DNA of 64,000 bases. Source: Candidatus Omnitrophota bacterium (GTDB lineage: Bacteria; Omnitrophota; Gorgyraeia; Zapsychrales; JANLHA01). Below are positions 1 to 64,000 of the stretch, piece after piece. Below the pieces are notes generated by a model. That model did no database searches and had not been told where the DNA came from. It worked only from the letters and a program-made list of their open reading frames with translations. The translations under genes were made by a program, and so were the position numbers. Position 1 is the first letter of the stretch. Each line of letters starts with the position of its first letter. The stretch covers positions 410,890 to 474,889 of the forward strand of contig JACKFJ010000001.1 in assembly GCA_020632535.1 (NCBI GenBank), in the 5' to 3' direction.

Positions 1-74
1 TCGATCTTGTCACGAGGAAAGCATTAAAACCACTTATTAAAAAGGAAATTCTTAAAGAAACGATATTTTTATGA
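1..74 (+). CDS. 3' end of MntA-like nucleotidyltransferase antitoxin (partial, runs off window)
   Basis: The frame is open from the window edge (...DLVTRKALKPLIKKEILKETIFL*). Its TGA stop overlaps the ATG of the downstream HepT gene (ATGA at 71-74), the usual MntA-HepT arrangement. Confidence 0.4.
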   Translation, partial: DLVTRKALKPLIKKEILKETIFL

Positions 75-403
75 GCAGAAGAAGCGAAGCTTTATATATC
101 AAAGATATTGCGGATGCTATTGCGCACATTGAGCAATATACAAAAGGCATTTCGTTTACGAAGTTTTCTAAAACCCCAATGATTATTGATGCCGTTGTTA
201 GGAATTTTGAGATTATTGGTGAAGCTGCCAAGAATTTATCGTCGAAGACTAAAGCGTCAGTGCCTGAAATTCCGTGGGAAGATATAACGGGGATGCGTAA
301 TAAAATAATCCATGAGTATTTTGGGGTCGACCTTGAGATCATTTGGAAAACGATACGTGAATCGTTACCAGTTTTTAAGAAGGCAATTGCTAAACTTAAG
401 TAA
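71..403 (+). CDS. hepT: HepT (DUF86) toxin of a type VII toxin-antitoxin pair
   Basis: 110 aa with the RX4HXY motif (GMRNKIIHEYF). Size and the coupling to the upstream short ORF are typical of DUF86. Confidence 0.85.
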   Translation: MSRRSEALYIKDIADAIAHIEQYTKGISFTKFSKTPMIIDAVVRNFEIIGEAAKNLSSKTKASVPEIPWEDITGMRNKIIHEYFGVDLEIIWKTIRESLPVFKKAIAKLK

Positions 404-643
404 TATGTTTCATTCGCCGCATCAATGCCAATCTTCGTGTCCACAATATCGAAAAGCCTGAAGATATTGACACGCTTACGCTCTAAATTTTCCGTCGGAA
501 AAAATCAAATATGCCCTTGACGATACCGCTTGTTTGTAGGTATACTTAGTTATTGTGATTTTTGTAAAGCTCGTAGATTCAAATATTTACCACGCGTGAC
601 CACTGGGTCGCAGCGTTCAACGGTGTAGCACTGTTAGATTCTT

Positions 644-1075
644 ATGATTAACTACAGTCAGTTGAAAATGATATTACCGCAAGCCTATCCATTTCTCTTG
701 ATCGATCATGTTGAAAGTTATCAACCCGGCGAGAGCCTCGTGGCCATCAAGAACATCACCGCAAACGAGTGGCCTTTTTCACAATCGCCTGACCGTTTAG
801 AACATTATCCCGAAACACTTTTAATCGAAGCCGCCGCACAGGCGGCTTTAGTGTTATATAGGATAAGTAAAAATTGTTCGATTATAAAAGAATCCAAATT
901 TGTTTTAGGTCAAATCAAAGCTGAATTTCATCAGCCCATTGCTGTTGGTCAGCAGTTAAGAATTAATGCCATTGCTAGCAAAATGCTTGATGATTTTGGT
1001 TATATGAATATGAATTTATTAGCTGATTTGTCTCAGGATGTTGCTGAAATTCAAATTTTTTATAAAGTTATTTGA
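644..1075 (+). CDS. FabZ/FabA-like hotdog-fold 3-hydroxyacyl-ACP dehydratase
   Basis: 143 aa. LPQAYPFLLIDHV...HYPETLLIEAAAQAA matches the FabZ catalytic His region and central helix. Confidence 0.8.
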   Translation: MINYSQLKMILPQAYPFLLIDHVESYQPGESLVAIKNITANEWPFSQSPDRLEHYPETLLIEAAAQAALVLYRISKNCSIIKESKFVLGQIKAEFHQPIAVGQQLRINAIASKMLDDFGYMNMNLLADLSQDVAEIQIFYKVI

Positions 1076-1082
1076 AGGGACT

Positions 1083-2327
1083 ATGCTTAATTCCCCCAAA
1101 AAGAAGCGTCGTGTTGTCGTCAGCGGTATAGGAGTTGTTTCCTCAATTGGAATCGGGTGGGAAGAGTTTTGGAAAAATCTTTTGGCGGGTAAGTCGGGGA
1201 TTGATAGAGTTAGAGCAATTGATACAACCAACTATGATTATCATCGAGCAGGTGAGGTCCGACGCTTTTTTCCTGCAGATTTCGTAAGCCGCCATAAAGT
1301 CTCCAAATTAGGACGAGCCTCACTTTTTGCTATCGCGGCAAGTAAAATGGCAATTAAGGATGCAAAACTTTCAATAAAGGAATTTCAGAAAATTGTTGGT
1401 GGAATATGTATAGGGACAACGATGGGGGAAGCCCAGTTGATTGAGTCAATGGCAAAGACTTTGGTGGATTCTGATGCATCAGATATTAAGAATTTAGAAG
1501 CTTTGTCGTATCCAGCAAACTCGATTTCTACAAATGTTGCAGCGGAACTTAAAATTCAAGGACAGAATATGTTGTTTGCGAATGCCTGTGCCGCTGGGAA
1601 TTATGCGGTAGGTTATGCCTTTGATATGATTCGATCCGGTAATACTAATATGATGATTGCGGGTGGAAGTGATGCCTTATCACGGATTGCGTTTACAGGT
1701 TTTGGGCGACTTTATGCTATGTCGCCGGATATATGTCAACCATTTGATCTAAATCGGAAGGGTATGATTTTAGGAGAAGGGGCTGGGATATTGTTGCTCG
1801 AAGAGTATAACTCTGCAGTCGAACGAGATGCTCTAATTTATGCCGAGATCAGGGGATATGGAATGTCTTGTGATGCCCAGCATATGACTAATCCTAATTT
1901 CCAAAGTGTTGCACGTGCAATTTTAAAATCCTTAGAGTCTGCAGACGTTAATCCACGAGATGTGCAGTATATTTCAGCACATGGCACAGGAACACCCGAA
2001 AATGATAAAGCGGAATGTGAGGCTCTTAATGAAGTTTTTGGTAAATTTACCCAAGAAATCCCGATAAGTTCAATTAAGTCTATGCTGGGGCATACAATGG
2101 GTGCGGCTTCGGCTTTAGAATCAATTGCCTGTTGTCTAGCTGTGAAGCATGGTGAAATTCCTCCAACTATAAATTTTCAAAATAGTGATCCTTTTTGCGA
2201 TATTGACTGTATCCCGAATAAAAGTCGAAAATCTAAAGTAGGCATCGCATTAAATAATTCGCAGGCTTTTGGGGGAAATAATGCAGCAATCGTGTTTCAG
2301 AAACATTTGAAAGAATTCTATAGATGA
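1083..2327 (+). CDS. beta-ketoacyl synthase (FabF-like KS)
   Basis: RVVVSGIGVVSSIG N-terminus, active-site Cys (ANACAAGNYA), and His motifs (SAHGTGTP, GHTMGAASA). The start is moved to the ATG at 1083, because the ORF-track start at 1038 overlaps the FabZ gene. Confidence 0.85.
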   Translation: MLNSPKKKRRVVVSGIGVVSSIGIGWEEFWKNLLAGKSGIDRVRAIDTTNYDYHRAGEVRRFFPADFVSRHKVSKLGRASLFAIAASKMAIKDAKLSIKEFQKIVGGICIGTTMGEAQLIESMAKTLVDSDASDIKNLEALSYPANSISTNVAAELKIQGQNMLFANACAAGNYAVGYAFDMIRSGNTNMMIAGGSDALSRIAFTGFGRLYAMSPDICQPFDLNRKGMILGEGAGILLLEEYNSAVERDALIYAEIRGYGMSCDAQHMTNPNFQSVARAILKSLESADVNPRDVQYISAHGTGTPENDKAECEALNEVFGKFTQEIPISSIKSMLGHTMGAASALESIACCLAVKHGEIPPTINFQNSDPFCDIDCIPNKSRKSKVGIALNNSQAFGGNNAAIVFQKHLKEFYR

Positions 2328-3607
2328 GAATAGTAATAACTGGATTAGGACCAATTACAGCTGCAGGAATCGCAAAAGATGATTTTTGGAGAGGACTTTG
2401 CACTTCAAAAACGAATTTAGTTAAAATTACTCAACCGTTTGGTGACACTTCGGTTTCGTTTTTTAAGCATGTTGTAGAAAATTTTAATATTGAAGATTTT
2501 GATATTTCAAAGGAATATTTGTCTGATTTAAAGGAATGGAAAGGGGGGAAAGTTGAAACAGATATGTATTACTTGCTTGCTGCGGCTAAATTAGCTTTGG
2601 AAGACAGTGGTTTAAAGTATGATATTGAAAAAAATAATATTGGCTTAGTCGTGACTCATGAAAATCCTGGTCTCGAAGACTATTTTAGTGAGCTGCTTTT
2701 ACACTCTTCAAATTATTATAAAAATAATAATCCTCTAGGCGATTATACCAGCTATATGTATGAAAAATTAGCAAAGAGTTCATTTGAGCTGCAAACTTTT
2801 ATGCCTCTTTATCATGTTGCAAAGATTTTGGGGCTTCACGGATACAGTTTGTTTATCAATAACGCATGTGCATCAGGTGCTTATGCTATGGAAGAAGCTG
2901 CACAAATAATAGAATCCGGAAAATCAAGCGTTGTTGTACTAGTGGCGGCCGATAACCCGCAGGTTTTTAAGTACCTTTGGTTTAAAAGGTTAAATTTATA
3001 TTCAGAAAATGGAATGATGATGCCTTTTTCTGATAATACTGATGGTTTTATTTTTGGGGATGGGGCTGCGGGTTTAGTTTTGGAGAGCTTAGATCATGCT
3101 CTGGCTAGAGGAGCAGAAATTTATGGCGAATATTTAGGTGGAGGATTCTATTCTGAGGGATGGAAAATTAGTTTCCCTAGTATTACGGAAGACTCTTATG
3201 GAGAGGCAATAAATAGCGCTTTTAAGAAGACACAGATAAATAAAAAAGAAATTGATGTAATTGTCCCCCATGGAATTTCAACACAAGTTACTGATCGTTA
3301 CGAAATGCGTAGTATATCTCGACAGTTTAAAGGAATGTTAGAACAGGTTAGTTTGTGTTCTTTAAAACCTTTGATTGGACATACTTTAGGAGCAAATACT
3401 GCTCTTGAAATACTAATAATTCTTTTGATGATAAAAAAAGAGTGCTTGCTCAGAGAGCAACGCATGAAAGTAAACGGTAATAGAGTTGATTTATCAATAC
3501 CAATTCCTTTTGTACACAAGAAGATAGCCTTTGTTCTTAAGACGACTGCTGCTTTTGCAGGATATAGGTCAGCAATTTTACTAAAAAGGTTTAATTTCAA
3601 TGATTAA
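2324..3607 (+). CDS. second, divergent beta-ketoacyl synthase (KS partner subunit)
   Basis: RIVITGLGPITAAG, Cys retained (NNACASGAYA), HGIST and GHTLGANTA. ATGA overlap with the upstream KS gene. Confidence 0.75.
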   Translation: MRIVITGLGPITAAGIAKDDFWRGLCTSKTNLVKITQPFGDTSVSFFKHVVENFNIEDFDISKEYLSDLKEWKGGKVETDMYYLLAAAKLALEDSGLKYDIEKNNIGLVVTHENPGLEDYFSELLLHSSNYYKNNNPLGDYTSYMYEKLAKSSFELQTFMPLYHVAKILGLHGYSLFINNACASGAYAMEEAAQIIESGKSSVVVLVAADNPQVFKYLWFKRLNLYSENGMMMPFSDNTDGFIFGDGAAGLVLESLDHALARGAEIYGEYLGGGFYSEGWKISFPSITEDSYGEAINSAFKKTQINKKEIDVIVPHGISTQVTDRYEMRSISRQFKGMLEQVSLCSLKPLIGHTLGANTALEILIILLMIKKECLLREQRMKVNGNRVDLSIPIPFVHKKIAFVLKTTAAFAGYRSAILLKRFNFND

Positions 3608-5765
3608 TTTATTTTCTGTAGCTGGAGTAATTCTTTTTGCTTGCTGTATAGTTCTCATTTTATTTGCGTGGTCAGCACGGCGATCCTCCATAATTTCAAC
3701 ATGGATATTGTTTAATGCCGGTGTTGCACTTTGGGGGTTAGCGGCCTTCATCATCGGTTCAACATCAAATGTGGTGATTTCGAGTATTTGGTGGCGGATC
3801 GCCCATTTAGGAATTATTTTTATTCCCGTATTTCTTGTGCATAATATTGTATTAATTTGTGATTTTAAAAAGAGAGAAATCTTGTTAAAACTGATCTACG
3901 GACAAGCAATTTTCTTTTTGTTTACTTTATTTACACCTTTTTTCCTAGGGCCGCTTAAGTCTTTTAAAGGATTTTTTTATTTAACACCGAAAATTCTTTA
4001 TTTCCCTTTCTTTTTTATTTGGATTTCTCTTGTTGCATTTAGCTTAGTTATTCTCTTTCAAAAAACTCAAACATCTCAAGGTCTTAAAGGCAATCAGGTC
4101 CGGTATTTATTTTGGGCTCTACTTTTAGGCTTTACCGGAGGAATAACAAATTTCTTCCCAGTTTTTAATATAAATGTTTATCCCTTTGGTAATTTGTTCA
4201 TTTCGCTATATTGTTTGACAGTAACATATGCAATTTTTAAGTACAGATTGCTGGATATAAGTTTATTAATTACACGTACTACCATTTTCTTTATTGTTTA
4301 TGCTTTTGTTCTTGGAATTCCATTTTTTATGGCTTTTGGATTACGTGGAAAATTGGTAGAATTATTTGGGTATGAGTGGTGGTTGGTACCTTTAGCAACA
4401 TCAACGGTTCTTGCTACTACTGGGCCTTTTATATATGTTTACTTCCAGAATCGGGCAGAGGATAGACTTTTACAAGAACAGCGCCGCTATCAAGCAACTC
4501 TTCGCCAAGCTTCTGCCGGTATGGGAAAGATTAAGGACTTAAAACGGTTGGTCACTTTGATTGTTCATATTATGACTCGCACCGTTCGGGTTGAGTATAG
4601 TATGGTTTTTTTAAATGATATTCATGCGAAGAAATTTCGTCTCGGTGCTTATCGGAGTCGTCAAGTCCGCATGAAGTTTCGTAGTGATATTGATCATGAG
4701 ACGGCTTTAGTGCGAGTTCTTCAGGAAACCCAAAGTCCAATTGTTTACGATGAGATTAAACAGCGTACGCAAGATTTTGGTGATCTCAAGCTTGCGCGTC
4801 TTGAAGCGGAATTAAAAGCTATTGATGCGGCACTTGTAATCCCTAGCTTTATTGACGAAAAACTTGTTGCTATTCTTGTTATGGGTGCGAAAGTTTCTGG
4901 AAAAATTTATAGCTCTGATGATTTGTCCGTCTTTTCAATTTTGGCGAATCAATCCGCTCTTGCAATCGAAAACGCGCAGTTTTATGATGAAATGAAAAGC
5001 ACGCATGTTCAATTGCTCAAAGCCGAAAAGATGGCCACAATTGGGACATTGGCCGACGGACTTTCGCATCAGATCAACAATCGCTTGCATGCGATGGGTT
5101 TTATTGCCGGGGATGCGTTAGATACTTTAAAGTTGGGGCATAATCTCCCTATGTCGCTTGAGGTTAAAGAAATGATCTTAGATCTTGAGCACGCCTTAAA
5201 CCGCATTGAGTCTAATGTTCAGCAGGGTGGTGAAATTGTTCAAGGTCTACTTAAGTACACGCGCAAAGATGATGGCTCGATACAAGATGTCGCGCTTGAT
5301 AAATTAATCGAAGCTGCGCTCGAGATGACGCAGTTTAAAATCAAACCCGGTGAGATGTCCATTAATCATGAGTACCCAAGTGATCTTCCCAAGATTCGCG
5401 GCAATTTTACGCAACTGCAGGAAGTGTTTTTTAATTTGATTGATAATGCGTATGATGCCATGATGCAACGAAAAGCCGAACTTAAGGAAGCCAATTACAC
5501 GCCGACGATTAAAATTATTGCAAGCGGCAGTATCAATGGGCATCTTAATGTTTTGGTTGAAGACAACGGAATGGGTATTCAGGAGCAGGATAAGGAAAAG
5601 ATTTTTACCCCGTTTTTTACGACCAAGCTCTCGAGCAAAAAGGGAACTGGTTTGGGATTGTATGTTATTCAACGTTTGATTGAAGAGAATCATAGTGGTA
5701 CAGTTGTTTATGAGTCAAAATATCAACAAGGAACAAAAGTCCACCTAACGTTACCCGCAGCCTAA
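3600..5765 (+). CDS. sensor histidine kinase with N-terminal multi-TM (7TM-type) sensor, GAF, HisKA and HATPase domains
   Basis: About 270 aa of hydrophobic helices, then a GAF-like region, an H-box (LADGLSHQINNRL), an N-box (NLIDNAYDA) and G-boxes (DNGMGI, GTGLGL). The start overlaps the KS2 stop by 8 nt. Confidence 0.9.
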   Translation: MINLFSVAGVILFACCIVLILFAWSARRSSIISTWILFNAGVALWGLAAFIIGSTSNVVISSIWWRIAHLGIIFIPVFLVHNIVLICDFKKREILLKLIYGQAIFFLFTLFTPFFLGPLKSFKGFFYLTPKILYFPFFFIWISLVAFSLVILFQKTQTSQGLKGNQVRYLFWALLLGFTGGITNFFPVFNINVYPFGNLFISLYCLTVTYAIFKYRLLDISLLITRTTIFFIVYAFVLGIPFFMAFGLRGKLVELFGYEWWLVPLATSTVLATTGPFIYVYFQNRAEDRLLQEQRRYQATLRQASAGMGKIKDLKRLVTLIVHIMTRTVRVEYSMVFLNDIHAKKFRLGAYRSRQVRMKFRSDIDHETALVRVLQETQSPIVYDEIKQRTQDFGDLKLARLEAELKAIDAALVIPSFIDEKLVAILVMGAKVSGKIYSSDDLSVFSILANQSALAIENAQFYDEMKSTHVQLLKAEKMATIGTLADGLSHQINNRLHAMGFIAGDALDTLKLGHNLPMSLEVKEMILDLEHALNRIESNVQQGGEIVQGLLKYTRKDDGSIQDVALDKLIEAALEMTQFKIKPGEMSINHEYPSDLPKIRGNFTQLQEVFFNLIDNAYDAMMQRKAELKEANYTPTIKIIASGSINGHLNVLVEDNGMGIQEQDKEKIFTPFFTTKLSSKKGTGLGLYVIQRLIEENHSGTVVYESKYQQGTKVHLTLPAA

Positions 5766-5773
5766 AGGATAAT

Positions 5774-6178
5774 ATGATTGCAAAATTAGAATCTTTAGAA
5801 AGGGAATTAGATATGCCTAAACTACTTATTGTTGACGACGAGATCGATATTCGGGAGTTTGCCAAAAGTTATTTTCGCAAACGTCACATCGAAGTTTATA
5901 CCGCCAGCGGCGGGGTTGAGGCGCTCGAAATCATTGCCCAAGAAAAACCTGACTTAGTGCTCCTCGACGTGCGAATGGAAGAAATGAATGGAGTCGACGT
6001 CCTTAAAAAACTTCGCGAATCCGGCAATAATACCAAAGTTGTTATGGTCACAGGCGTCAAGGAAGAGTCAACGATACAAGAAGCTGAGCGCTTGGGCGTC
6101 ACTGGCTTTATTCATAAACCGCTTATTCTTGACGAGCTCGAAAAAATTGTTCTTAAAGAACTAAAGAGTAATAGTTGA
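5774..6178 (+). CDS. single-domain response regulator (REC)
   Basis: LLIVDDE...LVLLDVRMEEMNG...VVMVTG...KP are the CheY-like receiver motifs. An alternative start is the ATG at 5813. Confidence 0.85.
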   Translation: MIAKLESLERELDMPKLLIVDDEIDIREFAKSYFRKRHIEVYTASGGVEALEIIAQEKPDLVLLDVRMEEMNGVDVLKKLRESGNNTKVVMVTGVKEESTIQEAERLGVTGFIHKPLILDELEKIVLKELKSNS

Positions 6179-6182
6179 TATG

Positions 6183-6209
6183 GATCCCCGCTAAGAGATT
6201 GCGGGGACG
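6183..6209. repeat. half copy of the family-2 repeat hairpin (GATCCCCG-N-CGGGGA)
   Basis: gatccccgctaagagattgcggggacg resembles the second hairpin of the elements at 11807-11880 and 36912-36984. Confidence 0.5.
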
Positions 6210-6220
6210 ACAATGATTAT

Positions 6221-7405
6221 ATGACGACCAAAATTGACTATAAAAAAGAGCTTGAGGCCGCCAGCCGTGGCATGATCATGATTCATGATCCTGAGCTGCT
6301 TATTAAGCTTATCGTGCGCATGATTGTTGGCAAAGTGCAGATTAAGCACGCTGGTATGATTGTTTATGACGCAGATCGAGATTGCTTTGTGCTCAATATT
6401 TCAAAAGGTGAGACAGGTTTTAAAATTCCCGCCGGTTTTGCGCGTTTCGACAACAATCATCCTATCATCGCGCTTTTTAACAAAAAAGAATATCGCACGC
6501 TTGTTCTTAACCGCAATGCGATTGTCACGCAAGATATTAATAAGCTCATTTGGCAAGAAAGTGTGATGCGCGAAGGCAGCGGCAAGAAGGAATTGCTTTA
6601 TAAAGTTGCTGACCAGATGCATATGATCGGCGCGGTTGCGTGTGTTCCGGCATATTATAGTGACAAGTTGCAGGCGGTGCTGTTGCTTGGAGCCCGCAAT
6701 GATGGGGACAAGTTTGATCAGCAGGAATTGGATTTTTTTGCCGCTTTGGCGTCGGACGCGGCCATGGCAATACGCAATGCTCAACTTTTTATTGAGGCAA
6801 AGAGAGAAGCCGAAAAGACTCGCGATTTATTCTTTCGTACGACGCTCGTGTTGGCGTCGGCAATCGAAATTAAGGACAAGTACACGCACGGTCACACGGA
6901 GCGCGTTACCAATTATGCTGTGATGATAGCGCAGCGTATGGTCGAAAATGGCAGTGCCAATTTTGATCAAAAGTTTTTAGAAAATGTGCACATTTCGAGT
7001 CTTTTGCATGATATCGGCAAGATCGGCGTTCCCGAAGTCATTTTAAACAAGCCCGGTCAACTTACGCACGAAGAATTTGAAATCATGAAACGTCACACGA
7101 CAAACGGCGTCGAAATTTTAAAGCCATTGTTAGAGTTAAAGGACGCCTTAGATGGCGTCAAGTCTCACCATGAGCGCTACGATGGGGGCGGGTATCCGGA
7201 AGGGCTAAAAGGTGAACAAATTCCTATGGTGGCCGCAATCATTGCCGTGGCTGACACATATGACGCGATGATTACGGATCGTCCGTATCGCAAAGGTATG
7301 AGCAAAGAAGAAGCCGTGGCCGAAATTAAAAGCAATATTTTAAAGCAGTTTCATTATCAACCCGCCCAAGCTTTAATCGAACTCTACGAATTAGGAAAAG
7401 TATAG
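6221..7405 (+). CDS. GAF domain / HD-GYP c-di-GMP phosphodiesterase
   Basis: HGHTERV, LLHDIGKIGVP and HHERYDGGGYP motifs, preceded by a GAF-like N-terminal half. Confidence 0.85.
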   Translation: MTTKIDYKKELEAASRGMIMIHDPELLIKLIVRMIVGKVQIKHAGMIVYDADRDCFVLNISKGETGFKIPAGFARFDNNHPIIALFNKKEYRTLVLNRNAIVTQDINKLIWQESVMREGSGKKELLYKVADQMHMIGAVACVPAYYSDKLQAVLLLGARNDGDKFDQQELDFFAALASDAAMAIRNAQLFIEAKREAEKTRDLFFRTTLVLASAIEIKDKYTHGHTERVTNYAVMIAQRMVENGSANFDQKFLENVHISSLLHDIGKIGVPEVILNKPGQLTHEEFEIMKRHTTNGVEILKPLLELKDALDGVKSHHERYDGGGYPEGLKGEQIPMVAAIIAVADTYDAMITDRPYRKGMSKEEAVAEIKSNILKQFHYQPAQALIELYELGKV

Positions 7406-7409
7406 TTTG

Positions 7410-9071
7410 TCATTTTGTCCTGATTGGTAAAATCAGCGTAAACGTTGTTCCGTGTCCGTTCTCACTAACAACTGCAATTTCCCCGCCGTGGTCTTTAATA
7501 ATGCCATGAGTTATCGGTAGCCCCAATCCAGTTCCCGCGTCCTTGGTACTAAAGAACGGATCAAAGATATGGGTGAGATCATTCTTGCTAATGCCGGATC
7601 CTGTGTCGGTAATCGAAATGCAAATAGTCCCATTGCGAGGAGCCTCTTGAGGCGACGCTGGAATCTGAGTTTGATTCGTGCCTTCGGCACTCGCAATGGT
7701 ACTAATAGTTAGCGTTCCCCCCAACTTCATCGCGTCAATGGCATTAAGAAAGATATTAAGCAGAGCTTGGCGCATTTTATTATGGTCAAGTAAGATTAGT
7801 ATGTCGCATTCGGGCGCAAGTTGGGTCTTGACTATGATCTTTTGTTGCAAAAATTTGCTGGATAAAAAGTCAAGTGTATCCGAAATAAGTTTGTTAGGAT
7901 TTGTTTCCTTAAGTTGTATGGGGGAGGGTCGCGCAAATTCAAGGAGCTCATTAACCAGTTCGTCAATGCGCTTGACTTCTCCGCCGACGATGCGCGAAAA
8001 TTTTTTCAAAAATTCTTTGTCGTCGAGTTTATTGGGTAAATATTCACTAAATGTCTTGAGGGCAGTCAATGGGTTTTTGATTTCATGGGCCATTCCGCTG
8101 GCTAAGATCGCGACACTTTTGAGTTTCTCAGTTTCAAAAACTTCCGCGCGCAACAACTCATTTTCCTGTGATATTTCTTCCGTGGTTTTCTTGAAAATGA
8201 ATTTGTCCACAATGCGTTGAATATAGCTGTGGAGTGGAAAGAATGCGATCCCAAGGACGAAAGCTGCGATGATACTAATGCTAATGGACTTATATCCCCA
8301 AAAACCTTGGATAAACTTTTCAGATACAAGAATTAATCCAAAATATAGCAGTGCTGTTAAGAGGATTAGAACCGAATAGGTAAAACTTTTTTTAATAACT
8401 ACACTTATGTCAAGAAATTGGTACTTGAAAATCGCGTAAGAAATTGCAAGGCAAGGCGTAATTGCAATAAAATTGCCCCAAGGATAAATATTCCATCCAT
8501 ATGCTGGAAAGAAGTTTGTTATGCTCCCAGCAAATCCTAACAATGTGAGATTGAAAATGAGTCTTAATTCGGTTTTTTGTTGAGGATATAATCTTTTGAA
8601 TGCGCTTAAAAATATGAGATGCCCAATGGTAATTACAAAAACCCAGAATATAAAAGAAACTGTAAATATTGGTGTCGCAATGTGATAATAAAAGGAGTTA
8701 AACATGACTCGAAAGTTAGCCATCATTGCTTCTTGAAATATTGCAACGGCAAAGAATATTGCTTGTGCATAAACTAATAAAATGTCCCATTTCTGTTTTC
8801 GCTGAATCATTTCGTAGCTGGTGTGATAGAAAAATACAGGTATAAATAAAACCGCAGCGTACGCAAATTTCCAAATTATCTTTATGAAAATAATATTTGT
8901 TATTGTGGCAATGAGGACTGCAGATATTCCCCACATTGCAATAGCAAATAAGTAACAACCGTAGATTCTTGAAATTTTAGTTTTGCCTTTTATAAAAATA
9001 AAAAGTGATAGTGGGAAATAAAGCGCAAACATTATGAGCCCGGATATCGCAAATGGATTTAGTGGATTCAT
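7410..9071 (-). CDS. sensor histidine kinase, 7TM-type N-terminus (paralog 1)
   Basis: Multi-TM N-terminus, H-box (SGMAHEIKNPLTAL), N-box (NIFLNAIDAM), and G-boxes (DTGSGI, GTGLGL). Carries the in-frame repeat insertion. Confidence 0.9.
   Translation of the reverse strand: MNPLNPFAISGLIMFALYFPLSLFIFIKGKTKISRIYGCYLFAIAMWGISAVLIATITNIIFIKIIWKFAYAAVLFIPVFFYHTSYEMIQRKQKWDILLVYAQAIFFAVAIFQEAMMANFRVMFNSFYYHIATPIFTVSFIFWVFVITIGHLIFLSAFKRLYPQQKTELRLIFNLTLLGFAGSITNFFPAYGWNIYPWGNFIAITPCLAISYAIFKYQFLDISVVIKKSFTYSVLILLTALLYFGLILVSEKFIQGFWGYKSISISIIAAFVLGIAFFPLHSYIQRIVDKFIFKKTTEEISQENELLRAEVFETEKLKSVAILASGMAHEIKNPLTALKTFSEYLPNKLDDKEFLKKFSRIVGGEVKRIDELVNELLEFARPSPIQLKETNPNKLISDTLDFLSSKFLQQKIIVKTQLAPECDILILLDHNKMRQALLNIFLNAIDAMKLGGTLTISTIASAEGTNQTQIPASPQEAPRNGTICISITDTGSGISKNDLTHIFDPFFSTKDAGTGLGLPITHGIIKDHGGEIAVVSENGHGTTFTLILPIRTK
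7630..7699. repeat. family-1 palindromic element embedded in frame in a kinase gene
   Basis: Terminal inverted repeats ccattgcgag (7630-7639) and ctcgcaatgg (7690-7699). The left arm cattgcgaggagc is identical to intergenic copies. It encodes ...IPASPQEAPRNG... between the N-box and G1-box. Confidence 0.75.
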
Positions 9072-10798
9072 TGATTTGTCACCGTAGTAGAGGGAAGAGT
9101 GATTGAGAATGTCGTTCCCTTTTCTTTAATACTCGCCACTGTAATCTTTCCATCATGATCCTCAATAATTCCCTTAACAATCGCAAGTCCTAGGCCAGTT
9201 CCGGTGTCCTTGGTGCTGTAGAATGGTTCAAAGATTTTGTTGAGATTTTCTTTGGATATGCCAAGGCCAGTGTCGGTGAAGGTGATGACAACAGTCCCAT
9301 TGCGAGGAGCCTCTTGAGGCGACGCGGCAATCTGTATAGATTGCGAACGGAGTGAGTCCCTGTGGGACTTCATCACTGCGTTCTTCGCAATGGCAGTGAT
9401 TATAAGCTTCCCGCCATTAGGCATGGCCTCGAGAGCATTGAGAATCAAATTGATGAAAACTTGCAACAGTTTATTGGAGTCAGCTTTGATGGTCGGTAAA
9501 TTGTCCAAAAATTCTGTGACGACTTTAATATTTCCTTTGCGTAGCTGATTAGTGGTTAAGTTAAGCGCGTGTTCGAGCGTGTTCTTGATATTCGTGTCTT
9601 TTAGAGTCAGGGGAGAGGGTTTGGCAAATTCGAGCAGTTCGTTTAAAATGTTTTCGATTCGGGTAATTTCAGTGCTGGCAAGCGATTCAAATTTAGCAAC
9701 AAATTCTGGATCATTCCTCTTTTTAGGGAAATATTCAACAAAAGTCTTAAGTGCTGTTAATGGATTACGTATTTCATGGGCGATACTACTTGCTAAAGTT
9801 GCGATGGTTTTTAGTTTTTCATGCTGGACTGCTTCTTTTTTGAATTGAGTGTTTTCTTCGACAATTTGAGGAATTGTTCGGTGGAAAAAACGTTTTTCAA
9901 ACCATTCTTGAATAATATTTCGGAACGGGACAAATGTAAACGCGATGAAAATTGTGGAAATCAAAGAAGGCATAATTCCTGTATAACCAATTACTCGTTG
10001 AAGACTTCGTTCTAAAACAAAGACAAATGCTAGGTAGATGACGGTGATTAATGTTAAGAGTGTTGAATAGATAATGCTTTGTTGAATGATGACTTGTATG
10101 TCCATTAATCGATGTCTTACGATCGCATAAGCGCATATCAAAATAAATAATGTGGCGGGTAAATAACCTATTGGATAAATGGGTATACCATAATTGGCAA
10201 TGAAATCAATACACGCAATATCAAATATTGCCAATCCGAATATCATGTATTTCATTTGATTTCGTAAGGTAATTTTATTGATATGTACTTTTAAGCCCTT
10301 TATCAAAATTATTAGACTTCCCGGTAAAGTAATAAGTGCATAAATTAAGAAATGTGGGTGATAAGTGCCTGCTTTGGGGTAATACCCCCAAGAGTAATGA
10401 TATAATCCTGCAAAAATGTAGTTGGTGTTGATAACTAAATAGCAGAAAAGTGCACTAAGGAGATTTCCTATAAAAATTAATTTTTCAAGTCTTTTGATTC
10501 CGGCAAGGGTGATTGCATAAGCGAGCATATTCATTCCAATAAAACAAACTCCGCAATATCCCAGTCGATAGAGCCATTGGATGAGCTTTGGGTCCGCAAA
10601 AAGCGATAGCGTATAATTTATGGAATAAAGGAAAAGCCATACAAAGGTCGCAAGGCAGAGGTAAAAGAATCGCTGATTAAGAAGGGATGATGGGTTTTTT
10701 ACTAAGACGAAAATCCCTGTCACCAAAATTAAAAGTGACGATAAGAACGGCGGGATAGAGTAAGGGTTGATTTGAAATGCAACGTCATGCAGCATCAA
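9068..10798 (-). CDS. sensor histidine kinase, 7TM-type N-terminus (paralog 2)
   Basis: Same architecture as 7410-9071 (SSIAHEIRNPLTAL, NLILNALEAM, DTGLGI, GTGLGL). 4-nt overlap with the downstream paralog. Confidence 0.9.
   Translation of the reverse strand: MMLHDVAFQINPYSIPPFLSSLLILVTGIFVLVKNPSSLLNQRFFYLCLATFVWLFLYSINYTLSLFADPKLIQWLYRLGYCGVCFIGMNMLAYAITLAGIKRLEKLIFIGNLLSALFCYLVINTNYIFAGLYHYSWGYYPKAGTYHPHFLIYALITLPGSLIILIKGLKVHINKITLRNQMKYMIFGLAIFDIACIDFIANYGIPIYPIGYLPATLFILICAYAIVRHRLMDIQVIIQQSIIYSTLLTLITVIYLAFVFVLERSLQRVIGYTGIMPSLISTIFIAFTFVPFRNIIQEWFEKRFFHRTIPQIVEENTQFKKEAVQHEKLKTIATLASSIAHEIRNPLTALKTFVEYFPKKRNDPEFVAKFESLASTEITRIENILNELLEFAKPSPLTLKDTNIKNTLEHALNLTTNQLRKGNIKVVTEFLDNLPTIKADSNKLLQVFINLILNALEAMPNGGKLIITAIAKNAVMKSHRDSLRSQSIQIAASPQEAPRNGTVVITFTDTGLGISKENLNKIFEPFYSTKDTGTGLGLAIVKGIIEDHDGKITVASIKEKGTTFSITLPSTTVTNQ
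9297..9393. repeat. family-1 palindromic element embedded in frame in a kinase gene
   Basis: ccattgcgaggagcctcttgaggcgacgcggcaatct-gtat-agattgc...ttcgcaatgg. It shares cattgcgaggagc, gcaatct/agattgc and tcgcaatgg with the intergenic consensus. It encodes ...RSQSIQIAASPQEAPRNG.... Confidence 0.75.
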
Positions 10799-11163
10799 CT
10801 ATTCTTCACCCCCAAATTCTTTCTCACGGTCGCGAGAATTTCATCGGAAGCAAAGGGCTTGACGATAAAGCCGGAGGCTCCGATACGCACCGCTTCGGCG
10901 GCGGCATCGACACTTTTGTAACCTGTTACGATAATCACATTTATTTTTGGAAAATTTTCCTTAATCTGTCGCAGGACTTCAATCCCCGAAGTTTTTGGCA
11001 TTTTGATATCCAAAAGAACGAGCTGGACATCCGGTGCGCCTTTGAGCGTTTCGACGCACAGCGTGCCGTCGCTGATTACAATCAATTCAAAAAAATCACT
11101 CAAAATAAGTTTGAGCGATTCACGGATTCCTTCTTCATCATCACAAATCATAATCTTTGCCAT
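10795..11163 (-). CDS. single-domain response regulator (REC)
   Basis: KIMICDDEEG...VLLDIKMPKTSG...VIIVTG...KP receiver motifs. Confidence 0.85.
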   Translation of the reverse strand: MAKIMICDDEEGIRESLKLILSDFFELIVISDGTLCVETLKGAPDVQLVLLDIKMPKTSGIEVLRQIKENFPKINVIIVTGYKSVDAAAEAVRIGASGFIVKPFASDEILATVRKNLGVKNS

Positions 11164-11187
11164 TTTATTCTCCTGTTGAATTTCGTC

Positions 11188-11760
11188 TTACAGCATAACC
11201 GGCGTTATAACGGAAATCACCTTAACTGCTTTTTTACCCTTGTTCTCAAAGTGGTGCTCGACTGACGCGTCAAAGTAAAGGGAGCTGTTGGTCTTAAGCG
11301 CATAGTGTTCCTTCCCTATATACGCGGTGACTTCGCCTTCTAGAATAAAGATAAATCTTTCGGATCCGCTGGGGTTTTGTTCGGTGTTGGTTTTGCCATC
11401 TGGCTCGATTCGTAAAATAATTGGGAGCATCTTTTTCTTTAAAAGCTGGCTGGTCAAAATTTCATAAGAGGCGCGGTCATTGTATGTAAAAGATTCGACA
11501 GATGTCTGCGGTTTGTTGACGTGGGGGGGCTCAGCTTTTTGCTCATCATTTTTGAGATTGTCATACAGTTCGACTAAGTCGACACTCAGTGCTTTGGCAA
11601 TGTTTAAATGCGACTCAAGGGTGCCGGTCATTTTCATGTTTTCAATACGGCTGAGTGTCGCAATTTGGACGCCGCTTTTTTGCGACAAATCCGTCAGGGA
11701 CATTTTGTTCTTTTCACGTAATTCTTTGAGACGTTTTCCGATTAGCATGGGGTAGTCCAA
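11188..11760 (-). CDS. XRE-family HTH plus C-terminal cupin transcriptional regulator
   Basis: N-terminal IGKRLKELREKNKMSLTDLSQKSGVQIATLSRIE is an XRE-type HTH. The C-terminal ~90 aa is cupin-like (ERFIFILEGEVT...H.FEN). Confidence 0.8.
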   Translation of the reverse strand: MDYPMLIGKRLKELREKNKMSLTDLSQKSGVQIATLSRIENMKMTGTLESHLNIAKALSVDLVELYDNLKNDEQKAEPPHVNKPQTSVESFTYNDRASYEILTSQLLKKKMLPIILRIEPDGKTNTEQNPSGSERFIFILEGEVTAYIGKEHYALKTNSSLYFDASVEHHFENKGKKAVKVISVITPVML

Positions 11761-11783
11761 TGTTATTACTGCAATTTTATGAA

Positions 11784-11880
11784 TGTCATTCCCGCAATCT
11801 TTGGATTGTCATTCCCGCAATCTTTTAGCGGGAATCTATTCTCATAGCAGATCCCCGATAAGAGCTTTCGGGGATGACAG
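11784..11880. repeat. family-2 repeat (TGTCATTCCCGC...GGGGATGACA), one partial plus one full copy
   Basis: It contains two hairpins, attcccgc/gcgggaat and atccccga/ttcggggat, bounded by tgtcat/atgaca. The same element occurs at 36912-36984 and partially at 6183-6209 and 48911-49041. Confidence 0.75.
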
Positions 11881-12073
11881 TAAATATTATTTCAGTTAAA
11901 CACTTTAAATGACAAATTAAATATACCATCCATTGACGAAATGTCAATACTTTGTGTATTAATTAAAAATATATTTTAAAATATTTTCCATAACATACAC
12001 ACACTGTGTACAAGTTGTTTACTTTCAATAGCTTAAATCCATACATAAATTTGATGATTCAACAAATATTATG

Positions 12074-12102
12074 TTGACAAATAATCAAAACATTGGTATA
12101 TT
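12074..12102 (+). promoter_or_regulatory. candidate sigma70-type promoter
   Basis: TTGACA, 17 nt, TATATT, about 38 nt upstream of the ATG at 12140. Confidence 0.35.
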
Positions 12103-12139
12103 TGTTGCATTGGTAATCAAACACTACTGACAGGAGACG

Positions 12140-12418
12140 ATGATGATGCAATCTGGCGATGACAAAGCTCCCCGCGTAAATTCTCAAAGTGATACCTCGG
12201 TTTTTCTCAAAGACAACGGTGTGGCGATTTACACAATCCTAGCAATGCTCACACGGATTAAGAACACGGTTGGTTTAGAGGCGATGCTCGAATACATGGA
12301 TCATTACCAAAAATTGATCGAGCAGCACAATCCTCATTTTCGTGACGCGGTCAAGGAGGCGTTAGGGATCAAAAATGTTGAGAAAATGTATCGGGATATT
12401 AACCAAAATGGAAAATAA
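12140..12418 (+). CDS. hypothetical small protein
   Basis: 92-aa ORF with an AGGAGA RBS. It is coupled (11-nt overlap) to the downstream gene. No motif recognised. Confidence 0.5.
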   Translation: MMMQSGDDKAPRVNSQSDTSVFLKDNGVAIYTILAMLTRIKNTVGLEAMLEYMDHYQKLIEQHNPHFRDAVKEALGIKNVEKMYRDINQNGK

Positions 12419-13979
12419 AAGACTGCTATATTTGCTAATCTGCTTATCAATTTTTGTGAATACGGCGCATGCGAGTCAATCGCCGTGGGTCAAACGTTCG
12501 GCTGGGATTCTTGAAGCCCGCATCAATTGTGTTTATTCTGCATCAAATCACGAAACATTTGTTTTAGCCGGTACGGACAAAGCTGTTTATCGCGCCGATA
12601 ATTCGCAAAGCTCCTTTTATCCTGTTTTACAAAATTACGGAAAATCTCAATCGATCAATCAAATTGTTAGCAGTCGACGTGTACCTACATCTATATATAG
12701 CGCTACAGAAGCAGGTGTTTTTGAAAGTACCGATCAAGGCCGCAATTGGAAAAGCATTTATTCCCCAGCGAGCACCTTGGCGCGCAAAGCGCTTTGTGTA
12801 TTGGCTGATGAGCAGGCGATTTATATTGGGACGGCTGATGGATTGTATGTTCGTCGCAATAATCAGGAACAGTGGCAAAAGGATTTGAGCGAAGTTGGCC
12901 GCAAAATCGTTTTTCATTTAGCTGATGATGACACTTATGTTTACGCGGCGACCGACGATGAAGTTTATCGGATACAGAAGGTAGACCAGCAAATCAGCAA
13001 GATTTATAGTTTTGCAAATAGTGTGAGTGATGAAGAGGAAGATATTGATCAAGAAGATGAATCTGTCCGTCAGAGCTTGGTTAAAGATTTAATTTATTCT
13101 AAGAAATTATATGTCGTTGCCGAACACGACATTTTGACAAGTCAAGATCATGGGGAAACATGGGAATCACTGCCGACAGACGGTTTGCCTGTCAATTTTG
13201 TGCGCAAGCTTTTTGTGGATCAATCACAAAATATTTATGCCGCGACCGAAAAGGGGATTTTTACCTATGAGGATGGACGTTGGCAAAATAATGTGCAAGG
13301 TCTGACAAGTCAATTTACAAATGATGTCACGGCGGACGCAAAAGGCAATGTATTGGTCGCCACCAGCAATGGAATTTTTGCGAAGTCGAAGATAGATGAT
13401 ACGGCGGTTGCGGTTGTGAGTTATGAGGAAGTTCTTGATCGATTCACAATCGAGCCGACTATCAAAGATGTTCAGCGCATGGCGATCGAATACGCCAACG
13501 TCAATCCCAGACAAATCAATAGCTGGCACAATCAGTCGCGGGCGAAAGCTCTTTTTCCAACACTATCTGTTGGTTTGAGCCGCGCGGATACGGATTTATA
13601 TCATTGGGATACGGGAGCTAATCCGGATGTCTTGACACGTGGGCGTGATTATTTGGATTGGAGTACGTCAATTTCATGGGATTTTGGTGATTTTGTTTGG
13701 AGCAGTGATCACACGTCGATTGATTCACGGTCAAAACTGATGAGTGAATTGCGGCAGGATATTTTGGATCAAGTTACGCGATTATATTTTGAGCGTCGTC
13801 GTATTCAGGTCGAACTTGCGATTGAGAAGGAAAGTGAGCCAAATTCGATTTTGGAAAAGCGGATGCGTGTTGAAGAATTGACCGCTTTGCTTGATGGTTT
13901 GACGGGCGGTAAATTTTCCGAACTCAGGGGAGAACGGAATAGTAAAGCAATCCGAATAAAAGGAGAAGGAAATGGTTAA
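12408..13979 (+). CDS. secreted BNR/Asp-box beta-propeller-like protein
   Basis: Signal peptide (MENKRLLYLLICLSIFVNTAHA) and Asp-box-like motifs (STDQGRNWKS, SQDHGETWESL). The start is placed at the internal ATG at 12408. Confidence 0.6.
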   Translation: MENKRLLYLLICLSIFVNTAHASQSPWVKRSAGILEARINCVYSASNHETFVLAGTDKAVYRADNSQSSFYPVLQNYGKSQSINQIVSSRRVPTSIYSATEAGVFESTDQGRNWKSIYSPASTLARKALCVLADEQAIYIGTADGLYVRRNNQEQWQKDLSEVGRKIVFHLADDDTYVYAATDDEVYRIQKVDQQISKIYSFANSVSDEEEDIDQEDESVRQSLVKDLIYSKKLYVVAEHDILTSQDHGETWESLPTDGLPVNFVRKLFVDQSQNIYAATEKGIFTYEDGRWQNNVQGLTSQFTNDVTADAKGNVLVATSNGIFAKSKIDDTAVAVVSYEEVLDRFTIEPTIKDVQRMAIEYANVNPRQINSWHNQSRAKALFPTLSVGLSRADTDLYHWDTGANPDVLTRGRDYLDWSTSISWDFGDFVWSSDHTSIDSRSKLMSELRQDILDQVTRLYFERRRIQVELAIEKESEPNSILEKRMRVEELTALLDGLTGGKFSELRGERNSKAIRIKGEGNG

Positions 13980-14226
13980 GAAGTTATTGGTAGCAGGCTT
14001 ATGCGCCGCGATATTGACGATTTCGTCCGTGGCCATGGCGGGAGATGTTGTCGTTACAAAACGGGGGAAGAGATATCATGCGGCAACATGCGCGTTGATT
14101 TTAAGCAAGCAGACAACCGGCATGGATGAACAGCAAGCAATTGCAAAAGGCCTCAAGCCGTGCGGTAAGTGCTTGAGTGATAAGGAAGACAAAGACAATA
14201 AGAGTAATAAAAAGGAAAAGAAATAG
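13972..14226 (+). CDS. small secreted Cys-motif protein (Ada-type metal-binding-like, Lys-rich tail)
   Basis: Signal peptide, then KRYHAATCALI...KPCGKC, as in short YH..C...PC..C proteins. AAAGGAGAAGGA RBS. Confidence 0.55.
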   Translation: MVKKLLVAGLCAAILTISSVAMAGDVVVTKRGKRYHAATCALILSKQTTGMDEQQAIAKGLKPCGKCLSDKEDKDNKSNKKEKK

Positions 14227-14416
14227 TTCATAAGCGTAAGGGGGGCGGGCTTAGTTCCAAAGGCATATCTCCGCGTCGTTAGGGGTAGCGGCAAAGGAGA
14301 GCCTTCAACTAGGGGGAAATAGGGGATGGAAATTAAGCCCGCTCTCTAAAAATTTTAGAATGTACTAATCGGGGATCCATTTACGCAACACCTTCGGAAG
14401 GGAGGAATGATGAAAA

Positions 14417-14725
14417 TTGAAAATAACAATCATGTTGTTTCTATTGACTCTGACTCCTGTTCTGTTGATTGAGGCTCCTGTGTATGCCGGTTCAAGCTTC
14501 GCCACGCTTTCGATGACAACGAACGTTATTGCGATTAAGAATGCCGAGGAAATCAACCGTATTATTGAGCAAGTTAACGCGGCTCGAGCCGCATCACAGC
14601 GGGCTTTAAGTAATGAGGAAATTGCAAAAATAAAAGAACAAGCAGAACAAGCGCAGGCTAATCAGGCCATGATGGTCGTCGACGCCGGAGCCACCATCTT
14701 CTGCGGCAGTTACGTTATTGAGTAG
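14417..14725 (+). CDS. hypothetical secreted protein
   Basis: TTG start in the ORF track (an ATG at 14432 is also possible). Signal-peptide-like N-terminus, then an Ala/Gln-rich helical region. Confidence 0.45.
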   Translation: MKITIMLFLLTLTPVLLIEAPVYAGSSFATLSMTTNVIAIKNAEEINRIIEQVNAARAASQRALSNEEIAKIKEQAEQAQANQAMMVVDAGATIFCGSYVIE

Positions 14726-14726
14726 T

Positions 14727-14929
14727 CCATTGCGAGGAACGCAGTTTTGTACCCATTGCGAGGAACGAAGTAAATTTCTCATTGCGAGGAGCGAAGCGAC
14801 GAAGCAATCTATATCAGATTGCCGCGTCGGCCTTTGGCCTCCTCGCAATGATGGTGTCCATTGCGAGGAGTGAAGCGACGAAGCAATCTATATCAGATTG
14901 CCGCGTCGGCCTTTGGCCTCCTCGCAAGG
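14727..14929. repeat. family-1 palindromic repeat array (2 left-arm stubs plus 2 full 71-bp elements)
   Basis: Stubs lie at 14727 and 14752. Full elements at 14780-14850 and 14859-14929 read cattgcgaggag[c/t]gaagcgacgaagcaatct-atatc-agattgccgcgtcggcctttggcctcctcgcaa[tg/gg]. Confidence 0.9.
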
Positions 14930-14942
14930 AGAATAAAAAATT

Positions 14943-15239
14943 ATGAATATGGGTTTCGTCTATTTATTAATGAACAAAAGTAACACCGTTATCTACACTG
15001 GTGTCACACGCAATTTAGTGAAAAGAATTTATGAGCATAAAAACAAACTTGTCGATGGGTTTACCAAAAAATATAACGTAACAAAGTTGGTATATTTTGA
15101 AGTATTTGATGATTTGATATATGCGACTATTCGAGAAAAGCAGATCAAAGCTGGATCGAGAGACGATAAGTTAAAACTCATTGCTCAAAATAACCCCCAT
15201 TATTTTGATTTGTATGATGAGATTGCCGCGTCGTATTGA
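14943..15239 (+). CDS. GIY-YIG (URI-domain) nuclease family protein
   Basis: 98 aa. FVYLL...IYTGVTRNLVKRIYEH fits the GIY...YIG...R..EH pattern. The last codons (gag att gcc gcg tcg, 15220-15233) are identical to the start of the family-1 right arm. Confidence 0.8.
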   Translation: MNMGFVYLLMNKSNTVIYTGVTRNLVKRIYEHKNKLVDGFTKKYNVTKLVYFEVFDDLIYATIREKQIKAGSRDDKLKLIAQNNPHYFDLYDEIAASY

Positions 15240-15248
15240 AATATAGCT

Positions 15249-15542
15249 CCCATTGTGAGGAGCGAGGTAAATTTCTCATTGCGAGAAGCGAATAATAGTT
15301 CCCATTGCGAGGAGCGAAGCGACGAAGCAATCTATTGTAGATTGCCGCGTCGGCCTTTGGCCTCCTCGCAAGGAAAAGCAGATTGCCGCGTCGGCCTTTG
15401 GCCTCCTCGCAAGGGTATTGGCTCACATTGCGAGGAGCGAAGCGACGAAGCGATCTATTGCAGGTTGCCGCGTCGTTCCTGCGGAACTTCTCGCAATGGA
15501 ACAAGAGATTGCCGCGTCGGACTTTGACCTTCTCGTAATGGT
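15249..15542. repeat. family-1 palindromic repeat array (2 stubs, 2 full elements, 2 isolated right halves)
   Basis: Full elements at 15303-15373 and 15426-15499. Isolated right halves, each starting at (g)agattgcc, at 15379-15414 and 15506-15542. Confidence 0.9.
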
Positions 15543-15594
15543 ATAAATCTACCCCCGTGTAAGTGTGTATTAACAATTTTAGAGGGCTGGGATT

Positions 15595-18500
15595 ATGAAA
15601 AAGTTTCCTTGGGGGAAAAGCAGTATTACTTTGAGTTTTTTAGTATTAACACTAATTTCACCAAATTTATCTTTCGCGGCTGCCCCGTCCGCCACTCAAG
15701 TTTTTACGCTTTCCGAAAATCTCGACGTTGATCCCTCAACAGGAACATCATCGATTTCGATTCCTATCGAAGTCCCACAAGGCCGCGCCGGCATTCAACC
15801 GAGCATCGGCCTTCTCTATAATTCGAGCGGTGGTAATGGTATCTTGGGCGTCGGCTGGAGTATGGAACTAGGATATATTCAGCGCTCAACCAAAAAAGGT
15901 GTTCCTCAATATAACTCGACTGACATTTTTGTCCTTTCACAGGCTGGCTCACAACAAGAATTAGTCGACATTAGCGGCAATGGTACTGAATTTCGTCCAG
16001 AGACGGAAGGCGCTTTTATGAAAATTCAATTTAGTGGAACGTCTTGGACATTAACGGATCGTAAAGGCACAAAATACTTTTTCGGGACTAATATTGCGAG
16101 TCGTGTTTATGACCCAACGAATTCCTCAAAAGTTTATCGTTGGGCTTTAGAACGTGTTGAAGATATTAATGGCAATTATATGACCGTGACATATGTGCGC
16201 GATGATAATCAGGTGTATCCTTCCGTAATTAATTATACCGGTAACACAATCGCGACTTTACCAACGTACGCGCAAGTGCGTTTTAATTATGAATCCAAAA
16301 CGACTTTGGCGGATTTTTCTGAAAATTATTTGGCGGGATTTAAAATTGCTTCCATGCGCCGCATCAAAAATATTGAAGCGTATGTGGGGACAAATCTTGT
16401 TCGACGATATCAGATGAACTATTCGCTCGAAGCGGAGATGGCGCGTTCACTCCTTAACAGTGTAACGCTTATTGGCAGTGATGGGACATCGACTTTGCCA
16501 GCGACAAGGATGACTTACAGTGTTGGGGAGACAAAAATGTTGCCGCCGGTTTCGATTAATAATCGGCCGAATACAGATCTAAATAGCGACGCGCAATACG
16601 TCCGCATGATTGACATGAACGCCGATGGAAAGGTCGATATCTTAAACGGTTCAGCGGCGGGATCATGGCAGATTTATTTTAATCAAAGTACAAATGATCT
16701 TGTCAATTACGGTACCGCTGTGGCGGCAGTCAATTCACCGAATTATGGTGCGAATATTGGCGATTTGCGCGTTGTTGATATGAACGGGGACGGATTGATG
16801 GATGTGGTTTACGGCAAGGGGGCTCCGTACACCATATGGATTAATAATGGCATTAATGGATTTAATCCACCTGTCGTAACAACGAATAGTACGCATATGT
16901 GGCTCGGAGACCAGAATTCCGTTCAACTCATCGATATGAATGGGGATGGTAAAACTGATATCCTCGCAAGTTCACAGACAACGGGAGGTGAGTGGAAAAT
17001 ATTTTTTAATACAACTGGAAGTGATTTTGCGCCGGGGATTACTGTCGCTAATGCACCAACTAAGGGATTTAATAATTCACAAGTGCAAATGGGTGACTTT
17101 AATGGTGACGGGCTTACTGATGTTATTATCGGTGATTTGCCGACTTACAAAATCTGGATCAACAATGGTGTTAATGGCTTTAATGCTCCTGTTAATGTGG
17201 CAAGAACTTTTCCTTATGCTTTAAATTACGCTTACATGCAATTAGCCGATATGAACGGTGATGGACTAACAGACATTGTTCGGACGTCCGAAGACTCAAC
17301 GCTGGAATACTATATTTATACAAATAACGGAAAAAATGATTTTAACGCGGGATTTGCCGCGGTTAATCGTCCGGACTTTGGTTTTACCAACGGACAAGTG
17401 CGTCTTATGGATATTAACAGCGATCGGCAGTTAGACGTCGTCATTGGTTATCCGACGGGGACGGACACCCGCTGGCGCGTATGGCTTAATAATGGAACAA
17501 CGGGATTTAACCCTGCAATTGATTTGGGTAATTATCCTGAGGGTAACATTGGCGGAAAGAATTTTGTATTCGCAGACATTAATGCAGACGGCCGAATGGA
17601 TATCGTCATGGGGCCAGCAAGCAATTGGCAGGTGTGGCTTAACAAACATGATAGTCGCGCAAGTCGGCCATCGTCATTGATCGATGTGGATAATTCGGTT
17701 GGTGGACATTTGGAATTGGAGTATCAACATTTGCCAATCGCGGGTTTAGGCGGGATTGGATATAAAACCGCGGTCAGTCCTTTTCTCTTTAATTCTGTAA
17801 AAATAATTTCACGACGGGCGAGTCTGACCGGTGATGTCTATGTTTCCAGATATGATTTTAAAGGTGGGCTTTGGGACAATAAGAACCGTGAATTTAGAGG
17901 GTTTAAAACAGTCAAAATGATTGATCCCGATGGAAATTATAGCGTGACGGATTACGCGCAGGATGATATTTATCGCGGTCGACCATTAAGTCAAGCAAGT
18001 TACGATAGCCAAAACAGACTGTTTAGCAAAAGTGTAAACATTTGGAACAATCAAGTTCTTTATCCTAACGTGAATTTCCCTTTTTTAAAGCAAACGGACA
18101 GTTATCTTTATGATGGTGACGCGACCGGCCGTCGAACACAAACACAATATTTTTACGATGAAAGTCCACAGTGCGGAAATTTAACCAAGTCAATTAGTTT
18201 TGGAGAAGTCAATCTTACGACGGGCGTAGATATCGGGACGGACAAAAGTACGACCGAAGTGACGTATCACAATAATACGACAAAGTGGTTGTTGGGTTTG
18301 CCTAAGATTACGACGATTAAAGATAATGCGAATGCGGTTTTTGCGAAAACGACTTTTTATTATGATTCCGCTACCAATACAACAACATTGCCAACCAAAG
18401 GCTATTTGACCAAGAAAGTTAATTGGGCAGGGGACGCCGTTGGTACGGTACATCCGTTTACTTTATACACGTATGACACGATTGGTAATTTACTGACCAC

Positions 18501-21500
18501 ATCTGACAGCAACAATAGCACGACGTCAATTGTTTATGATACGACATACAAACTCTTTCCTTTGGAAACAACCAATGCCTTAGGCCATAAAGTCACCAAT
18601 GAATATTATGGGATTAATGGTGTCGCTTTAAGTGGGAGCGACACGACTTTTGGGTTATGGGGACAACTTAAGAGCACGACGGATCCGAATCAGAAGAAAG
18701 GCCTGCGCATTTATGACACTTTTGGCCGCACGGTCAAAATGATTTCGCCATTAGATACGATTGCTTTACCTACGACGAGTTATGAATATGTTTACGGCGC
18801 GGCGCAGTTAAAGGTTATTAGTAAACAGCGTATCAAATCCGGTGCCACTGGCACAATCGACACGGTTCGATTTTCCGATGGATTAGGTCGTGCTGTGCAA
18901 AGTAAATCCAAGTCTGAAATCCCCGGAAAGTTTATTGTCAGCGGGATCAGTGAATATAATTTGCGCGGATTACCAGTTAAGAAATATGTTTCCTATCTGA
19001 CATCAACTCCGTTAACAGAACTTGACAGTCTTGACACAACTCAGCCTTACACTTTAATCACGTATGACGCGATGGGACGGGTGTTGCGAACGACCGCGCC
19101 GGACGGCAGTTACTCGAATGTGATTTATGATGACTGGAACTCGACGAGCTATGATGAGAACGGACACATGCAAAAATCATACGCGGATGCGTTTGGGCGT
19201 TTAATCAAAAAGGAAGAATATCTTGGTGCTGATGGTCGTCATGCTGTTTATCCAGCCGCCGCGTTTACACTGTACGCGACAACATTGTACACTTATGACT
19301 CTAAGGGCAATTTGATTAAAACTCAGGATGCCAAAGGCAATATTACAACAATTAGTTATGACGCTTTGGGACGCAAGACGCAGATGGTCGATCCTGACAT
19401 GGGGACATGGAAGTATGGTTATGATGTCGAGGGTAATTTGATTTGGCAGGAGGACGCAAAGGGACAAAGAATCAATTTTACTTATGATCAAATTAACCGC
19501 CTAAAGTCAAAAACCGATTTAAGTGTATTGACTGTTAACTATACATACGACGACGTCAATGTACAGAATTCGAAAGGTCGATTGACCAGCGCGGCATACG
19601 GTGGAGGAAATACCGGATTTGCGTACGATGAGATTGGCCGCGAGTTGCAATCGATTAAAACGATTGGCTCAACGAATTATTCTGTTTCTCGAACATATGA
19701 TGCCGTGGACCGCTTGGTGACATTGCAGTATCCGCAAAGTACAAAAGTTGGATATACGTACAATCAAACCGGTATGGTTAATTCGGTGTTTGCGGTTTTG
19801 CCAACGACGGTTATGCCGAATCCGAGTGGCGATGAAACGATATATATGGCCTCGCCGTTCGCGCAATATCGTTTAAATGAAAGCGCGTCAACGACAGCAG
19901 TCGTCGACAGTGGCATTGGAAAGACCAATGTCACTTCTTCGGCTAACACATCAACATTGAGTAAAGCCGGAAAAATCAATAGTGCTTTTGGTTTTAATGG
20001 TACAAGTCATTTTGTCAACATGGATAATTTGCTTAATAAAATTCGCTATGACAATAAGGGAAGCTTTTCGATGTGGATTAAGCCGGAGGCGGGAAGTACA
20101 CTGCTGAGTTTTGGCGGGGTAGGCGGATATTTTTCGATGGAGTGGTATGAAGCCAATCAGTCTTTGTCATTTGCTGTTTCGGGCGGCGGAACACCAATTA
20201 GCGCGACGACACCAACGGGAAGCGTGGCTGTTAACAATTGGGTGCATGTCGCGGTTGTGCAAGACGGCGTGAATTTAAAAATTTATATCAACGGTGTTGA
20301 ACAGCCGCTTTTTTATTGGATGCAGAGCAATAAGGGGGCGTGGTTTAGCTATGTCTCATCTGGACTTAATTATGGACGGATGGGTGCGTTTAATAATTCA
20401 TCGAATCCGACGAGCAATAACAGTTTCTTTAAGGGTAACATCGACGATGTTCGGTATTATTCAAATAAAGCATTGATTCCGCATGAAGTTTGGGGAATTT
20501 ATAACAATGGCGCGGGAACGGAAGCTGAAAATCCTGTAATTAGCAATACTCCGCCGCCATCGGTGGCGATGGTGACTTATATGGCACCAGCATTTGCGCA
20601 GTTTAAACTCAATGACAATGCCGCAAACACCGAAGTTATTGATGAAACGGTTGGATATAATGATGGCGTCGCGACACATAATACAAACGCGATGAGCACG
20701 ACGGGAAAGATTAATTCGGCTTTGGCGTTTAATGGGACGAATCAATATGTCGATATGAGCAGTTTGTTTGCGGATATTCGCACGGATACGGTTGGAACAT
20801 TTAGTTTGTGGGTTAAGCCGGTCAATAGTTATCCGATTTTGGAATTTACCGGTAGCGGTGGATATTTTGTCATTGAATGGTACAAGAATAATCAGTCCGC
20901 GACTTTCGCGATTTCGGGTGCGGGAACGCCGATTGCATGTACGACGCAAACTGGCAGTATGCCAGCCAACACGTATTCGCATCTTGTAATTTCGCAAGAT
21001 GGTACGCAATATAAAATTTACATTAACGGGGTTTTGCAGCAAAATTTAACGAAGTGGTTTAATAGTAATCTCGGCGCGTGGTTTAAATTTTTAACGGGGT
21101 CAATTACAAATAGCCGATTAGGTTCGGCCGTTGAAGGTAGTAATCAAGCGTTTTTTAATGGAAACGTTGATGATTTGCGTTATTACAAAAAGGCGCTAAC
21201 TTTGACGGAAATTCAGACGCTTTATAATAATGGTGCGGGTACAGAAGAAGCGTCACCTGCCATTGGTGGCGCGCCAGTTTTGCCGCCGCTTGAACCGTCA
21301 ACTGTTCCGGCGAGCGCGGGGCAAGTTTATATTAACAATGTGGATTACAATGCTTTGGGGCAAATGACCAAGGTTGAATTTGGTAATGGTGTTGTGACGA
21401 CGTATACGTATTCTCCGACGATGCTGCGTTTGACAAATATCACGTCGACGAATGCCGCGGGGACAGTATTGCAAAATTTTTCGTACACGTATGATGGTGT

Positions 21501-23223
21501 GGGAAACATTACCGCGATTGTCGACGCTGTTAATACCGCCACGCAAACATTTAAGTACGACGCGCTCAATCGTTTGACGCAAGCGGTAGGCGCATATGGC
21601 ACCAAAAATTATACGTTCGATCAGATTGGTAATATTATTACCAAAGATGGTTTGACGTATACGTATAGCAAGGTCGCGGCCGGTCCGCACGCGGTCACGT
21701 CTTTGTCCGACGGAACCACGATCACGTATGACATTAACGGCAATATGACAAGCAAGTCCAAGGCCGGCGAGGTCATGCAGTATTTTTATGATTCCGAGAA
21801 TCGCTTATCGAGTGTAAAAAAGAACACATCGCTTATTGCTGAGTATTTGTACGACGGAGATGGCGGGCGGGTGCAAAAAACTTCGTATGTCACGACACCG
21901 GCAGTTGTCACCAAATACATTGGCGAAATGTATGAGGAAACCGACAATGTCGGCACGATGTTTGTCTTTTTGGGAAGCCAGCGCGTCGCGGCAATTGACA
22001 CGAATAGCGGGACACCGTTGTACTATCACATGGATTATTTAGGTAGTACGAATGTGATGAGCGATAATAACGGCAACGTCGCGGAACTTATCGAATATGA
22101 TCCATACGGAAAGATTCAGCGTCATGACAATTATGGCGGAAACACCCGTTTGGCCAAGCAACAATTTACCGGAAAAAAGCTGGACGACGAAACCGGATTG
22201 ATATATTTTGGAGCTAGATATTACGACCCGCTCCTTGGCAGATTTATAACAGCAGATACGATTGTCCAGAATCCGTCCGATCCGCAAACTCTAAACCGTT
22301 ATAGTTATTGCCAAAACAACCCGATAAATAAGATAGACCCAGATGGACATCGGAGTTGGTGGAAAAAATTCTGGGGTGGTGTAAAGGATTTCTTTCGCGA
22401 TTTTGGTGGGTTAATTGGTTTAAATGGATTAATCTTCAACGGTATTATAAATCAGGATTGGAAACCCTTTGTAAATGTAGTTACCGCTGCAGCATCAGCG
22501 TTCGTGTTTTCTGGTAATCCAATTGCGGCAGCAGCTGCTGCAGGAACTACGATGTTTCTTGATACTAAGCCTGGTCGACAGTTGACAGGTTTTGTTGCCT
22601 CAGAAGTCATGGATGATATGCTTGGAATGCGACCTGGAACTGCGCAGGTTTGGGCAAGGGTTGGGTTGCAAGTTGCCGGGACATTGGCTGCTGAAAATAT
22701 AATGAAGAATGCTATTGCTGACCCAGCAACAGCTTCACAAGTAAATGACCAAGTTGCAGAAGCTAAAGCCATTGGTGGTAAATCAAAAGGTTATGACCCA
22801 GCAGGTGGTAGATATCCTGGAGGTGGAGCGAACAGGGGGTTTGACCTTGCGAATAAGGATGTAAAAGTTATGGCACTAACAGTAAAGGGACAAACTAATC
22901 CAACTGCTGTTCTTGGTACAGGGAAATTTGCTGGAGGAACATTATTGCATACTGGTGCAGTTTCGTCTTCTTTCCCAGGGGGAGAAATAGTGAAATTGCC
23001 TTTTGGCAATAACTTTTTAAATGGATATGGAACAGTTTTTGGCGTATGTCATCAGGCGACAAATGCTACATTATTAGTCAGTGGTATTAGTAGTACTGTA
23101 TGGGATTTAGCGCCTCATTGGTCAACATTTGCTTCGACAATAACATATGGAAATTACGGAGGACAATTGTCAAATTATGTTTACACGGGAATTAGGACGG
23201 ATTTAGCATATGATAAGAATTGA
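15595..23223 (+). CDS. giant Rhs/YD-repeat polymorphic toxin (TcB/TcC-fusion-like) with two LamG-like inserts
   Basis: 2542 aa. In order: signal peptide; SpvB-like region (GIQPSIGLLYNS...GVGW); about 7 FG-GAP/VCBS repeats (DMNGDGLTD); TcdB-mid-like region (REFRGF); YD repeats; Rhs core end NPINKIDPDGH; then a ~290-aa variable C-terminus. Confidence 0.9.
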   Translation: MKKFPWGKSSITLSFLVLTLISPNLSFAAAPSATQVFTLSENLDVDPSTGTSSISIPIEVPQGRAGIQPSIGLLYNSSGGNGILGVGWSMELGYIQRSTKKGVPQYNSTDIFVLSQAGSQQELVDISGNGTEFRPETEGAFMKIQFSGTSWTLTDRKGTKYFFGTNIASRVYDPTNSSKVYRWALERVEDINGNYMTVTYVRDDNQVYPSVINYTGNTIATLPTYAQVRFNYESKTTLADFSENYLAGFKIASMRRIKNIEAYVGTNLVRRYQMNYSLEAEMARSLLNSVTLIGSDGTSTLPATRMTYSVGETKMLPPVSINNRPNTDLNSDAQYVRMIDMNADGKVDILNGSAAGSWQIYFNQSTNDLVNYGTAVAAVNSPNYGANIGDLRVVDMNGDGLMDVVYGKGAPYTIWINNGINGFNPPVVTTNSTHMWLGDQNSVQLIDMNGDGKTDILASSQTTGGEWKIFFNTTGSDFAPGITVANAPTKGFNNSQVQMGDFNGDGLTDVIIGDLPTYKIWINNGVNGFNAPVNVARTFPYALNYAYMQLADMNGDGLTDIVRTSEDSTLEYYIYTNNGKNDFNAGFAAVNRPDFGFTNGQVRLMDINSDRQLDVVIGYPTGTDTRWRVWLNNGTTGFNPAIDLGNYPEGNIGGKNFVFADINADGRMDIVMGPASNWQVWLNKHDSRASRPSSLIDVDNSVGGHLELEYQHLPIAGLGGIGYKTAVSPFLFNSVKIISRRASLTGDVYVSRYDFKGGLWDNKNREFRGFKTVKMIDPDGNYSVTDYAQDDIYRGRPLSQASYDSQNRLFSKSVNIWNNQVLYPNVNFPFLKQTDSYLYDGDATGRRTQTQYFYDESPQCGNLTKSISFGEVNLTTGVDIGTDKSTTEVTYHNNTTKWLLGLPKITTIKDNANAVFAKTTFYYDSATNTTTLPTKGYLTKKVNWAGDAVGTVHPFTLYTYDTIGNLLTTSDSNNSTTSIVYDTTYKLFPLETTNALGHKVTNEYYGINGVALSGSDTTFGLWGQLKSTTDPNQKKGLRIYDTFGRTVKMISPLDTIALPTTSYEYVYGAAQLKVISKQRIKSGATGTIDTVRFSDGLGRAVQSKSKSEIPGKFIVSGISEYNLRGLPVKKYVSYLTSTPLTELDSLDTTQPYTLITYDAMGRVLRTTAPDGSYSNVIYDDWNSTSYDENGHMQKSYADAFGRLIKKEEYLGADGRHAVYPAAAFTLYATTLYTYDSKGNLIKTQDAKGNITTISYDALGRKTQMVDPDMGTWKYGYDVEGNLIWQEDAKGQRINFTYDQINRLKSKTDLSVLTVNYTYDDVNVQNSKGRLTSAAYGGGNTGFAYDEIGRELQSIKTIGSTNYSVSRTYDAVDRLVTLQYPQSTKVGYTYNQTGMVNSVFAVLPTTVMPNPSGDETIYMASPFAQYRLNESASTTAVVDSGIGKTNVTSSANTSTLSKAGKINSAFGFNGTSHFVNMDNLLNKIRYDNKGSFSMWIKPEAGSTLLSFGGVGGYFSMEWYEANQSLSFAVSGGGTPISATTPTGSVAVNNWVHVAVVQDGVNLKIYINGVEQPLFYWMQSNKGAWFSYVSSGLNYGRMGAFNNSSNPTSNNSFFKGNIDDVRYYSNKALIPHEVWGIYNNGAGTEAENPVISNTPPPSVAMVTYMAPAFAQFKLNDNAANTEVIDETVGYNDGVATHNTNAMSTTGKINSALAFNGTNQYVDMSSLFADIRTDTVGTFSLWVKPVNSYPILEFTGSGGYFVIEWYKNNQSATFAISGAGTPIACTTQTGSMPANTYSHLVISQDGTQYKIYINGVLQQNLTKWFNSNLGAWFKFLTGSITNSRLGSAVEGSNQAFFNGNVDDLRYYKKALTLTEIQTLYNNGAGTEEASPAIGGAPVLPPLEPSTVPASAGQVYINNVDYNALGQMTKVEFGNGVVTTYTYSPTMLRLTNITSTNAAGTVLQNFSYTYDGVGNITAIVDAVNTATQTFKYDALNRLTQAVGAYGTKNYTFDQIGNIITKDGLTYTYSKVAAGPHAVTSLSDGTTITYDINGNMTSKSKAGEVMQYFYDSENRLSSVKKNTSLIAEYLYDGDGGRVQKTSYVTTPAVVTKYIGEMYEETDNVGTMFVFLGSQRVAAIDTNSGTPLYYHMDYLGSTNVMSDNNGNVAELIEYDPYGKIQRHDNYGGNTRLAKQQFTGKKLDDETGLIYFGARYYDPLLGRFITADTIVQNPSDPQTLNRYSYCQNNPINKIDPDGHRSWWKKFWGGVKDFFRDFGGLIGLNGLIFNGIINQDWKPFVNVVTAAASAFVFSGNPIAAAAAAGTTMFLDTKPGRQLTGFVASEVMDDMLGMRPGTAQVWARVGLQVAGTLAAENIMKNAIADPATASQVNDQVAEAKAIGGKSKGYDPAGGRYPGGGANRGFDLANKDVKVMALTVKGQTNPTAVLGTGKFAGGTLLHTGAVSSSFPGGEIVKLPFGNNFLNGYGTVFGVCHQATNATLLVSGISSTVWDLAPHWSTFASTITYGNYGGQLSNYVYTGIRTDLAYDKN

Positions 23224-23256
23224 TGAAGGGTTGTAATTATTCTAAAGGGAGGACCT

Positions 23257-23877
23257 GTGAGCCTAAATGGTGGTGTGTTTTTAAAGTCTCTAAAAGTTTG
23301 TATATGCATATTATTTTGTTCGCTAATTTTAACAATTAATGCTGGATGTGAGACCATGTATAGAGGTCCTGGTTATGCAGTTCATAATGACAAACAAGCT
23401 ATGGATTTTGCTTGGGTCTTCTATGACCAAAAAAATTATGATAAGGCAGAACAAATTGCAAAAGTTGCGCTACAAATCAATTCTGTAAATATTGATGCGT
23501 ATAATCTTTTAGGTCTAATTGAATTAAAAAGGGGGTCTCTAAAAGAAAGCATGGATTACCTTGAAAAAGGGAAAAGAATTATAGTTCAAAATAAAATGGC
23601 TAATGGAGATTATATACTATGCAAACTTGGGATTGTTTATTTGAAGGATGGTCAACTCTCGCAAGCCCTGGACGCTTTCCAACAAGCAATTGAAATAAGA
23701 AGTTCGTGGCAAGCCCAACTTGGTGTGGCTTTGGCGCTATGGGAATTAGGTGAAACGAATAAGGCTATAGAGGCTATCTCAAGAATTGATTCATTTGACG
23801 CAACAGCTAGCAATCTGGAAGCGTTTTTTAATGAATTTTCATTATCTAAAGAAAATTTCAGTGGTCTTATAAAATAG
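23257..23877 (+). CDS. TPR-repeat lipoprotein, candidate immunity protein for the locus A primary toxin
   Basis: GTG start 4 nt after GGGAGGA. Lipobox (LTINAGC) and TPR-like repeats. It lies immediately downstream of the Rhs stop. Confidence 0.6.
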   Translation: MSLNGGVFLKSLKVCICILFCSLILTINAGCETMYRGPGYAVHNDKQAMDFAWVFYDQKNYDKAEQIAKVALQINSVNIDAYNLLGLIELKRGSLKESMDYLEKGKRIIVQNKMANGDYILCKLGIVYLKDGQLSQALDAFQQAIEIRSSWQAQLGVALALWELGETNKAIEAISRIDSFDATASNLEAFFNEFSLSKENFSGLIK

Positions 23878-23910
23878 TCAGGTAGTCAGTTGGATCCGTG
23901 GTAACTCTTT

Positions 23911-23954
23911 AACCCGCAGTTGTCCTCAAAAGATGATTGCGGGTTATTTTTTAT
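23911..23954 (+). terminator. Rho-independent terminator
   Basis: Stem aacccgca (23911-23918) pairs with tgcgggtt (23938-23945), followed by attttttattt. Confidence 0.6.
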
Positions 23955-23970
23955 TTGTACGACGGAGATG

Positions 23971-24006
23971 GAGATTGCCACGTCGCCCTTCGGGCTCCTC
24001 GCAATG
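23971..24006. repeat. isolated family-1 right half at the orphan cassette junction
   Basis: gagattgccacgtcgcccttcgggctcctcgcaatg sits between a 20-nt Rhs stub (23950-23970) and the start of Rhs homology at 24018. Confidence 0.8.
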
Positions 24007-24017
24007 ATCACTTGCGT

Positions 24018-25508
24018 AATCGCTTATCGAGTGTAAAAAAGAATACATCGCTTATTGCTGAGTATTTGTACGACGGAGATGGCGGGCGGGTGCAAAAAAC
24101 TTCGTATGTCACGACACCGGCAGTTGTCACCAAATACATTGGCGAAATGTATGAGGAAACCGACAATGTCGGCACGATGTTTGTCTTTTTGGGAAGCCAG
24201 CGCGTCGCGGCAATTGACACGAATAGCGGGACACCGTTGTACTATCACATGGATTATTTAGGTAGTACGAATGTGATGAGCGATAATAACGGCAACGTCG
24301 CGGAACTTATCGAATATGATCCATACGGAAAGATTCAGCGTCATGACAATTATGGCGGAAACACCCGTTTGGCCAAGCAACAATTTACCGGAAAAAAGCT
24401 GGACGACGAAACCGGATTGATATATTTTGGAGCTAGATATTACGACCCGCTCCTTGGCAGATTTATAACAGCAGATACAATTGTCCAGAATCCCAGCGAC
24501 CCTCAAACGTTAAATCGGTATTCCTATTGCGGCAATAATCCGATTAACCGCATCGATCCTGATGGGCATAGTTGGAAAAAGATTTGGAAAAAGATATCTG
24601 GATTTGTAGCAACGGCAGCGGGGGTGGCTTTAGGGTTTATAAACCCATACTTGGGCATGCTTGCATATAGCTTAATTGCAGCGAGTGGTCAAGGAGGTAA
24701 TTTTGGAGCGAATTTTGGGTTTAATTTAGCAAGTGGATTAATTGGCATGGGGGTGGGAGGAGCCGTTGGAAACCTATGGAGTGGTCAATTTATGTCTGGG
24801 CTTGCTACAGCTGCAGCTGGAGGAGCAGCTGCTTCAGCATCAATGGCAGCATTTACAGGTGGGGATGTCGGAATGGCAGCTTTAGCTGGATTTACTGGTG
24901 GTGCCATTGGGTTTGCTGGTGGTAGGGTGTGGCAACTTGGTGCAGACGCTATCGCTGGGGGCGTCGCTTCCGTAATTCAAGGAGGAGATTTTGGAGACGG
25001 CGCAGCTAGTGGTGCGTTTACAAATATGGCTGGTACTCTTGGTGGAATAATGGCACCGATGGAAAAGTTAGGGAATCAGAATCTTGAAGCTGGCGACGCT
25101 GTGTTTTTTAAGGCTCATAATCCCGGCGCTGCTTTAATTGCGTTTGCAGAGGGTGGAATTTTCACTCATGCAGGTACAATGGTAAATAAAAGTGAGATGG
25201 TCGAAGTTGGTTTAGATTGGAAAGGAGCACAAAAAACGAATATTTTTACAGGTAAAGATAAATATGCAGGTCGATCAGCATATGTTTCTCGACAATATCG
25301 AGGCAATCAATCAGTTATCAGTAATGCATTAAATTTAATAGGTAGTGTGCCCGGATATGGTGTTTTTTCTGGACGTAAAATTTGTTCCACTGCTACTGCA
25401 ACTTCATATAATGCAGCGCAAAGAGGTTGGTATGGATTTGACCCTAGCACTCAGGCAAACATGATGGGTTACACTCAATTCTACCCTATGAGAACTTACG
25501 GAAAATGA
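24018..25508 (+). CDS. orphan Rhs C-terminal cassette A1 (Rhs core tail plus alternative toxin, permuted papain/NlpC-P60-like)
   Basis: 24018-24493 is near-identical to 21799-22274 of the main gene. After DPDGH comes a Gly/Ala-rich hydrophobic stretch, then GDAVFF...IFTHAGTMV...KICSTAT (His before Cys, as in the YiiX/C92 family). No own RBS at the homology start. Confidence 0.7.
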   Translation, partial: NRLSSVKKNTSLIAEYLYDGDGGRVQKTSYVTTPAVVTKYIGEMYEETDNVGTMFVFLGSQRVAAIDTNSGTPLYYHMDYLGSTNVMSDNNGNVAELIEYDPYGKIQRHDNYGGNTRLAKQQFTGKKLDDETGLIYFGARYYDPLLGRFITADTIVQNPSDPQTLNRYSYCGNNPINRIDPDGHSWKKIWKKISGFVATAAGVALGFINPYLGMLAYSLIAASGQGGNFGANFGFNLASGLIGMGVGGAVGNLWSGQFMSGLATAAAGGAAASASMAAFTGGDVGMAALAGFTGGAIGFAGGRVWQLGADAIAGGVASVIQGGDFGDGAASGAFTNMAGTLGGIMAPMEKLGNQNLEAGDAVFFKAHNPGAALIAFAEGGIFTHAGTMVNKSEMVEVGLDWKGAQKTNIFTGKDKYAGRSAYVSRQYRGNQSVISNALNLIGSVPGYGVFSGRKICSTATATSYNAAQRGWYGFDPSTQANMMGYTQFYPMRTYGK

Positions 25509-25876
25509 AATTATTTAATTTAATGCTATTCACATTAATTTTTATTGGATGCGCGAGCTCTAGTCCTTTTGTAAAACCGAGTCAAAATAGTGCAAGAGTA
25601 TATCTAAAAGCGCACCCAGAATTAGATTCTGATGTTAAACAGGCCATTTCAAATGGAAATATTATTCTAGGTATGTCCAAGAATGACGTGTTAGCGGTTT
25701 GGGGTAAGCCAGATACAATATTCCTAAAAGATAAACCACGCTTTAAATACGAACCACCACCTTGGAATGAACAATGGGTGTGGAAAGGAGCTTTTTTTAG
25801 AACTTTTTCACAGGACTGTACAATAACTTTCAGTGATGACAAGGTAGAGAATATCCAGTGTGAATCAATATTGTAA
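25505..25876 (+). CDS. lipoprotein, candidate immunity protein for cassette A1
   Basis: ATGA overlap with the toxin stop. Lipobox (LIFIGC). GMSKNDVLAVWGKPD is a BamE/SmpA-like motif. Confidence 0.6.
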   Translation: MKLFNLMLFTLIFIGCASSSPFVKPSQNSARVYLKAHPELDSDVKQAISNGNIILGMSKNDVLAVWGKPDTIFLKDKPRFKYEPPPWNEQWVWKGAFFRTFSQDCTITFSDDKVENIQCESIL

Positions 25877-26444
25877 GACTTATAGTAGTAGTCTATTAGG
25901 GGTTATATGTGTAGTTTTATTGTTAATTTGCGGTAATCCAGTGCCTGTCGAATCCTCACTTGATCGATTTGTTGCCATTGATCACGGGTATGTTTTTAAT
26001 GGTAGATTTTTCATTAATGGTGACCTCGATTGCATCATCAGTGTTATTTTTGAACCGGAACAAATAAAGCATCTGCTTAATAATAAGTACACCGTCGAAT
26101 TAGTCAAAGCAGGGAAAGATTTTAACGAGATTGCTTATATTTATAGAGGGCATTTTATTAAGAATAAAAGTGTGTATCGAAGAGTTTTAAATCGGTCTGA
26201 AGGAAGGATTTCGTTTGAACTGATCGCCAATGAATTCAAAGGACCATTACCTAGGGTTGCTTCATCTCGCGGAAGTTATCAGATAAAGCCAGATAACGGC
26301 GGGTATTGGGTGGAGTATTATGAAGAGTGTAAGTTAACGGAAAGCAAATTTGAAAAATTTTGGCTTCTGAGGATCAAGCGTGAAGCAGCTGATTTTTTAA
26401 AAAGACTCGATGAGCATTTGCAGCAAACATGTCACTTAAAATAA
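25860..26444 (+). CDS. hypothetical protein with N-terminal TM/signal segment
   Basis: 194-aa ORF with a GTG start. It overlaps both neighbouring genes. No motif recognised. Confidence 0.45.
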   Translation: MNQYCKTYSSSLLGVICVVLLLICGNPVPVESSLDRFVAIDHGYVFNGRFFINGDLDCIISVIFEPEQIKHLLNNKYTVELVKAGKDFNEIAYIYRGHFIKNKSVYRRVLNRSEGRISFELIANEFKGPLPRVASSRGSYQIKPDNGGYWVEYYEECKLTESKFEKFWLLRIKREAADFLKRLDEHLQQTCHLK

Positions 26445-27736
26445 ACTTTCAAAGATTTAGACATAGTTGGACTGCTTTAAAGGTGCGTCGGTTTATTTCT
26501 CATTTGTTGATCGGAAAAAATAGTTATCCGATGGTTTTTAAAAAAGCAGATTCTTTTAAAAAGCTTAAAAGTTCCCATGTTTATATCCACATTCCGTTTT
26601 GCAAAACAATTTGCCCGCATTGTCCATATAACAAGGTTTCTTTTCGTCAGGATCTTTATGATTCGTACAAGGATTCTTTGCTTAATGAAATTTCAGATTA
26701 CCTCGCCCTAGAAAAAATCCCCTATATTCAATCACTATATTTTGGTGGAGGGAGTCCAAGTATGACCCCTGAATTAATTGCTAGCGTCATTGATCGATTT
26801 AAGGATTATTTTGTAAGGGATATTGAAATTGGGGTCGAGGTGCATCCGCAGGATGCTTCCCTAAAAATGTTAAATTATTTGAAACAAACCGGAGTTAATA
26901 AGATTAGTTTGGGCATTGAAACTTTCAGAGAAGATTTATTAAGGCGTTTGGGTAGATTTTACTCTGTAGATGAAGCTATCAATAGTGTTAAAAATGCTCA
27001 AACAATTGGATTTGAATGTATCGACATTAATTTAATTTATGGAATTTCAGGACAAAACGTAACTGATTCTCAAAAGGATGTTCAGCGATGCATTGAATTA
27101 GGCGTTGATCATATTTCAGCATATCCATTGATGACTTTTATCCATACAACTTTAGGAAAGGAGGTTAATCGCGGAGAATTTAATCATTATGATGATACTA
27201 AAAGAGTTGAGACACAAAAGATTATTAGTCAAGCCTGTCTTCAGGCTGGGTATAAAAGGACGTCAGTATGGAGTTTTACAAAGGATAATAAACTGCCTTA
27301 TACGACTGTTACAAGAGAGAATTATATTGGATTTGGATCAGGTGCCGGCTCGAAGGTTAATGGGATATTTTGGTTTAACACTTTTTCAGTGAATGAGTAT
27401 ATTAAATCAAAAGGTGTTAAACCGGCGATTATGCTTGAAACTACTGACAAGTTCCGACGGTTCCATTGGTTGTATTGGCAGATTTATAATACTAAGATTG
27501 ATATTAAAAAATATCATTATATTTTTCAACGAGATCTTAATACAGATTTTGGAGCAATGTTGACTTTTTTTAAGATTATAGGTTGGTTGTGGCAAGAGGA
27601 GAATGCTTGGTGCTTAACCGAGCGCGGATCAATATGGGGTCATCGGCTCCAAATGCTATTTTCTCTTAGTTATATAGACAAGGTTTGGAAAGAGTGTCAG
27701 CAAGATCCTTGGCCAGAAAAAATAGTTTTATATTAA
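26429..27736 (+). CDS. radical SAM enzyme, HemN/HemW (coproporphyrinogen III oxidase-like) family
   Basis: CxxxCxxC cluster (HIPFCKTICPHCPY), GGGSPS, and HemN-like length and C-terminal domain. Confidence 0.75.
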   Translation: MSLKINFQRFRHSWTALKVRRFISHLLIGKNSYPMVFKKADSFKKLKSSHVYIHIPFCKTICPHCPYNKVSFRQDLYDSYKDSLLNEISDYLALEKIPYIQSLYFGGGSPSMTPELIASVIDRFKDYFVRDIEIGVEVHPQDASLKMLNYLKQTGVNKISLGIETFREDLLRRLGRFYSVDEAINSVKNAQTIGFECIDINLIYGISGQNVTDSQKDVQRCIELGVDHISAYPLMTFIHTTLGKEVNRGEFNHYDDTKRVETQKIISQACLQAGYKRTSVWSFTKDNKLPYTTVTRENYIGFGSGAGSKVNGIFWFNTFSVNEYIKSKGVKPAIMLETTDKFRRFHWLYWQIYNTKIDIKKYHYIFQRDLNTDFGAMLTFFKIIGWLWQEENAWCLTERGSIWGHRLQMLFSLSYIDKVWKECQQDPWPEKIVLY

Positions 27737-27778
27737 CTTTGTAGGTAGCTGTGTTAATGGGGAGCAGTATACTTTTTT

Positions 27779-29626
27779 ACGTATTCTCCGACGATGCTGC
27801 GTTTGACAAATATCACGTCGACGAATGCCGCGGGGACAGTATTGCAAAATTTTTCGTACACGTATGATGGTGTGGGAAACATTACCGCGATTGTCGACGC
27901 TGTTAATACCGCCACGCAAACATTTAAGTACGACGCGCTCAATCGTTTGACGCAAGCGGTAGGCGCATATGGCACCAAAAATTATACGTTCGATCAGATT
28001 GGTAATATTATTACCAAAGATGGTTTGACGTATACGTATAGCAAGGTCGCGGCCGGTCCGCACGCGGTCACGTCATTGTCCGACGGAACCACGATCACGT
28101 ATGACATTAACGGCAATATGACAAGTAAGTCCAAGGCCGGCGAGGTCATGCAGTATTTTTATGATTCCGAGAATCGCTTATCGAGTGTAAAAAAGAACAC
28201 ATCGCTTATTGCTGAGTATTTGTACGACGGAGATGGCGGGCGGGTGCAAAAAACTTCGTATGTCACGACACCGGCAGTTGTCACCAAATACATTGGCGAA
28301 ATGTATGAGGAAACCGACAATGTCGGCACGATGTTTGTCTTTTTGGGAAGCCAGCGCGTCGCGGCAATTGACACGAATAGTGGCACACCGTTGTATTATC
28401 ACATGGATTATTTAGGTAGTACGAATGTGACGAGTGACAACAACGGCAACGTCGCGGAACTTATCGAATATGATCCATACGGAAAGATTCAGCGTCATGA
28501 CAATTATGGCGGAAACACCCGTTTGGCCAAGCAACAATTTACCGGAAAAAAGCTGGACGACGAAACCGGATTGATATATTTTGGAGCTAGATATTACGAC
28601 CCGCTCCTTGGCAGATTTATAACAGCAGATACGATCGTCCAGAATCCTAGCGACCCGCAGACGCTTAATCGCTATTCCTATTGCGGGAATAATCCGATTA
28701 ACCGCATCGATCCTGATGGGCATAGTTGGCTTTCAAAATTTTTTAAGAAAAATGCTGGATTAGGGAAGTTTTTATCTGGATTTTACGGAGTCGGTTGGTT
28801 ATACCCAACCGTAACTGGAAAGTGGAAAGAGTATGCTGTTGAACAAGCAGTTCAAGTTGCGTCTACATTGTCAACAATGTTTTTGCCTGGAACAGGAACA
28901 ATAGCCAGCAATTTTCTGATGAATGCTGGCTTACATGCAGCTAGAGGTACAGTGATCGGAGCTGTGACAGGTGGCCTCGCCGCTATTGGGCTAGGTAGCG
29001 ATTTTACTGATGGTGCGAAAACTGGAGCAATGTTTGGAGGAGCATCAGGAGCTTTGCAAGGAGTAGGAAGTTCAGAACAATATGGAAATTTAGTCAAACA
29101 TGGTAAGTTTGTGTCTAATTCTCGTTTTACAGCTTATCGTTCAGTACGGTTGGGATTTGAGGAAGCAACTAGTGGCATAACAGGGACATATGGCAAATTT
29201 GGACTTGTCTCAAGTCAGGGGCATACGGGTGTTGTCTTGACCAATAGTAGTGGCGCAATATTTGATGCAGCGGGTAAGTATCCAGCGAGTTTTGATAAGT
29301 CAGAATTATCATATGTCTTTGGTGGGGAATCTCCTGGAGCAATACGTAATGAAGTTAGTATGAATAAATTAATGAGAATAAATGCTGACGGAGGGATAGG
29401 ATTTAATCCAGGAGTTTCGGTAAGAATGTCTGAGATTAGTTATGCACAAGCAGAAGCATATTTTCAATACCAGAACATGGAGCCAGGGACATTTGCACTC
29501 AAGACGGATTGTGCTGATTGGGCACTGGGTGTAAGTCGATATATGGGAATATCTCACCCTGATGGCTTAAGAACATTTACTTATACCGATCCTTCAAAAA
29601 TAAAGAATTGGATAGAGGGTAGATAG
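27779..29626 (+). CDS. orphan Rhs C-terminal cassette A2 (longer Rhs tail plus third toxin domain)
   Basis: 27778-28647 is about 98% identical to 21405-22274 of the main gene. After DPDGH comes a Gly-rich hydrophobic stretch, then GHTGVVL...KTDCADWAL. The first in-frame ATG is at 27794 with no RBS. Confidence 0.7.
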   Translation, partial: TYSPTMLRLTNITSTNAAGTVLQNFSYTYDGVGNITAIVDAVNTATQTFKYDALNRLTQAVGAYGTKNYTFDQIGNIITKDGLTYTYSKVAAGPHAVTSLSDGTTITYDINGNMTSKSKAGEVMQYFYDSENRLSSVKKNTSLIAEYLYDGDGGRVQKTSYVTTPAVVTKYIGEMYEETDNVGTMFVFLGSQRVAAIDTNSGTPLYYHMDYLGSTNVTSDNNGNVAELIEYDPYGKIQRHDNYGGNTRLAKQQFTGKKLDDETGLIYFGARYYDPLLGRFITADTIVQNPSDPQTLNRYSYCGNNPINRIDPDGHSWLSKFFKKNAGLGKFLSGFYGVGWLYPTVTGKWKEYAVEQAVQVASTLSTMFLPGTGTIASNFLMNAGLHAARGTVIGAVTGGLAAIGLGSDFTDGAKTGAMFGGASGALQGVGSSEQYGNLVKHGKFVSNSRFTAYRSVRLGFEEATSGITGTYGKFGLVSSQGHTGVVLTNSSGAIFDAAGKYPASFDKSELSYVFGGESPGAIRNEVSMNKLMRINADGGIGFNPGVSVRMSEISYAQAEAYFQYQNMEPGTFALKTDCADWALGVSRYMGISHPDGLRTFTYTDPSKIKNWIEGR

Positions 29627-30154
29627 ATGAAGCTAAAGATTAGTGTTTTCCTTTGTAGCTTATGTTTAGTTAGTATTGTAGTTTTGCAAATTGTTGCCAA
29701 TTCTGAATCTAAGGAACAGTCTATTGAATTAAGAGAAATACAATGTATTCCGAAGTTATATGTTGAAGGTTTTGTTACTGAGCAAAGTACTTTTGAGGAG
29801 AGTAATCAGTCTGAAAAAACTTATTTGACAAAAATGCCAATTGATTTAGGAGAAAGAATATGTCTTAATATAGAAGACGATATCAATAAAAAATTAACTT
29901 CAAATAAGTATATTTTCTCAAATGTTAAACTCAGCGTGGAAATAAAGAAAATTAACCATATAACTTATTTGAATGATCCAATTATTGAAGAGGTTGAAGT
30001 TTTGGGTTTTGCAAATAATATGAAAATATTTAGTGTGTATTTTAGCCAAAAAAGGAATTATATTGATTTCAGGTTTTGGAAATCTATCAAGACCCCTGAG
30101 CAAATTGGTGTAATTTTAAGTAAAAAAATATTGAAAGAGATCACCCCAAAATAA
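29627..30154 (+). CDS. exported protein, candidate immunity protein for cassette A2
   Basis: Starts directly after the toxin stop (TAGATG). N-terminal signal/TM segment (ISVFLCSLCLVSIVVL). Confidence 0.55.
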   Translation: MKLKISVFLCSLCLVSIVVLQIVANSESKEQSIELREIQCIPKLYVEGFVTEQSTFEESNQSEKTYLTKMPIDLGERICLNIEDDINKKLTSNKYIFSNVKLSVEIKKINHITYLNDPIIEEVEVLGFANNMKIFSVYFSQKRNYIDFRFWKSIKTPEQIGVILSKKILKEITPK

Positions 30155-30180
30155 TTATAAGAATAAATGAGAGAATAAAT

Positions 30181-30847
30181 GGAGGCGTTACTGTAGGTGC
30201 CATGCTACCCCTAGAAAGAAATAGAATCTATGCAAAGAAAGCCACGAATGTTTGTGGATGGGGGATATTATCACCTTATTGCCAGAGGCAATAATCGATT
30301 GTTTATTTTTGCGGTGCCGGGAGGGTTTGATACATTTGTCAAATTATTACAGCAGTCAAAGAAAAAGTATAAGTGGAAATTATTGCATTATTGTTTAATG
30401 ACAAATCATATCCATCTGCTGATCCAGATTGAGCGCGGGAATGAATTAGCGAAACTAATGCAGTATTTGCTTTTTGAATACTCGCGTTGGTATCGGAAAG
30501 GTCATCAGTACATCGGACATTTGTGGCAAGGTCGATATAAAAGTGAGCTAATTGAAAATGAAAGTTATTTTCTGGAGTGCGGACGATATATTGAACGAAA
30601 TCCTGTGCGGGCGAAAATTGTTACAAAACTGGAAAATTATCAATGGTCAAGTTATCGACATTATGCGTTTGGTGAGAACGATTCGTTAATTGATGCTGAT
30701 CCTTACTATGAAGAGTTAGGAAAGGATACTTTGACAAGGCAAAAAAATTATCGAGATTATGTGGCATTGGAGGGGCCATATGACCAAGTAGTTGACAGGA
30801 CGCTCGTTGAAACCTACTTTTAGCCTGGCACCTACAGTAACGCCTCC
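30181..30847 (+). mobile_element. RAYT unit: Y1 transposase gene bracketed by perfect 22-bp inverted repeats
   Basis: ggaggcgttactgtaggtgcca (30181-30202) is the exact reverse complement of tggcacctacagtaacgcctcc (30826-30847). The repeats contain a GTAG tetranucleotide typical of REP sequences. Confidence 0.8.
30230..30823 (+). CDS. REP-associated tyrosine transposase (RAYT, IS200-like Y1 family)
   Basis: YHLIARGNN..., HUH motif (MTNHIHLLI), and GRYIERNPVRAKIV with the catalytic Tyr region. Confidence 0.85.
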   Translation: MQRKPRMFVDGGYYHLIARGNNRLFIFAVPGGFDTFVKLLQQSKKKYKWKLLHYCLMTNHIHLLIQIERGNELAKLMQYLLFEYSRWYRKGHQYIGHLWQGRYKSELIENESYFLECGRYIERNPVRAKIVTKLENYQWSSYRHYAFGENDSLIDADPYYEELGKDTLTRQKNYRDYVALEGPYDQVVDRTLVETYF

Positions 30848-30997
30848 TTTTTGACTCTTTTTGACTCAGTCGGCGCCTTTTGTATAGCTTTTTAAAAATT
30901 AACGATGCGCTTATGAAAAAATTAAAAAAGCTCGCCTCAATGAATCAATATTAATTATGCGTCTATTTGTGTCCAGTACATTCATCAAAGGAAAAAT

Positions 30998-31714
30998 ATG
31001 AAACTAAGAAAATTAGTATTATTGGCGGTCGCTTTATTCATTTCGTCGGGATGTGCGTCGACAAATTATCGTGCGTCGCCAAATTATCCGACTATTGCAA
31101 AACAAATTAAAACAATTGCGGTTATGCCGCCGGATGTCAAGATGTTCGAAATTTCAGCCGGTGGAATCTCGCAGGAGATGGACGAATGGGGTGAAGCTGC
31201 GAAAAAAAATATTATCGAAGCGTTGAAGAAAAATCTCGCTGACCGTTATGAGTTAAATGTAAAATTTATCGATGAGAAATGGCTAAAGGAAAAGTATAAG
31301 GACGCATGGCGCGATAATCGGTCGCTTTATAATGCGGTTTCCGACAGTGTCTATACGCACGCCTTTCGTGGTGTAGGGGTTTTCCCTTATAAGGTTGCGG
31401 CATTTGAATATACGCTTGGCCCGGAAATTGATAAGTTAAGCTCCGGACTTGATGCCGATGCGCTATTATTTATTTGGGGTATTGATTATGAATTGACCGG
31501 TGGACGCAAGGCGATGGAGTTTTTTCAGGCTGCGATTGGTGGTGTTTATTATTTTCATCCCAGCGTTTTGACAATGGGGTTGGTTAACGCCAAAACTGGT
31601 GATTTAGATTGGATCGCCATTTCCCCAACGGCTACAGAATATAATTTTCGAAATCAAAAACATATCGAAAGTGTTGTGGAATGGCTTACGCGAAGCTATT
31701 TGAAAAAAGAATAA
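30998..31714 (+). CDS. lipoprotein, function unknown
   Basis: Lipobox (LFISSGC). 238 aa. Confidence 0.6.
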   Translation: MKLRKLVLLAVALFISSGCASTNYRASPNYPTIAKQIKTIAVMPPDVKMFEISAGGISQEMDEWGEAAKKNIIEALKKNLADRYELNVKFIDEKWLKEKYKDAWRDNRSLYNAVSDSVYTHAFRGVGVFPYKVAAFEYTLGPEIDKLSSGLDADALLFIWGIDYELTGGRKAMEFFQAAIGGVYYFHPSVLTMGLVNAKTGDLDWIAISPTATEYNFRNQKHIESVVEWLTRSYLKKE

Positions 31715-32892
31715 GCGTTTGGGCTTTGAGCTTGATTCTGCTTATGGCCTCGGGTTGTGCAACTGTTAACGTTCCTAATGTGGGCGAAAAAGGTTACTCG
31801 TTAGAAGCGGAAGAACGTCGTTTGTTTAAGCGCTCTGAGGAGGTTTGTGATGTTATTGACGCGACCGATGAAGTTTATTCTAATAGAGAACTCGAAGAAT
31901 ATTTAAACCGGCTTGTACAAAAATTAACTCTTGATACGAATCCGACGGATCGAACAATTTCCGTAAAGGTTCTTAATGCCCCAGACTTTAACGCTTTTGC
32001 CTTGCCAAATGGCAGGATTTTTGTAAATATCGGGGCATTATCCGCGGCTGATAATGAAGCACAATTGGCGACACTTTTAGGACATGAATTAACACATGTG
32101 TTAAATCGTCACGCGTTAAAACAATTTCGATCGTTACAGAATAAAAGTGCGTTTATGTCCGTTTTTGATATTCCACTTGCTGTTGTTGGGGGTTCGGCTG
32201 GTATTTTGTTAGGACGTTTAGGAATGCTTTCTTCAATTTATGGATATTCGCAACAACATGAGTTTGAAGCTGACGAAAAGGGTTTTGAGGCTATTGAAAA
32301 ACTGAACTATGACGCGCGCGAATCGCCAAAGCTTTTTGAAAATCTTTTGGTTTTTATCAAATCGGAAGAGGTTTCTCAGCCATTTTTCTTTTCGACGCAT
32401 CCACATGTTAAAGAGAGAATCAAAAATTTTAATGTCATGTTAGAGCAGCGTAATTATATCTCGCATGACGGATTAATTATCGATACACCCGAATTTCAAA
32501 AGTTTGCTTACGAGATTTATACCACCCAGATTCGTCTCTGTTTAAGTCGCGGAATGTTTAAAACCGCGGAACAAAATTTTGTCAATCTAGAAAAGCGCTA
32601 TGCTAACCTGCCAGAAACGTTTTATCTCGGCGGTGAAATTTACCGCTTGCGTCAAGATGCAGAACGCAAAGGGAAAAAGCGTGATAAGAGGGATGATTAT
32701 CCCAAAGCTAGTGAGCGATATCGGCAGGCACTTAAGATCGACGCTAATTATGCGCCAGCGATTGTAAGTCAAGCGCGGGTTTTAGAAAAATTAGGACAGA
32801 AGGATGAAGCCAAAGTGTTGTTCAAAAAATATTTAGAAGTCAATCCGCAGGCTGCGGACCGTGAATACATCGAAAATTTTATAAAAGGATAG
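31681..32892 (+). CDS. M48 family metalloprotease with C-terminal TPR (BepA-like)
   Basis: Lipobox (LMASGC), HExxH (LLGHELTHVLNRH), and TPR-like C-terminus. Confidence 0.8.
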   Translation: MAYAKLFEKRISVWALSLILLMASGCATVNVPNVGEKGYSLEAEERRLFKRSEEVCDVIDATDEVYSNRELEEYLNRLVQKLTLDTNPTDRTISVKVLNAPDFNAFALPNGRIFVNIGALSAADNEAQLATLLGHELTHVLNRHALKQFRSLQNKSAFMSVFDIPLAVVGGSAGILLGRLGMLSSIYGYSQQHEFEADEKGFEAIEKLNYDARESPKLFENLLVFIKSEEVSQPFFFSTHPHVKERIKNFNVMLEQRNYISHDGLIIDTPEFQKFAYEIYTTQIRLCLSRGMFKTAEQNFVNLEKRYANLPETFYLGGEIYRLRQDAERKGKKRDKRDDYPKASERYRQALKIDANYAPAIVSQARVLEKLGQKDEAKVLFKKYLEVNPQAADREYIENFIKG

Positions 32893-32895
32893 ATT

Positions 32896-33453
32896 ATGAA
32901 AATGATGATTTGGATTTTTTTGTTGTGTGGGGTTTTTAGCGGATGCTCAACATTTAAGCCATGGGTCGCGATTGAAAAAAGTGAATATGTCGATACAGCA
33001 CGCGGGTTTAAGGCTTCTGTTCCCGTCGGTTGGATGCGGCTTACTCATAGCAAAGATTTTTTTATCACATATGACGGGGAGTTGTTAAACGATATCATTG
33101 TCGAGAAGAGCCGGCTTAATACAGATTTGGTAAATACCAAGCGAAAGTTTTTACCGGAAATGACGCCTCAGGAACTTGCCGAAGTCCAGATCGATTCTTT
33201 AAAATCCAACCCCAATATTACCAATGTCGTGATCAATTCGAATAAACCGACCACTGTTGATGGGATGCATGCCTTTTTACTGGATTACACATGCTTTAAC
33301 AAAGACGGTTTACAGTATCAGGCACGCAATATCGGTTTTATTTATGAGAACTGGATTTATTTAATATCTTATGAAGCTCCCGCCCAGCACTACTTCGCAA
33401 AATATGTCGGTCAATTTGAGGCTTTTTTAGCGAGTTTTCAGTTGATTAAATAA
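32896..33453 (+). CDS. lipoprotein, function unknown
   Basis: Lipobox (GVFSGC). 185 aa. Confidence 0.6.
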   Translation: MKMMIWIFLLCGVFSGCSTFKPWVAIEKSEYVDTARGFKASVPVGWMRLTHSKDFFITYDGELLNDIIVEKSRLNTDLVNTKRKFLPEMTPQELAEVQIDSLKSNPNITNVVINSNKPTTVDGMHAFLLDYTCFNKDGLQYQARNIGFIYENWIYLISYEAPAQHYFAKYVGQFEAFLASFQLIK

Positions 33454-33655
33454 AAAGAGGCTTTTCCAAAATACAAAGAAAAAGAAAGGTTTTTCACCCG
33501 ACTTTTCTAAAGCTTTGTTTGGTTTAGTCTTGACTAATCCAATATGAGTTTTATATTAGCCAATTTGTTCTCAAAAACTTGAGTTTTCGTTTTATCAATT
33601 CATTTTTGGCTCTATAATATTCTCAAAACCAATGTAAACTTTACAAGGAGACGCA

Positions 33656-34384
33656 ATGAATCCCTACCAGCCGTCTTATGATGACTTCAATACGACTAGT
33701 ACGGTAACAAAGAGTATGCCAAATCTCGACTGGAACACGCTTGTCGTTGATCCGTTAATGAATCTTGTTTCGCAGTGCATTGCTTTTATTCCCGATTTGA
33801 TCGCGGCTTTATATATTTTGGCGTTTGCATGGCTGATCGGAAAATTGTTGGAATTTGTCGTATCCAGTTTTCTTAAGGCTATTCGTTTTGACGTGATCGC
33901 GGATAAAATTGGATTAAATGACTTGATCAATAGTCAAAAGGGTGCGGCAATGAGCCCATCCAAATGGTTTGGCATCATTACATTTTGGCTGACGATTTGT
34001 ATTGCTTTGGTTATGGCGCTCAATCGTTTGCGATTGAATATGGCATCAAAATGGCTTGATGATATGGTTACGCTTTTGATTTCAATCTTTGCGGCGGTGA
34101 CGATTTTAACTCTGGGTATTTTCTTAAGCGAAATTGTATCTCGCATCGTCCACACCGGAGCACAAAAACTTGGCGTGCAACGCGGCGCGCTTTATTCGGG
34201 ATTTATTCGTTATGCCGTTTTGTTTTTTACACTGATGTTGACTTTGATGCAGTTTCATATTCCAGGGCAGTTTGTGTTAATCGCGGTTGGAGCTATTTTT
34301 GCGACGCTGTGTGTGACATTTGTCATCGCGTTTGGATTTGGCGGCAGCGCGTGGGCGGCAAAGGTGCTGGATAAGTTTTATTAG
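33656..34384 (+). CDS. integral membrane protein (conserved-TM-helix / small mechanosensitive-like)
   Basis: Four to five hydrophobic helices with repeated helix motifs. 242 aa. Confidence 0.5.
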   Translation: MNPYQPSYDDFNTTSTVTKSMPNLDWNTLVVDPLMNLVSQCIAFIPDLIAALYILAFAWLIGKLLEFVVSSFLKAIRFDVIADKIGLNDLINSQKGAAMSPSKWFGIITFWLTICIALVMALNRLRLNMASKWLDDMVTLLISIFAAVTILTLGIFLSEIVSRIVHTGAQKLGVQRGALYSGFIRYAVLFFTLMLTLMQFHIPGQFVLIAVGAIFATLCVTFVIAFGFGGSAWAAKVLDKFY

Positions 34385-34500
34385 TGGTAAACAGCTGTGA
34401 CCTTTAGTCTGATCTTACTTGAATTTTTCGTGATTTCAAAAGCGTTCTCTGCTATAATCCCGCCTTAAAGAAGATTTTCAATATTGATGAGGAGAGAGCA

Positions 34501-34962
34501 TTGTTTAAAAAGATTTTGGGATTCTTTTTTCGCCGTTCCAGCAAAATTAAGACGGACAAACTCATTTTAGTTGTTGACGATGGCGTGGTTGAACGAAAGT
34601 TCATGGAAAACACATTAGCACAGGCTGGGTATCGTGTCATGACCGCGAGTAACGGCGAAGAGGGCGTCAAAGTTGCCCGCGATATCAAACCGGATGTGAT
34701 TTTTTTGGATTATTCGATGCCGGGTGGCATAGACGGTCAGGAAACGTGCCGACGGATCAAGAGCGAAGATTATGCTAAGGAAATTCCGGTTGTTTTTTTG
34801 AGCGGTTCCGTAAGTCCGAGCAAAGTTATTGATTGTTATGACGTTGGCGCGGAATATTATTTATCCAAGCCGATCAGCGCCAGCACACTTTTGGAGCATA
34901 CTCGTCTTTTAATTGAAGACGCGGAATTGAGTAAAAAGCAATCTGCACAAAAAAAGCCATAA
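34501..34962 (+). CDS. single-domain response regulator (REC)
   Basis: TTG start 6 nt after GAGGAGAGAG. ILVVDDG...IFLDYSMPGGIDG...VVFLSG...KP receiver motifs. Confidence 0.8.
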   Translation: MFKKILGFFFRRSSKIKTDKLILVVDDGVVERKFMENTLAQAGYRVMTASNGEEGVKVARDIKPDVIFLDYSMPGGIDGQETCRRIKSEDYAKEIPVVFLSGSVSPSKVIDCYDVGAEYYLSKPISASTLLEHTRLLIEDAELSKKQSAQKKP

Positions 34963-34977
34963 TTTACCACTCAATTT

Positions 34978-36252
34978 ATGTTAGACATCAAACTCATTCG
35001 TGAAAATACTGACACTGTCAAAGCCGGTCTCAAGGCTAAGAATGTCAACATTGATCTCGACGTTTTGCTCGAACTGGATAAAAAACGTCGCGGGATTACG
35101 CAGGCAGTTGATGCTTTGCGTTCGCAGGTTAATACAGCCAATGAAGAAATTGGTCTTTTAATCAAAGAGAAGAAGGACGCCAAGGAAAAAATCAGCGCGA
35201 TGAAAGATATTTCACGGCGCATTGACGATTTACAGCCTGATTTAAAAGAACTTGATGAAAAAATTAGCACATCGCTTTTAATGATCCCCAATCTGCCGCA
35301 TGCTTCAGTGCCCGTTGGTAGTCCTGCCAATAATCAACATATTCGCTCTTGGGGAACGCCAAAAGAATTTGATTTCAAGCCTAAGACGCATATTGAATTA
35401 GCTGAAGCGTTAGATATTATTGACTTTAAACGTGCGACGAAAATCAGCGGATCTAACTTTATACTTTATAAAGGCATGGGTGCGCGATTAGAGCGTGCTT
35501 TGTACTGTTGGATGCTTGATTTGCATACGACCCAGCATGCGTATACCGAAATTTTTCCGCCTTTTCTGGTTAATGCCGCGTCGATGACGGGGACAGGACA
35601 ATTGCCGAAGATGAAGGATGATATGTATCATCTTTCACCGGAAGACTTGTATTTGATCCCCACTGCCGAAGTGCCTGTCACCAATATTCATCGCGATGAA
35701 ATGTTAAGCGCCGAGCAATTGCCGATCAATTATGCCGCTTATACCGCGTGTTTTCGTCGGGAAGCAGGGTCATATGGCAAAGACACTCGTGGATTGGTGC
35801 GCGTCCATCAATTTGATAAAGTCGAGTTGGTCAAATTTGTCAAACCGGAAAGTTCATATGATGAATTAGAGGCACTTGTTGGTCATGCGGAAAAAGTTTT
35901 GCAATTATTAAATCTTCCGTATCGGGTATTGATGCTTGCCAGTGGAGACATGAGTTTTGCCGCTGCCAAATGTTATGATCTTGAAGCGCACGCGCCGGGT
36001 TTGGGCAATTGGCTCGAGGTTTCGAGTTGTTCAAATTTTGAAGACTTTCAAGCCCGACGGGCAAACATTCGTTATCGCGATAAAGAGACCAAAAAGCCTA
36101 TGTTTGTTCACACGCTTAACGGTTCGGGTGTGGCATTGGCGCGCACGATGGTCGCGATTTTAGAGAACTATCAAACGAAAACCGGCGAAATTATGATTCC
36201 CGAACCTTTGCGTCCTTATATGGGCGGTTTGGATATGATTATTAGGCCGTAA
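34978..36252 (+). CDS. serS: seryl-tRNA synthetase
   Basis: MLDIKLIREN... coiled-coil N-terminal arm and class II core (TAEVP, FRREAGS, GSGVALARTMVAILENYQ). Confidence 0.95.
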   Translation: MLDIKLIRENTDTVKAGLKAKNVNIDLDVLLELDKKRRGITQAVDALRSQVNTANEEIGLLIKEKKDAKEKISAMKDISRRIDDLQPDLKELDEKISTSLLMIPNLPHASVPVGSPANNQHIRSWGTPKEFDFKPKTHIELAEALDIIDFKRATKISGSNFILYKGMGARLERALYCWMLDLHTTQHAYTEIFPPFLVNAASMTGTGQLPKMKDDMYHLSPEDLYLIPTAEVPVTNIHRDEMLSAEQLPINYAAYTACFRREAGSYGKDTRGLVRVHQFDKVELVKFVKPESSYDELEALVGHAEKVLQLLNLPYRVLMLASGDMSFAAAKCYDLEAHAPGLGNWLEVSSCSNFEDFQARRANIRYRDKETKKPMFVHTLNGSGVALARTMVAILENYQTKTGEIMIPEPLRPYMGGLDMIIRP

Positions 36253-36277
36253 TTTATTATTAACACAAGGAGTTGAT

Positions 36278-36880
36278 ATGGTTGACGCTTTTTTTATGTT
36301 GATCAAGATTATTTTTGCGGTTCTTTTAAGTCCGATTTGCTACGCGATTTCAAAAAGTTTTGCCGCGGAATTGCCAAGGTTAGGGGGGATGGAGCATCTT
36401 TTTATTTGGGGCGTTGTCGTCTATGTAGCTCTGCAGCTCTTTTTTTATACACCGCAAGGCCTGTTTCAATTTGCTCAGAAAGTTTTTGGTGATATCTTTA
36501 AATCCGTCCCGATTTTGGCCGCAGTTGTGCCTCTTTTTGTGCCGATTATTCCGACGATTATTCTTGTGGCTTGTTATGTTATGATCGCGTTCTTTAATTT
36601 ACAGCCTGTGCAAAGTTATATGCTGTTTTTTGCCGGATTTACGTTTGCGATGCATTTGATTCTTTCCGCGCATGCTGAATTTGAAGAAGACAATAGTGGA
36701 TTAAAACCGCATTATTTGTTTTTGTTTAGTTTGACTTTTATTTTTAATATTCTTTTATTATCCGTTTTGCTTGCGCTGAATTTTGCTGAATTTTCGTTTT
36801 GGAATTTCTTTTCGTCCGCGTTTGATACTGCAAAAGAAATTTATATTCACGTCTTTAACCAGCTTTTTGTGGTGAAGTAA
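36278..36880 (+). CDS. hypothetical integral membrane protein
   Basis: 200 aa with 5-6 hydrophobic helices. Confidence 0.5.
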   Translation: MVDAFFMLIKIIFAVLLSPICYAISKSFAAELPRLGGMEHLFIWGVVVYVALQLFFYTPQGLFQFAQKVFGDIFKSVPILAAVVPLFVPIIPTIILVACYVMIAFFNLQPVQSYMLFFAGFTFAMHLILSAHAEFEEDNSGLKPHYLFLFSLTFIFNILLLSVLLALNFAEFSFWNFFSSAFDTAKEIYIHVFNQLFVVK

Positions 36881-36911
36881 GGGTAGGGACGTTGCCGATT
36901 TTTTAGGTCTT

Positions 36912-36984
36912 TGTCATTCCCGCAGTCTTTTAGCTGGAATCTGTTTTGTCGTGGATCCCCGATAAGAGATTTCGGGGATGACAA
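36912..36984. repeat. family-2 repeat, full copy
   Basis: tgtcattcccgcagtcttttagctggaatc...ggatccccgataagagatttcggggatgaca. Confidence 0.8.
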
Positions 36985-36991
36985 GGTTGGA

Positions 36992-37092
36992 ATAGATTGC
37001 TTCGTCGCCCTGCGGGCTCCTCGCAATGGGATTTATGGCCTAACGGCCTCCTCGCAATGGGATTTATGGCCTAGCGGCCGCATCGCAATGGT
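36992..37092. repeat. family-1 right half followed by 2 extra 31-bp tandem copies of its terminal segment
   Basis: atagattgcttcgtcgccctgcgggctcctcgcaatggg, then (atttatggcct.[ag]cggcc.c.tcgcaatgg) twice. Confidence 0.8.
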
Positions 37093-37225
37093 ATTTAAAA
37101 GTCGCCTACTTTTTTAATTTGCATTTTTGTTAAAGTTCGGCTAATATGTTTGTGTTTTCCCAATAAATACCCCTTACAAATATAAAAATGTGTTTATACC
37201 ATCCATTAACGTGAGGGGTCATTTT

Positions 37226-40200
37226 ATGCAGTTTTACCGCAATTATCGTTTTATTTCGTATCTCGTAATTTCTTCCATTTTAACGATTGTCATGTCTACA
37301 AGCGCTTTTGCCCGTCACTCACAGGCAAGTTTTAATGTTTTCACCAAAACATACACTAGAGACAACGGAAAACCAAAAGCGATCATAGATACCTTTACCG
37401 TTCTTAATCCGCAGACCAAGTGGCAAATCAAAGTGTCAGTTGTTGAAAATGCCCACGACAAAAAACATCATAAAAATAAGCATGATAAGGATTGGAAGCA
37501 TGATGATGACAACGATGTCAACTTTGTGATTTACTTGAATGGCCGCAAAATTCTAAAATCAGAGCGTTGTGATCGTCATTCTCGAGCAATTGAAGAAACA
37601 GTCAATCTCAAATCGCACAATACCCTTTCAGTTGAACTTCGTGGTAAGCCCAATAGTAAAATTGTTGTACAAATCAGCGGAGTTGATTCAAACCGTCCGA
37701 TCATCAATTGGGTAAAACCACTTTCAGGACAATCTTTTAACAATGCCAATATCGCGACTCAATTAAAGTTGGAAGAAGATATCTCGGGACTTGATCCTGC
37801 GAGCTTGCAAATTTTGTTGGATAATGTTTCGGTTCGCAATAGTTTTCAGCCTTTAGCGCAAGCGACGCTTTCCGCAAATCTTTCCGCGACTTTGCCGATG
37901 ACAGATGGTCAACATACTCTGACCGCCACGATCAAAAACTTGGCGGGGCTTATTGAAACCAAGTCAGTTTCGTTTACCGTTACGGGGATAGATCCAAATT
38001 TGAAAGATCAAGATAATGATGGTTACACGCCTAACACGGGTGATTGTAATGATCATAATTTTGACATTCATCCCAATTCGGTCGAGATTCCCGGAAACAA
38101 TATTGATGAAGATTGTGATGGCGTTGATTCGGTTGTCGTTGTGAATGTCGTTGGGCTTTTTCAATTAGGCGCAGAGTCGGCGATTAACGCGGCAAATCTG
38201 CAACTTGGGGATGTGACATCGGATCATAGTCAAACAGTTGCAATCGGAAAAGTCATCACCCAGAACCCTGCGGCGGGTGAAATTGTTCCAAAAGGGACAG
38301 CTGTCGGTTTGATGATTTCTTTAGGGCCATTGGTTGATACGAATATTCCACCGGATCCAGCTACTGTTGCGCCAGCGATCAATAAATCAGGGTTAACCAA
38401 TTTTTTTGAAGCTACAAGTTTTCTTTATTCTGGTGAAAAGCCAATTCAAACTGGCGTGCAACCGAATGTTATCAATCCTGTTCGTACGGCAGTTCTTCGT
38501 GGGAAAATTTTAACCAAAGACGGAACTCCATTGTCAGGAGTTAAGGTGAGTATTCTTAAACAACCTGAGCTTGGGGAAACATTGAGTCGCGCGGATGGCA
38601 TGTTTGATCTTGTCGTCAACGGCGGCGGAGACTTGGTCGTCACTTATTCAAAGGAAGGATTGCTTCCCTCTAGCAGACAAATTCAAGTGCCGTGGCAGGA
38701 CTATGTCACTTTGCCTGATATTGTTATGATTCCCTCCGATACGCAGGTGACCTCGGTTGATTTGACATCAAACGCGGACTTTCAAGTAGCGCAAGGTTCA
38801 ACTGTTAGCGATCAGAACGGTCAACGGCAGGGAACATTATTAATTCCACAGGGAACACAAGCTAGTCTGATTATCTCCGGACAAGATAATCAACCAATCG
38901 ACAATTTGCAGATTCGGATCACCGAATATACCGTTGGGCCGCTTGGTCCACTGGCGATGCCCGCGGAATTACCGGCAACGAGCGCGTATACATACGCGTT
39001 TGATGTCAACGCGGATGAAGCGCTAGCCGCAGGTGCCAGCGAAGTCGTATTTAGCCAACCTTTGATTTACTATGTTGATAATTTTTTAAATTTTCCGGCG
39101 GGAATTGGGACGCCATTAGGTTTTTATGACGAAAAAAAAGGACAATGGATTCCGTATGATAATGGCCTCGTCATTAAAATTTTAGGTATTCAAAACAATA
39201 TTGCTCAACTGGATATCGATGGCAGTGGTCAGGCCGCGTCAGAAGAAGATTTGGCAAAGGTTGGGATCACGTTTGCAGAGCGGCAAAAACTCGCTTCTCT
39301 ATATAGTGCAGGTAAATCGGTTTGGCGTGTTTTGATACCGCATTTTTCGTCTTGGGATATCAACATGGGTGTTGGGCCTCCGGAAGACGCGATTGCCGCG
39401 CTCGTTGCGATTATTGCTGCTTATGCTGTGTCGATTGAAGAACCAGATTGTGTTAATGGTTCAATTATCGAATGTCAAACACAAGTTTTGGGAGAAAGTG
39501 TTGATGTCAATAATACTCCCTTTACACTTAATTATCGCAGTGATCGCGCGGCTGGGCATAAGGCATCTTTTTCAACCAAAATTAATGTTTCTCAAGGTCC
39601 ACTACCAGAGAGTCTTAAGCGTATTGTTTTAGAAACTTCGATTGCTGGACAAAAATTTCATCAAGAATTTGCGCCGCAGAGCAATTTGACTGTTCCTTTT
39701 ACGTGGAATGGGAAAGATGTCTATGGCCGCGTGTTACATGAACCGCAGGTTGTCAATTTTCGCGTTGGATATGTTTATGATGGTGTTTATCAAGTTGCTC
39801 CGCGGTTTGGATATAACGGCAACGGGATGATTATTGAGAGCAATTATCCCGGCACTGGTTCGGGGCTCAAGATGCGTCAGGAAATAACCATTTGGCAATC
39901 CACATCGCATGTCCTTGGGGTTTTGGATGCTCGTCAGCAACGATTAGGTGGATGGACTTTAAACGCGCACCATGTTTATGATCCCATATCCCAGACTCTT
40001 TATTATGGGGATGGTTCTAAGAAACAAGGTGTTAAAGGTCAGGTTGGAAAAAATAATATTGTGTCGACGGTGATGCAAGGTGATCTTTACTCTCTCGTTG
40101 ACGTTGGACCTGATGGCAGTATTTATACTGTTGAAGGAAGTGGAATAGAATACGGAGATGTTGTTATTCGTCGGAGTTATCCTAATGGAACTTCAAAAAT

Positions 40201-43200
40201 TGTTGCTGGCGGTGGATCCTCAGCAGTTGGAAATGGTGACGGTGGTCCGGCCACATCCGCCAAAATAAAAATATTGTCCCTCGGTGGTCTTGCTGTTGCT
40301 TCTGATGGGACAATTTATATTGGGGAATTTTTGGATGGTTCAGGTCAGGGACGTGTTCGGCGCATTACGTCTGATGGGATTATTACAACGTATGCTGGGG
40401 GAGGAGATCCCCAAAGCGGAGTCGGTGACGGTGATTTGGCAACACAAGCGTCGCTTAGTAATGTCCGCGGATTGGCAGTTGGGCCGGATGGTTCATTATT
40501 TATTTCCGATTATGGCCATGCTGCCGTTCGCAAAGTTGATACGGATGGTATCATTTCATCAATTGCGGGCGCTGTTGGACCGATCGATATCGATGTGGCA
40601 CAGGATGGGAGTGTGTATTTTTCTGATTTGTTAGCTCCACATAATATTCCACGAATTTGGCGTGTTTTGACGTCGGGAACATTGGAAAAAGTCGCTGCTG
40701 CTGATTGTGAAAGTACTGACGCGAATTGTTATCGTTTTGAGAATAAAGAAGCGGCGCTTGGTTTAACCATAGCTTCGGATCAAGCTATTTATTTTGCTTC
40801 GACGGGAGCTACTGCTTATTCAAATTATATTTATCGCTTAAGTCAAGGGGTGTTAACATCTATCGCGGGATCTGATTTGCGTGATAATACTGTTCGCGAA
40901 GGGATCAGTACGCAGGTTGGAATATTTCCAGTTAATCTGGCTTTTAGTCCGGATGGCAGTTTGTATTTTGCCAATTCTTCGATTTCACTGCAAAGAATCA
41001 CTTCAACTTTACCCGGATTTAAGATCAATAATATTGAAGTCGCGTCTGACGATGGGTCTGAGCTGTATGTTTTTGATAGCGCGGGTCATCATCTTAAAAC
41101 TGTCAGTACTTTAACGGGATTACCGCTTTATCAATTTGGTTATACCGCAAATGGGTTAAGCACAATTACTGATCGCGACGGTAATATCACTCAAATTGAA
41201 AGAACGAGCAATGGTGATGTCAGCGCGATTGTTTCACCATATGGTCAACGCACGACTTTGCATGTCGGCGCCAATGGGTATTTGGATAAAGTTATTGAGC
41301 CTAATGGCGATACGCATCAATTTGTGACATCAAGTGAAGGATTGTTAGCACAATTTATCAATCCCCGTAATAATACATCCAAATTTACATATGACACTTT
41401 GGGTCAATTGACAAGAGATGAAAATCCCGAGGGGGTTTTGTATGATTTAAGCCGTAAGGCGATTGCTGATGGTTACGAGGTGACTCTAAAAGACGCTTTG
41501 AATCGTGCAAGCCTTTATCAGAGTGAATATTTTGAAAATGGTGAGGAGCGTCGCCTGATAACGCTTCCTGACGGGACGCAGAGTTCGATGCTGATTCGTC
41601 CGGATTATAGTGTGTCTTCAACATACGCGGACGGGACAAGTGTTGATCTTGTTCGTGCCGCTGATGCACGGTTTGGTATACAGTCACCGTTGATTTTGAG
41701 TCAAACGGTGCGCACGCCGGGCGGTTTGACTTCGACATTGTCAACGACGCGCGTAACGAATTTAGCGAATCCGATTGATTTATTGTCGGTGATCAATCAA
41801 TCCGAAACTTTGAATATTAACGGCAAAGTTTATAGTGTTTATTATGACATTGCCTCAAAGACAAAATCTGTAATTTCACCGGAAGGTCGATTTAGGGTTG
41901 CGAATTTTGACAATCGTGAACATGTCGTTAAAGAGCAGTCTGGGGTGTTTGAGCCTGTCAATTATACGTATGACGCGCGCGGGCGTTTGATTCAGTCGAC
42001 GCAAGGATCAGGGGCGGAAAAAAGAACGCTCAATTTAACTTATAATGCCGACGGTTTTCTAAGTGATGTTACCAATTCTCTAAACGAAAAGGTAAGCTAT
42101 ACGTACGACATCAAAGGCCGTGTCTTAAAGCAAACATTGCCTGATGGGCGCTTTGTTGAGTATACCTATGATGCCAACGACAACTTGACGTCGATCACGC
42201 CTCCGGGGCAACCTAAGCATAATTTTGTGTATTCCCTCGTTGATTTGGTCGATCAGTATAATCCGCCTGTTATTGTCGGCGGCGGCCAGACAACTTTTCT
42301 TTATAATCGTGCCAAGCAATTGACAACTGTCACGCGTCCGGATGGGCAATTGATCACGTATGACTATAATCCTGCCGGACGATTGTCGGTTATGACAACG
42401 CCGCGAGGGCAGACAACGTACTCATATAACCCGGCAAGCGGATACATTAATACTGTCACGGCTCCTGATGGGGGATCGCTAACTTATACGTACGACGGAT
42501 CATTGCTGTTAAGCAAAACTTGGGGTGGGACAATTCATGGGAGTGTCAGTCAAAGTTATGACAATGATTTTCGAATTGTTTCGCAAAGTGTCAATGGCGG
42601 CTCGACGGTCAATTTCGCTTATGACAATGACGGCCTCTTAACCCAAGCAGGTTTGATGAGTATGAGCCGTAATCCTACGTCGGGATTCTTGGTTGGGACG
42701 ACATTAGGCAATTTTGCGACGACTTTTGGGTATAACAATTTTGGTGAATTGGGTAATGATGCCGCTAAGTACAACGGAACAAATTATCTAGAACATCAAT
42801 ACACGTATGACACGGTCGGGCGAATCGTGACCCGAAGTGAAACCGACCAAAACAAAACGGATCAATACCGTTATACGTATAACAGTGCGGGACGTTTAAC
42901 GGATGTTACTAAGAATAATGTTGTGGTGTCGCATTATGAGTATGATGCCAACGGCAATCGTTTAAGTCGTTCGTCGTCTGGGACAACGGAAAGCGCCACG
43001 TATGATGCTCAAGATCGATTGCTTACGTATGGAAGTTTAAGTTATACATACACGGCCAATGGGGAGTTAAAAAGTAAAACCGACTCATCAACGAACCAAA
43101 CGACGCAATACAAGTATGACGTCCTTGGGAATTTGATGCAGGTGACTCTTCCTGATGGGAAAGTCATTGATTATGTGATTGATGCCAACAATCGGCGCAT

Positions 43201-44095
43201 TGGTAAAAAGGTCAATGGCACGTTGGTGCAGGGCTTTTTGTATGAGGATGATTTAAGCCCAGCTGTTGAGCTTGATGGTAATAATAATATTGTTAGTAGA
43301 TTTGTATACGGGACGAGGGGGAATGTTCCTGATTATATGCAGAAGGCTGGCAAGACGTACAAAATCGTGACGGATCATCTAGGAAGTATGCGGATGGTCG
43401 TAGATACGTCCAATGGAAGCATTGCGCAAAGAATCGATTATGATGAATTTGGGCGGGTGCTTACAGACACGAATGTGGGTTTTCAGCCGTTTGGTTTTGC
43501 GGGGGGATTGTATGAAAGTGCGACGGGATTAACTCGATTTGGCGCCCGCGACTACGATGCATTTACCGGCCGCTGGACCGCCAAAGATCCGATTGGGTTT
43601 GGTGGGGGAGATACGAATCTATACGGGTATGTTCACGCAGATCCTGTTAATTGGGTGGATCAGGATGGGTTAGCAATAGTTTCAATCGGTAAATTAAAAA
43701 AGGCTTTGAAAAAAGTTCATGATATAGTTGGCAAATTGCCTAAAGGAAAACCTGGGAAAAAGGGGAGTCCACAAAGAGGAGATTCTAAAAAAGGATATCG
43801 ATTAGATAAAGAATCTCATCCGAATGCAAAGGCTGGAAGTCCCGAGTCAAAAGGCGCACATTTAAATTATTGGGATTATACGGAAGGCAAAAGAAAATCA
43901 GGGCAAGGGTTAAGCGGAGCTATAACTTTAAGTACGTTGGGTCCGATACTTTTGGATCTTTTAGATCCATTTGATGCAGAGGCACTTGATGATGAAGATG
44001 CGGATTTAGATGGTAACGGAATTCCTGACTGGCAGGATATGTATGAATCATGTGAAAATGGGACAAAACAGTCTATTTCATGGGAGGAGTTTTAA
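37226..44095 (+). CDS. giant teneurin-like YD/Rhs polymorphic toxin
   Basis: Start at the ATG at 37226 (GAGGGG RBS). In order: signal anchor; His/Lys/Asp-rich stretch; Cys metal-binding motif (DNDGY..DCND...DEDCDG); PASTA-like domain; CarboxypepD_reg-like domain (VLRGKILTKDGTPLSGVKVSI); NHL repeats; YD repeats; Rhs end [21 protein letters not shown]; then a 140-aa basic C-terminal domain. Confidence 0.9.
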   Translation: MQFYRNYRFISYLVISSILTIVMSTSAFARHSQASFNVFTKTYTRDNGKPKAIIDTFTVLNPQTKWQIKVSVVENAHDKKHHKNKHDKDWKHDDDNDVNFVIYLNGRKILKSERCDRHSRAIEETVNLKSHNTLSVELRGKPNSKIVVQISGVDSNRPIINWVKPLSGQSFNNANIATQLKLEEDISGLDPASLQILLDNVSVRNSFQPLAQATLSANLSATLPMTDGQHTLTATIKNLAGLIETKSVSFTVTGIDPNLKDQDNDGYTPNTGDCNDHNFDIHPNSVEIPGNNIDEDCDGVDSVVVVNVVGLFQLGAESAINAANLQLGDVTSDHSQTVAIGKVITQNPAAGEIVPKGTAVGLMISLGPLVDTNIPPDPATVAPAINKSGLTNFFEATSFLYSGEKPIQTGVQPNVINPVRTAVLRGKILTKDGTPLSGVKVSILKQPELGETLSRADGMFDLVVNGGGDLVVTYSKEGLLPSSRQIQVPWQDYVTLPDIVMIPSDTQVTSVDLTSNADFQVAQGSTVSDQNGQRQGTLLIPQGTQASLIISGQDNQPIDNLQIRITEYTVGPLGPLAMPAELPATSAYTYAFDVNADEALAAGASEVVFSQPLIYYVDNFLNFPAGIGTPLGFYDEKKGQWIPYDNGLVIKILGIQNNIAQLDIDGSGQAASEEDLAKVGITFAERQKLASLYSAGKSVWRVLIPHFSSWDINMGVGPPEDAIAALVAIIAAYAVSIEEPDCVNGSIIECQTQVLGESVDVNNTPFTLNYRSDRAAGHKASFSTKINVSQGPLPESLKRIVLETSIAGQKFHQEFAPQSNLTVPFTWNGKDVYGRVLHEPQVVNFRVGYVYDGVYQVAPRFGYNGNGMIIESNYPGTGSGLKMRQEITIWQSTSHVLGVLDARQQRLGGWTLNAHHVYDPISQTLYYGDGSKKQGVKGQVGKNNIVSTVMQGDLYSLVDVGPDGSIYTVEGSGIEYGDVVIRRSYPNGTSKIVAGGGSSAVGNGDGGPATSAKIKILSLGGLAVASDGTIYIGEFLDGSGQGRVRRITSDGIITTYAGGGDPQSGVGDGDLATQASLSNVRGLAVGPDGSLFISDYGHAAVRKVDTDGIISSIAGAVGPIDIDVAQDGSVYFSDLLAPHNIPRIWRVLTSGTLEKVAAADCESTDANCYRFENKEAALGLTIASDQAIYFASTGATAYSNYIYRLSQGVLTSIAGSDLRDNTVREGISTQVGIFPVNLAFSPDGSLYFANSSISLQRITSTLPGFKINNIEVASDDGSELYVFDSAGHHLKTVSTLTGLPLYQFGYTANGLSTITDRDGNITQIERTSNGDVSAIVSPYGQRTTLHVGANGYLDKVIEPNGDTHQFVTSSEGLLAQFINPRNNTSKFTYDTLGQLTRDENPEGVLYDLSRKAIADGYEVTLKDALNRASLYQSEYFENGEERRLITLPDGTQSSMLIRPDYSVSSTYADGTSVDLVRAADARFGIQSPLILSQTVRTPGGLTSTLSTTRVTNLANPIDLLSVINQSETLNINGKVYSVYYDIASKTKSVISPEGRFRVANFDNREHVVKEQSGVFEPVNYTYDARGRLIQSTQGSGAEKRTLNLTYNADGFLSDVTNSLNEKVSYTYDIKGRVLKQTLPDGRFVEYTYDANDNLTSITPPGQPKHNFVYSLVDLVDQYNPPVIVGGGQTTFLYNRAKQLTTVTRPDGQLITYDYNPAGRLSVMTTPRGQTTYSYNPASGYINTVTAPDGGSLTYTYDGSLLLSKTWGGTIHGSVSQSYDNDFRIVSQSVNGGSTVNFAYDNDGLLTQAGLMSMSRNPTSGFLVGTTLGNFATTFGYNNFGELGNDAAKYNGTNYLEHQYTYDTVGRIVTRSETDQNKTDQYRYTYNSAGRLTDVTKNNVVVSHYEYDANGNRLSRSSSGTTESATYDAQDRLLTYGSLSYTYTANGELKSKTDSSTNQTTQYKYDVLGNLMQVTLPDGKVIDYVIDANNRRIGKKVNGTLVQGFLYEDDLSPAVELDGNNNIVSRFVYGTRGNVPDYMQKAGKTYKIVTDHLGSMRMVVDTSNGSIAQRIDYDEFGRVLTDTNVGFQPFGFAGGLYESATGLTRFGARDYDAFTGRWTAKDPIGFGGGDTNLYGYVHADPVNWVDQDGLAIVSIGKLKKALKKVHDIVGKLPKGKPGKKGSPQRGDSKKGYRLDKESHPNAKAGSPESKGAHLNYWDYTEGKRKSGQGLSGAITLSTLGPILLDLLDPFDAEALDDEDADLDGNGIPDWQDMYESCENGTKQSISWEEF

Positions 44096-44096
44096 G

Positions 44097-44561
44097 ATGA
44101 GTTTAATAATTGAGAGCACTGATTACATTCCGATGGATTCATTTCCCCGAAAGTTCCGCTTTGTCGACGAAAAATATCATAAATTATCAGTTGCCGATTT
44201 GGCAAGAGTAAAGCCCCTCAAAAAAGAAAAATCTAAAGAAATTAATGAAAAACTTAGTAAATTTATTCTTGATTACCAATTGTCTACGGAAAGGTTCAGT
44301 GAAATTATCTCGATTGGTGAAGTTCATGAAAACTCAGATACAGTCAATTGGTTGAAACAAAAGGAAACGAGTTTTGAAAATGAGATTATTGTATCTTGGG
44401 ATGACGATAATTGTGTGCTAACTGATTTTAAGTTTTTTTGCTCTAATTGGGATGATTTTTGCTATCCGGGATCAGATGATGTAATCATTATTTCAAGAAA
44501 TGAAAAGGCGTGCTTGTTTTATTGTCATGAGGATATTTTTGAGTTTGGAGTTTTTAAATAA
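44097..44561 (+). CDS. cytosolic protein, candidate immunity protein for the locus B primary toxin
   Basis: ATG 1 nt after the Rhs stop, with a GGGAGGAG RBS inside the Rhs 3' end. No signal peptide. Confidence 0.6.
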   Translation: MSLIIESTDYIPMDSFPRKFRFVDEKYHKLSVADLARVKPLKKEKSKEINEKLSKFILDYQLSTERFSEIISIGEVHENSDTVNWLKQKETSFENEIIVSWDDDNCVLTDFKFFCSNWDDFCYPGSDDVIIISRNEKACLFYCHEDIFEFGVFK

Positions 44562-44636
44562 TTTGAAAAAGCAAGGATGTCATCTGCTACCTTCTGGTTT
44601 TTTTGTCTTGTAGTTTTTTGACATTTTATTTTCTTT

Positions 44637-44687
44637 GAGATTGCCGCGTTCGCGCTCGGCTCAAAGCCTCGCGCTCACTCGCAATGG
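44637..44687. repeat. family-1 right-half variant at the orphan cassette junction
   Basis: gagattgccgcgttcgcgctcggctcaaagcctcgcgctcactcgcaatgg. Rhs homology starts 7 nt later. Confidence 0.8.
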
Positions 44688-44693
44688 GCATTT

Positions 44694-45683
44694 AAGTATG
44701 ACGTCCTTGGGAATTTGCTTCAAGTCACACTTTTCGACGGGAAAGTCATTGACTATGTGATTGATGCTAACAATCGGCGCATTGGTAAAAAGGTCAATGG
44801 CACGTTGGTGCAGGGCTTTTTGTATGAGGATGATTTAAGCCCAGCGGTTGAGCTTGATGGCAATAATAATATTGTTAGTAGGTTTGTGTACGGGACGAGG
44901 GGCAATGTTCCTGATTATATGGTGAAGGCTGGCAAGACGTACCGGATTGTGACGGATCATCTAGGAAGTGTGCGGATGGTCGTGGATACGTCTAACGGAA
45001 GGATCGTACAAAGAATTGATTATGATGAATTTGGGCGGGTGCTTCTGGACACGAATGCTGGATTTCAGCCATTTGGTTTTGCGGGAGGATTGTATGAAAG
45101 TGCGACGGGCTTAACTCGATTTGGCGCCCGTGACTATGATGCTTTCACCGGCCGCTGGACCGCCAAAGATCCGATTGGGTTTGGTGGGGGAGATACGAAT
45201 CTATACGGGTATGTCGATAGTGTCGGAAAACTTATCTCCGAAACCAACCTTTACGCTTACACCGATAGTGTCGGAAAAGGTCCAGAGACCAATCTCTACG
45301 GTTATACGCAAAATGATCCTGTGAATTTCATTGACCCAGATGGAAATATTAGAGTGCCATTTACGAATTGGGGGTTCAACGCGGGAGAAGGTTATGGTCA
45401 GGATGCTTTAAACTATTGGGCGGATAGATATTCTAACGCGGATAGCTGGTATGAAAAAGCGGGGTATGGATTAGCTGGGTCACTTTCCGCATTATGGACA
45501 CCTTGCACAAGTGGTTGGACAACTGCGGTTTTAGGAGGTGGATATGTTTGGCGGATTGTAGGTCCATATTCTACTAGAGGAGTGCCGAAAATATTCCAGT
45601 GGATACGGAAGTATATTCGTTATGATCGCCCTCATCACGGAAAACCAGGGGGATGGGATGGGAAATGGTTTCCATATAATTAG
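44694..45683 (+). CDS. orphan Rhs C-terminal cassette B1 (Rhs tail plus alternative toxin)
   Basis: 44694-45214 is about 95% identical to 43112-43632 of the main gene. A triplicated TNLY.Y motif follows, then [11 protein letters not shown] and a 111-aa Trp/Gly-rich C-terminal domain. Confidence 0.7.
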
Positions 45684-45693
45684 AAGGAATAAT

Positions 45694-46275
45694 ATGAAAA
45701 ACAATAATTTTAATTATCGAATTGATTTACCAATGTCATCGAAAGAAAGAAATTCTAGACGGATCAAAGCTGAAATTAGTCGAATTCTTGTTGAGTCTAA
45801 GTTTGTGTCACAAAATGTGGGTTATTTAGAAATCCCCGAGGAGATAATTACAAAAGCTTTTGATATTCTTTCTAATGGACATGGTGTAGTTGCCCAGCCC
45901 CTAGGGCTGCATATGTCTTATAAGGAATTTGTGATAGATGCTAAAGAAATAAGTTTTATGGAGATTATTCCTTTAACAAAATCTAATGGATTCTTTGTTA
46001 AATGTGCCACGAGTGGATCATTCTTAGATTTTTTTAGATTAATTAAGTGTGAGACTGTTGCAATTTTTTCTTCGAACGAAAAATTCACGTGTGGAACACT
46101 TTTCGCAGAACTTTATTCCGCGGTCGAAACCAATCAGTATGATTTAATTATATTAAAGCATTTAAAAAATGATGAAGCATATGGATTCATATCTTTAAAT
46201 CATCCAAATTTAGAAATTATTGGATATATCGATAGGATTAAAGAAATCTATGAGAAGTTATTAGGAATTCGGTAG
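45694..46275 (+). CDS. cytosolic protein, candidate immunity protein for cassette B1
   Basis: ATG at 45694, 11 nt after the toxin stop. No signal peptide. 193 aa. Confidence 0.5.
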   Translation: MKNNNFNYRIDLPMSSKERNSRRIKAEISRILVESKFVSQNVGYLEIPEEIITKAFDILSNGHGVVAQPLGLHMSYKEFVIDAKEISFMEIIPLTKSNGFFVKCATSGSFLDFFRLIKCETVAIFSSNEKFTCGTLFAELYSAVETNQYDLIILKHLKNDEAYGFISLNHPNLEIIGYIDRIKEIYEKLLGIR

Positions 46276-46448
46276 GTTCTAGTAGATGTCTCTATGTGTA
46301 AAACCATAAAAACCTCTATTTGTCGATGGAGAATAAGTTGTGATGGTCAAAAAAGCGGAGCATTTTCAAAAGCGCAAGGTTCAGAGTATTGATGTAACGA
46401 TGCTCTGAGTTTTTTATTTCTTGGTCTTTGACAAATTTTTTACCCTCT

Positions 46449-46499
46449 GAGATTGCCACGTTTGCGCTCGGCTCAAAGCCTCGCGCTCACTCGCAATGG
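46449..46499. repeat. family-1 right-half variant at the Rhs fragment junction
   Basis: gagattgccacgtttgcgctcggctcaaagcctcgcgctcactcgcaatgg differs from 44637-44687 at 2 positions. Confidence 0.8.
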
Positions 46500-46504
46500 T
46501 AGCG

Positions 46505-46708
46505 TTTGTGTATTCACTCGTTGATTTGGTCGATCAGTACAATCCGCCTGTTTTTGTCGGCGGTGGCCAGACAACTTTTCTTTATAATCGTGCCAAGCAA
46601 TTGACAACTGTCAAGCGTCCGGATGGGCAATTGATCACGTATGACTATAATCCTGCTGGCCGCTTGTCTGTGATGAAAACGCCGCGAGGGCAGATGGAAG
46701 GAAGTTAA
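46505..46708 (+). pseudogene. 190-bp internal Rhs fragment (remnant)
   Basis: 46505-46694 matches 42224-42413 of the locus B main gene (FVYSLVDLVDQYNPPV..TPRGQ), then the frame ends. There is no toxin tip. Confidence 0.8.
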
Positions 46709-46753
46709 TGAAAAACATTTGTGATAGTGTTTTGGGTCACAATTTAGTTACAC

Positions 46754-46782
46754 TTGACAAAACTTTTTTCAACAGACATAAT
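46754..46782 (+). promoter_or_regulatory. candidate sigma70-type promoter for the tRNA-Ser(UGA) unit
   Basis: TTGACA, 17 nt, CATAAT. It would place hairpin A inside the pre-tRNA leader. Confidence 0.4.
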
Positions 46783-46826
46783 GCAACTTCATTTTAATAA
46801 CTTATATTAAAGTGGTTAGGGTTTTC

Positions 46827-46870
46827 GGAGAGGTGGGCCGTGTAAAAAATACACGGCACAACACCTATCC
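46827..46870 (+). other. tRNA-Ser acceptor-mimic hairpin A
   Basis: GGAGAGGTGGGCCGTGT-aaaaaat-ACACGGCACAACACCTATCC. The first 10 nt match the 5' end of the tRNA 34 nt downstream (11 nt match the tRNA-Ser(GGA) 5' end at 56972). Confidence 0.6.
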
Positions 46871-46903
46871 TTTTCTAAAGGATTATTTGGTAGAATTAAG
46901 GTA

Positions 46904-46991
46904 GGAGAGGTGGCAGAGCGGTCGAATGCGGCGGTCTTGAAAACCGTTATCTCGCAAGGGATCTAGGGTTCGAATCCCTACCTCTCCGCCA
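46904..46991 (+). tRNA. tRNA-Ser (anticodon UGA)
   Basis: Cloverleaf readable by eye: acceptor GGAGAGG/CCTCTCC, anticodon loop CTTGAAA, long variable arm, T-loop GGTTCGAATCC, encoded CCA. Confidence 0.9.
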
Positions 46992-47169
46992 ATTTTTTGG
47001 TGAACCCTTCGTCGAGGATTCAAGGCGTTTTAGGCTTGAGTAGACGGGGATTCGAACTCAAGTTCGACCGGAGGGTTTTATCCGGTGGATGGCGGCTATA
47101 CGGCACGATAATGTGGCTTGTAAAGGGATGGTTGGCCTCAGGAGAATAAAAGAACGAGGGAATTAATTC

Positions 47170-48066
47170 GTGTTTAAAAAATTTTGTTTAATGAACGTGG
47201 TCTTCTTGTTGGCTTCCCATGGGGCTTTTGCACAGGAGGAAACACTGCAGGCGAAAATTTCGCGCATTGTTGCGCCGATGAGAGCAGAGGTTGGTGTTTC
47301 CATTCTTGGCATAGAGGACAGGAAGGCTTTGGGTGTTAATGAGGAAAGCAAGTTTCCCATGCAAAGCGTTTTTAAATTCCTCTCGCTTTGACTGTCTTGA
47401 GCGAAGTGGATAAAGGCCGCTTGGCATTGGATCAGGAAATAAATATACGCAGGAACGATCTTTTGCCGAATACCTGAGCCCGATAAGGGATAAGTATCCC
47501 GATGGAGATATCAAGATGTCATTGGCCGAGATTTTAAAATATACCGTGGCCCAAAGCGATAATAACGGATGCGACATTTTGCTGAAGCTTATCGGAGGGC
47601 CTGCGGTGGTAAATGATTATATACATGGCCTCGGCATCAAGGATTTTTCCGTCCAATTTAACGAACAAGAGATGCATAAAAACTGGAACGTCCAGTTTTC
47701 TAATTGGGCTACTCCCGTAGCTATCATCGAGTTGCTTAAAATTTTTATGAAGAGAAGATTTTATCCCGTAAAAGCTTTGATTTTCTTTTGGGGTGTGATG
47801 ACGGAAACAAAGACAGGGCAGAACAGGATCAAGGGGCAGTTGCGCAAGGAACTGCGGTTGCTCATAAAACGGGGACCTCTGATACGAATAAGGAAGGAAT
47901 TACGGCAGCTGTCAATGATGTGGGATTATCACTTTACCCGACGGTAAACATGTCGCCATTGCTGTATTTATTGCCAACTCGCGCGAGGATGTCGCAACGA
48001 ATGAAAAAGATCATCTCCGACATCTCCAGGGCCGTCTGGGATAATTTTGATGGACGCGTGCGGTGA
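47170..48066 (+). pseudogene. class A beta-lactamase gene inactivated by multiple frameshifts
   Basis: SxxK (FPMQSVFKF), SDN (AQSDNNGCD) and KTG (VAHKTGTS) motifs and the C-terminus (ISDISRAVWDNF) are all present. They are spread over all three frames, with at least 5 frame changes (near 47385, 47475, 47840, 47915 and 48000). Confidence 0.8.
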
Positions 48067-48141
48067 GGCGAGAAACGTCTGGATTGTGCCGGGCGCTGGC
48101 GGCAGATAAAGAGCGTGTTGGGTTAAAGTCTCGAGAGAATT

Positions 48142-48513
48142 ATGAGTCAAAGAATGCTTACTGAGAAACAAGCAAGAGAATTTGCAAGCCATTGGATTGA
48201 TGGATGGAATTCACACAATCTGGATGCGATTATGGCGCATTATGACGAGAAAGTTGTTTTGACTTCTCCAGTCGCGCAAAAGATTATGAATATCCCATCT
48301 GGCACAATCGAGGGCAAAGCAGCATTGCAAGTTTACTTTGCCAAAGGACTGGACTTTTACCCTGATTTAAGATTTGAACTTATTGAGGTAATGTGGGGAA
48401 TAAAAAGCGTGGTTGTGCATTACAAAAATCAGAAAGGTATAAAAGTTGGGGAATTAATGGAATTTGGTCTGACAGGTAAAGTTATTAGGGTTATTGTAAA
48501 TTATAATAGTTAG
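48142..48513 (+). CDS. SnoaL-like / NTF2-fold protein
   Basis: 123 aa. ...FASHWIDGWNSHNLDAIMAHYDEKVVLTSP... is typical of SnoaL-like domains. Confidence 0.6.
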   Translation: MSQRMLTEKQAREFASHWIDGWNSHNLDAIMAHYDEKVVLTSPVAQKIMNIPSGTIEGKAALQVYFAKGLDFYPDLRFELIEVMWGIKSVVVHYKNQKGIKVGELMEFGLTGKVIRVIVNYNS

Positions 48514-48658
48514 CGCCGTTTTGATAAAATACCTTTACGGTATGGCTGGGTAGTGTCGATGGGTAGGTCAAGAGATATTAGCGACCCCGTACTTCGTTTG
48601 CGATAAATTTTTATAAGTAGCGGTATTTCAAGGGGTTGTAGGGTTCGCCTATCGTCAA

Positions 48659-48744
48659 CGACTACCCGCCATTTTCTCTAAGCGATAACCTTCGAACCTT
48701 TGGTGAAGGTTATCGCAATTTAAGAGAAAATGGCGGGTAGTACT
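48659..48744. repeat. ~86-nt near-perfect palindrome (nested hairpins)
   Basis: The outer arms are actacccgccattttctct and its complement in ttaagagaaaatggcgggtagtact. The inner 12-bp stem gcgataaccttc/gaaggttatcgc spans 48682-48716. Confidence 0.75.
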
Positions 48745-48795
48745 TGTGAGCCAACTGGCGAACAAGTACTCCGCAGAAAGTACGGCGCCGCAGAA

Positions 48796-48820
48796 TTAAG
48801 AGAAAATGGCGGGTAGTACT
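48796..48820. repeat. third copy of the 25-nt arm TTAAGAGAAAATGGCGGGTAGTACT
   Basis: Identical to 48720-48744. Confidence 0.8.
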
Positions 48821-48828
48821 GTTAAGAA

Positions 48829-48898
48829 CATTGCGAGCGATTTTTGCGAAGCAATCTATACGAGATTACTTCGTCGGCCTGCGGCCTCCTCGTAATGG
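48829..48898. repeat. family-1 palindromic element, degenerate full copy
   Basis: cattgcgagcgatttttgcgaagcaatct-atacg-agattacttcgtcggcctgcggcctcctcgtaatgg. Confidence 0.75.
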
Positions 48899-48921
48899 GA
48901 TTTGAACGCGGATCCCCGATA

Positions 48922-49041
48922 GAAGCATTCGGGGATGACACGCGTGAAGCATTCGGGGATGACAAGCGTGAAGCATTCGGGGATGACAAGCGTGAAGCAT
49001 TCGGGGATGACAAGCGTGAAGCATTCGGGGATGACAGGCGG
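48922..49041. repeat. 5 x 24-bp tandem repeat derived from the family-2 3' arm
   Basis: (gaagcattcggggatgaca[a/c]gcgt) x5, preceded by ggatccccgata, which completes the family-2 hairpin with the first unit. Confidence 0.9.
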
Positions 49042-49181
49042 TAATTTCAGTTTTAAAAATTTGGTTTCGCGCTTTTCAGGCTAGAGACTTGTGATATAAT
49101 TTAAAATCACAACGAAGCGAAGGCCATTATGGCCGCGCGTAGAGTCGAGAGTAGAATTTTGTCGACGACGAAAGAGATCTC

Positions 49182-50630
49182 ATGGCCTCAAGATTAAAGC
49201 TTACTTCATTTGAAAACACGTCACTTCTTCGCAAGCTCACCATTTTTTATTTTGTTATTTCGATAGTCCCGTTCGGGTTTCTTTATTATCTCTATCTGCA
49301 GCTGCAAAATACCGGCCACATTGAAATTGATCTGAGGACATTTAATAGCGCGCTCTTGTGGGTGGGCAGTGGCGTCTTTTTGGGTTACTTTGCCATGCGC
49401 CATTTGGTTTCCAAAGTCACCGATATTACCCGTCGCAATACCGAAACCCTTGAACAAATTCTTGGTGTTGAAAAAATTCGTTCGCTTTCCAGTGGCAATA
49501 GTAATGAAATCGCGATTCTGGCAAAGTCGTTTAATGAAATTACTTCCCGTCTCGAAGAAAATATTCGCAATCTTGAACTCGCGAAAAAAACTTTGCATTC
49601 GGTCTTGTCGCGCGTGGGTGAGGGTATTTCATCGATGGACAATATTGATAATTTTTTGCATTTGATTGTTGAGACGATGACCGAGTCACTGCAGTCGCAG
49701 GCGGGCGCGTTGTTTTTGATAGATGAGAGCCGAAATGAACTATATTTAAAAGTTGCTTATGGTGAGACTGCCGCATCGAGTCCGCAAATTCGTATTCCCT
49801 TGGAGGGTGGTTTCTTTTCGTCGGTTATCCGCTCACATAAGGCGGAATTGATAGCCTCAATTCCATCGAATGTTAACCCGTCGACCTTTATGCGTCCCCC
49901 AGTTATTTGTAGTCCCATGGTTTTGCATGATCATGTTATTGGTGTGATGGCCGTTTGGTCACGCAAATCGGATGATGAATATGATAGTGAGGAACTTAAT
50001 CTTTTTTACAATTTGGCATTGCAAACGGCGGTCGCGATTGAAAATTCGCGGCTCAATGAAGACGCCGAGAAAACATATTTTGAAACGATTTCGGCTTTAG
50101 CTTTGGCCGTCGAGGCCAAGGATCCGTATTCGCGCGGACATTCAGATCGTGTCGCGCGGTATTGCGTTCAAATTGGAAAAGAAATGAGTTTTACGCAATC
50201 GGATTTGAATATTTTGCGTGATGCCGCCAAATTGCATGACTTGGGAAAAATTGGTGTTACGGATGCTGTTCTTAAGAAAGAAGGCACGCTCACCAATGAT
50301 GAAATGGAAATGATGAAGCGCCACAGTGAGATTGGTGAAGGGATTATTAAGCCAATCCGGTCTTTAAAAAATTTATGTGATCCGATTCGGCATCATCACG
50401 AAAAGCTTGATGGTTCAGGGTATCCTGATCGCATTAAGGGTGCGGATATTAGTCTTTTAACAAGGGTCTTAACAGTTGCCGATATTTATGACGCTTTGAC
50501 TTCGGAGCGCTCGTATCGCCGCGCTTTTACACAACAAAAAGCTTTTGAAGAACTCCGTAAGATGAAAGATCAGCTGGATCAACATGTCGTTGACGCCTTG
50601 GCCGTTGTGCTGCAAAAAAATTCTTCGTGA
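49182..50630 (+). CDS. membrane-anchored HAMP-like / GAF / HD-GYP c-di-GMP phosphodiesterase
   Basis: Two N-terminal TM helices and a GAF-like middle region. RGHSDRV, KLHDLGKIGV and HHEKLDGSGYP motifs. Confidence 0.85.
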   Translation: MASRLKLTSFENTSLLRKLTIFYFVISIVPFGFLYYLYLQLQNTGHIEIDLRTFNSALLWVGSGVFLGYFAMRHLVSKVTDITRRNTETLEQILGVEKIRSLSSGNSNEIAILAKSFNEITSRLEENIRNLELAKKTLHSVLSRVGEGISSMDNIDNFLHLIVETMTESLQSQAGALFLIDESRNELYLKVAYGETAASSPQIRIPLEGGFFSSVIRSHKAELIASIPSNVNPSTFMRPPVICSPMVLHDHVIGVMAVWSRKSDDEYDSEELNLFYNLALQTAVAIENSRLNEDAEKTYFETISALALAVEAKDPYSRGHSDRVARYCVQIGKEMSFTQSDLNILRDAAKLHDLGKIGVTDAVLKKEGTLTNDEMEMMKRHSEIGEGIIKPIRSLKNLCDPIRHHHEKLDGSGYPDRIKGADISLLTRVLTVADIYDALTSERSYRRAFTQQKAFEELRKMKDQLDQHVVDALAVVLQKNSS

Positions 50631-51466
50631 AAGAAAATCACTACATTCAGACAATTGATGAACAGGGTCGTATCTATTTAACGGCGCGGGCTGTTGTGTT
50701 TTATTTTTTACTTGTCGGCGCGGTGATCGGCACAATCATCACATCCAAAACACCGCTGACAAATGACATCGTCTGGATTATAAAAATTTTGTATTATGTT
50801 TTGCCCCTGATTTTGGCTTTGATATTCGCGTATCTTTTTCGACCTTTTTGGAAAAGTTTTCGTAATATTCTTTTTACGATTCTTGTTGTTCAGTTTCTGT
50901 ATAGCTTTTGCGTGAATATGATGCGCTGGGATTACTTACAGAAGCAATCGGATAAAAATCATTGGAAGAAAAGTGATCGGATTAAAGTCATTAAACATAA
51001 CGCGAAATATTTTGACCGCAACAGTGATGGCTTTCTTGACGAGCTGGTCTTGGATTTGACGATGGATTTTACAAAAATCCGGACGGGCGATTATTTATTG
51101 CATGGCGTTGTTGTTCCGGGGGCGTCATTGTCACCATTTTCAATTGATGGCGGAGGTGAGTTTAAGATTACGGAAAGGGGCGCAAAGAATATTCTTGCGC
51201 GATCGTTTGTGATCACGCCGCGGTCTGATTTGGGAAGAATTCCTTATGAAATGAAAAACTTTCAAGTCAAGTTAATGCTCTTTCGAGTTCTGAGCGTCGA
51301 TGAATATGGGCATAAACTTTTACAGTTTGCGCGCTGGGCACCATTTTTACGAAAAACGAATTGGCAGGGGGAAGACAAGGCGATTTATGGCGATTGGGTT
51401 TTGCTTCATGATGTGACATCGCCGGATGTTTTTACTTTGCGAACTCCCGCCGTTTATCCGGAATAA
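50627..51466 (+). CDS. hypothetical membrane protein
   Basis: GTG start overlapping the upstream stop (GTGA). Three N-terminal TM helices. 279 aa. Confidence 0.5.
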   Translation: MKENHYIQTIDEQGRIYLTARAVVFYFLLVGAVIGTIITSKTPLTNDIVWIIKILYYVLPLILALIFAYLFRPFWKSFRNILFTILVVQFLYSFCVNMMRWDYLQKQSDKNHWKKSDRIKVIKHNAKYFDRNSDGFLDELVLDLTMDFTKIRTGDYLLHGVVVPGASLSPFSIDGGGEFKITERGAKNILARSFVITPRSDLGRIPYEMKNFQVKLMLFRVLSVDEYGHKLLQFARWAPFLRKTNWQGEDKAIYGDWVLLHDVTSPDVFTLRTPAVYPE

Positions 51467-51470
51467 AATT

Positions 51471-52100
51471 ATGGGAACTGTACATAAAATTGGCGAAACA
51501 TATTATATTGAATTTGAAGCCCGTGGTTTGAAGTATCAACAAATCGCCGGGGATAATAAAGAGGCGGCTATGAAATTGTTGGAAAGTATCGAAGCTAAAA
51601 TCCGTCATGGTCAAATGGGTGTGGTCGTGCGCGATATTCCGATTGCGGTTTTCTTTAAAGACTATTTTGAGTTTGCGAGGATAAGTTATCCAGCTAAAAC
51701 TGTCGCGCGATTGGAACAATTGGCTAAACATTTTACAGGGTTTTTGAACACTCAATATCCAAATGTTATGCTCTTGTCGGGTTTGACACCTAAGGTGATT
51801 GAGGATTATAAATATTTTATATCACGCAGTGAGCAAAAGCCGTGGGTGATTAATTTTTCGCTTTTATTGTTGCGGGAAATTTTTGAGCATGCTTTAAAAC
51901 TTGGTTATTTAAACGATAATCCCACTTTACACATTCGTTTTGTGCCTGATCAGCGTCGGAATTGTATTGTTAAGGCTTCAATTAAGGAGATTCTTGATAA
52001 GGGGGTGTCATTGTTTCGTTTGGCACATTTATTAAAATTTAGCGATGTCTTGCGGGCAATGATCTTTTTTCGGTATTTGCGCAATCCGATGGCAGAGTGA
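51471..52100 (+). CDS. tyrosine recombinase N-terminal fragment (arm-binding plus SAM-like core-binding domain only), probable remnant
   Basis: MGTVHKIGETYYIEFEARGLKYQ is an arm-type beta-hairpin, followed by a core-binding-like helical region (...LTPKVIEDYKYF...LLLLREIFEHALKLGYLNDNP). The ORF ends at 209 aa without a catalytic R-H-R-Y domain. Confidence 0.5.
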   Translation: MGTVHKIGETYYIEFEARGLKYQQIAGDNKEAAMKLLESIEAKIRHGQMGVVVRDIPIAVFFKDYFEFARISYPAKTVARLEQLAKHFTGFLNTQYPNVMLLSGLTPKVIEDYKYFISRSEQKPWVINFSLLLLREIFEHALKLGYLNDNPTLHIRFVPDQRRNCIVKASIKEILDKGVSLFRLAHLLKFSDVLRAMIFFRYLRNPMAE

Positions 52101-52151
52101 TTGACGGCAGGTTAAACTGACTTTATAATGCGGGTCACGTAAAAATGTAAT

Positions 52152-52193
52152 GGAGAGGTGGCCACATGCTTCGCGTGTGGCACAACTCTCTCC
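52152..52193 (+). other. tRNA-Ser acceptor-mimic hairpin B1
   Basis: GGAGAGGTGGCCACATG-cttcg-CGTGTGGCACAACTCTCTCC followed by attttttgg. It is preceded by the same aatgtaat leader as hairpin B2 and the tRNA. Confidence 0.6.
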
Positions 52194-52219
52194 ATTTTTT
52201 GGAGAAAATTTAATGTAAT

Positions 52220-52272
52220 GGAGAGGTGGCAAGCTTTTCGAGATGAATTGGTGAAGCTTGCACGACCTCTTC
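52220..52272 (+). other. tRNA-Ser acceptor-mimic hairpin B2
   Basis: GGAGAGGTGGCAAGCTT-ttcgagatgaattggtg-AAGCTTGCACGACCTCTTC. The inner stem is a different sequence but still pairs. Confidence 0.55.
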
Positions 52273-52312
52273 ACTTTTCTGAGTGTTTTTGAGAAAGATA
52301 TTTTAATGTAGT

Positions 52313-52402
52313 GGAGAGGTGCCAGAGTGGCCGAATGGGGCGGTCTCGAAAACCGTTACCCTCGTAAGGGGGTCCAGAGTTCGAATCTCTGCCTCTCCGC
52401 CA
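52313..52402 (+). tRNA. tRNA-Ser (anticodon CGA)
   Basis: Acceptor GGAGAGG/CCTCTCC, anticodon loop CTCGAAA, long variable arm, T-loop AGTTCGAATCT, encoded CCA. Confidence 0.9.
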
Positions 52403-52445
52403 GTTTTTTTTGAATTGAATGGAGTGAATTGAGTAAGGGAAATCT

Positions 52446-52537
52446 CATTGCGAGGAGCGTTAGCGACGTGGCAATCTGTAGTAGATTGCCACGCCCTTCG
52501 GGCTCGCAATGGGAAGAAAATATCGGGCTCGCAATGG
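52446..52537. repeat. family-1 palindromic element plus a duplicated 25-bp tail
   Basis: cattgcgaggagcgttagcgacgtggcaatct-gtagt-agattgccacgcccttcgggctcgcaatggg, then gaagaaaatatcgggctcgcaatggg. Confidence 0.8.
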
Positions 52538-52557
52538 GAAGAAAATAAGGAAATTTT

Positions 52558-52929
52558 ATGCAAGATAAGCGTCGATCGTTTCGTCTTCCCGTGGAATTGC
52601 CGACTTCATTTAAAGTTTATGAAGAACAAACTCACGTATCTTTGGGTATGGTCAATGAAATCAGCGCGCTTGGCTTTTCGTTTACGACAAAGGAATTTAT
52701 ATCTGCCGGTCAGGAGTTATCGATGGTACTGCGCTTTCCCGATGGACAGCGTGTAACGCTTCCGGTTAAAACTGTTTGGAGTCGTCAGGAATCGTATGTT
52801 GATATGCCAGAGTACATGGTCGGCGTCAAATTGTGTGAGCCTTTAACACCACAAACCGCGCTTTATATTCGTCTTTATGTCCGTTACTTTTTCGCGACCT
52901 TTTCCAAAAAAATTGTTGATGAAAAATAG
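52558..52929 (+). CDS. PilZ domain protein
   Basis: RxxxR (DKRRSFRLP) and a (D/N)xSxxG-like motif (NEISALGFSF). 123 aa. Confidence 0.75.
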   Translation: MQDKRRSFRLPVELPTSFKVYEEQTHVSLGMVNEISALGFSFTTKEFISAGQELSMVLRFPDGQRVTLPVKTVWSRQESYVDMPEYMVGVKLCEPLTPQTALYIRLYVRYFFATFSKKIVDEK

Positions 52930-52998
52930 GCTATTCTCCAACAAATAAAACAAAGAAAACTGTGGCTAAAGCGCGGCACAGATATTAATATTGGGGTA

Positions 52999-55095
52999 AT
53001 GAAAAATTTGTCAACGTGTTTTCGAAATACAGTTTTTTTCTTTATTCTGCTTGTAGTTAGTCTCCCGACTTTTGCCGCCGAAACTGTAAAATTTGAAGAT
53101 GAAATTAAACAATCCCTTATCGCGCCGTTTGACGCGGCATTAACGGCTAATGGCGAGCTTATTGTTCTTGATTCAGGCAGTAAAGTTATTATCTTCGATG
53201 GCAATAGCCAAGAGCAAATTACTTTTTCCCTTAATAATACAAACAATACCGTTCCTACCGTTCCTGCTGCGCTGGCTGCACCGGTTGTTATGCCGCGTGC
53301 AATTGCATTAGCCCCACAGGGTCGTTTGGTTTTGGCTGACCCTGCCAATAGTCGTATTCAAGTTTTTAATCTTTCTGGTGAGCTTCAACATCAATTCGGC
53401 GCGCCGGGTACCTTGCCTGGTCAATTTAAAACATTAAGTAGTCTGGACGTTGATACGTTTGGTTTTGTTTACGCAACTGATCAGGACAATAAGCGTTTAC
53501 AAATTTTTAGCCCGAATGGGATTTTTATGAAAATGATTCCGCTTGGCGGCGCACCGGTGGATGTGGCGGTTGATTATCGTGGGAATATTTATGTCTTGAT
53601 TCCGGAGATTAGTAAGATTGAAAAATTTTCGAGTGATGGCAAAAAAATTGCGGATATCACATGCCGGATGAATAATAAGGATGAATTAGCTAAGGCGACA
53701 CGGATACAGGTTGATCCGTGGGGCAATATTTATTTGACGCAGTCATTGCTGGAGCGCGTTGTAAAAAGTGACGCAAACGGACAAGTTCTGATTGCTTTTG
53801 GTTCTGAAGGTAATGGCCGCGGACAATTTCGTGGGATTTCAGGAATTGTCGCGGATGAAAGCGGTCGGGTTTATGTCAATGACAGCGGCAATGGTCGAGT
53901 GCAAATTTTAAAAGTCAATGGACCGGCAAAGCCGATTTTAAGTAAAATCCGTTTTGCGCCTTTGTTTGTTGATTTTGAAACGACGCTTGAAGCGGAAGAC
54001 GCGATTAGCGATATTTTTTCTTTGCCGGGCAGGGGGCTGTTTACGATTTCCGATAAGAAGGCGCACGTGCTTGTTTCCAAGGGCGAAGTGTCGGCTATTG
54101 GGAGTGAAGGCAGTGGGGCTGGCCAGTTTGCGAATCCGACGGCAGTCTATGTCACTTTGGATGGTCGGATTTATGTCGCGGACACGGCTAATCATCGTGT
54201 TCAGATTTTTAACGTGGATGGTTCGCTCGGTTATCAGTTTGGAAAATTTGGTAATAAGTCCGGGCAATTTAATATGCCGCAGGGGATCGCGGTTAATGGT
54301 AAGGGCATTATTTTTGTCGCGGATACGCTCAATAATCGGATACAGATGTTTAATCAGGACGGTATTTATTTGAATGTGATCGGTCGGGAGCGTGCTGGAT
54401 CGACGGGTAAAGGTGATAGCTGCCAGAATTTGAATTTGCCAAAGGCGATTGCCATTGACTCAAAAGATCAATTGTATGTTTTGGATGCAGATATGACGCA
54501 GGTCAAAGTTTTTGATGAAAACGGCGATTGTCTTAAAACGATCGGCCAAAAGGGCAGTGGACAAGGGCAGTTTAATAAGTCTGTTGATCTTACGCTTGAT
54601 CAAAATGATAATCTCTATGTCGCGGATGCTGTCGACAATCGCGTGCAAATTTTTGATCCGAACGGGCGATTTTTGGTAGCGTTTGGCTCGGTGGGTGTGG
54701 GGGATGGGTATTTTAAGCAAATTTCGGCAATTGCCGCCACGGAAGGAAGGATCTATGTCGCGGATTATCAGAGCGATAAAATTCAGGTTTTTAAATATTC
54801 GCCTGATGGATTAATAGGCAAGACTGAACGTCTTCATACAACAAAAACCGCGCCACCACCGCCGGGTAAACAAAATAATGAGGTTTTTAAGTTCAATATG
54901 GCGCGCAAGTCCGCGTATATTGAGGCTACAAATGAATTCGCAGAAAATCTTGGTTTTTCGCAGGGTTATTTGCGTCGTTTTGTTCGTGTTGAATCTGTGG
55001 AAAGTTTAAATGATGGTCATGTGAAAGTTACAATCAGTATTCCAAAATATATTCCTAAGGAAATCGTGCCTGTTGATGGGGTTGGTTCACAATGA
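52999..55095 (+). CDS. secreted NHL-repeat protein (two beta-propeller-like NHL arrays)
   Basis: Signal peptide, then 10 or more repeats of the type G.G.GQF..P.GIAVD..G.IYVAD..N.RIQ.F. Confidence 0.8.
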   Translation: MKNLSTCFRNTVFFFILLVVSLPTFAAETVKFEDEIKQSLIAPFDAALTANGELIVLDSGSKVIIFDGNSQEQITFSLNNTNNTVPTVPAALAAPVVMPRAIALAPQGRLVLADPANSRIQVFNLSGELQHQFGAPGTLPGQFKTLSSLDVDTFGFVYATDQDNKRLQIFSPNGIFMKMIPLGGAPVDVAVDYRGNIYVLIPEISKIEKFSSDGKKIADITCRMNNKDELAKATRIQVDPWGNIYLTQSLLERVVKSDANGQVLIAFGSEGNGRGQFRGISGIVADESGRVYVNDSGNGRVQILKVNGPAKPILSKIRFAPLFVDFETTLEAEDAISDIFSLPGRGLFTISDKKAHVLVSKGEVSAIGSEGSGAGQFANPTAVYVTLDGRIYVADTANHRVQIFNVDGSLGYQFGKFGNKSGQFNMPQGIAVNGKGIIFVADTLNNRIQMFNQDGIYLNVIGRERAGSTGKGDSCQNLNLPKAIAIDSKDQLYVLDADMTQVKVFDENGDCLKTIGQKGSGQGQFNKSVDLTLDQNDNLYVADAVDNRVQIFDPNGRFLVAFGSVGVGDGYFKQISAIAATEGRIYVADYQSDKIQVFKYSPDGLIGKTERLHTTKTAPPPPGKQNNEVFKFNMARKSAYIEATNEFAENLGFSQGYLRRFVRVESVESLNDGHVKVTISIPKYIPKEIVPVDGVGSQ

Positions 55096-55105
55096 GGAGG
55101 CAGTT

Positions 55106-55762
55106 ATGAAAATGATGTGTGTCAAAATTTTTGGATTAGTTGCAATACTTGGGTTTGCGACTGCCGCTTTGAGTCAGCCGGCTGTTGTACCGCATTTTTA
55201 TGGAATTGAGCGGGGCATGATTCAGTATGAAATCAGTGGTTCATCGACGGGAACGGAAACGTTGTATTTTGATCAGTGGGGTATGCGACAAGTTCGTATT
55301 AAGTCTGAGGAGACTCAACGCTGGGGCGTTAACAATACGGTTACATTCAATTTTGCTGAGAAGATAATTATTATTGATCCTAATAAGAATCTTGGACAGA
55401 AATTGGAAGATGCCGATTTGAAGAAATTTTTGTTAAGCCATACGCCTGATGACAGTGGTTTGATCGCGATGCAATTTGCTGAATTTATGGGGGGAACAAA
55501 AGTCAAAAATGAAAATATTTTAGAGCGCCCGTGTGAATTGTGGGACATTAAAAATCTCAAGCTTAAGAATTCATTTTGGAAAGGAATCCCTTTGAAAATT
55601 GAAGTGCAGACGGTTGAAGGCACAGTCAATTATAAAGCGGTTAAGATTGATGAAACTATTGTCGTGGATGAGGCCATGTTTACAATTCCGGAATCGGTGC
55701 GCTTTATTGATATGGATATTAAGCAAATCCTGATTAGTTTAAGGACGAGTGATGGATTTTAA
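55106..55762 (+). CDS. hypothetical secreted protein
   Basis: ATG at 55106 after a GAGGAGG RBS. Signal peptide (FGLVAILGFATAALSQ). Confidence 0.55.
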   Translation: MKMMCVKIFGLVAILGFATAALSQPAVVPHFYGIERGMIQYEISGSSTGTETLYFDQWGMRQVRIKSEETQRWGVNNTVTFNFAEKIIIIDPNKNLGQKLEDADLKKFLLSHTPDDSGLIAMQFAEFMGGTKVKNENILERPCELWDIKNLKLKNSFWKGIPLKIEVQTVEGTVNYKAVKIDETIVVDEAMFTIPESVRFIDMDIKQILISLRTSDGF

Positions 55763-56309
55763 AGCTGTTGTATTTTGTATCTGCGTGTTGAGTTTGACTT
55801 CGTTAGTATCTGCGTCGTCACAAAAACCGAATCTGCAGGAAATGCGCGCTCAGCGTGAAGTTGAACTGATCAATATGCAAAAGCAACAACAGGTTGGGAT
55901 TTTTAAACGGCGACGGGATGAGTTGTTGGCTGATTATAAGGGATTGATGCGGGTTAAGAATGACGCGTATGGTCAAATGAAAATAGCGGAGAAAGATTAT
56001 AAAAAGGCGATGGCAAAATTAGAAAAGGCTAAAGCACAGCAATTTGAAGTAGAAGCGCAGATTGGGAAATTGTTGCAGGATAAGAATAGCGATGAGCTGC
56101 ATGCGCAAAGTCAAATCAAAAAACTTCGTGATCAGCAGACAAGCCTCATATCGGAAATCAAAAGTTATTCACAGATTCAACAGGCTTCATATGAAAATAT
56201 GAAAAATTTTGATAATCAATATCGCAGTTTTGCTTCGAAAGAACCGATTCTCAAACAGCAAATTGAATCAGTCCAAAGGCAGTTGCAGTTTGTTTTGTCC
56301 CAGCCATGA
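55752..56309 (+). CDS. secreted coiled-coil protein
   Basis: Signal peptide, then Gln/Lys/Glu-rich heptad-like sequence. Confidence 0.5.
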   Translation: MDFKAVVFCICVLSLTSLVSASSQKPNLQEMRAQREVELINMQKQQQVGIFKRRRDELLADYKGLMRVKNDAYGQMKIAEKDYKKAMAKLEKAKAQQFEVEAQIGKLLQDKNSDELHAQSQIKKLRDQQTSLISEIKSYSQIQQASYENMKNFDNQYRSFASKEPILKQQIESVQRQLQFVLSQP

Positions 56310-56399
56310 AATGAACTTGTAAACCGTGTTTAAAAAGGGTATATTATTTGACTCTTTCTTTGAATTTTGGAATTTGTTGTGAATCGTAAGGGGAGTGAT

Positions 56400-56870
56400 A
56401 TGTCCGGATCACGAAAAGGTGAGCGTCGTCGTCACGAACGGTATGAAACGGATTTGAAAATCGCGTTTTCGGTGAATTTTAATCTTGAAACGAAGATCAA
56501 ATTTCAAGTGCAGGGAAAACCGGAGGATACAAATTCCAATCGTGTTTATAGCGGCGTTGGTCATAATATCAATGTTGAAGGGTTGGGTTTTTCGTCAGGA
56601 GTAAAGCTGGAAAAAGGTGAAATGTTGTTGCTGGATGTTTTTCTTCCGACGGTGAAAGAACCAATTCCTATGAGTGGGAAAGTTCGATGGTGTCGTTCTT
56701 CAGCTTTGGGTGAATTTAAGACGGGGGTAAAGATTTTGAAAGTTCGTGATGAAGATGTTCAAAGTTCGGTTTTTCTTGATCCGACGAATAAAGTTCAGTG
56801 GAGCATACTTCTTGAATCGGTTTTTGGTGGATTTAAAGAGAGTATTTTAAAGAAAAAGAGTTTAGAGTAA
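56400..56870 (+). CDS. PilZ domain protein
   Basis: ATG at 56400 after AAGGGGAG. RxxxR (ERRRHERY) and NINVEGLGFS. The beta-barrel length is appropriate. Confidence 0.65.
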   Translation: MSGSRKGERRRHERYETDLKIAFSVNFNLETKIKFQVQGKPEDTNSNRVYSGVGHNINVEGLGFSSGVKLEKGEMLLLDVFLPTVKEPIPMSGKVRWCRSSALGEFKTGVKILKVRDEDVQSSVFLDPTNKVQWSILLESVFGGFKESILKKKSLE

Positions 56871-56892
56871 TACATTTGATAATAAAGAGTTT

Positions 56893-56936
56893 TGGAGAGG
56901 TGGGCCACATGTTTCACGTGTGGCACAACACCTCTC
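56893..56936 (+). other. tRNA-Ser acceptor-mimic hairpin C
   Basis: GGAGAGGTGGGCCACATG-tttca-CGTGTGGCACAACACCTCTCC, 35 nt upstream of tRNA-Ser(GGA). Confidence 0.6.
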
Positions 56937-56971
56937 CGTTATCGTAATTATAATTTTGATTTTGGTTGTAC

Positions 56972-57061
56972 GGAGAGGTGGCCGAGTGGCTGAAGGCGCA
57001 CGCCTGGAAAGCGTGTGGGCACGAAAGTGCCTCGAGAGTTCGAATCTCTCCTTCTCCGCCA
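56972..57061 (+). tRNA. tRNA-Ser (anticodon GGA)
   Basis: Acceptor GGAGAGG/CCTTCTCC, anticodon loop CTGGAAA, long variable arm, T-loop AGTTCGAATCT, encoded CCA. Confidence 0.9.
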
Positions 57062-57102
57062 TTTTTTCTTTAGCGATAGTGATTCCCCCAGTAGTGGTTG
57101 AC

Positions 57103-58080
57103 TTAGACTTCACTGATAACATCAAACCCTTTAAAGCTTCCGACTATTGCTAATCCAATAATTTGGCCGCGGCAAAGTCGTTTGGTTTTAATTTGCGCGG
57201 CTGTCTCATTGAGGGTAGCGCCAGAACCAACGGCGTCGTCAATTAGGAGAATATTGTCATAGGTTATTTTGTCTTCAACAATAATAGTGGCTTTCGCGTT
57301 ATCAACGCGGTCTTGAAGTTTATTGAGAGTTTTTTGGGCGACCATCACGTTTGTTTTTGTTTTAATGATAGATAGATGTTTTTCTTTGATAGCAAGGCGC
57401 TTTTTAAGTTCACTTATTAATTGAGTTTCGCGTTTAACGGTAGGCGGGATAAATCCAACCGCATCAATTTTGTACTTTTGAATGATGCGGTTTATCGGGT
57501 CGCTGATGCGCTGGATTAAGGACGAGATTTGCTTTTTGTTTTGACTGGATTTTGCCAAAAGAAGCAATTGTCCCAGTTTAGTTTTTCCAAAACGTTCGAT
57601 GGCATAAAAATCCAAGTAGAAAATTTTGTCCAAAGCAACATGTTTAAAGGTGGACGATAGCTTGTCCATACCATCGATTAAATTATTCTTTTTGTATTTG
57701 TTATACTTTTCTAGCGTTAACACATATTCATGGGCTGTTTTACCAAGTTCAAGATTCTGTTTAGTGCACCATGATTGAAAGCCGTCAACGCCTATCTTCT
57801 CTTCACCTATGGGGGAAACATAATAAAAATTTTCATCAATCAATTGTTGTTCTGATTGCTTTAGTAATTCTCGTGAAGAGGCAATGATTTTTGTAGCCAA
57901 AGTATAATAAACTTTGGGAGATTTGCCGATTTTCTGAATAATATTTTTTTCGCTTAAAGCGTTAAGCTGTTTAAAAATAGCGCGTGGACTTATTTCCAAA
58001 AAGGTGTAAAGATCTTTGGGGCTGGCTTGAGTATTCTTTTTGATAAAGGCGATTATTTTAGCTGCGGTTTCTGTTTTCAT
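57103..58080 (-). CDS. winged-helix HTH / phosphoribosyltransferase-domain (ComF-like) protein
   Basis: N-terminal DeoR/MarR-like wHTH (IIAFIKKNTQASPKDLYTFLEISPRAIFKQLNALSEKNII). C-terminal PRTase motif (ILLIDDAVGSGATLNE). Confidence 0.65.
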   Translation of the reverse strand: MKTETAAKIIAFIKKNTQASPKDLYTFLEISPRAIFKQLNALSEKNIIQKIGKSPKVYYTLATKIIASSRELLKQSEQQLIDENFYYVSPIGEEKIGVDGFQSWCTKQNLELGKTAHEYVLTLEKYNKYKKNNLIDGMDKLSSTFKHVALDKIFYLDFYAIERFGKTKLGQLLLLAKSSQNKKQISSLIQRISDPINRIIQKYKIDAVGFIPPTVKRETQLISELKKRLAIKEKHLSIIKTKTNVMVAQKTLNKLQDRVDNAKATIIVEDKITYDNILLIDDAVGSGATLNETAAQIKTKRLCRGQIIGLAIVGSFKGFDVISEV

Positions 58081-58111
58081 ATGGCAAGTATAGCATGAAA
58101 GTCACTGTTTG

Positions 58112-58146
58112 CATAGTTCATAGTTCACTGTGAACTATGAACTATG
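58112..58146. promoter_or_regulatory. 35-bp perfect palindrome, candidate operator
   Basis: catagttcatagttcac-t-gtgaactatgaactatg lies 32-66 nt upstream of the start of the HTH-PRTase gene. Each arm is itself a tandem (ATAGTTC x2). Confidence 0.6.
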
Positions 58147-58333
58147 GGTTGGTATGCTTTAACCCGCGCATCATTTTCAAACACAATTTGCATAGAATGC
58201 TGTAAATATCTCGATATTTTGCTTTTTTATCTTTATTTGCGCACGAATATGATATAGTAAGAAAAATTTTTAGGGTCACAAATAATTATTGTTTTCTCAA
58301 TGACATGCGTCTTGCCGTACGTAAAATACAATT

Positions 58334-58864
58334 ATGGACATCTATAATTTTTGGTTAAAAGCGCTTAAAAGCACGGAAATTATCCGCCCGCGTGTCCATG
58401 GGCTATTGTCGAATCAAGACACGCAAGTTCCTTACATTATGCTTTCGGAGTCATCAATTAATTTAGGTGATACGGTTGTTCGCAAAGGAGAAGTTGTCGT
58501 TGAAAAACCCGCGCTTGTCCTGCCTCCGGCGAGTCCACAGCTTGAAGGATTTGAATTTGCGGTTGATGAGAATTTTAAGCAGGATGCTTTCGTCAACTTT
58601 TTACTTGTTCGTGGTGTAACACTTCCATCCATGAAATACAATAATACGACAAATTCGCTTGAAGTCTTTGACGGTGATTTAGCAAAAGCGGTGGGCCATT
58701 ACGGCAATCTTTTGCAACGTCAGGAAAATGTCACGACGGGTTTGATCACTGGACCGGAAGATGGTTGGCAATTTTCGGTTTTGGTTTATATCTGTTCGCA
58801 GGTTGCGCGTCATGCCGAGCGCGACATCCGCAATCTTTTAAAAGACATTAAGGAATCTCGATGA
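58334..58864 (+). CDS. hypothetical protein
   Basis: 176-aa ORF, ATGA-coupled to the downstream M16 peptidase gene. No motif recognised. Confidence 0.5.
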   Translation: MDIYNFWLKALKSTEIIRPRVHGLLSNQDTQVPYIMLSESSINLGDTVVRKGEVVVEKPALVLPPASPQLEGFEFAVDENFKQDAFVNFLLVRGVTLPSMKYNNTTNSLEVFDGDLAKAVGHYGNLLQRQENVTTGLITGPEDGWQFSVLVYICSQVARHAERDIRNLLKDIKESR

Positions 58865-61530
58865 AAAAAATCTTTTTAAACGTATTTTTTGTCTTGGCGG
58901 TTTTGCACATGTTTTGTGATACAGCAGTCGCCCAAGAGCAAAAAACACAAGTTCAAACGCAGAAATTTGTCCTTGATAATGGTTTGACCGTTTTGATTAG
59001 TGAAATGCCCGGAAGCTCGACAGCATCGGTTTTTGGTCTTGTAAAGACTGGTTCGGCGACGGAAGGAAAGTATTTGGGCACGGGGATATCTCATTTTCTT
59101 GAGCACATGCTTTTTAAGGGTACGGATAAGCGCGGTGTTGGACAAATCCCTCGCGAAGTGCAGGCGCTCGGTGGTCAAATCAACGCGTCGACGAGTTTTG
59201 ATTATACAATTTATACATTGACCGTGCCGGAAACCGCGTTTGATCAAGGATTGGATATTATTGCGGACATGTTGATGAATTCAAAATTTGATGATGCCGA
59301 AATTCAAAAAGAACGTGATGTGGTTTATGGAGAAATGCGTCTTTATAAGGATCGTCCGGAACGTTACTTGAGTCAAATGGTTTTTAACACCGTCTATAAG
59401 CAACATCCATACGGTATTCCGATCATTGGATATGAGGAACTTTTGCGCGGATTAAAGCGTGAGGATTTTGTTGATTATTACAAAACTCGCTACGCGCCGA
59501 ATAATATCATTATTTCGATTGCGGGTCATGTGCAGGCGGATGATGTTTTGCCAAAAGTCCGCGCGATTTTTAAGGATTTTGCCCGTCAGCCGAATTTTAC
59601 TCGCAATTTGACGTCTGAGCCGACGCAAATTAATATGCGCTATTTGGAAGAGGAGTATCAAACTGATCTGACACGTGTGGACATGGCGTATTCGGGAGTC
59701 AGTTTGCGTGACGCGGATTTGTACGCGCTAGATGTTCTGGCCATGATTCTTGGCCAAGGCGAAAGTTCGCGACTTTATAAGGAAATTTTCTTAAATAAAA
59801 ATTTAGTCCGTTCGATCACGGCGGCGAATTTTACGCCGATGGATCGTGGTGTTTTTGAAATTGAAATGATGCTGGATGAAAAGGATGTCGAATCGGCGAT
59901 CTTGGCAGTCAAGGCACAAATTCAATTGGTGGCGCAAAAGGGTGTTGACGTGTCAGAACTTGAAAAAGTTAAGCGGCAAGTGTACTCGCAAAATATTTTT
60001 GGAAGATTAACTTCGGACGTTGTTGCCAATAATGCCGCGGCGGATGAAGCGTTTATCGGGGATTATGATTTTTCAAGAAAATATGTCGAGGCCATTAAAA
60101 AGGTTAGTAGCGCTGACATTCAAAGAGTTGCCAAACAGTATTTTCATGACGATAAATTGTCACTTGTTATTCTTAAACCTAAAAAATTGCCGACGACCGC
60201 CGAGCAAGTGACGGATGCTGTCAAACCATTGGCAATTGAGAAAATCACACTTGATAATGGTTTGACGATTCTTTTACGTGAAAATCATTCTTTTCCGATT
60301 GTTTCGATCAATTTGGCCATGAACGGCGGGATGTGGCAAGAGACGGTTGAGAAAAACGGTGTATCTGAATTGATGTCGCGACTTTTAACCGAGGGGACTA
60401 AAACAAAAACCGCCGATCAAATTACCGAGAGTATTGAATCGCGTGGAGCGAGCTTGACGCCTTTTTCGGGACGCAATAGTTTGGGGATTATATTTAATCT
60501 TTTGTCGGAGGATACGGATTTTGGCTTAGGACTTCTTGAAGATTTGATCAAAAATCCGACATTTCCTGAGCGTGAATTAAACCGTGAAAAGGATAAAATG
60601 CGTACCGCGCTAATCGCGCAAGAAGACAGTATCAACGCCGTTACGTCGCGTCATTTGCGGGAATTGTTATTTTTGACGCATCCGTATCGACGTGATGGTT
60701 TGGGAACAGTGGAATCGATCGAAAAGATACAGCGCGGTGATATTGTTGACTTTTATCAGCGTCATGTTGTCCCGAACAATATGGTCATTTCGGTTTTTGG
60801 CGATATTGATTCGGCAAAAGTTTTGGCTTCATTAAAAAAGCGATTTGGCGGCCTTGTTAATAAAGATTTGCCGATTTTAACATATTCTGAAAGCCCACCG
60901 ACGGAAACTCGTGAAAAAACAATTCGAATGAAAAAGAAGCAGGCGATGGTGATGATCGCCTTTCAAGGTGTGGATCTTAAAAGTCCGGACCGCTATCCCT
61001 TGCAGGTTTTGACTTCGATTTTGGGTTCGTCTTTTAATGGTCGGATTTTTACGACAATCCGTGATCAATTTGGACAGGCCTATACTTTAGGCGGAGGTTT
61101 TACGCCGAGCCGTGACATTGGGATGATATCGTTTTATGTTTTGACCAATGATGAGAGTGTACTGCAAGTTAAGGATTCACTTGAAAAATTACTCGTCGAA
61201 ATTCGTGAGAACAAGGTCAGTGAAACAGAACTCAATGAAATGAAAACATACTTAAAGGGTTCTTTTCGAATGAATTTGGAAACCGATTCGTCTCTTGGCT
61301 TTATCACAACTCTCGATGAACTCTACGGCAATGGATATGATTATTATGAGTCTTTTTATAGCCGAATTGATGCGGTTACCGCCGATGATATTCAACGATT
61401 GGCAATGGAATATCTTGACTTAAAGAAAGCCGCGATCGTGATTACTCGTCCGACAAAACACGTTTCGGAAAACACGATGATGGAAAAACCAGTGATGATG
61501 CCGGTCACTGCGCCCGCGGAAATTCACTGA
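58861..61530 (+). CDS. M16 (insulinase/pitrilysin) family zinc peptidase, double-unit
   Basis: Signal peptide, HxxEH (SHFLEHMLFKGT), and a second inactive M16 half. 889 aa. Confidence 0.85.
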   Translation: MKKIFLNVFFVLAVLHMFCDTAVAQEQKTQVQTQKFVLDNGLTVLISEMPGSSTASVFGLVKTGSATEGKYLGTGISHFLEHMLFKGTDKRGVGQIPREVQALGGQINASTSFDYTIYTLTVPETAFDQGLDIIADMLMNSKFDDAEIQKERDVVYGEMRLYKDRPERYLSQMVFNTVYKQHPYGIPIIGYEELLRGLKREDFVDYYKTRYAPNNIIISIAGHVQADDVLPKVRAIFKDFARQPNFTRNLTSEPTQINMRYLEEEYQTDLTRVDMAYSGVSLRDADLYALDVLAMILGQGESSRLYKEIFLNKNLVRSITAANFTPMDRGVFEIEMMLDEKDVESAILAVKAQIQLVAQKGVDVSELEKVKRQVYSQNIFGRLTSDVVANNAAADEAFIGDYDFSRKYVEAIKKVSSADIQRVAKQYFHDDKLSLVILKPKKLPTTAEQVTDAVKPLAIEKITLDNGLTILLRENHSFPIVSINLAMNGGMWQETVEKNGVSELMSRLLTEGTKTKTADQITESIESRGASLTPFSGRNSLGIIFNLLSEDTDFGLGLLEDLIKNPTFPERELNREKDKMRTALIAQEDSINAVTSRHLRELLFLTHPYRRDGLGTVESIEKIQRGDIVDFYQRHVVPNNMVISVFGDIDSAKVLASLKKRFGGLVNKDLPILTYSESPPTETREKTIRMKKKQAMVMIAFQGVDLKSPDRYPLQVLTSILGSSFNGRIFTTIRDQFGQAYTLGGGFTPSRDIGMISFYVLTNDESVLQVKDSLEKLLVEIRENKVSETELNEMKTYLKGSFRMNLETDSSLGFITTLDELYGNGYDYYESFYSRIDAVTADDIQRLAMEYLDLKKAAIVITRPTKHVSENTMMEKPVMMPVTAPAEIH

Positions 61531-61544
61531 TAAGAGAGGGGCTT

Positions 61545-62939
61545 ATGGAATATCGTAAAAGAATAGAGTTGGAGTACAAACTTGTTGAGCGTTTGTATGG
61601 CAAAATTCGGCTTTTGCAAGATTATAGCGAGCGTGAAAATGTCGTCGATTTTGAGTTGAGTGAACTTTTGCGTATTGATGACGGCCAAAATTTTAAGCGG
61701 GAAATGGAAGAGCTTTCCGTCGAGGAAGTTAAAAAATTGTTTATTAAGGAATTCCTTTCCTACGGTGTCATTCAGCCTTTGATGTCGGATTTTGAAGTTG
61801 AGGATATTATTATTAACGCGATTAAGCCGATTTATATTCATCATTCGCAAAAAGGATTGGTCTCAAGCGGCGCGTGTTTTCAGACTCGAGAGGAGCTGGA
61901 TCTTTTTGTTCATAAACTTGTTCTTTTTGCCGGACGTAAAATTGTTGATAGCATTATGAATATTGAATTGCCAAATCTGGAAGGCCGGGTCAATATTATT
62001 AAATCACCGTTTGGCCCGCAACTGACGATTACCAAGGCGAAATTGTCTCCTTTGAGCATTTTTGATTTGATTTCGGCGGGATCGTTTACGTATGAGGTCG
62101 CGGCGCAGTTGTGGCTTTATCTTGAGGGAATGTCGATTCGTCCGGCGAACATGATTATTGCCGGCGGGCCGGGTGTGGGTAAGACGACATTGTTAAACGC
62201 GCTTTTTAGTTTTATTCCCGAAAATGATCGTATTGTTGTTATTGAAGATACATTGGAATTAAACACGGATTTTGAAGACAGTTGTTCGCGTTTGGAAAGT
62301 GGTGAGGATTTTTCTCTCGCGGACTTGGTTAAAAATAGTTTGCGGATGCGCCCTGAGCGGATTATCGTCGGTGAGGTTCGAGGGGAAGAAGCGCGTGACA
62401 TGATTACCGCGGCGAATATCGGGAAGTATTGTATCGGCACCATTCACGCTTTGTCGTCGAGAGAGGCGATATTACGTCTGCAGAATGAACCGATGAATAT
62501 TCCGGAAGAATTGGTGCGGTTGATTGATGTTTTTATCGTCTTAAAGCGTTATCATGTTGGGGATCGGGTTTTTCGTGTTATCGACGAGGTTAGTGAAACC
62601 AGCGGGATGGAACAGCAAAAAGTCTTATTGTCGCACATTTATAAATATGATTACGAGACTCGTACGACGAAAACGTTATCGACGAGTACGGTTTATCGTG
62701 ATCGTTTGGCGCAGCAGGCGGGACTTTTGCCAAAGGATATTATTATTGAAGTTCAGGTTCGCGCATTGGCGTTGCAGAAGCTGCATGAAATGAAAGTCAC
62801 GACACTCAAGGAGCTTAGCGCTTTTTGTCGGGCATATAGCCGCAATTCGGACCAAGCGCTGGAAAGTATCGGAATCAAGCGCAGTGATCTGCTTGAAAAA
62901 AAGTATCTTGATGAGCGCAATCGTCGTATTAATCGCTAA
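61545..62939 (+). CDS. type II/IV secretion-family ATPase (FlaI/VirB11/CpaF-like)
   Basis: Walker A (GGPGVGKTTLLNAL), Asp box/Walker B (IVVIEDTLEL), and His box (RPERIIVGEVRGEEA...GTIHA). Confidence 0.8.
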   Translation: MEYRKRIELEYKLVERLYGKIRLLQDYSERENVVDFELSELLRIDDGQNFKREMEELSVEEVKKLFIKEFLSYGVIQPLMSDFEVEDIIINAIKPIYIHHSQKGLVSSGACFQTREELDLFVHKLVLFAGRKIVDSIMNIELPNLEGRVNIIKSPFGPQLTITKAKLSPLSIFDLISAGSFTYEVAAQLWLYLEGMSIRPANMIIAGGPGVGKTTLLNALFSFIPENDRIVVIEDTLELNTDFEDSCSRLESGEDFSLADLVKNSLRMRPERIIVGEVRGEEARDMITAANIGKYCIGTIHALSSREAILRLQNEPMNIPEELVRLIDVFIVLKRYHVGDRVFRVIDEVSETSGMEQQKVLLSHIYKYDYETRTTKTLSTSTVYRDRLAQQAGLLPKDIIIEVQVRALALQKLHEMKVTTLKELSAFCRAYSRNSDQALESIGIKRSDLLEKKYLDERNRRINR

Positions 62940-63120
62940 AATAATCTGACGGGATTTTCTGTTGAAATTCTCGACAAATGCTGTATATTGATACAACATT
63001 TGGAAACACGGCTTTTTAAAAATTCGAAAAAATTTAGGCGGCGCCTAACCGACTTTTAGAAAAGTCGGCACAAAGGCGCAAATTTTTGTCGATGTACAAT
63101 TGATATTTTTTAGTAATTTG

Positions 63121-63194
63121 CGCCTGTAGCTCAATTGGATAGAGCACTAGTCTACGGAACTAGTTGTTGGAGGTTCAAGTCCCCCCAGGCGCGT
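63121..63194 (+). tRNA. tRNA-Arg (anticodon ACG)
   Basis: Acceptor GCGCCTG/CAGGCGC, D-arm GCTCAATTGGATAGAGC, anticodon loop CTACGGA, T-loop TTCAAGT. One A:C mismatch in the T stem. No encoded CCA. Confidence 0.8.
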
Positions 63195-63208
63195 TTTCTT
63201 GTCTATTA

Positions 63209-64000
63209 TGATTCATCATAAAGTTAATCAGCCACAATCTACTAAAATCCCTCGCACGATAGAACAACGCCGTTCTCTTCCTCATAACTCAAAAAATGCT
63301 CAAAAGTCAGTGGTCAACGATGTGTACGCGCGACTGTTTAGTAGCGCGGTTGATGCGACGATAATTCTTACGGCGGGTTTGCAAATCCAGTATGTCAATT
63401 CTGCCGCGAAAAGTCTGTTTAATTTTTCAGCTGAAGAGGGCAAGGGCAAATTTTTTAAAGATTATTTGCCCGCGCAATCACTTCACAAATTTACTGCCGC
63501 GATTAAGAAGAGTCGTCAGGACGCAACACAGGCACGACTTGAAATTGATGTGATTAACGGGTATCGGCAACGCATTGCCATCGCGCTGACGATTTTACCG
63601 ATGATTGAACATAAAAAGGTCAGTGGTTTTTGTTTGACACTGCACGATATTGGTCAGGAACAACAGATTGAAGAATTATTGCGTGAGTCACAAAAAATGG
63701 AAGCGATGCAGTATTTTGTCGCCGGAACAACGAAGGAATTGCAGCATCCGTTACTCGCGATTTTAAAGCGGATTGAAAGTATTGAGAGCAAATATAAGGA
63801 CCGCAGTTTTGAATATGTCAGCTATAAGGAATTTAATAATATCATGACTTTTTTGGGTTTGATTCGCAAGCAAATCAAAGCCTGTTATGACACGACGACA
63901 AAACTGACAAGTGCGAATAAAAAACGGCTAAAATTTGAAAGCAATCATTGTCAGGTCAACGAGGTGATTCGGGAAATTATTCGGATCAAGGGAAAGAGTT
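63209..64000 (+). CDS. PAS-domain sensor histidine kinase (5' part, runs off window)
   Basis: Open frame from the ATG at 63209 to the window end, checked codon by codon. PAS-like region (LFSSAVDATIILTAGLQIQYVNSAAKSLF), then an H-box-like MEAMQYFVAGTTKELQHPL. Confidence 0.7.

Follow-up and report, generated by a model that had tools for sequence, protein, structure and literature searches.

In Xanthomonas, the rpf system (RpfF/RpfB-RpfC-RpfG) places fatty-acid-derived chemistry, namely the DSF signal with the crotonase-type synthase RpfF and FadD (RpfB), beside a membrane kinase, the hybrid kinase RpfC, and ends in a REC-controlled HD-GYP output, the fused REC-HD-GYP protein RpfG. DesK of Bacillus, a sensor of membrane thickness with five TM helices, works with a DNA-binding partner, DesR, that controls a desaturase gene, and, like SiaA of Pseudomonas, it is a polytopic membrane sensor tied to lipid unsaturation or membrane state. 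In the case of SiaA, membrane perturbation feeds c-di-GMP signalling (PMC12834913). Among described enzyme sets, anammox Cluster I (KustE3603-3608; antiSMASH type ‘ladderane’) comprises amxACP, amxFabZ, amxFabFmut, amxFabF2, a phytoene-dehydrogenase homologue and a B12 radical SAM enzyme, and 7TM kinase-REC-HD-GYP genes lie outside the cluster as described (bioRxiv 10.64898/2026.05.19.726425). ‘Ladderane’ BGC calls have been reported for Omnitrophota as well, with function not known (bioRxiv 10.1101/2022.12.20.521206). Our literature search found no published description of a linkage between lipid enzymes, 7TM kinases and HD-GYP proteins.

In the 64-kb stretch of Omnitrophota DNA analysed here (the window), six plus-strand genes are packed tightly at positions 644-7405, in the order FabZ-like protein (DH*), KS1, KS2, 7TM-GAF histidine kinase (HK-A), REC and GAF-HD-GYP. 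The initial annotation had described the first four as chained and followed on the same strand by the last two, and its ORF coordinates, domains and junctions were confirmed. DH* and KS1 are separated by a 7-nt gap (1076-1082), the KS1 start at 1083 being likewise called in the related locus L001; KS1 and KS2 share a 4-nt ATGA overlap (2324-2327), KS2 and HK-A an 8-nt overlap (3600-3607), and gaps of 8 nt and 42 nt precede the REC and HD-GYP genes, respectively. A transcriptional break between position 3607 and the kinase gene, considered in that annotation, is not indicated by the sequence: the genes overlap and no terminator was predicted inside 644-7405. This region is predicted to be one operon, in which a branch of ACP-dependent acyl-chain synthesis would be coupled physically and functionally to a two-component/c-di-GMP output. 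The promoter-like site on its 5′ side (517-546, plus strand; TTGACG-18-TATACT, 10/12 matches) is a consensus match only, and such sites are not above shuffle expectation in this region.

The initial annotation presented DH*, KS1 and KS2 as a synthase trio. KS1 (1083-2327, plus strand; N- and C-terminal ketoacyl-synthase domains) follows plsX-fabH-fabD and takes the slot of fabF. The 3′ remnant of fabD, its last 24 codons and stop, lies at 412-486 on the plus strand (tblastn with L088 FabD residues 283-306: 83% identity, E 6e-8; 90% nucleotide identity to the 3′ end of L088 fabD). Two intact Cys-His-His ketosynthases had been proposed, and both KS1 and KS2 indeed carry Cys-His-Lys-His; the triad is intact in 72/72 KS1 sequences. 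In comparisons with PDB sequences, KS1 scored 455 bits against 9s5h_B (amxFabF2), 349 against Iga11 and at most 301 against canonical FabF. Against the fabF equivalog TIGR03150 it reached 410 bits (cut-off 494), while the true FabF of locus L103, which coexists with the module there, scored 642; by this placement, the KS genes differ from housekeeping copies. The type-B KS1 clade is nested within type-A KS1. From its sequence, KS1 is predicted to be an active elongating ketosynthase of the amxFabF2/Iga11 type.

KS2 (2324-3607, plus strand; N- and C-terminal ketoacyl-synthase domains) is very divergent, with 138 bits to its closest PDB match and 188 bits to the fabF model, and CHKH is present in 84/84 KS2 sequences. 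No other enzyme gene immediately precedes the 7TM kinase gene as often. A thioester reductase takes the place of KS2 in L088, the closest relative, and KS2 itself is therefore dispensable for the module; CrtI-like oxidases, a SAM methyltransferase and an AAR-like reductase are further kinase-adjacent alternatives in relatives.

DH* (644-1075, plus strand; Pfam FabA/FabZ-like 34.8 bits) had been called a FabZ-like dehydratase. The FabZ-like (hot-dog) fold stands, with scores of 66-67 bits against FabZ models, under their cut-offs (113 for the FabZ model), but the catalytic His of the GHFP motif is replaced by Ser. That position is non-His in 116/117 DH* homologues, with the Glu retained in 117/117. 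By comparison with 4HBT-type enzymes, a Glu kept without the His may be compatible with hot-dog thioesterase activity. The closest PDB match of DH* is anammox amxFabZ, a related enzyme that prefers C6-C8 chains (bioRxiv 10.64898/2026.05.19.726425). The trio is therefore not a self-contained unit: DH* lacks the His, KS1 sits in the plsX-fabH-fabD operon, and the kinase is usually flanked by KS2 alone, or by CrtI-like oxidases or thioester reductases that stand in for it.

HK-A (3600-5765, plus strand) is a 7TM-GAF-DHp-catalytic sensor histidine kinase (HisKA_7TM 39.7 bits, cut-off 28.6; GAF; HATPase_c). Its H, N, G1, F and G2 boxes are intact by eye, and H490 and the N/G boxes are invariant alignment columns. 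The AF2 model of residues 1-292 (pLDDT 85.6) matched class C GPCR 7TM bundles in Foldseek with TM-scores of 0.45-0.55, and the sensor is accordingly modelled as a GPCR-like 7TM fold; W35, N39, W45, H81, Y100, Y169, N184, Y204 and a GGxTNF motif are invariant in the TM region. Two adjacent kinases with the same type of 7TM N-terminus had been noted, and the similarity to the HK-A N-terminus was borne out (32% identity across 228 aa for HK-B, 27% across 205 aa for HK-C): HK-B (7410-9071) and HK-C (9068-10798) are paralogous 7TM-HisKA-HATPase kinases (Pfam HisKA and HATPase_c) on the minus strand, convergent with the operon. The single-domain operon REC (5774-6178, plus strand; Pfam Response_reg 101.9 bits) has intact Asp and Lys, and the GAF-HD-GYP c-di-GMP phosphodiesterase (6221-7405, plus strand; Pfam HD_5 122.8 bits, HD and GAF) has intact HD and HHERYDGGGYP motifs, both judged by eye. 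The HD-GYP catalytic domain is 41% identical to the fused REC-HD-GYP of the Nitrospirota locus L004. The operon REC is 30% identical to the REC of the fused protein and 38% to the paralogue REC2 (10795-11163, minus strand; Pfam Response_reg 88.9 bits) of the convergent unit; because it is no closer to the fused REC than to REC2, the argument from fusion is only positional.

The search for KS2 relatives gave hits in 485 species-representative genomes. The initial annotation had proposed examining conservation of the FabZ-KS-KS-HK-REC-HD-GYP order, and the support was strong. A 7TM-GAF kinase gene comes next in 52 of the 72 KS2 loci with at least 1 kb of downstream sequence, in both Omnitrophota and Nitrospirota, and the remaining loci mostly either stop at a contig end or hold a remote KS2 relative with a score below 312 bits. 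The final enzyme gene is separated from the kinase gene by a median of 3.5 nt, and by no more than 30 nt in 43/52 loci. Among the 34 kinase-positive loci with enough downstream sequence, REC follows in 28 and HD-GYP in 26; the two are fused in 9 of these 26, an RpfG-like fusion carried by Nitrospirota relatives. Kinase genes are interleaved between KS1 and KS2 in L021, L074, L037, L045 and L054, and a kinase-seeded search in a different collection retrieved the same neighbourhoods. The gene linkage is therefore conserved across two phyla. Together with the non-housekeeping KS genes, the gene overlaps and the lack of a predicted internal terminator, this synteny gives good support for linking the acyl-chain enzymes functionally to the 7TM kinases and HD-GYP. 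The recurrence of the arrangement in dozens of uncultured bacteria suggests second-messenger signalling under the control of a lipid cue.

Within the window, tblastn detected no ACP, KR, third KS or CrtI-like gene, and Pfam scans covering most ORFs detected no ER or thioesterase. The earlier statement that ACP, KR, ER, AT and thioesterase genes are missing thus stood for these, whereas AT has left a trace in the FabD remnant. As ACP, KR, CLF and a chain-release enzyme are missing, the window by itself does not allow the pathway to be reconstructed. Fuller relatives also hold KR, a CLF-like KS, ACP and CrtI-like oxidases; their KS0 is closest to amxFabFmut (357 bits), with Thr at the Cys position. 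The enzyme set of these relatives is homologous to anammox Cluster I, KS1 and DH* corresponding to amxFabF2 and amxFabZ, and KS0, ACP and the CrtI-like oxidases to further members. In contrast to Cluster I, the B12 radical SAM enzyme is absent and a divergent KS2 with an intact triad is added; the window itself lacks CLF, ACP and oxidase, and its DH* lacks the catalytic His. Highly reducing type II PKS and aryl-polyene systems (Iga11-Iga12; ApeO/ApeC, ApeI/ApeP) are comparable in that KS1 matches Iga11 better than any FabF, the DHs of relatives match the Pfam ApeI-like and ApeP-like families, and the relatives’ clusters contain no enoyl reductase. Unlike these systems, the window has no aryl starter or adenylation enzyme, and no CLF, because both KS proteins keep their Cys.

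We tentatively favour, at somewhat below even odds, the reading that an acyl-ACP-derived lipid, or the resulting lipid state, is the input of the 7TM kinases, from which the signal passes via REC to HD-GYP. KS1, behind plsX-fabH-fabD, and KS2 would draw off or elongate acyl-ACP intermediates to give a specialised acyl chain, and DH*, instead of dehydrating, would help by binding, handling or releasing the chain. Within the bilayer, the GPCR-like 7TM bundle of HK-A, probably together with those of HK-B and HK-C, would detect the lipid or the membrane change it causes. HK-A would autophosphorylate on His490 and pass the phosphoryl group to the single-domain REC, which would switch the GAF-HD-GYP phosphodiesterase and lower c-di-GMP for PilZ-/MshE-type effectors; PilZ genes are present in the window and in L002, and an MshE-type ATPase gene in L103. 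In this scheme, the role of the KS2 product (or its consequence) as the cue, the direction from lipid to kinase, the pairing of the phosphotransfer partners and the influence exerted on HD-GYP are inferred.

The strongest competitor, though itself unlikely, is a sensor of membrane-lipid homeostasis or the envelope, in which the enzymes make or modify membrane acyl chains, bulk or specialised (unsaturated or polyunsaturated, alcohol/ether or glycolipid-bound), the 7TM kinases respond to a physical feature of the bilayer instead of a specific ligand, and c-di-GMP couples envelope state to surface behaviour. In the subtype seen in the window, the genes come last in the housekeeping plsX-fabH-fabD operon, the L103 module lies between DH-KS1 and fabG-acpP-fabF, and in at least 10 loci HK-REC-HD-GYP is followed by genes for GT28 (diglucosyl-DAG-synthase-like), an LpxL-like acyltransferase and GT2; such glycolipid and acyltransferase genes in many relatives fit a membrane-lipid reading equally well. 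Every enzyme acts on ACP-bound chains, and SiaA and thickness sensing by DesK offer precedents. Unlike those sensors, however, the kinase here combines a GPCR-like 7TM bundle with GAF, has an HD-GYP output and is encoded inside a lipid operon, and this bundle, with its invariant polar and aromatic TM residues, fits a ligand pocket better than a thickness ruler. This explanation also leaves the several paralogous sensors unaccounted for, and, the output being non-transcriptional, no feedback onto lipid genes is visible.

Less probable still is a DSF/Rpf-like quorum or autocrine system, in which KS2 would make a short or medium beta-keto or unsaturated acyl-ACP, a DH* thioesterase (or, in relatives, a thioester or acyl-ACP reductase yielding an aldehyde or alcohol) would free a diffusible lipid that partitions into membranes, and 7TM kinases in the producing cell or its neighbours would bind it and drive REC and HD-GYP. 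The earlier analogy with Rpf holds for the type of output, RpfG-like in the fused proteins of Nitrospirota, but not for a released diffusible signal, as thioesterase and exporter are absent; Pfam and NCBIfam searches found no exporter and no homologue of crotonase (RpfF) or FadD (RpfB). The operon instead encodes KS and hot-dog proteins, joined in relatives by CrtI-like or reductase proteins, its 7TM-GAF kinase lacks the REC or HPt expected of a hybrid such as RpfC, and its REC and GAF-containing HD-GYP are separate. Three paralogous 7TM sensors at a single locus, varied kinase-adjacent enzymes resembling signal diversification, reductases that would free the chain from ACP, the retained Glu of DH* and the C6-C8 preference of amxFabZ would all suit a diffusible signal. 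Against it, glycolipid and acyltransferase genes come next in many loci, as they would for a component of the membrane, and a mirror-tree test of KS2 against the 7TM domain gave no specific co-evolution (r = 0.21). Many Omnitrophota are reported to be very small and host-associated, and classical quorum sensing is not obvious for such cells.

Co-transcription without sensing, in which the signalling genes ride a strong or growth-coupled lipid operon and answer an unrelated external cue, or c-di-GMP or REC~P controls the enzymes, is highly improbable: it accommodates the kinase orthologues of L095 and L097 (whose neighbourhoods lack a KS gene over 7 kb and contain only genes of the acyl-ACP-reductase-like, radical SAM and SRPBCC types), the replaceable KS2 and the lack of detected co-evolution, but the linkage survives heavy rearrangement over two phyla, including the interleaved kinase genes, the neighbours are always lipid-related, and simple hitch-hiking rarely lasts at such depth.

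The convergent unit that ends in HK-B is headed by an HTH_3-cupin regulator (11188-11760, minus strand; Pfam HTH_3 and Cupin_2), a family also found in 13 related loci and on the P0126 contig, and a strong promoter-like site (consensus match) lies at 11947-11920 on the minus strand. The convergent kinase-REC pair is repeated in L018, L036, L043, L064, L076, L088 (kinases only) and the P0126 contig; for the convergent kinase of L045, the tblastn label spans the 7TM part only. On the other side of the operon, a degenerate HepT-like toxin ORF (71-403, plus strand; NCBIfam HepT_toxin 43.8 bits, C-terminal part only) belongs to a toxin-antitoxin cassette, an insertion separating fabD from the operon, and in L088 such cassettes, including an NTP_transf_2 gene, occupy the equivalent place.

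The operon at 644-7405 consists of six plus-strand open reading frames, as the initial annotation had described. A FabA/FabZ-fold protein (644-1075; Pfam, NCBIfam), which we refer to as the His-less hot-dog protein, is followed by two ketosynthases, KS1 (1083-2327) and KS2 (2324-3607), both recognized by Pfam and NCBIfam. These are followed by HK-A, a HisKA_7TM-GAF-HATPase kinase (3600-5765; Pfam), a REC protein (5774-6178; Pfam) and a GAF-HD_5 (HD-GYP) protein (6221-7405; Pfam, HD_5 122.8 bits). The first junctions (7-nt gap, ATGA overlap, 8-nt overlap) were confirmed, and gaps of 8 and 42 nt come after them. Consensus scans placed a promoter-like site at 517-546 and predicted no terminator-like site inside the operon. 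A convergent minus-strand unit encodes an HTH-cupin regulator (11188-11760), a second REC protein, REC2 (10795-11163), and two kinases, HK-C (9068-10798) and HK-B (7410-9071). The N-termini of both kinases share homology with the HK-A 7TM domain. No ACP, KR, third ketosynthase or CrtI-like gene was found anywhere in the 64-kb window, and no B12 radical SAM gene adjoins the operon. The exact hot-dog protein is not in the protein collection, though its neighbours KS2 and the kinase are; its gene may have been missed, or annotated otherwise, in the public record. At about 6.8 kb, the operon is short enough to be practical for expression and testing.

KS2 has hundreds of relatives at 40-50% identity. 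A genome scan with one genome per species returned 485 of them, and the best 80 of these 485 loci were fetched for neighbourhood analysis, their six-frame open reading frames being labelled using the proteins of the window and its relatives. According to record titles, the 80 loci include about 35 from Omnitrophota, 14 from Nitrospirota or Thermodesulfovibrionia, and 14 from MAGs labelled Planctomycetia or Planctomycetales. The prevailing order is KR, KS0 (a CLF-like ketosynthase), ACP, DH, KS1, an optional CrtI-like oxidase and KS2, followed by another optional CrtI-like oxidase, a 7TM-GAF kinase, REC and GAF-HD-GYP; in Nitrospirota, a fused REC-HD-GYP replaces the last two. The 7TM kinase comes next after KS2 in 52 of the 72 loci with at least 1 kb of sequence beyond KS2, the exceptions being mostly contig ends or distant KS2 relatives of Actinobacteria and Acidobacteria, and in some loci 7TM kinase genes sit between KS1 and KS2. 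Among the 34 kinase-positive loci with enough sequence, REC is present in 28 and HD-GYP in 26, nine of them fused. The kinase gene is separated from the last enzyme gene by a median of 3.5 nt. The FabZ-KS-KS-HK-REC-HD-GYP synteny, whose conservation the initial annotation had proposed as a check, is thus borne out. A metagenome search from the kinase side recovered the same neighbourhoods, with only about 15 of 80 loci being true orthologues, since the patterns used for scanning came from the kinase core. A mirror-tree comparison of KS2 with the 7TM domain gave r = 0.21, with partial correlations near 0. The linkage is deeper and tighter than chance allows, and it favours a functional tie between the acyl-chain enzymes, the 7TM kinases and HD-GYP. 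Full-text literature searches found no description of a HisKA_7TM/KS/HD-GYP linkage.

The enzyme beside the kinase varies. KS2 immediately precedes it in 31 loci, a CrtI-like oxidase does so in 20, and KS1 in 1. In L088, the closest relative (89% identity to the window in REC, 87.5% in the GAF domain of the HD-GYP protein and 78% in the kinase core), the KS2 slot directly before the 7TM kinase is occupied by a thioester-reductase-domain protein (7005-8096; NAD_binding_4 184 bits, TIGR01746 139 bits). Type-A (fuller) clusters repeatedly carry a family of acyl-ACP-reductase-like proteins akin to cyanobacterial acyl-ACP reductase and the N-terminus of PigE. The family also adjoins the kinase in L095, L097 and L103; members lie at 3684-4697 in L002, at 3102-4199 and 4839-5834 in L097, and at 1670-2968 in L103. 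The three members tested, from L002 and L097, scored 69-144 bits against TIGR04058, under its cut-off, and the L103 member was placed in the family by BLASTP and its PigE match only. This 432-aa L103 gene is not a homologue of the L088 thioester reductase. The family hints that chains leave ACP as aldehydes. Several loci of type B, the reduced form to which the window belongs, encode a SAM-dependent methyltransferase (about 386 aa) between KS1 and KS2 (L037, L052 at 7602-8765, L064 and L071); it also neighbours distant KS2 relatives of Micromonosporaceae. At least ten loci carry a diglucosyl-DAG-synthase-like GT28 and an LpxL-like acyltransferase beyond HD-GYP (L002 15200-17840; L097 12044-14692; L008, L034, L089, L090, L092, L093, L095 and L099, where GT28 alone is visible before the contig end), and a GT2 is also downstream in L002 and L097, the only loci checked for it. 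GT28, the LpxL-like acyltransferase and GT2 are absent from the window, and no KS gene lies within 7 kb of the kinase orthologue in L095 or L097. The constant theme is acyl-ACP/lipid chemistry beside a kinase-REC-HD-GYP module, with the particular enzyme varying.

Neither ketosynthase is a canonical FabF. Both KS1 and KS2 carry Cys-His-Lys-His, and both fall under the cut-off of the TIGR03150 fabF equivalog (410 and 188 bits against 493.75), which sets them apart from housekeeping FAS II FabF; KS1 clears only the broader PRK07314 subfamily model (404 against 387). Among PDB entries, KS1 matched 9s5h chain B best (455 bits, E 2e-135), ahead of Iga11 (349) and canonical FabFs (301 or less). A genuine FabF scoring 642 bits adjoins the module in L103, together with true fabG and acpP. 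The housekeeping alternative raised in the initial annotation is rejected for KS1 in view of its score, its closest PDB matches and the true FabF that coexists in L103. KS1 could still serve as the main elongating ketosynthase of this genome. Type-B KS1 forms a clade nested within type-A KS1. A KS/CLF pairing of KS1 with KS2 was likewise rejected because both triads are intact: in type II PKS the second subunit lacks the active-site Cys, whereas both window ketosynthases keep it. KS2 has diverged strongly, with a best PDB match of only 138 bits; it is predicted to be catalytically intact in every case, and is an extra component beyond the core resembling anammox Cluster I.

This resemblance is most evident in the fuller relatives. 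KS0, present in 29 of 39 related loci and absent from the window, matched 9s5h chain C best (357 bits), in which Thr replaces the Cys and Asn and Glu replace the His residues of the triad; the KS0 triad is mutated in all relatives. The same triad changes are described for amxFabFmut of Scalindua, which in anammox Cluster I is the CLF-like partner of amxFabF2 (bioRxiv 10.64898/2026.05.19.726425). Because that preprint prints no PDB codes, 9s5h was equated with amxFabF2/amxFabFmut by sequence agreement. The best match of DH is anammox amxFabZ, and the oxidases of the relatives belong to the CrtI or carotenoid-isomerase family. From these matches of KS0, KS1, DH and the oxidase, the type-A core corresponds by sequence homology to anammox Cluster I without its B12 radical SAM enzyme. 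Clusters of this kind are probably what antiSMASH labels "ladderane" in Omnitrophota, where such clusters have been reported with function not known (bioRxiv 10.1101/2022.12.20.521206). The 2026 preprint calls Cluster I unique to ladderane producers (bioRxiv 10.64898/2026.05.19.726425). For ladderane research, it matters that the KS/CLF-ACP-FabZ-oxidase core, regarded as ladderane-specific, is common outside anammox, in Omnitrophota and Nitrospirota (L002, L004, L006 and other type-A loci), and is there wired to signalling genes. The core alone therefore cannot specify ladderanes. The window shares with Cluster I an amxFabF2-type active ketosynthase, KS1, with its triad intact. It lacks the CLF-like heterodimer partner, which relatives have as KS0, and also a dedicated ACP, an active FabZ, a phytoene-dehydrogenase homologue and a B12 radical SAM enzyme; in relatives, ACP, His-containing DH and CrtI-like genes are present and no B12 radical SAM label was seen. 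The window enzymes thus belong with the Cluster I/highly-reducing type II family, lacking its CLF, ACP, oxidase and radical SAM components.

Ten loci, designated type B, lack KR, KS0 and ACP upstream of KS2. In eight of them (L010, L037, L043, L045, L052, L064, L071 and L076), fabD lies upstream of the hot-dog gene and KS1, in most cases with plsX and fabH as well; PlsX, FabH and FabD of L076 were confirmed by NCBIfam. The complete order recG-rsmD-coaD-yceD-plsX-fabH-fabD-DH-KS1-KS2 was found on a contig encoding a 55%-identical kinase. Synteny between this contig and the window extends over the HTH-cupin gene, a gene for a 538-aa protein placed where the window has its 534-aa open reading frame, and the start of a giant open reading frame. 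In the window, the C-terminal 24 residues of FabD are encoded at 412-486, with 83% identity to L088 FabD. Here again, then, the operon lies behind fabD and KS1 takes the place usual for fabF; we infer the DNA upstream of position 1 indirectly, from relatives and this remnant. The hot-dog protein of type B has lost its catalytic His, which is Ser in the window; this hypervariable position is non-His in 116 of 117 homologues, while the catalytic Glu and surrounding motifs (KNIT.NEW, PETLLIEAAAQAAL) are conserved. The window protein reaches 66-67 bits against FabZ cut-offs of 113 and 155; the family is conserved and predicted not to be a standard dehydratase. The FabZ/KS/KS trio named in the initial annotation is present as genes and is not a plain FabZ/FabF/FabF set.

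At the fabD junction, the window carries a HepT-like open reading frame followed by the 24-codon copy of the fabD 3' end (71-486). An exact-protein look-up with the HepT-like open reading frame gave no match. At the same site, L088 has RHH/PIN and NTP_transf_2 cassettes of toxin-antitoxin type (1122-1993), and behind its PIN gene a repeat of 29 nt from the fabD 3' end. The site has the appearance of an insertion hot spot for toxin-antitoxin cassettes, with duplication of the fabD end.

HK-A scores 39.7 bits with HisKA_7TM (PF16927), above the cut-off of 28.6. Residues 1-292 were modelled with AlphaFold2 from an alignment of 15 sequences (mean pLDDT 85.6, pTM 0.72); the model predicts seven transmembrane helices, an extracytoplasmic beta-hairpin at 116-130 and further helices toward the GAF domain. 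Foldseek against the PDB retrieved 7TM bundles of class C GPCRs (GABA-B, mGlu, CaSR, GPR156) with E-values from 5e-4 to 1e-2 and query-normalised TM-scores of 0.45-0.55; the likeness of the modelled domain is at fold level only. The transmembrane region contains polar and aromatic positions that are invariant, together with a GGxTNF motif, which is GSITNF in HK-B and degenerate in HK-C; these features would fit a putative ligand pocket better than a passive anchor. A polyene chromophore for a rhodopsin-like 7TM kinase was set aside, having no other support, because many MAG titles name groundwater or deep-mine samples, which we took to be dark. A sequence search of the PDB with the GAF domain gave nothing informative (best E-value 0.027). 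The kinase motifs are kept (invariant H490, N612/N616, DNGMG, FTPFFTTK, GTGLGL). The REC protein retains DDE, D at LLD, T and K, and is a predicted phosphorelay partner; the HD-GYP protein contains HDIGK and HHERYDGGGYP and is a predicted c-di-GMP phosphodiesterase.

Further c-di-GMP-related genes lie in the window at 49182-50630, 52558-52929, 56367-56870, 61545-62939 and 34501-34962; these five comprise a second GAF-HD-GYP protein, two PilZ proteins, a T2SSE-type ATPase and another single-domain REC. PilZ and MshE-type effector genes are also nearby in relatives. In L103, an MshE-type ATPase with the c-di-GMP-binding N-terminal motif and GspF/PilC (12006-14923) follow fabG-acpP-fabF, directly after the kinase/REC-HD-GYP module, and are possible effectors of its output.

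The initial annotation had likened the operon to the Rpf/DSF system, an analogy that may hold at the output end and fails for RpfF, RpfB and RpfC. RpfF is a crotonase-fold synthase combining dehydratase and thioesterase, whereas no operon protein has an enoyl-CoA hydratase/crotonase domain in Pfam or NCBIfam. RpfC is a hybrid kinase with transmembrane sensor, HisKA, REC and HPt, whereas HK-A has neither REC nor HPt. RpfG is a fused REC-HD-GYP, which the window has split into two genes. The fused form occupies the same position in nine related loci, with REC domains just 30% identical to the window REC, which is 38% identical to its paralogue REC2; the argument from fusion is therefore positional only. 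DesK also differs in architecture, being a 5-TM, HisKA_3 kinase paired with the DNA-binding NarL-type DesR controlling a desaturase; no DNA-binding response regulator was found in the operon by Pfam. We propose a lipid-coupled two-component/HD-GYP circuit whose parts are unrelated to those of the DSF system.

In the most economical mechanism, a lipid made or modified by the acyl branch, or the resulting bilayer state, would act on the 7TM kinases, which would phosphorylate REC, and REC would in turn control HD-GYP and thereby c-di-GMP. The gene neighbourhood is well supported, and the mechanism is a proposal. If the link is functional, it would provide a first handle on what the large HisKA_7TM kinase family senses, and a lipid-to-c-di-GMP circuit unrelated to DSF in two phyla with almost no genetics. 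The cue may be a membrane constituent, as suggested by the embedding in a plsX-fabH-fabD operon and by the glycolipid and acyltransferase genes downstream. The absence of a thioesterase, judged from Pfam scans of most open reading frames, and of an exporter points the same way and speaks against the other candidate cue, a released, DSF-like signal; that this may nevertheless be the cue is suggested by the reductases in the KS2 slot, the diversified enzymes, the multiple sensors and a hot-dog protein that keeps its Glu without the His. A broader reading, which taken as a whole we consider improbable, would make the GPCR-like 7TM kinases a widespread new receptor family for self-made acyl-ACP-derived lipids, with the ligand enzymes encoded in the same operons. 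Under this joint reading, KS2, the CrtI-like oxidases and the thioester/acyl-ACP reductases would be ligand makers diversified between lineages, the His-less hot-dog protein would be the releasing enzyme, and the whole would be a non-homologous counterpart of DSF/Rpf controlling c-di-GMP in Omnitrophota and Nitrospirota. Were it true, the enzyme core attributed to anammox ladderanes would have an older role related to signalling or lipid tailoring.

Elsewhere in the window are two giant open reading frames of 2542 and 2301 aa (15595-23223 and 37190-44095), several RHS/YD-shell fragments (23937-29626), among which lies a radical SAM gene (26429-27736), and an IS200-type transposase (30230-30823). 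The 534-aa protein at 12375-13979 has a weak BNR match, and seven related loci have a member of its family in the same place, behind the HTH-cupin gene.

Follow-up and report, generated by a model that had tools for sequence, protein, structure and literature searches.

The question

In a 64,000-nucleotide stretch of the genome of a Candidatus Omnitrophota bacterium (contig JACKFJ010000001.1, positions 410,890 to 474,889; here called the window), a small gene for a GIY-YIG protein is found between arrays of a short palindromic repeat. The locus raises the question of whether the nuclease and the repeats belong together and, if they do, as what kind of system. An earlier note, made from the sequence alone, had described them as a possible mobile or maintenance system for which no characterised mechanism was known. 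That last statement is out of date, since a 2025 study characterised the Ssn nucleases together with their repeats (PMC11893778). The pairing is thus already published, and the window locus is a further example of it, not a new kind of system: very probably the gene encodes an Ssn nuclease, and the repeats are the hairpin units that this enzyme most likely recognises.

The Ssn family consists of single-domain GIY-YIG proteins of about 94 aa (CDD cd10448; Chenal et al. 2025, Nat Commun 16:2388, PMC11893778). SsnA of N. meningitidis binds the hairpin repeat NTS only when the DNA is single-stranded, and its cut is made on one strand of the ssDNA, a few nucleotides 5' of the hairpin. The Neisseria NTS has the plan GTC, then an ATT...AAT palindrome, then C; cutting depends on the three nucleotides ahead of the palindrome, and binding on the C that follows it. 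Across bacteria, ssn genes are flanked by oriented hairpin repeats, designated SRM. The arrangement NTS-ssnA-NTS was likened by its authors to an insertion sequence and to RAYT/REP, the latter being the analogy that the earlier note had also drawn (PMC11893778).

The ssn gene and its product

The open reading frame at 14943-15239 on the + strand encodes a protein of 98 aa in which GIY-YIG (PF01541, E=1.7e-15, residues 3-74) is the sole Pfam domain, with no DNA-binding extension; the protein is within the limit of <150 aa applied to single-domain GIY-YIG proteins of the Ssn family. Conserved catalytic positions are Y7, Y18, R28, H32, E65 and N84. The catalytic Tyr/Tyr/Glu set that marks the family is present: Y7, Y18 and E65, invariant in 22 homologs, align with Y6, Y17 and E64 of SsnA, the residues mutated in the published work (PMC11893778).

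Membership of the family was defined there as a BLASTP match to Neisseria SsnA with E<1e-10 and at least 75% query cover (PMC11893778). The reference used here was the N. gonorrhoeae ortholog (94 aa, with Y6, Y17 and E64; locus L081, 1489-1773) and not N. meningitidis CAX49033.1. The window protein is 45% identical to it over 89 aa without a gap (86.7 bits, E=5e-29), the alignment covering residues 5-93 of 94, or 95% of the ortholog, so that both thresholds are passed with this reference. In a tblastn search of the PLSDB plasmid collection (7.3 Gb), matches with E=1e-17 were to two N. gonorrhoeae chromosomes filed there as plasmids, and NTS repeats are located on either side of the N. gonorrhoeae open reading frame. 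As the published threshold is passed, and as YhbQ of E. coli is far more distant (27% identity, 29.6 bits) and yhbQ has no flanking inverted repeats, the gene is assigned on its sequence to the Ssn family.

A search of solved structures with the window protein returned no relative below E=0.05; the fold was taken as settled from the gap-free 45% identity to a characterised enzyme. Clustered at 50% identity, the family of the protein comprises 10,004 clusters at E<=1e-3 and 3,088 at E<=1e-10. The proteins of the window itself occur on a single contig in the sequence collections searched.

It is highly improbable that the gene encodes a free-standing GIY-YIG homing endonuclease or a repair nuclease of the YhbQ/Slx1 type, to whose target the repeats would be irrelevant. 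YhbQ (UPF0213) and Slx1-type proteins do resemble the window protein in size and fold family, and there is a weak NCBIfam match to a group I intron endonuclease (TIGR01453); however, this match reaches 23 bits, far under the cutoff of 56, and covers residues 3-36 only. An I-TevI-type homing endonuclease was rejected on this score together with the lack of a joined DNA-binding domain in the 98 aa and of any homolog in 50,697 phage records, and the identity and bit score given above exclude the protein from UPF0213.

Layout of the window locus

The gene is indeed enclosed by arrays of one repeat, as had been noted, at 14727-14930 and 15250-15541, made up of repeat families of 3-7 copies. A 125-nt composite occurs on either side of the gene (14727-14851 and 15250-15374) as a direct repeat with 83% identity (family D1). 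The features, with the evidence for each in brackets, are as follows.

14727-14778 (+): tandem array of two truncated unit heads (CCATTGCGAGGAACG...), period 26 nt, with a full unit following on the 3' side (sequence, unit table)
14779-14851 (unstranded): inverted unit pair with tails facing, forward unit 14779-14810, 5-nt spacer, inverted unit 14816-14851 (repeat finder, folding)
14858-14930 (unstranded): second inverted pair, directly upstream of the gene, forward 14858-14889, inverted 14895-14930 (repeat finder)
14926-14931 (+): AAGGAG, candidate RBS 11 nt before the ATG, from the end of the preceding inverted unit (CTCGCAAGG|AG) (sequence)
14943-15239 (+): ssn gene, 98-aa single-domain GIY-YIG nuclease (Pfam, alignment, homology to the SsnA ortholog)
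15220-15233 (-): 14-nt tail end AGATTGCCGCGTCG of a truncated inverted unit, overlapping codons 93-97 (motif search)
15250-15301 (+): tandem array of two truncated unit heads, period 26 nt (repeat finder)
15302-15374 (unstranded): inverted pair, forward 15302-15333, inverted 15339-15374 (repeat finder)
15380-15415 (-): solo inverted unit (repeat finder, motif search)
15425-15499 (unstranded): inverted pair with a diverged inner stem GTTCC/GGAAC, forward 15425-15456, inverted 15462-15499 (repeat finder)
15506-15541 (-): solo inverted unit, diverged (repeat finder, motif search)

Both the 14-nt element match inside the gene and the RBS-like sequence within the end of the preceding unit had been pointed out before and were found again. 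The codons gag att gcc gcg tcg, described previously as the last five sense codons, are codons 93-97 (15219-15233); they are followed by Tyr98 (tat) and then TGA.

The repeat unit

All window copies, read in one orientation, follow the plan (C/T)C-ATTGC-GAGGAG-[4-5 bp variable stem-loop]-GACGNN-GCAAT-CT. What had been named the left arm of the palindrome and the reverse complement of its right arm are two versions of this one unit, which differ only in the inner stem-loop (GCGAAGC in one and GGCC-AAA-GGCC in the other). The 71-nt palindrome is therefore a pair of mutually inverted units, with their tails toward each other and their heads outward, and the isolated right halves are whole single units and not broken hairpins. 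All six of these were located (units starting at 15380, 15506, 23972, 36994, 44638 and 46450), but the start said to be common to them is not shared throughout, the copy at 36994 beginning with AGATTGCT and not with AGATTGCC. Since each half is a unit in itself, complete with a covarying inner stem, no breakage at the hairpin tip, which had been regarded as a preferred breakpoint, is needed to account for them.

The four full 71-nt palindromes fold with about -26 kcal/mol (z=-6.8), and single units as DNA fold weakly (z from -1.2 to +1.4). Allowing up to 2 mismatches, the window has 17 copies of the 14-nt sequence AGATTGCCGCGTCG, where 0.45 would be expected; of the head motif CATTGCGAGGA it has 22 copies, with 1.3 expected.

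Units with the GAGGA...GACG frame, drawn from the window and from 80 related loci, were examined for covariation; together they provide 31 distinct inner segments. Four nested Watson-Crick pairs, counted from the edges of the frame, are formed in 71% of these segments, compared with 6.5% when partners were permuted and with a maximum of 22.6% in 500 permutations. Fourteen different 4-bp inner stems are in use, so that the structure is kept and the sequence is not. This clear signal was obtained only after anchoring on the frame: an unanchored scan for perfect stems in all unit middles gave a modest one, 24% vs 6% having a stem of at least 5 bp. A looser pattern (ATTGCGA...RGCAAT with mismatches) gave false positives across coding DNA and was dropped in favour of a stricter pattern and a hand-checked table.

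The ATTGCGA units share the grammar of NTS, namely a short 5' head, an ATT...AAT palindrome and a C. The published degenerate SRM pattern nevertheless does not match them, its sole hit in the window being a canonical NTS-like element at 11807-11839, about 3.1 kb from the gene. The window gene thus lacks SRM-pattern repeats within 500 bp on both sides, a feature described for Ssn genes, though it does have its own oriented hairpin repeats (20-50 nt, with a directional head) on both sides. As SRMs on both sides are reported for only 42% of homologs (PMC11893778), such flanks are typical of the Ssn family rather than required. The heads read CC/TC-ATTGCG in the window genome and GTC-ATTGCG in its relatives; by analogy with Neisseria, where the bases before the palindrome matter for cutting, the CC/TC heads would count against the assignment of the units as substrates. 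An Rfam search of the region (E<=1) gave no family, only a meaningless miRNA match, and a literature search for the repeat motif itself gave only unrelated primer sequences.

Homologous loci

The 80 homologous loci encode proteins 53-67% identical to the window protein and represent, by record title, about 18 phylum-level groups, including Patescibacteria, Cyanobacteria, Chloroflexota, Bacteroidota and several proteobacterial classes. Unit density in these loci is 6.4 per kb within 250 nt of the gene and roughly 0.25 per kb beyond 750 nt (an average over the outer bins), an enrichment of about 25-fold. A forward unit ends no more than 80 nt upstream of the ATG in 50/80 loci, and an inverted unit starts between -1 and +60 nt from the stop codon in 54/80; in the 18 closest cases, at -1 or 0, the stop codon is made from the edge of the unit (TAGattgc or TGAgattgc). 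The gene is the sole content between an adjacent forward and inverted unit in 48/80 loci. Neighbouring units alternate in orientation 151 times and are in tandem 31 times, and the two units that flank one gene often differ in their inner stem. Thus, in the layout typical of the family, one unit precedes the ATG by 1-80 nt and another, inverted, begins at the stop codon. The proposal that nuclease gene and repeats form a specific pair is supported by the density of units beside the gene and by its enclosure between them.

The inverted unit of relatives normally has its start at the stop codon, which explains the 14-nt match within the last codons of the window gene: judged from these loci, it is what remains of the unit that relatives have at, or overlapping, their stop codon. 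At the end of the window gene the unit has slid two codons into the conserved C-terminus DLYDEI, and the read-on is AASY, four extra codons. C-terminal read-ins of the type EIAS/EIAA/EIAT (EIASG, EIAAG, EIASD) are present in 13 of the best 120 protein matches. The window layout is rearranged in comparison with the family, in that the 3' unit is cut to the 14 nt read as codons 93-97 and the unit abutting the ATG is inverted, not forward. With its standard flanks lost, this copy of the gene could be a relic.

Tandem truncated heads with periods of 18-40 nt lie immediately 5' of full units in 26/80 loci and in the window, where they are located at 14727, 14753, 15250 and 15276 and, on the inverted side, at 37049, 37080 and 52525. 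A second ssn copy occurs within 3 kb in 6/80 loci.

Hairpin class and protein motif

The ATTGCGA hairpin class adjoins the gene in 75/80 of the closest relatives, and SRMs of the published pattern are present within 500 nt in 3/80 loci. Two of these three loci (L066 and L075) carry canonical NTS at the places where others carry ATTGCGA units, 10 nt before the ATG and inverted after the stop codon. Their proteins are 55-57% identical to the window protein, and that of L066 is 61% identical to SsnA.

The hairpin class follows a short motif located after REKQxK. Proteins with [AG][GA]S at this place (KAGSR in the window) have ATTGCGA units within 300 nt in 70/70 cases; those of the xW type, including Neisseria SsnA, have NTS or AT[TC]CTGAG units in 6/6 cases and ATTGCGA units in 0/6. 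The motif (AGS vs W) therefore tracks the hairpin class in 76/76, a count that shared ancestry may inflate. Such a match is the pattern expected if enzymes and hairpins co-evolve as pairs, and from it residues 70-72 are nominated as a candidate determinant of hairpin specificity.

A chance neighbourhood, in which generic REP- or terminator-like intergenic palindromes happen to be near an unrelated small nuclease gene, is extremely improbable. It would fit the presence of units at eight other places of the window, away from the gene, but not the roughly 25-fold enrichment beside the gene, with positions and orientations fixed, across 80 loci of many phyla, nor the tracking of protein motif by hairpin class in 76/76, nor the association published for the Ssn family (PMC11893778).

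Dispersed copies and a possible role in RNA

The copies at the eight other places in the window are the following.

7630-7700 (unstranded): in-frame insertion of a unit pair within HATPase_c of the histidine-kinase ORF 7410-9071 (-) (motif search)
9297-9400 (unstranded): unit pair in frame in the same loop of the paralogous histidine-kinase ORF 9068-10798 (-) (motif search)
23972-24007 (-): solo unit, inner stem GCCC/GGGC (motif search)
36994-37090 (-): solo unit 36994-37029, then two tandem head stubs (motif search)
44638-44687 (-): solo unit with a long inner stem (motif search, folding)
46450-46499 (-): solo unit, near copy of the 44638 unit (motif search)
48828-48898 (unstranded): inverted pair, forward 48828-48857, inverted 48863-48898 (motif search)
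52445-52535 (unstranded): inverted pair (forward 52445-52477, inverted 52483-52512) and one head stub (motif search)

The kinase loop that holds the in-frame units is short in some homologs.

All six solo units of the window are downstream of + strand genes and in one orientation, which, together with the inverted unit at the stop codon of ssn genes, might indicate that the units act mainly at the RNA level, for instance as 3' stabilisers of mRNA or as terminators, the link to the nuclease being secondary. This is unlikely: single units fold weakly as DNA (z values given above), promoter and terminator scans of the region gave nothing above shuffled sequence and no T-tract terminators, no Rfam family was matched, units also occur within coding regions, and RNA is not a substrate of SsnA (PMC11893778).

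The GC skew of the window is strongly positive (+0.15). For 6/6 solo units the predicted non-substrate strand is on the + strand, in a sample that is small and confounded with gene direction.

Proposed mechanism and the question of mobility

If the window enzyme acts as SsnA does, it would bind the folded unit on the strand C-ATTGCGAGG...GCAAT-C at times when the DNA is single-stranded, such as during replication, during repair or in incoming DNA, and would hydrolyse that strand a few nucleotides 5' of the unit head. As the heads point outward, both predicted cuts would be outside the inverted pair or the unit-gene-unit module. Nicking at the centre of the palindrome, as envisaged in the earlier note, is by the precedent of SsnA unlikely, the expected places being the outer ends of the pair. 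Cutting of this kind would shape recombination around repeat-rich regions, and spread of the repeats may follow as a by-product or as a selfish trait. The truncated heads piled up 5' of full units fit an action of the enzyme at the head side, as do five 24-nt head stubs of a different hairpin class in the window (48925-49035). In Neisseria the role of the enzyme concerns natural transformation, which counts against carrying the precedent over to the Omnitrophota organism.

A possibility compatible with the assignment as an Ssn nuclease and its cognate units, and one that deserves some weight although it is the less probable view, is that unit-ssn-unit is an autonomous mobile element accompanied by MITE-like gene-less pairs and solo units. 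Several observations point in this direction: the gene enclosed between inverted units in 48/80 loci, proteins 53-67% identical across about 18 phylum-level groups (record titles), the second ssn copy at 6/80 loci, the in-frame units in a histidine-kinase loop of which some homologs have a short version, the alternation of unit orientation (151 vs 31), as in BIMEs, and the accumulation of truncated heads on the predicted cut side. Against it, GIY-YIG enzymes are hydrolytic nucleases that are not known to have strand-transfer activity. No target-site duplications were seen at the solo units of the window, and the flanking units, often unlike in the inner stem, are not true terminal repeats. Moreover, no homologs are found in the 50,697 phage records, 31/32 matches in the plasmid collection are typed non-mobilizable, and in vivo data come from Neisseria alone and concern an effect on transformation and not on transposition (PMC11893778). 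A classical IS/MITE pair was rejected on the differing flanking inner stems, the missing duplications at solo units and the lack of a transposase domain.

A more specific version, put forward tentatively and with somewhat less weight, would have unit-ssn-unit as a self-propagating element with a new type of mechanism, in which a purely hydrolytic ssDNA cut beside the heads leads to copying by repair or template switching, spreading solo units, inverted pairs, head stubs and in-frame inserts in tolerant loops (HATPase_c), while the three-residue motif after the catalytic Glu (AGS vs xWx) would set the hairpin class.

Comparison with known systems

The reading of the locus as an Ssn nuclease with its cognate repeats was compared with related systems. 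The Ssn/NTS system of Neisseria is like it in having a single-domain GIY-YIG protein of about 95 aa that shares its catalytic residues with the window protein (the Neisseria ortholog being 45% identical) and flanking oriented hairpin repeats, further copies of which are found in intergenic DNA, both dispersed and in clusters. It differs in that in the window class the outer stem is ATTGC, the internal loop (GAGGAG/GACGNN) is conserved and the inner stem varies, that the window units are mostly inverted pairs with heads CC/TC instead of GTC, and that window units occur in frame within genes, whereas only 2% of N. meningitidis NTS are genic.

RAYT proteins (TnpA-REP) with their REP, REPIN or BIME sequences are likewise encoded by a nuclease gene, present in single copy, that has short palindromic repeats of its own on both sides; these form inverted pairs and alternating arrays, and the system is long-lived and widely distributed. 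However, RAYTs are HUH/Y1 transposase relatives that act through covalent DNA intermediates, whereas the window enzyme is a hydrolytic GIY-YIG protein with no sequence or fold relationship to them. Pfam and NCBIfam find only GIY-YIG and no HUH/Y1 nuclease in it, and membership of RAYT/REP was rejected. In IS200/IS605 elements, too, imperfect hairpins that are recognised on one strand of ssDNA bracket the gene, but the enzyme is of another class, and the chemistry of excision and insertion is proven for them and not for Ssn. The palindromic elements of Rickettsia (RPEs, PMC10969869) are also found in frame in genes and are tolerated in surface loops; they are about 150 bp long with no dedicated enzyme established, in contrast to the 70-100 bp pairs of Ssn-type units inserted in the histidine kinases of the window.

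The main value of the analysis is correct filing, in that a seemingly orphan pair of nuclease and palindrome is placed as an Ssn nuclease with cognate repeats. What is new is the ATTGCGA hairpin class missed by the published pattern, the overlap with the stop codon, the head-stub arrays, the match of protein motif to hairpin class and the in-frame inserts in kinases. As the ATTGCGA class is invisible to the published pattern, the published counts of repeat-associated Ssn genes are probably underestimates. The motif that switches with the hairpin class is a candidate specificity determinant, which would be useful if these enzymes were developed as programmable ssDNA cutters, and the head-stub arrays and in-frame kinase inserts are sequence footprints bearing on how the repeats multiply.

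Protein motif and hairpin class

The residues following the REKQxK sequence of the Ssn nucleases were scored at loci L001-L081 (80 related loci and the N. gonorrhoeae SsnA ortholog, L081), at the positions equivalent to residues 70-72 of the window protein. The motif is [AG][GA]S in 70/70 proteins flanked by units of the ATTGCGA class, and xW in all six proteins flanked by NTS, the Neisseria hairpin repeat of SsnA, or by AT[TC]CTGAG-class units, Neisseria SsnA being one of the six. This short motif is a candidate specificity determinant, as judged from the sequence comparison.

In Neisseria, cutting is governed by the three bases preceding the palindrome (PMC11893778). The unit heads of the window genome, both at 14779-15541 and in dispersed copies, read CC- or TC-ATTGCG, and the head consensus of 388 units from other genomes is tGTC-ATTGCG. 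The heads of the window genome may reflect either a shifted specificity or decay.

Mosaics and tandem head stubs

Three hairpin classes are mixed in intergenic mosaics at 11784-11880, 36911-37090 and 48828-49040. The first is NTS-like (GTCATTCCCGC...GCGGGAATC) and was matched at 11807-11839 by the published search pattern for SRMs, the Ssn-associated repeats; the second is the ATCCCCGA class (GTCATCCCCGAAATCTCTTATCGGGGATCC), and the third is the ATTGCGA class. As tblastn found only one ssn gene in the window, any enzyme partners of the NTS-like and ATCCCCGA classes would lie outside it.

Arrays of head stubs, in which a truncated unit head and a few flanking bases are repeated with a period of 24-31 nt, occur in the window at 14727-14778, 15250-15301, 37030-37090, 48925-49035 and 52513-52535, and are also present in 26 of the 80 related loci. 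The arrays are formed by two different hairpin classes and without exception are placed 5' of a full unit, at its head, where an Ssn enzyme would be expected to cut.

Hairpin units within histidine-kinase genes

Two tandem paralogous histidine-kinase ORFs both carry inserts of ATTGCGA-class units, arranged as inverted pairs:

7630-7700, inverted unit pair in frame in the HATPase_c domain, inside ORF 7410-9071 (- strand), histidine kinase
9297-9400, inverted unit pair in frame in the HATPase_c domain, inside ORF 9068-10798 (- strand), histidine kinase

The inserts encode TIASAEGTNQTQIPASPQEAPRNGT and IAKNAVMKSHRDSLRSQSIQIAASPQEAPRNG. The loop that carries them varies in length from ~5 aa to ~30 aa across 28 close homologs of the kinases in Omnitrophota, and several of these homologs (P0277, P0284, P0288 and P0291) contain a solo unit read in the opposite orientation (VIARS...EATKQS). 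These in-frame inserts resemble the Rickettsia palindromic elements.

Homolog loci

L015, L016, L018, L040, L052 and L074 each hold a second ssn homolog, no more than ~3 kb away from the first. The two copies score equally against the window protein in L015 (60.9%) and in L074 (56.7%), which is consistent with recent duplication in these two loci. The SsnA ortholog used for comparison was taken from PLSDB records NZ_CP119140.1 and NZ_CP119142.1, which are 2.17-Mb N. gonorrhoeae chromosomes misfiled as plasmids.

Surroundings in the window

Two very long ORFs start close to repeats:

15595-23223, 2542 aa, start just 3' of a repeat cluster
37190-44095, 2301 aa, start just 3' of a repeat cluster

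The first contains many YD-type repeats, as judged by eye from its translation; in Neisseria, surface-protein genes adjoin NTS clusters (PMC11893778). GC skew is strongly positive across the whole window (+0.09 to +0.19 per 8 kb), the + strand holds nearly all of the long ORFs, and all six solo units share the same orientation on that strand.
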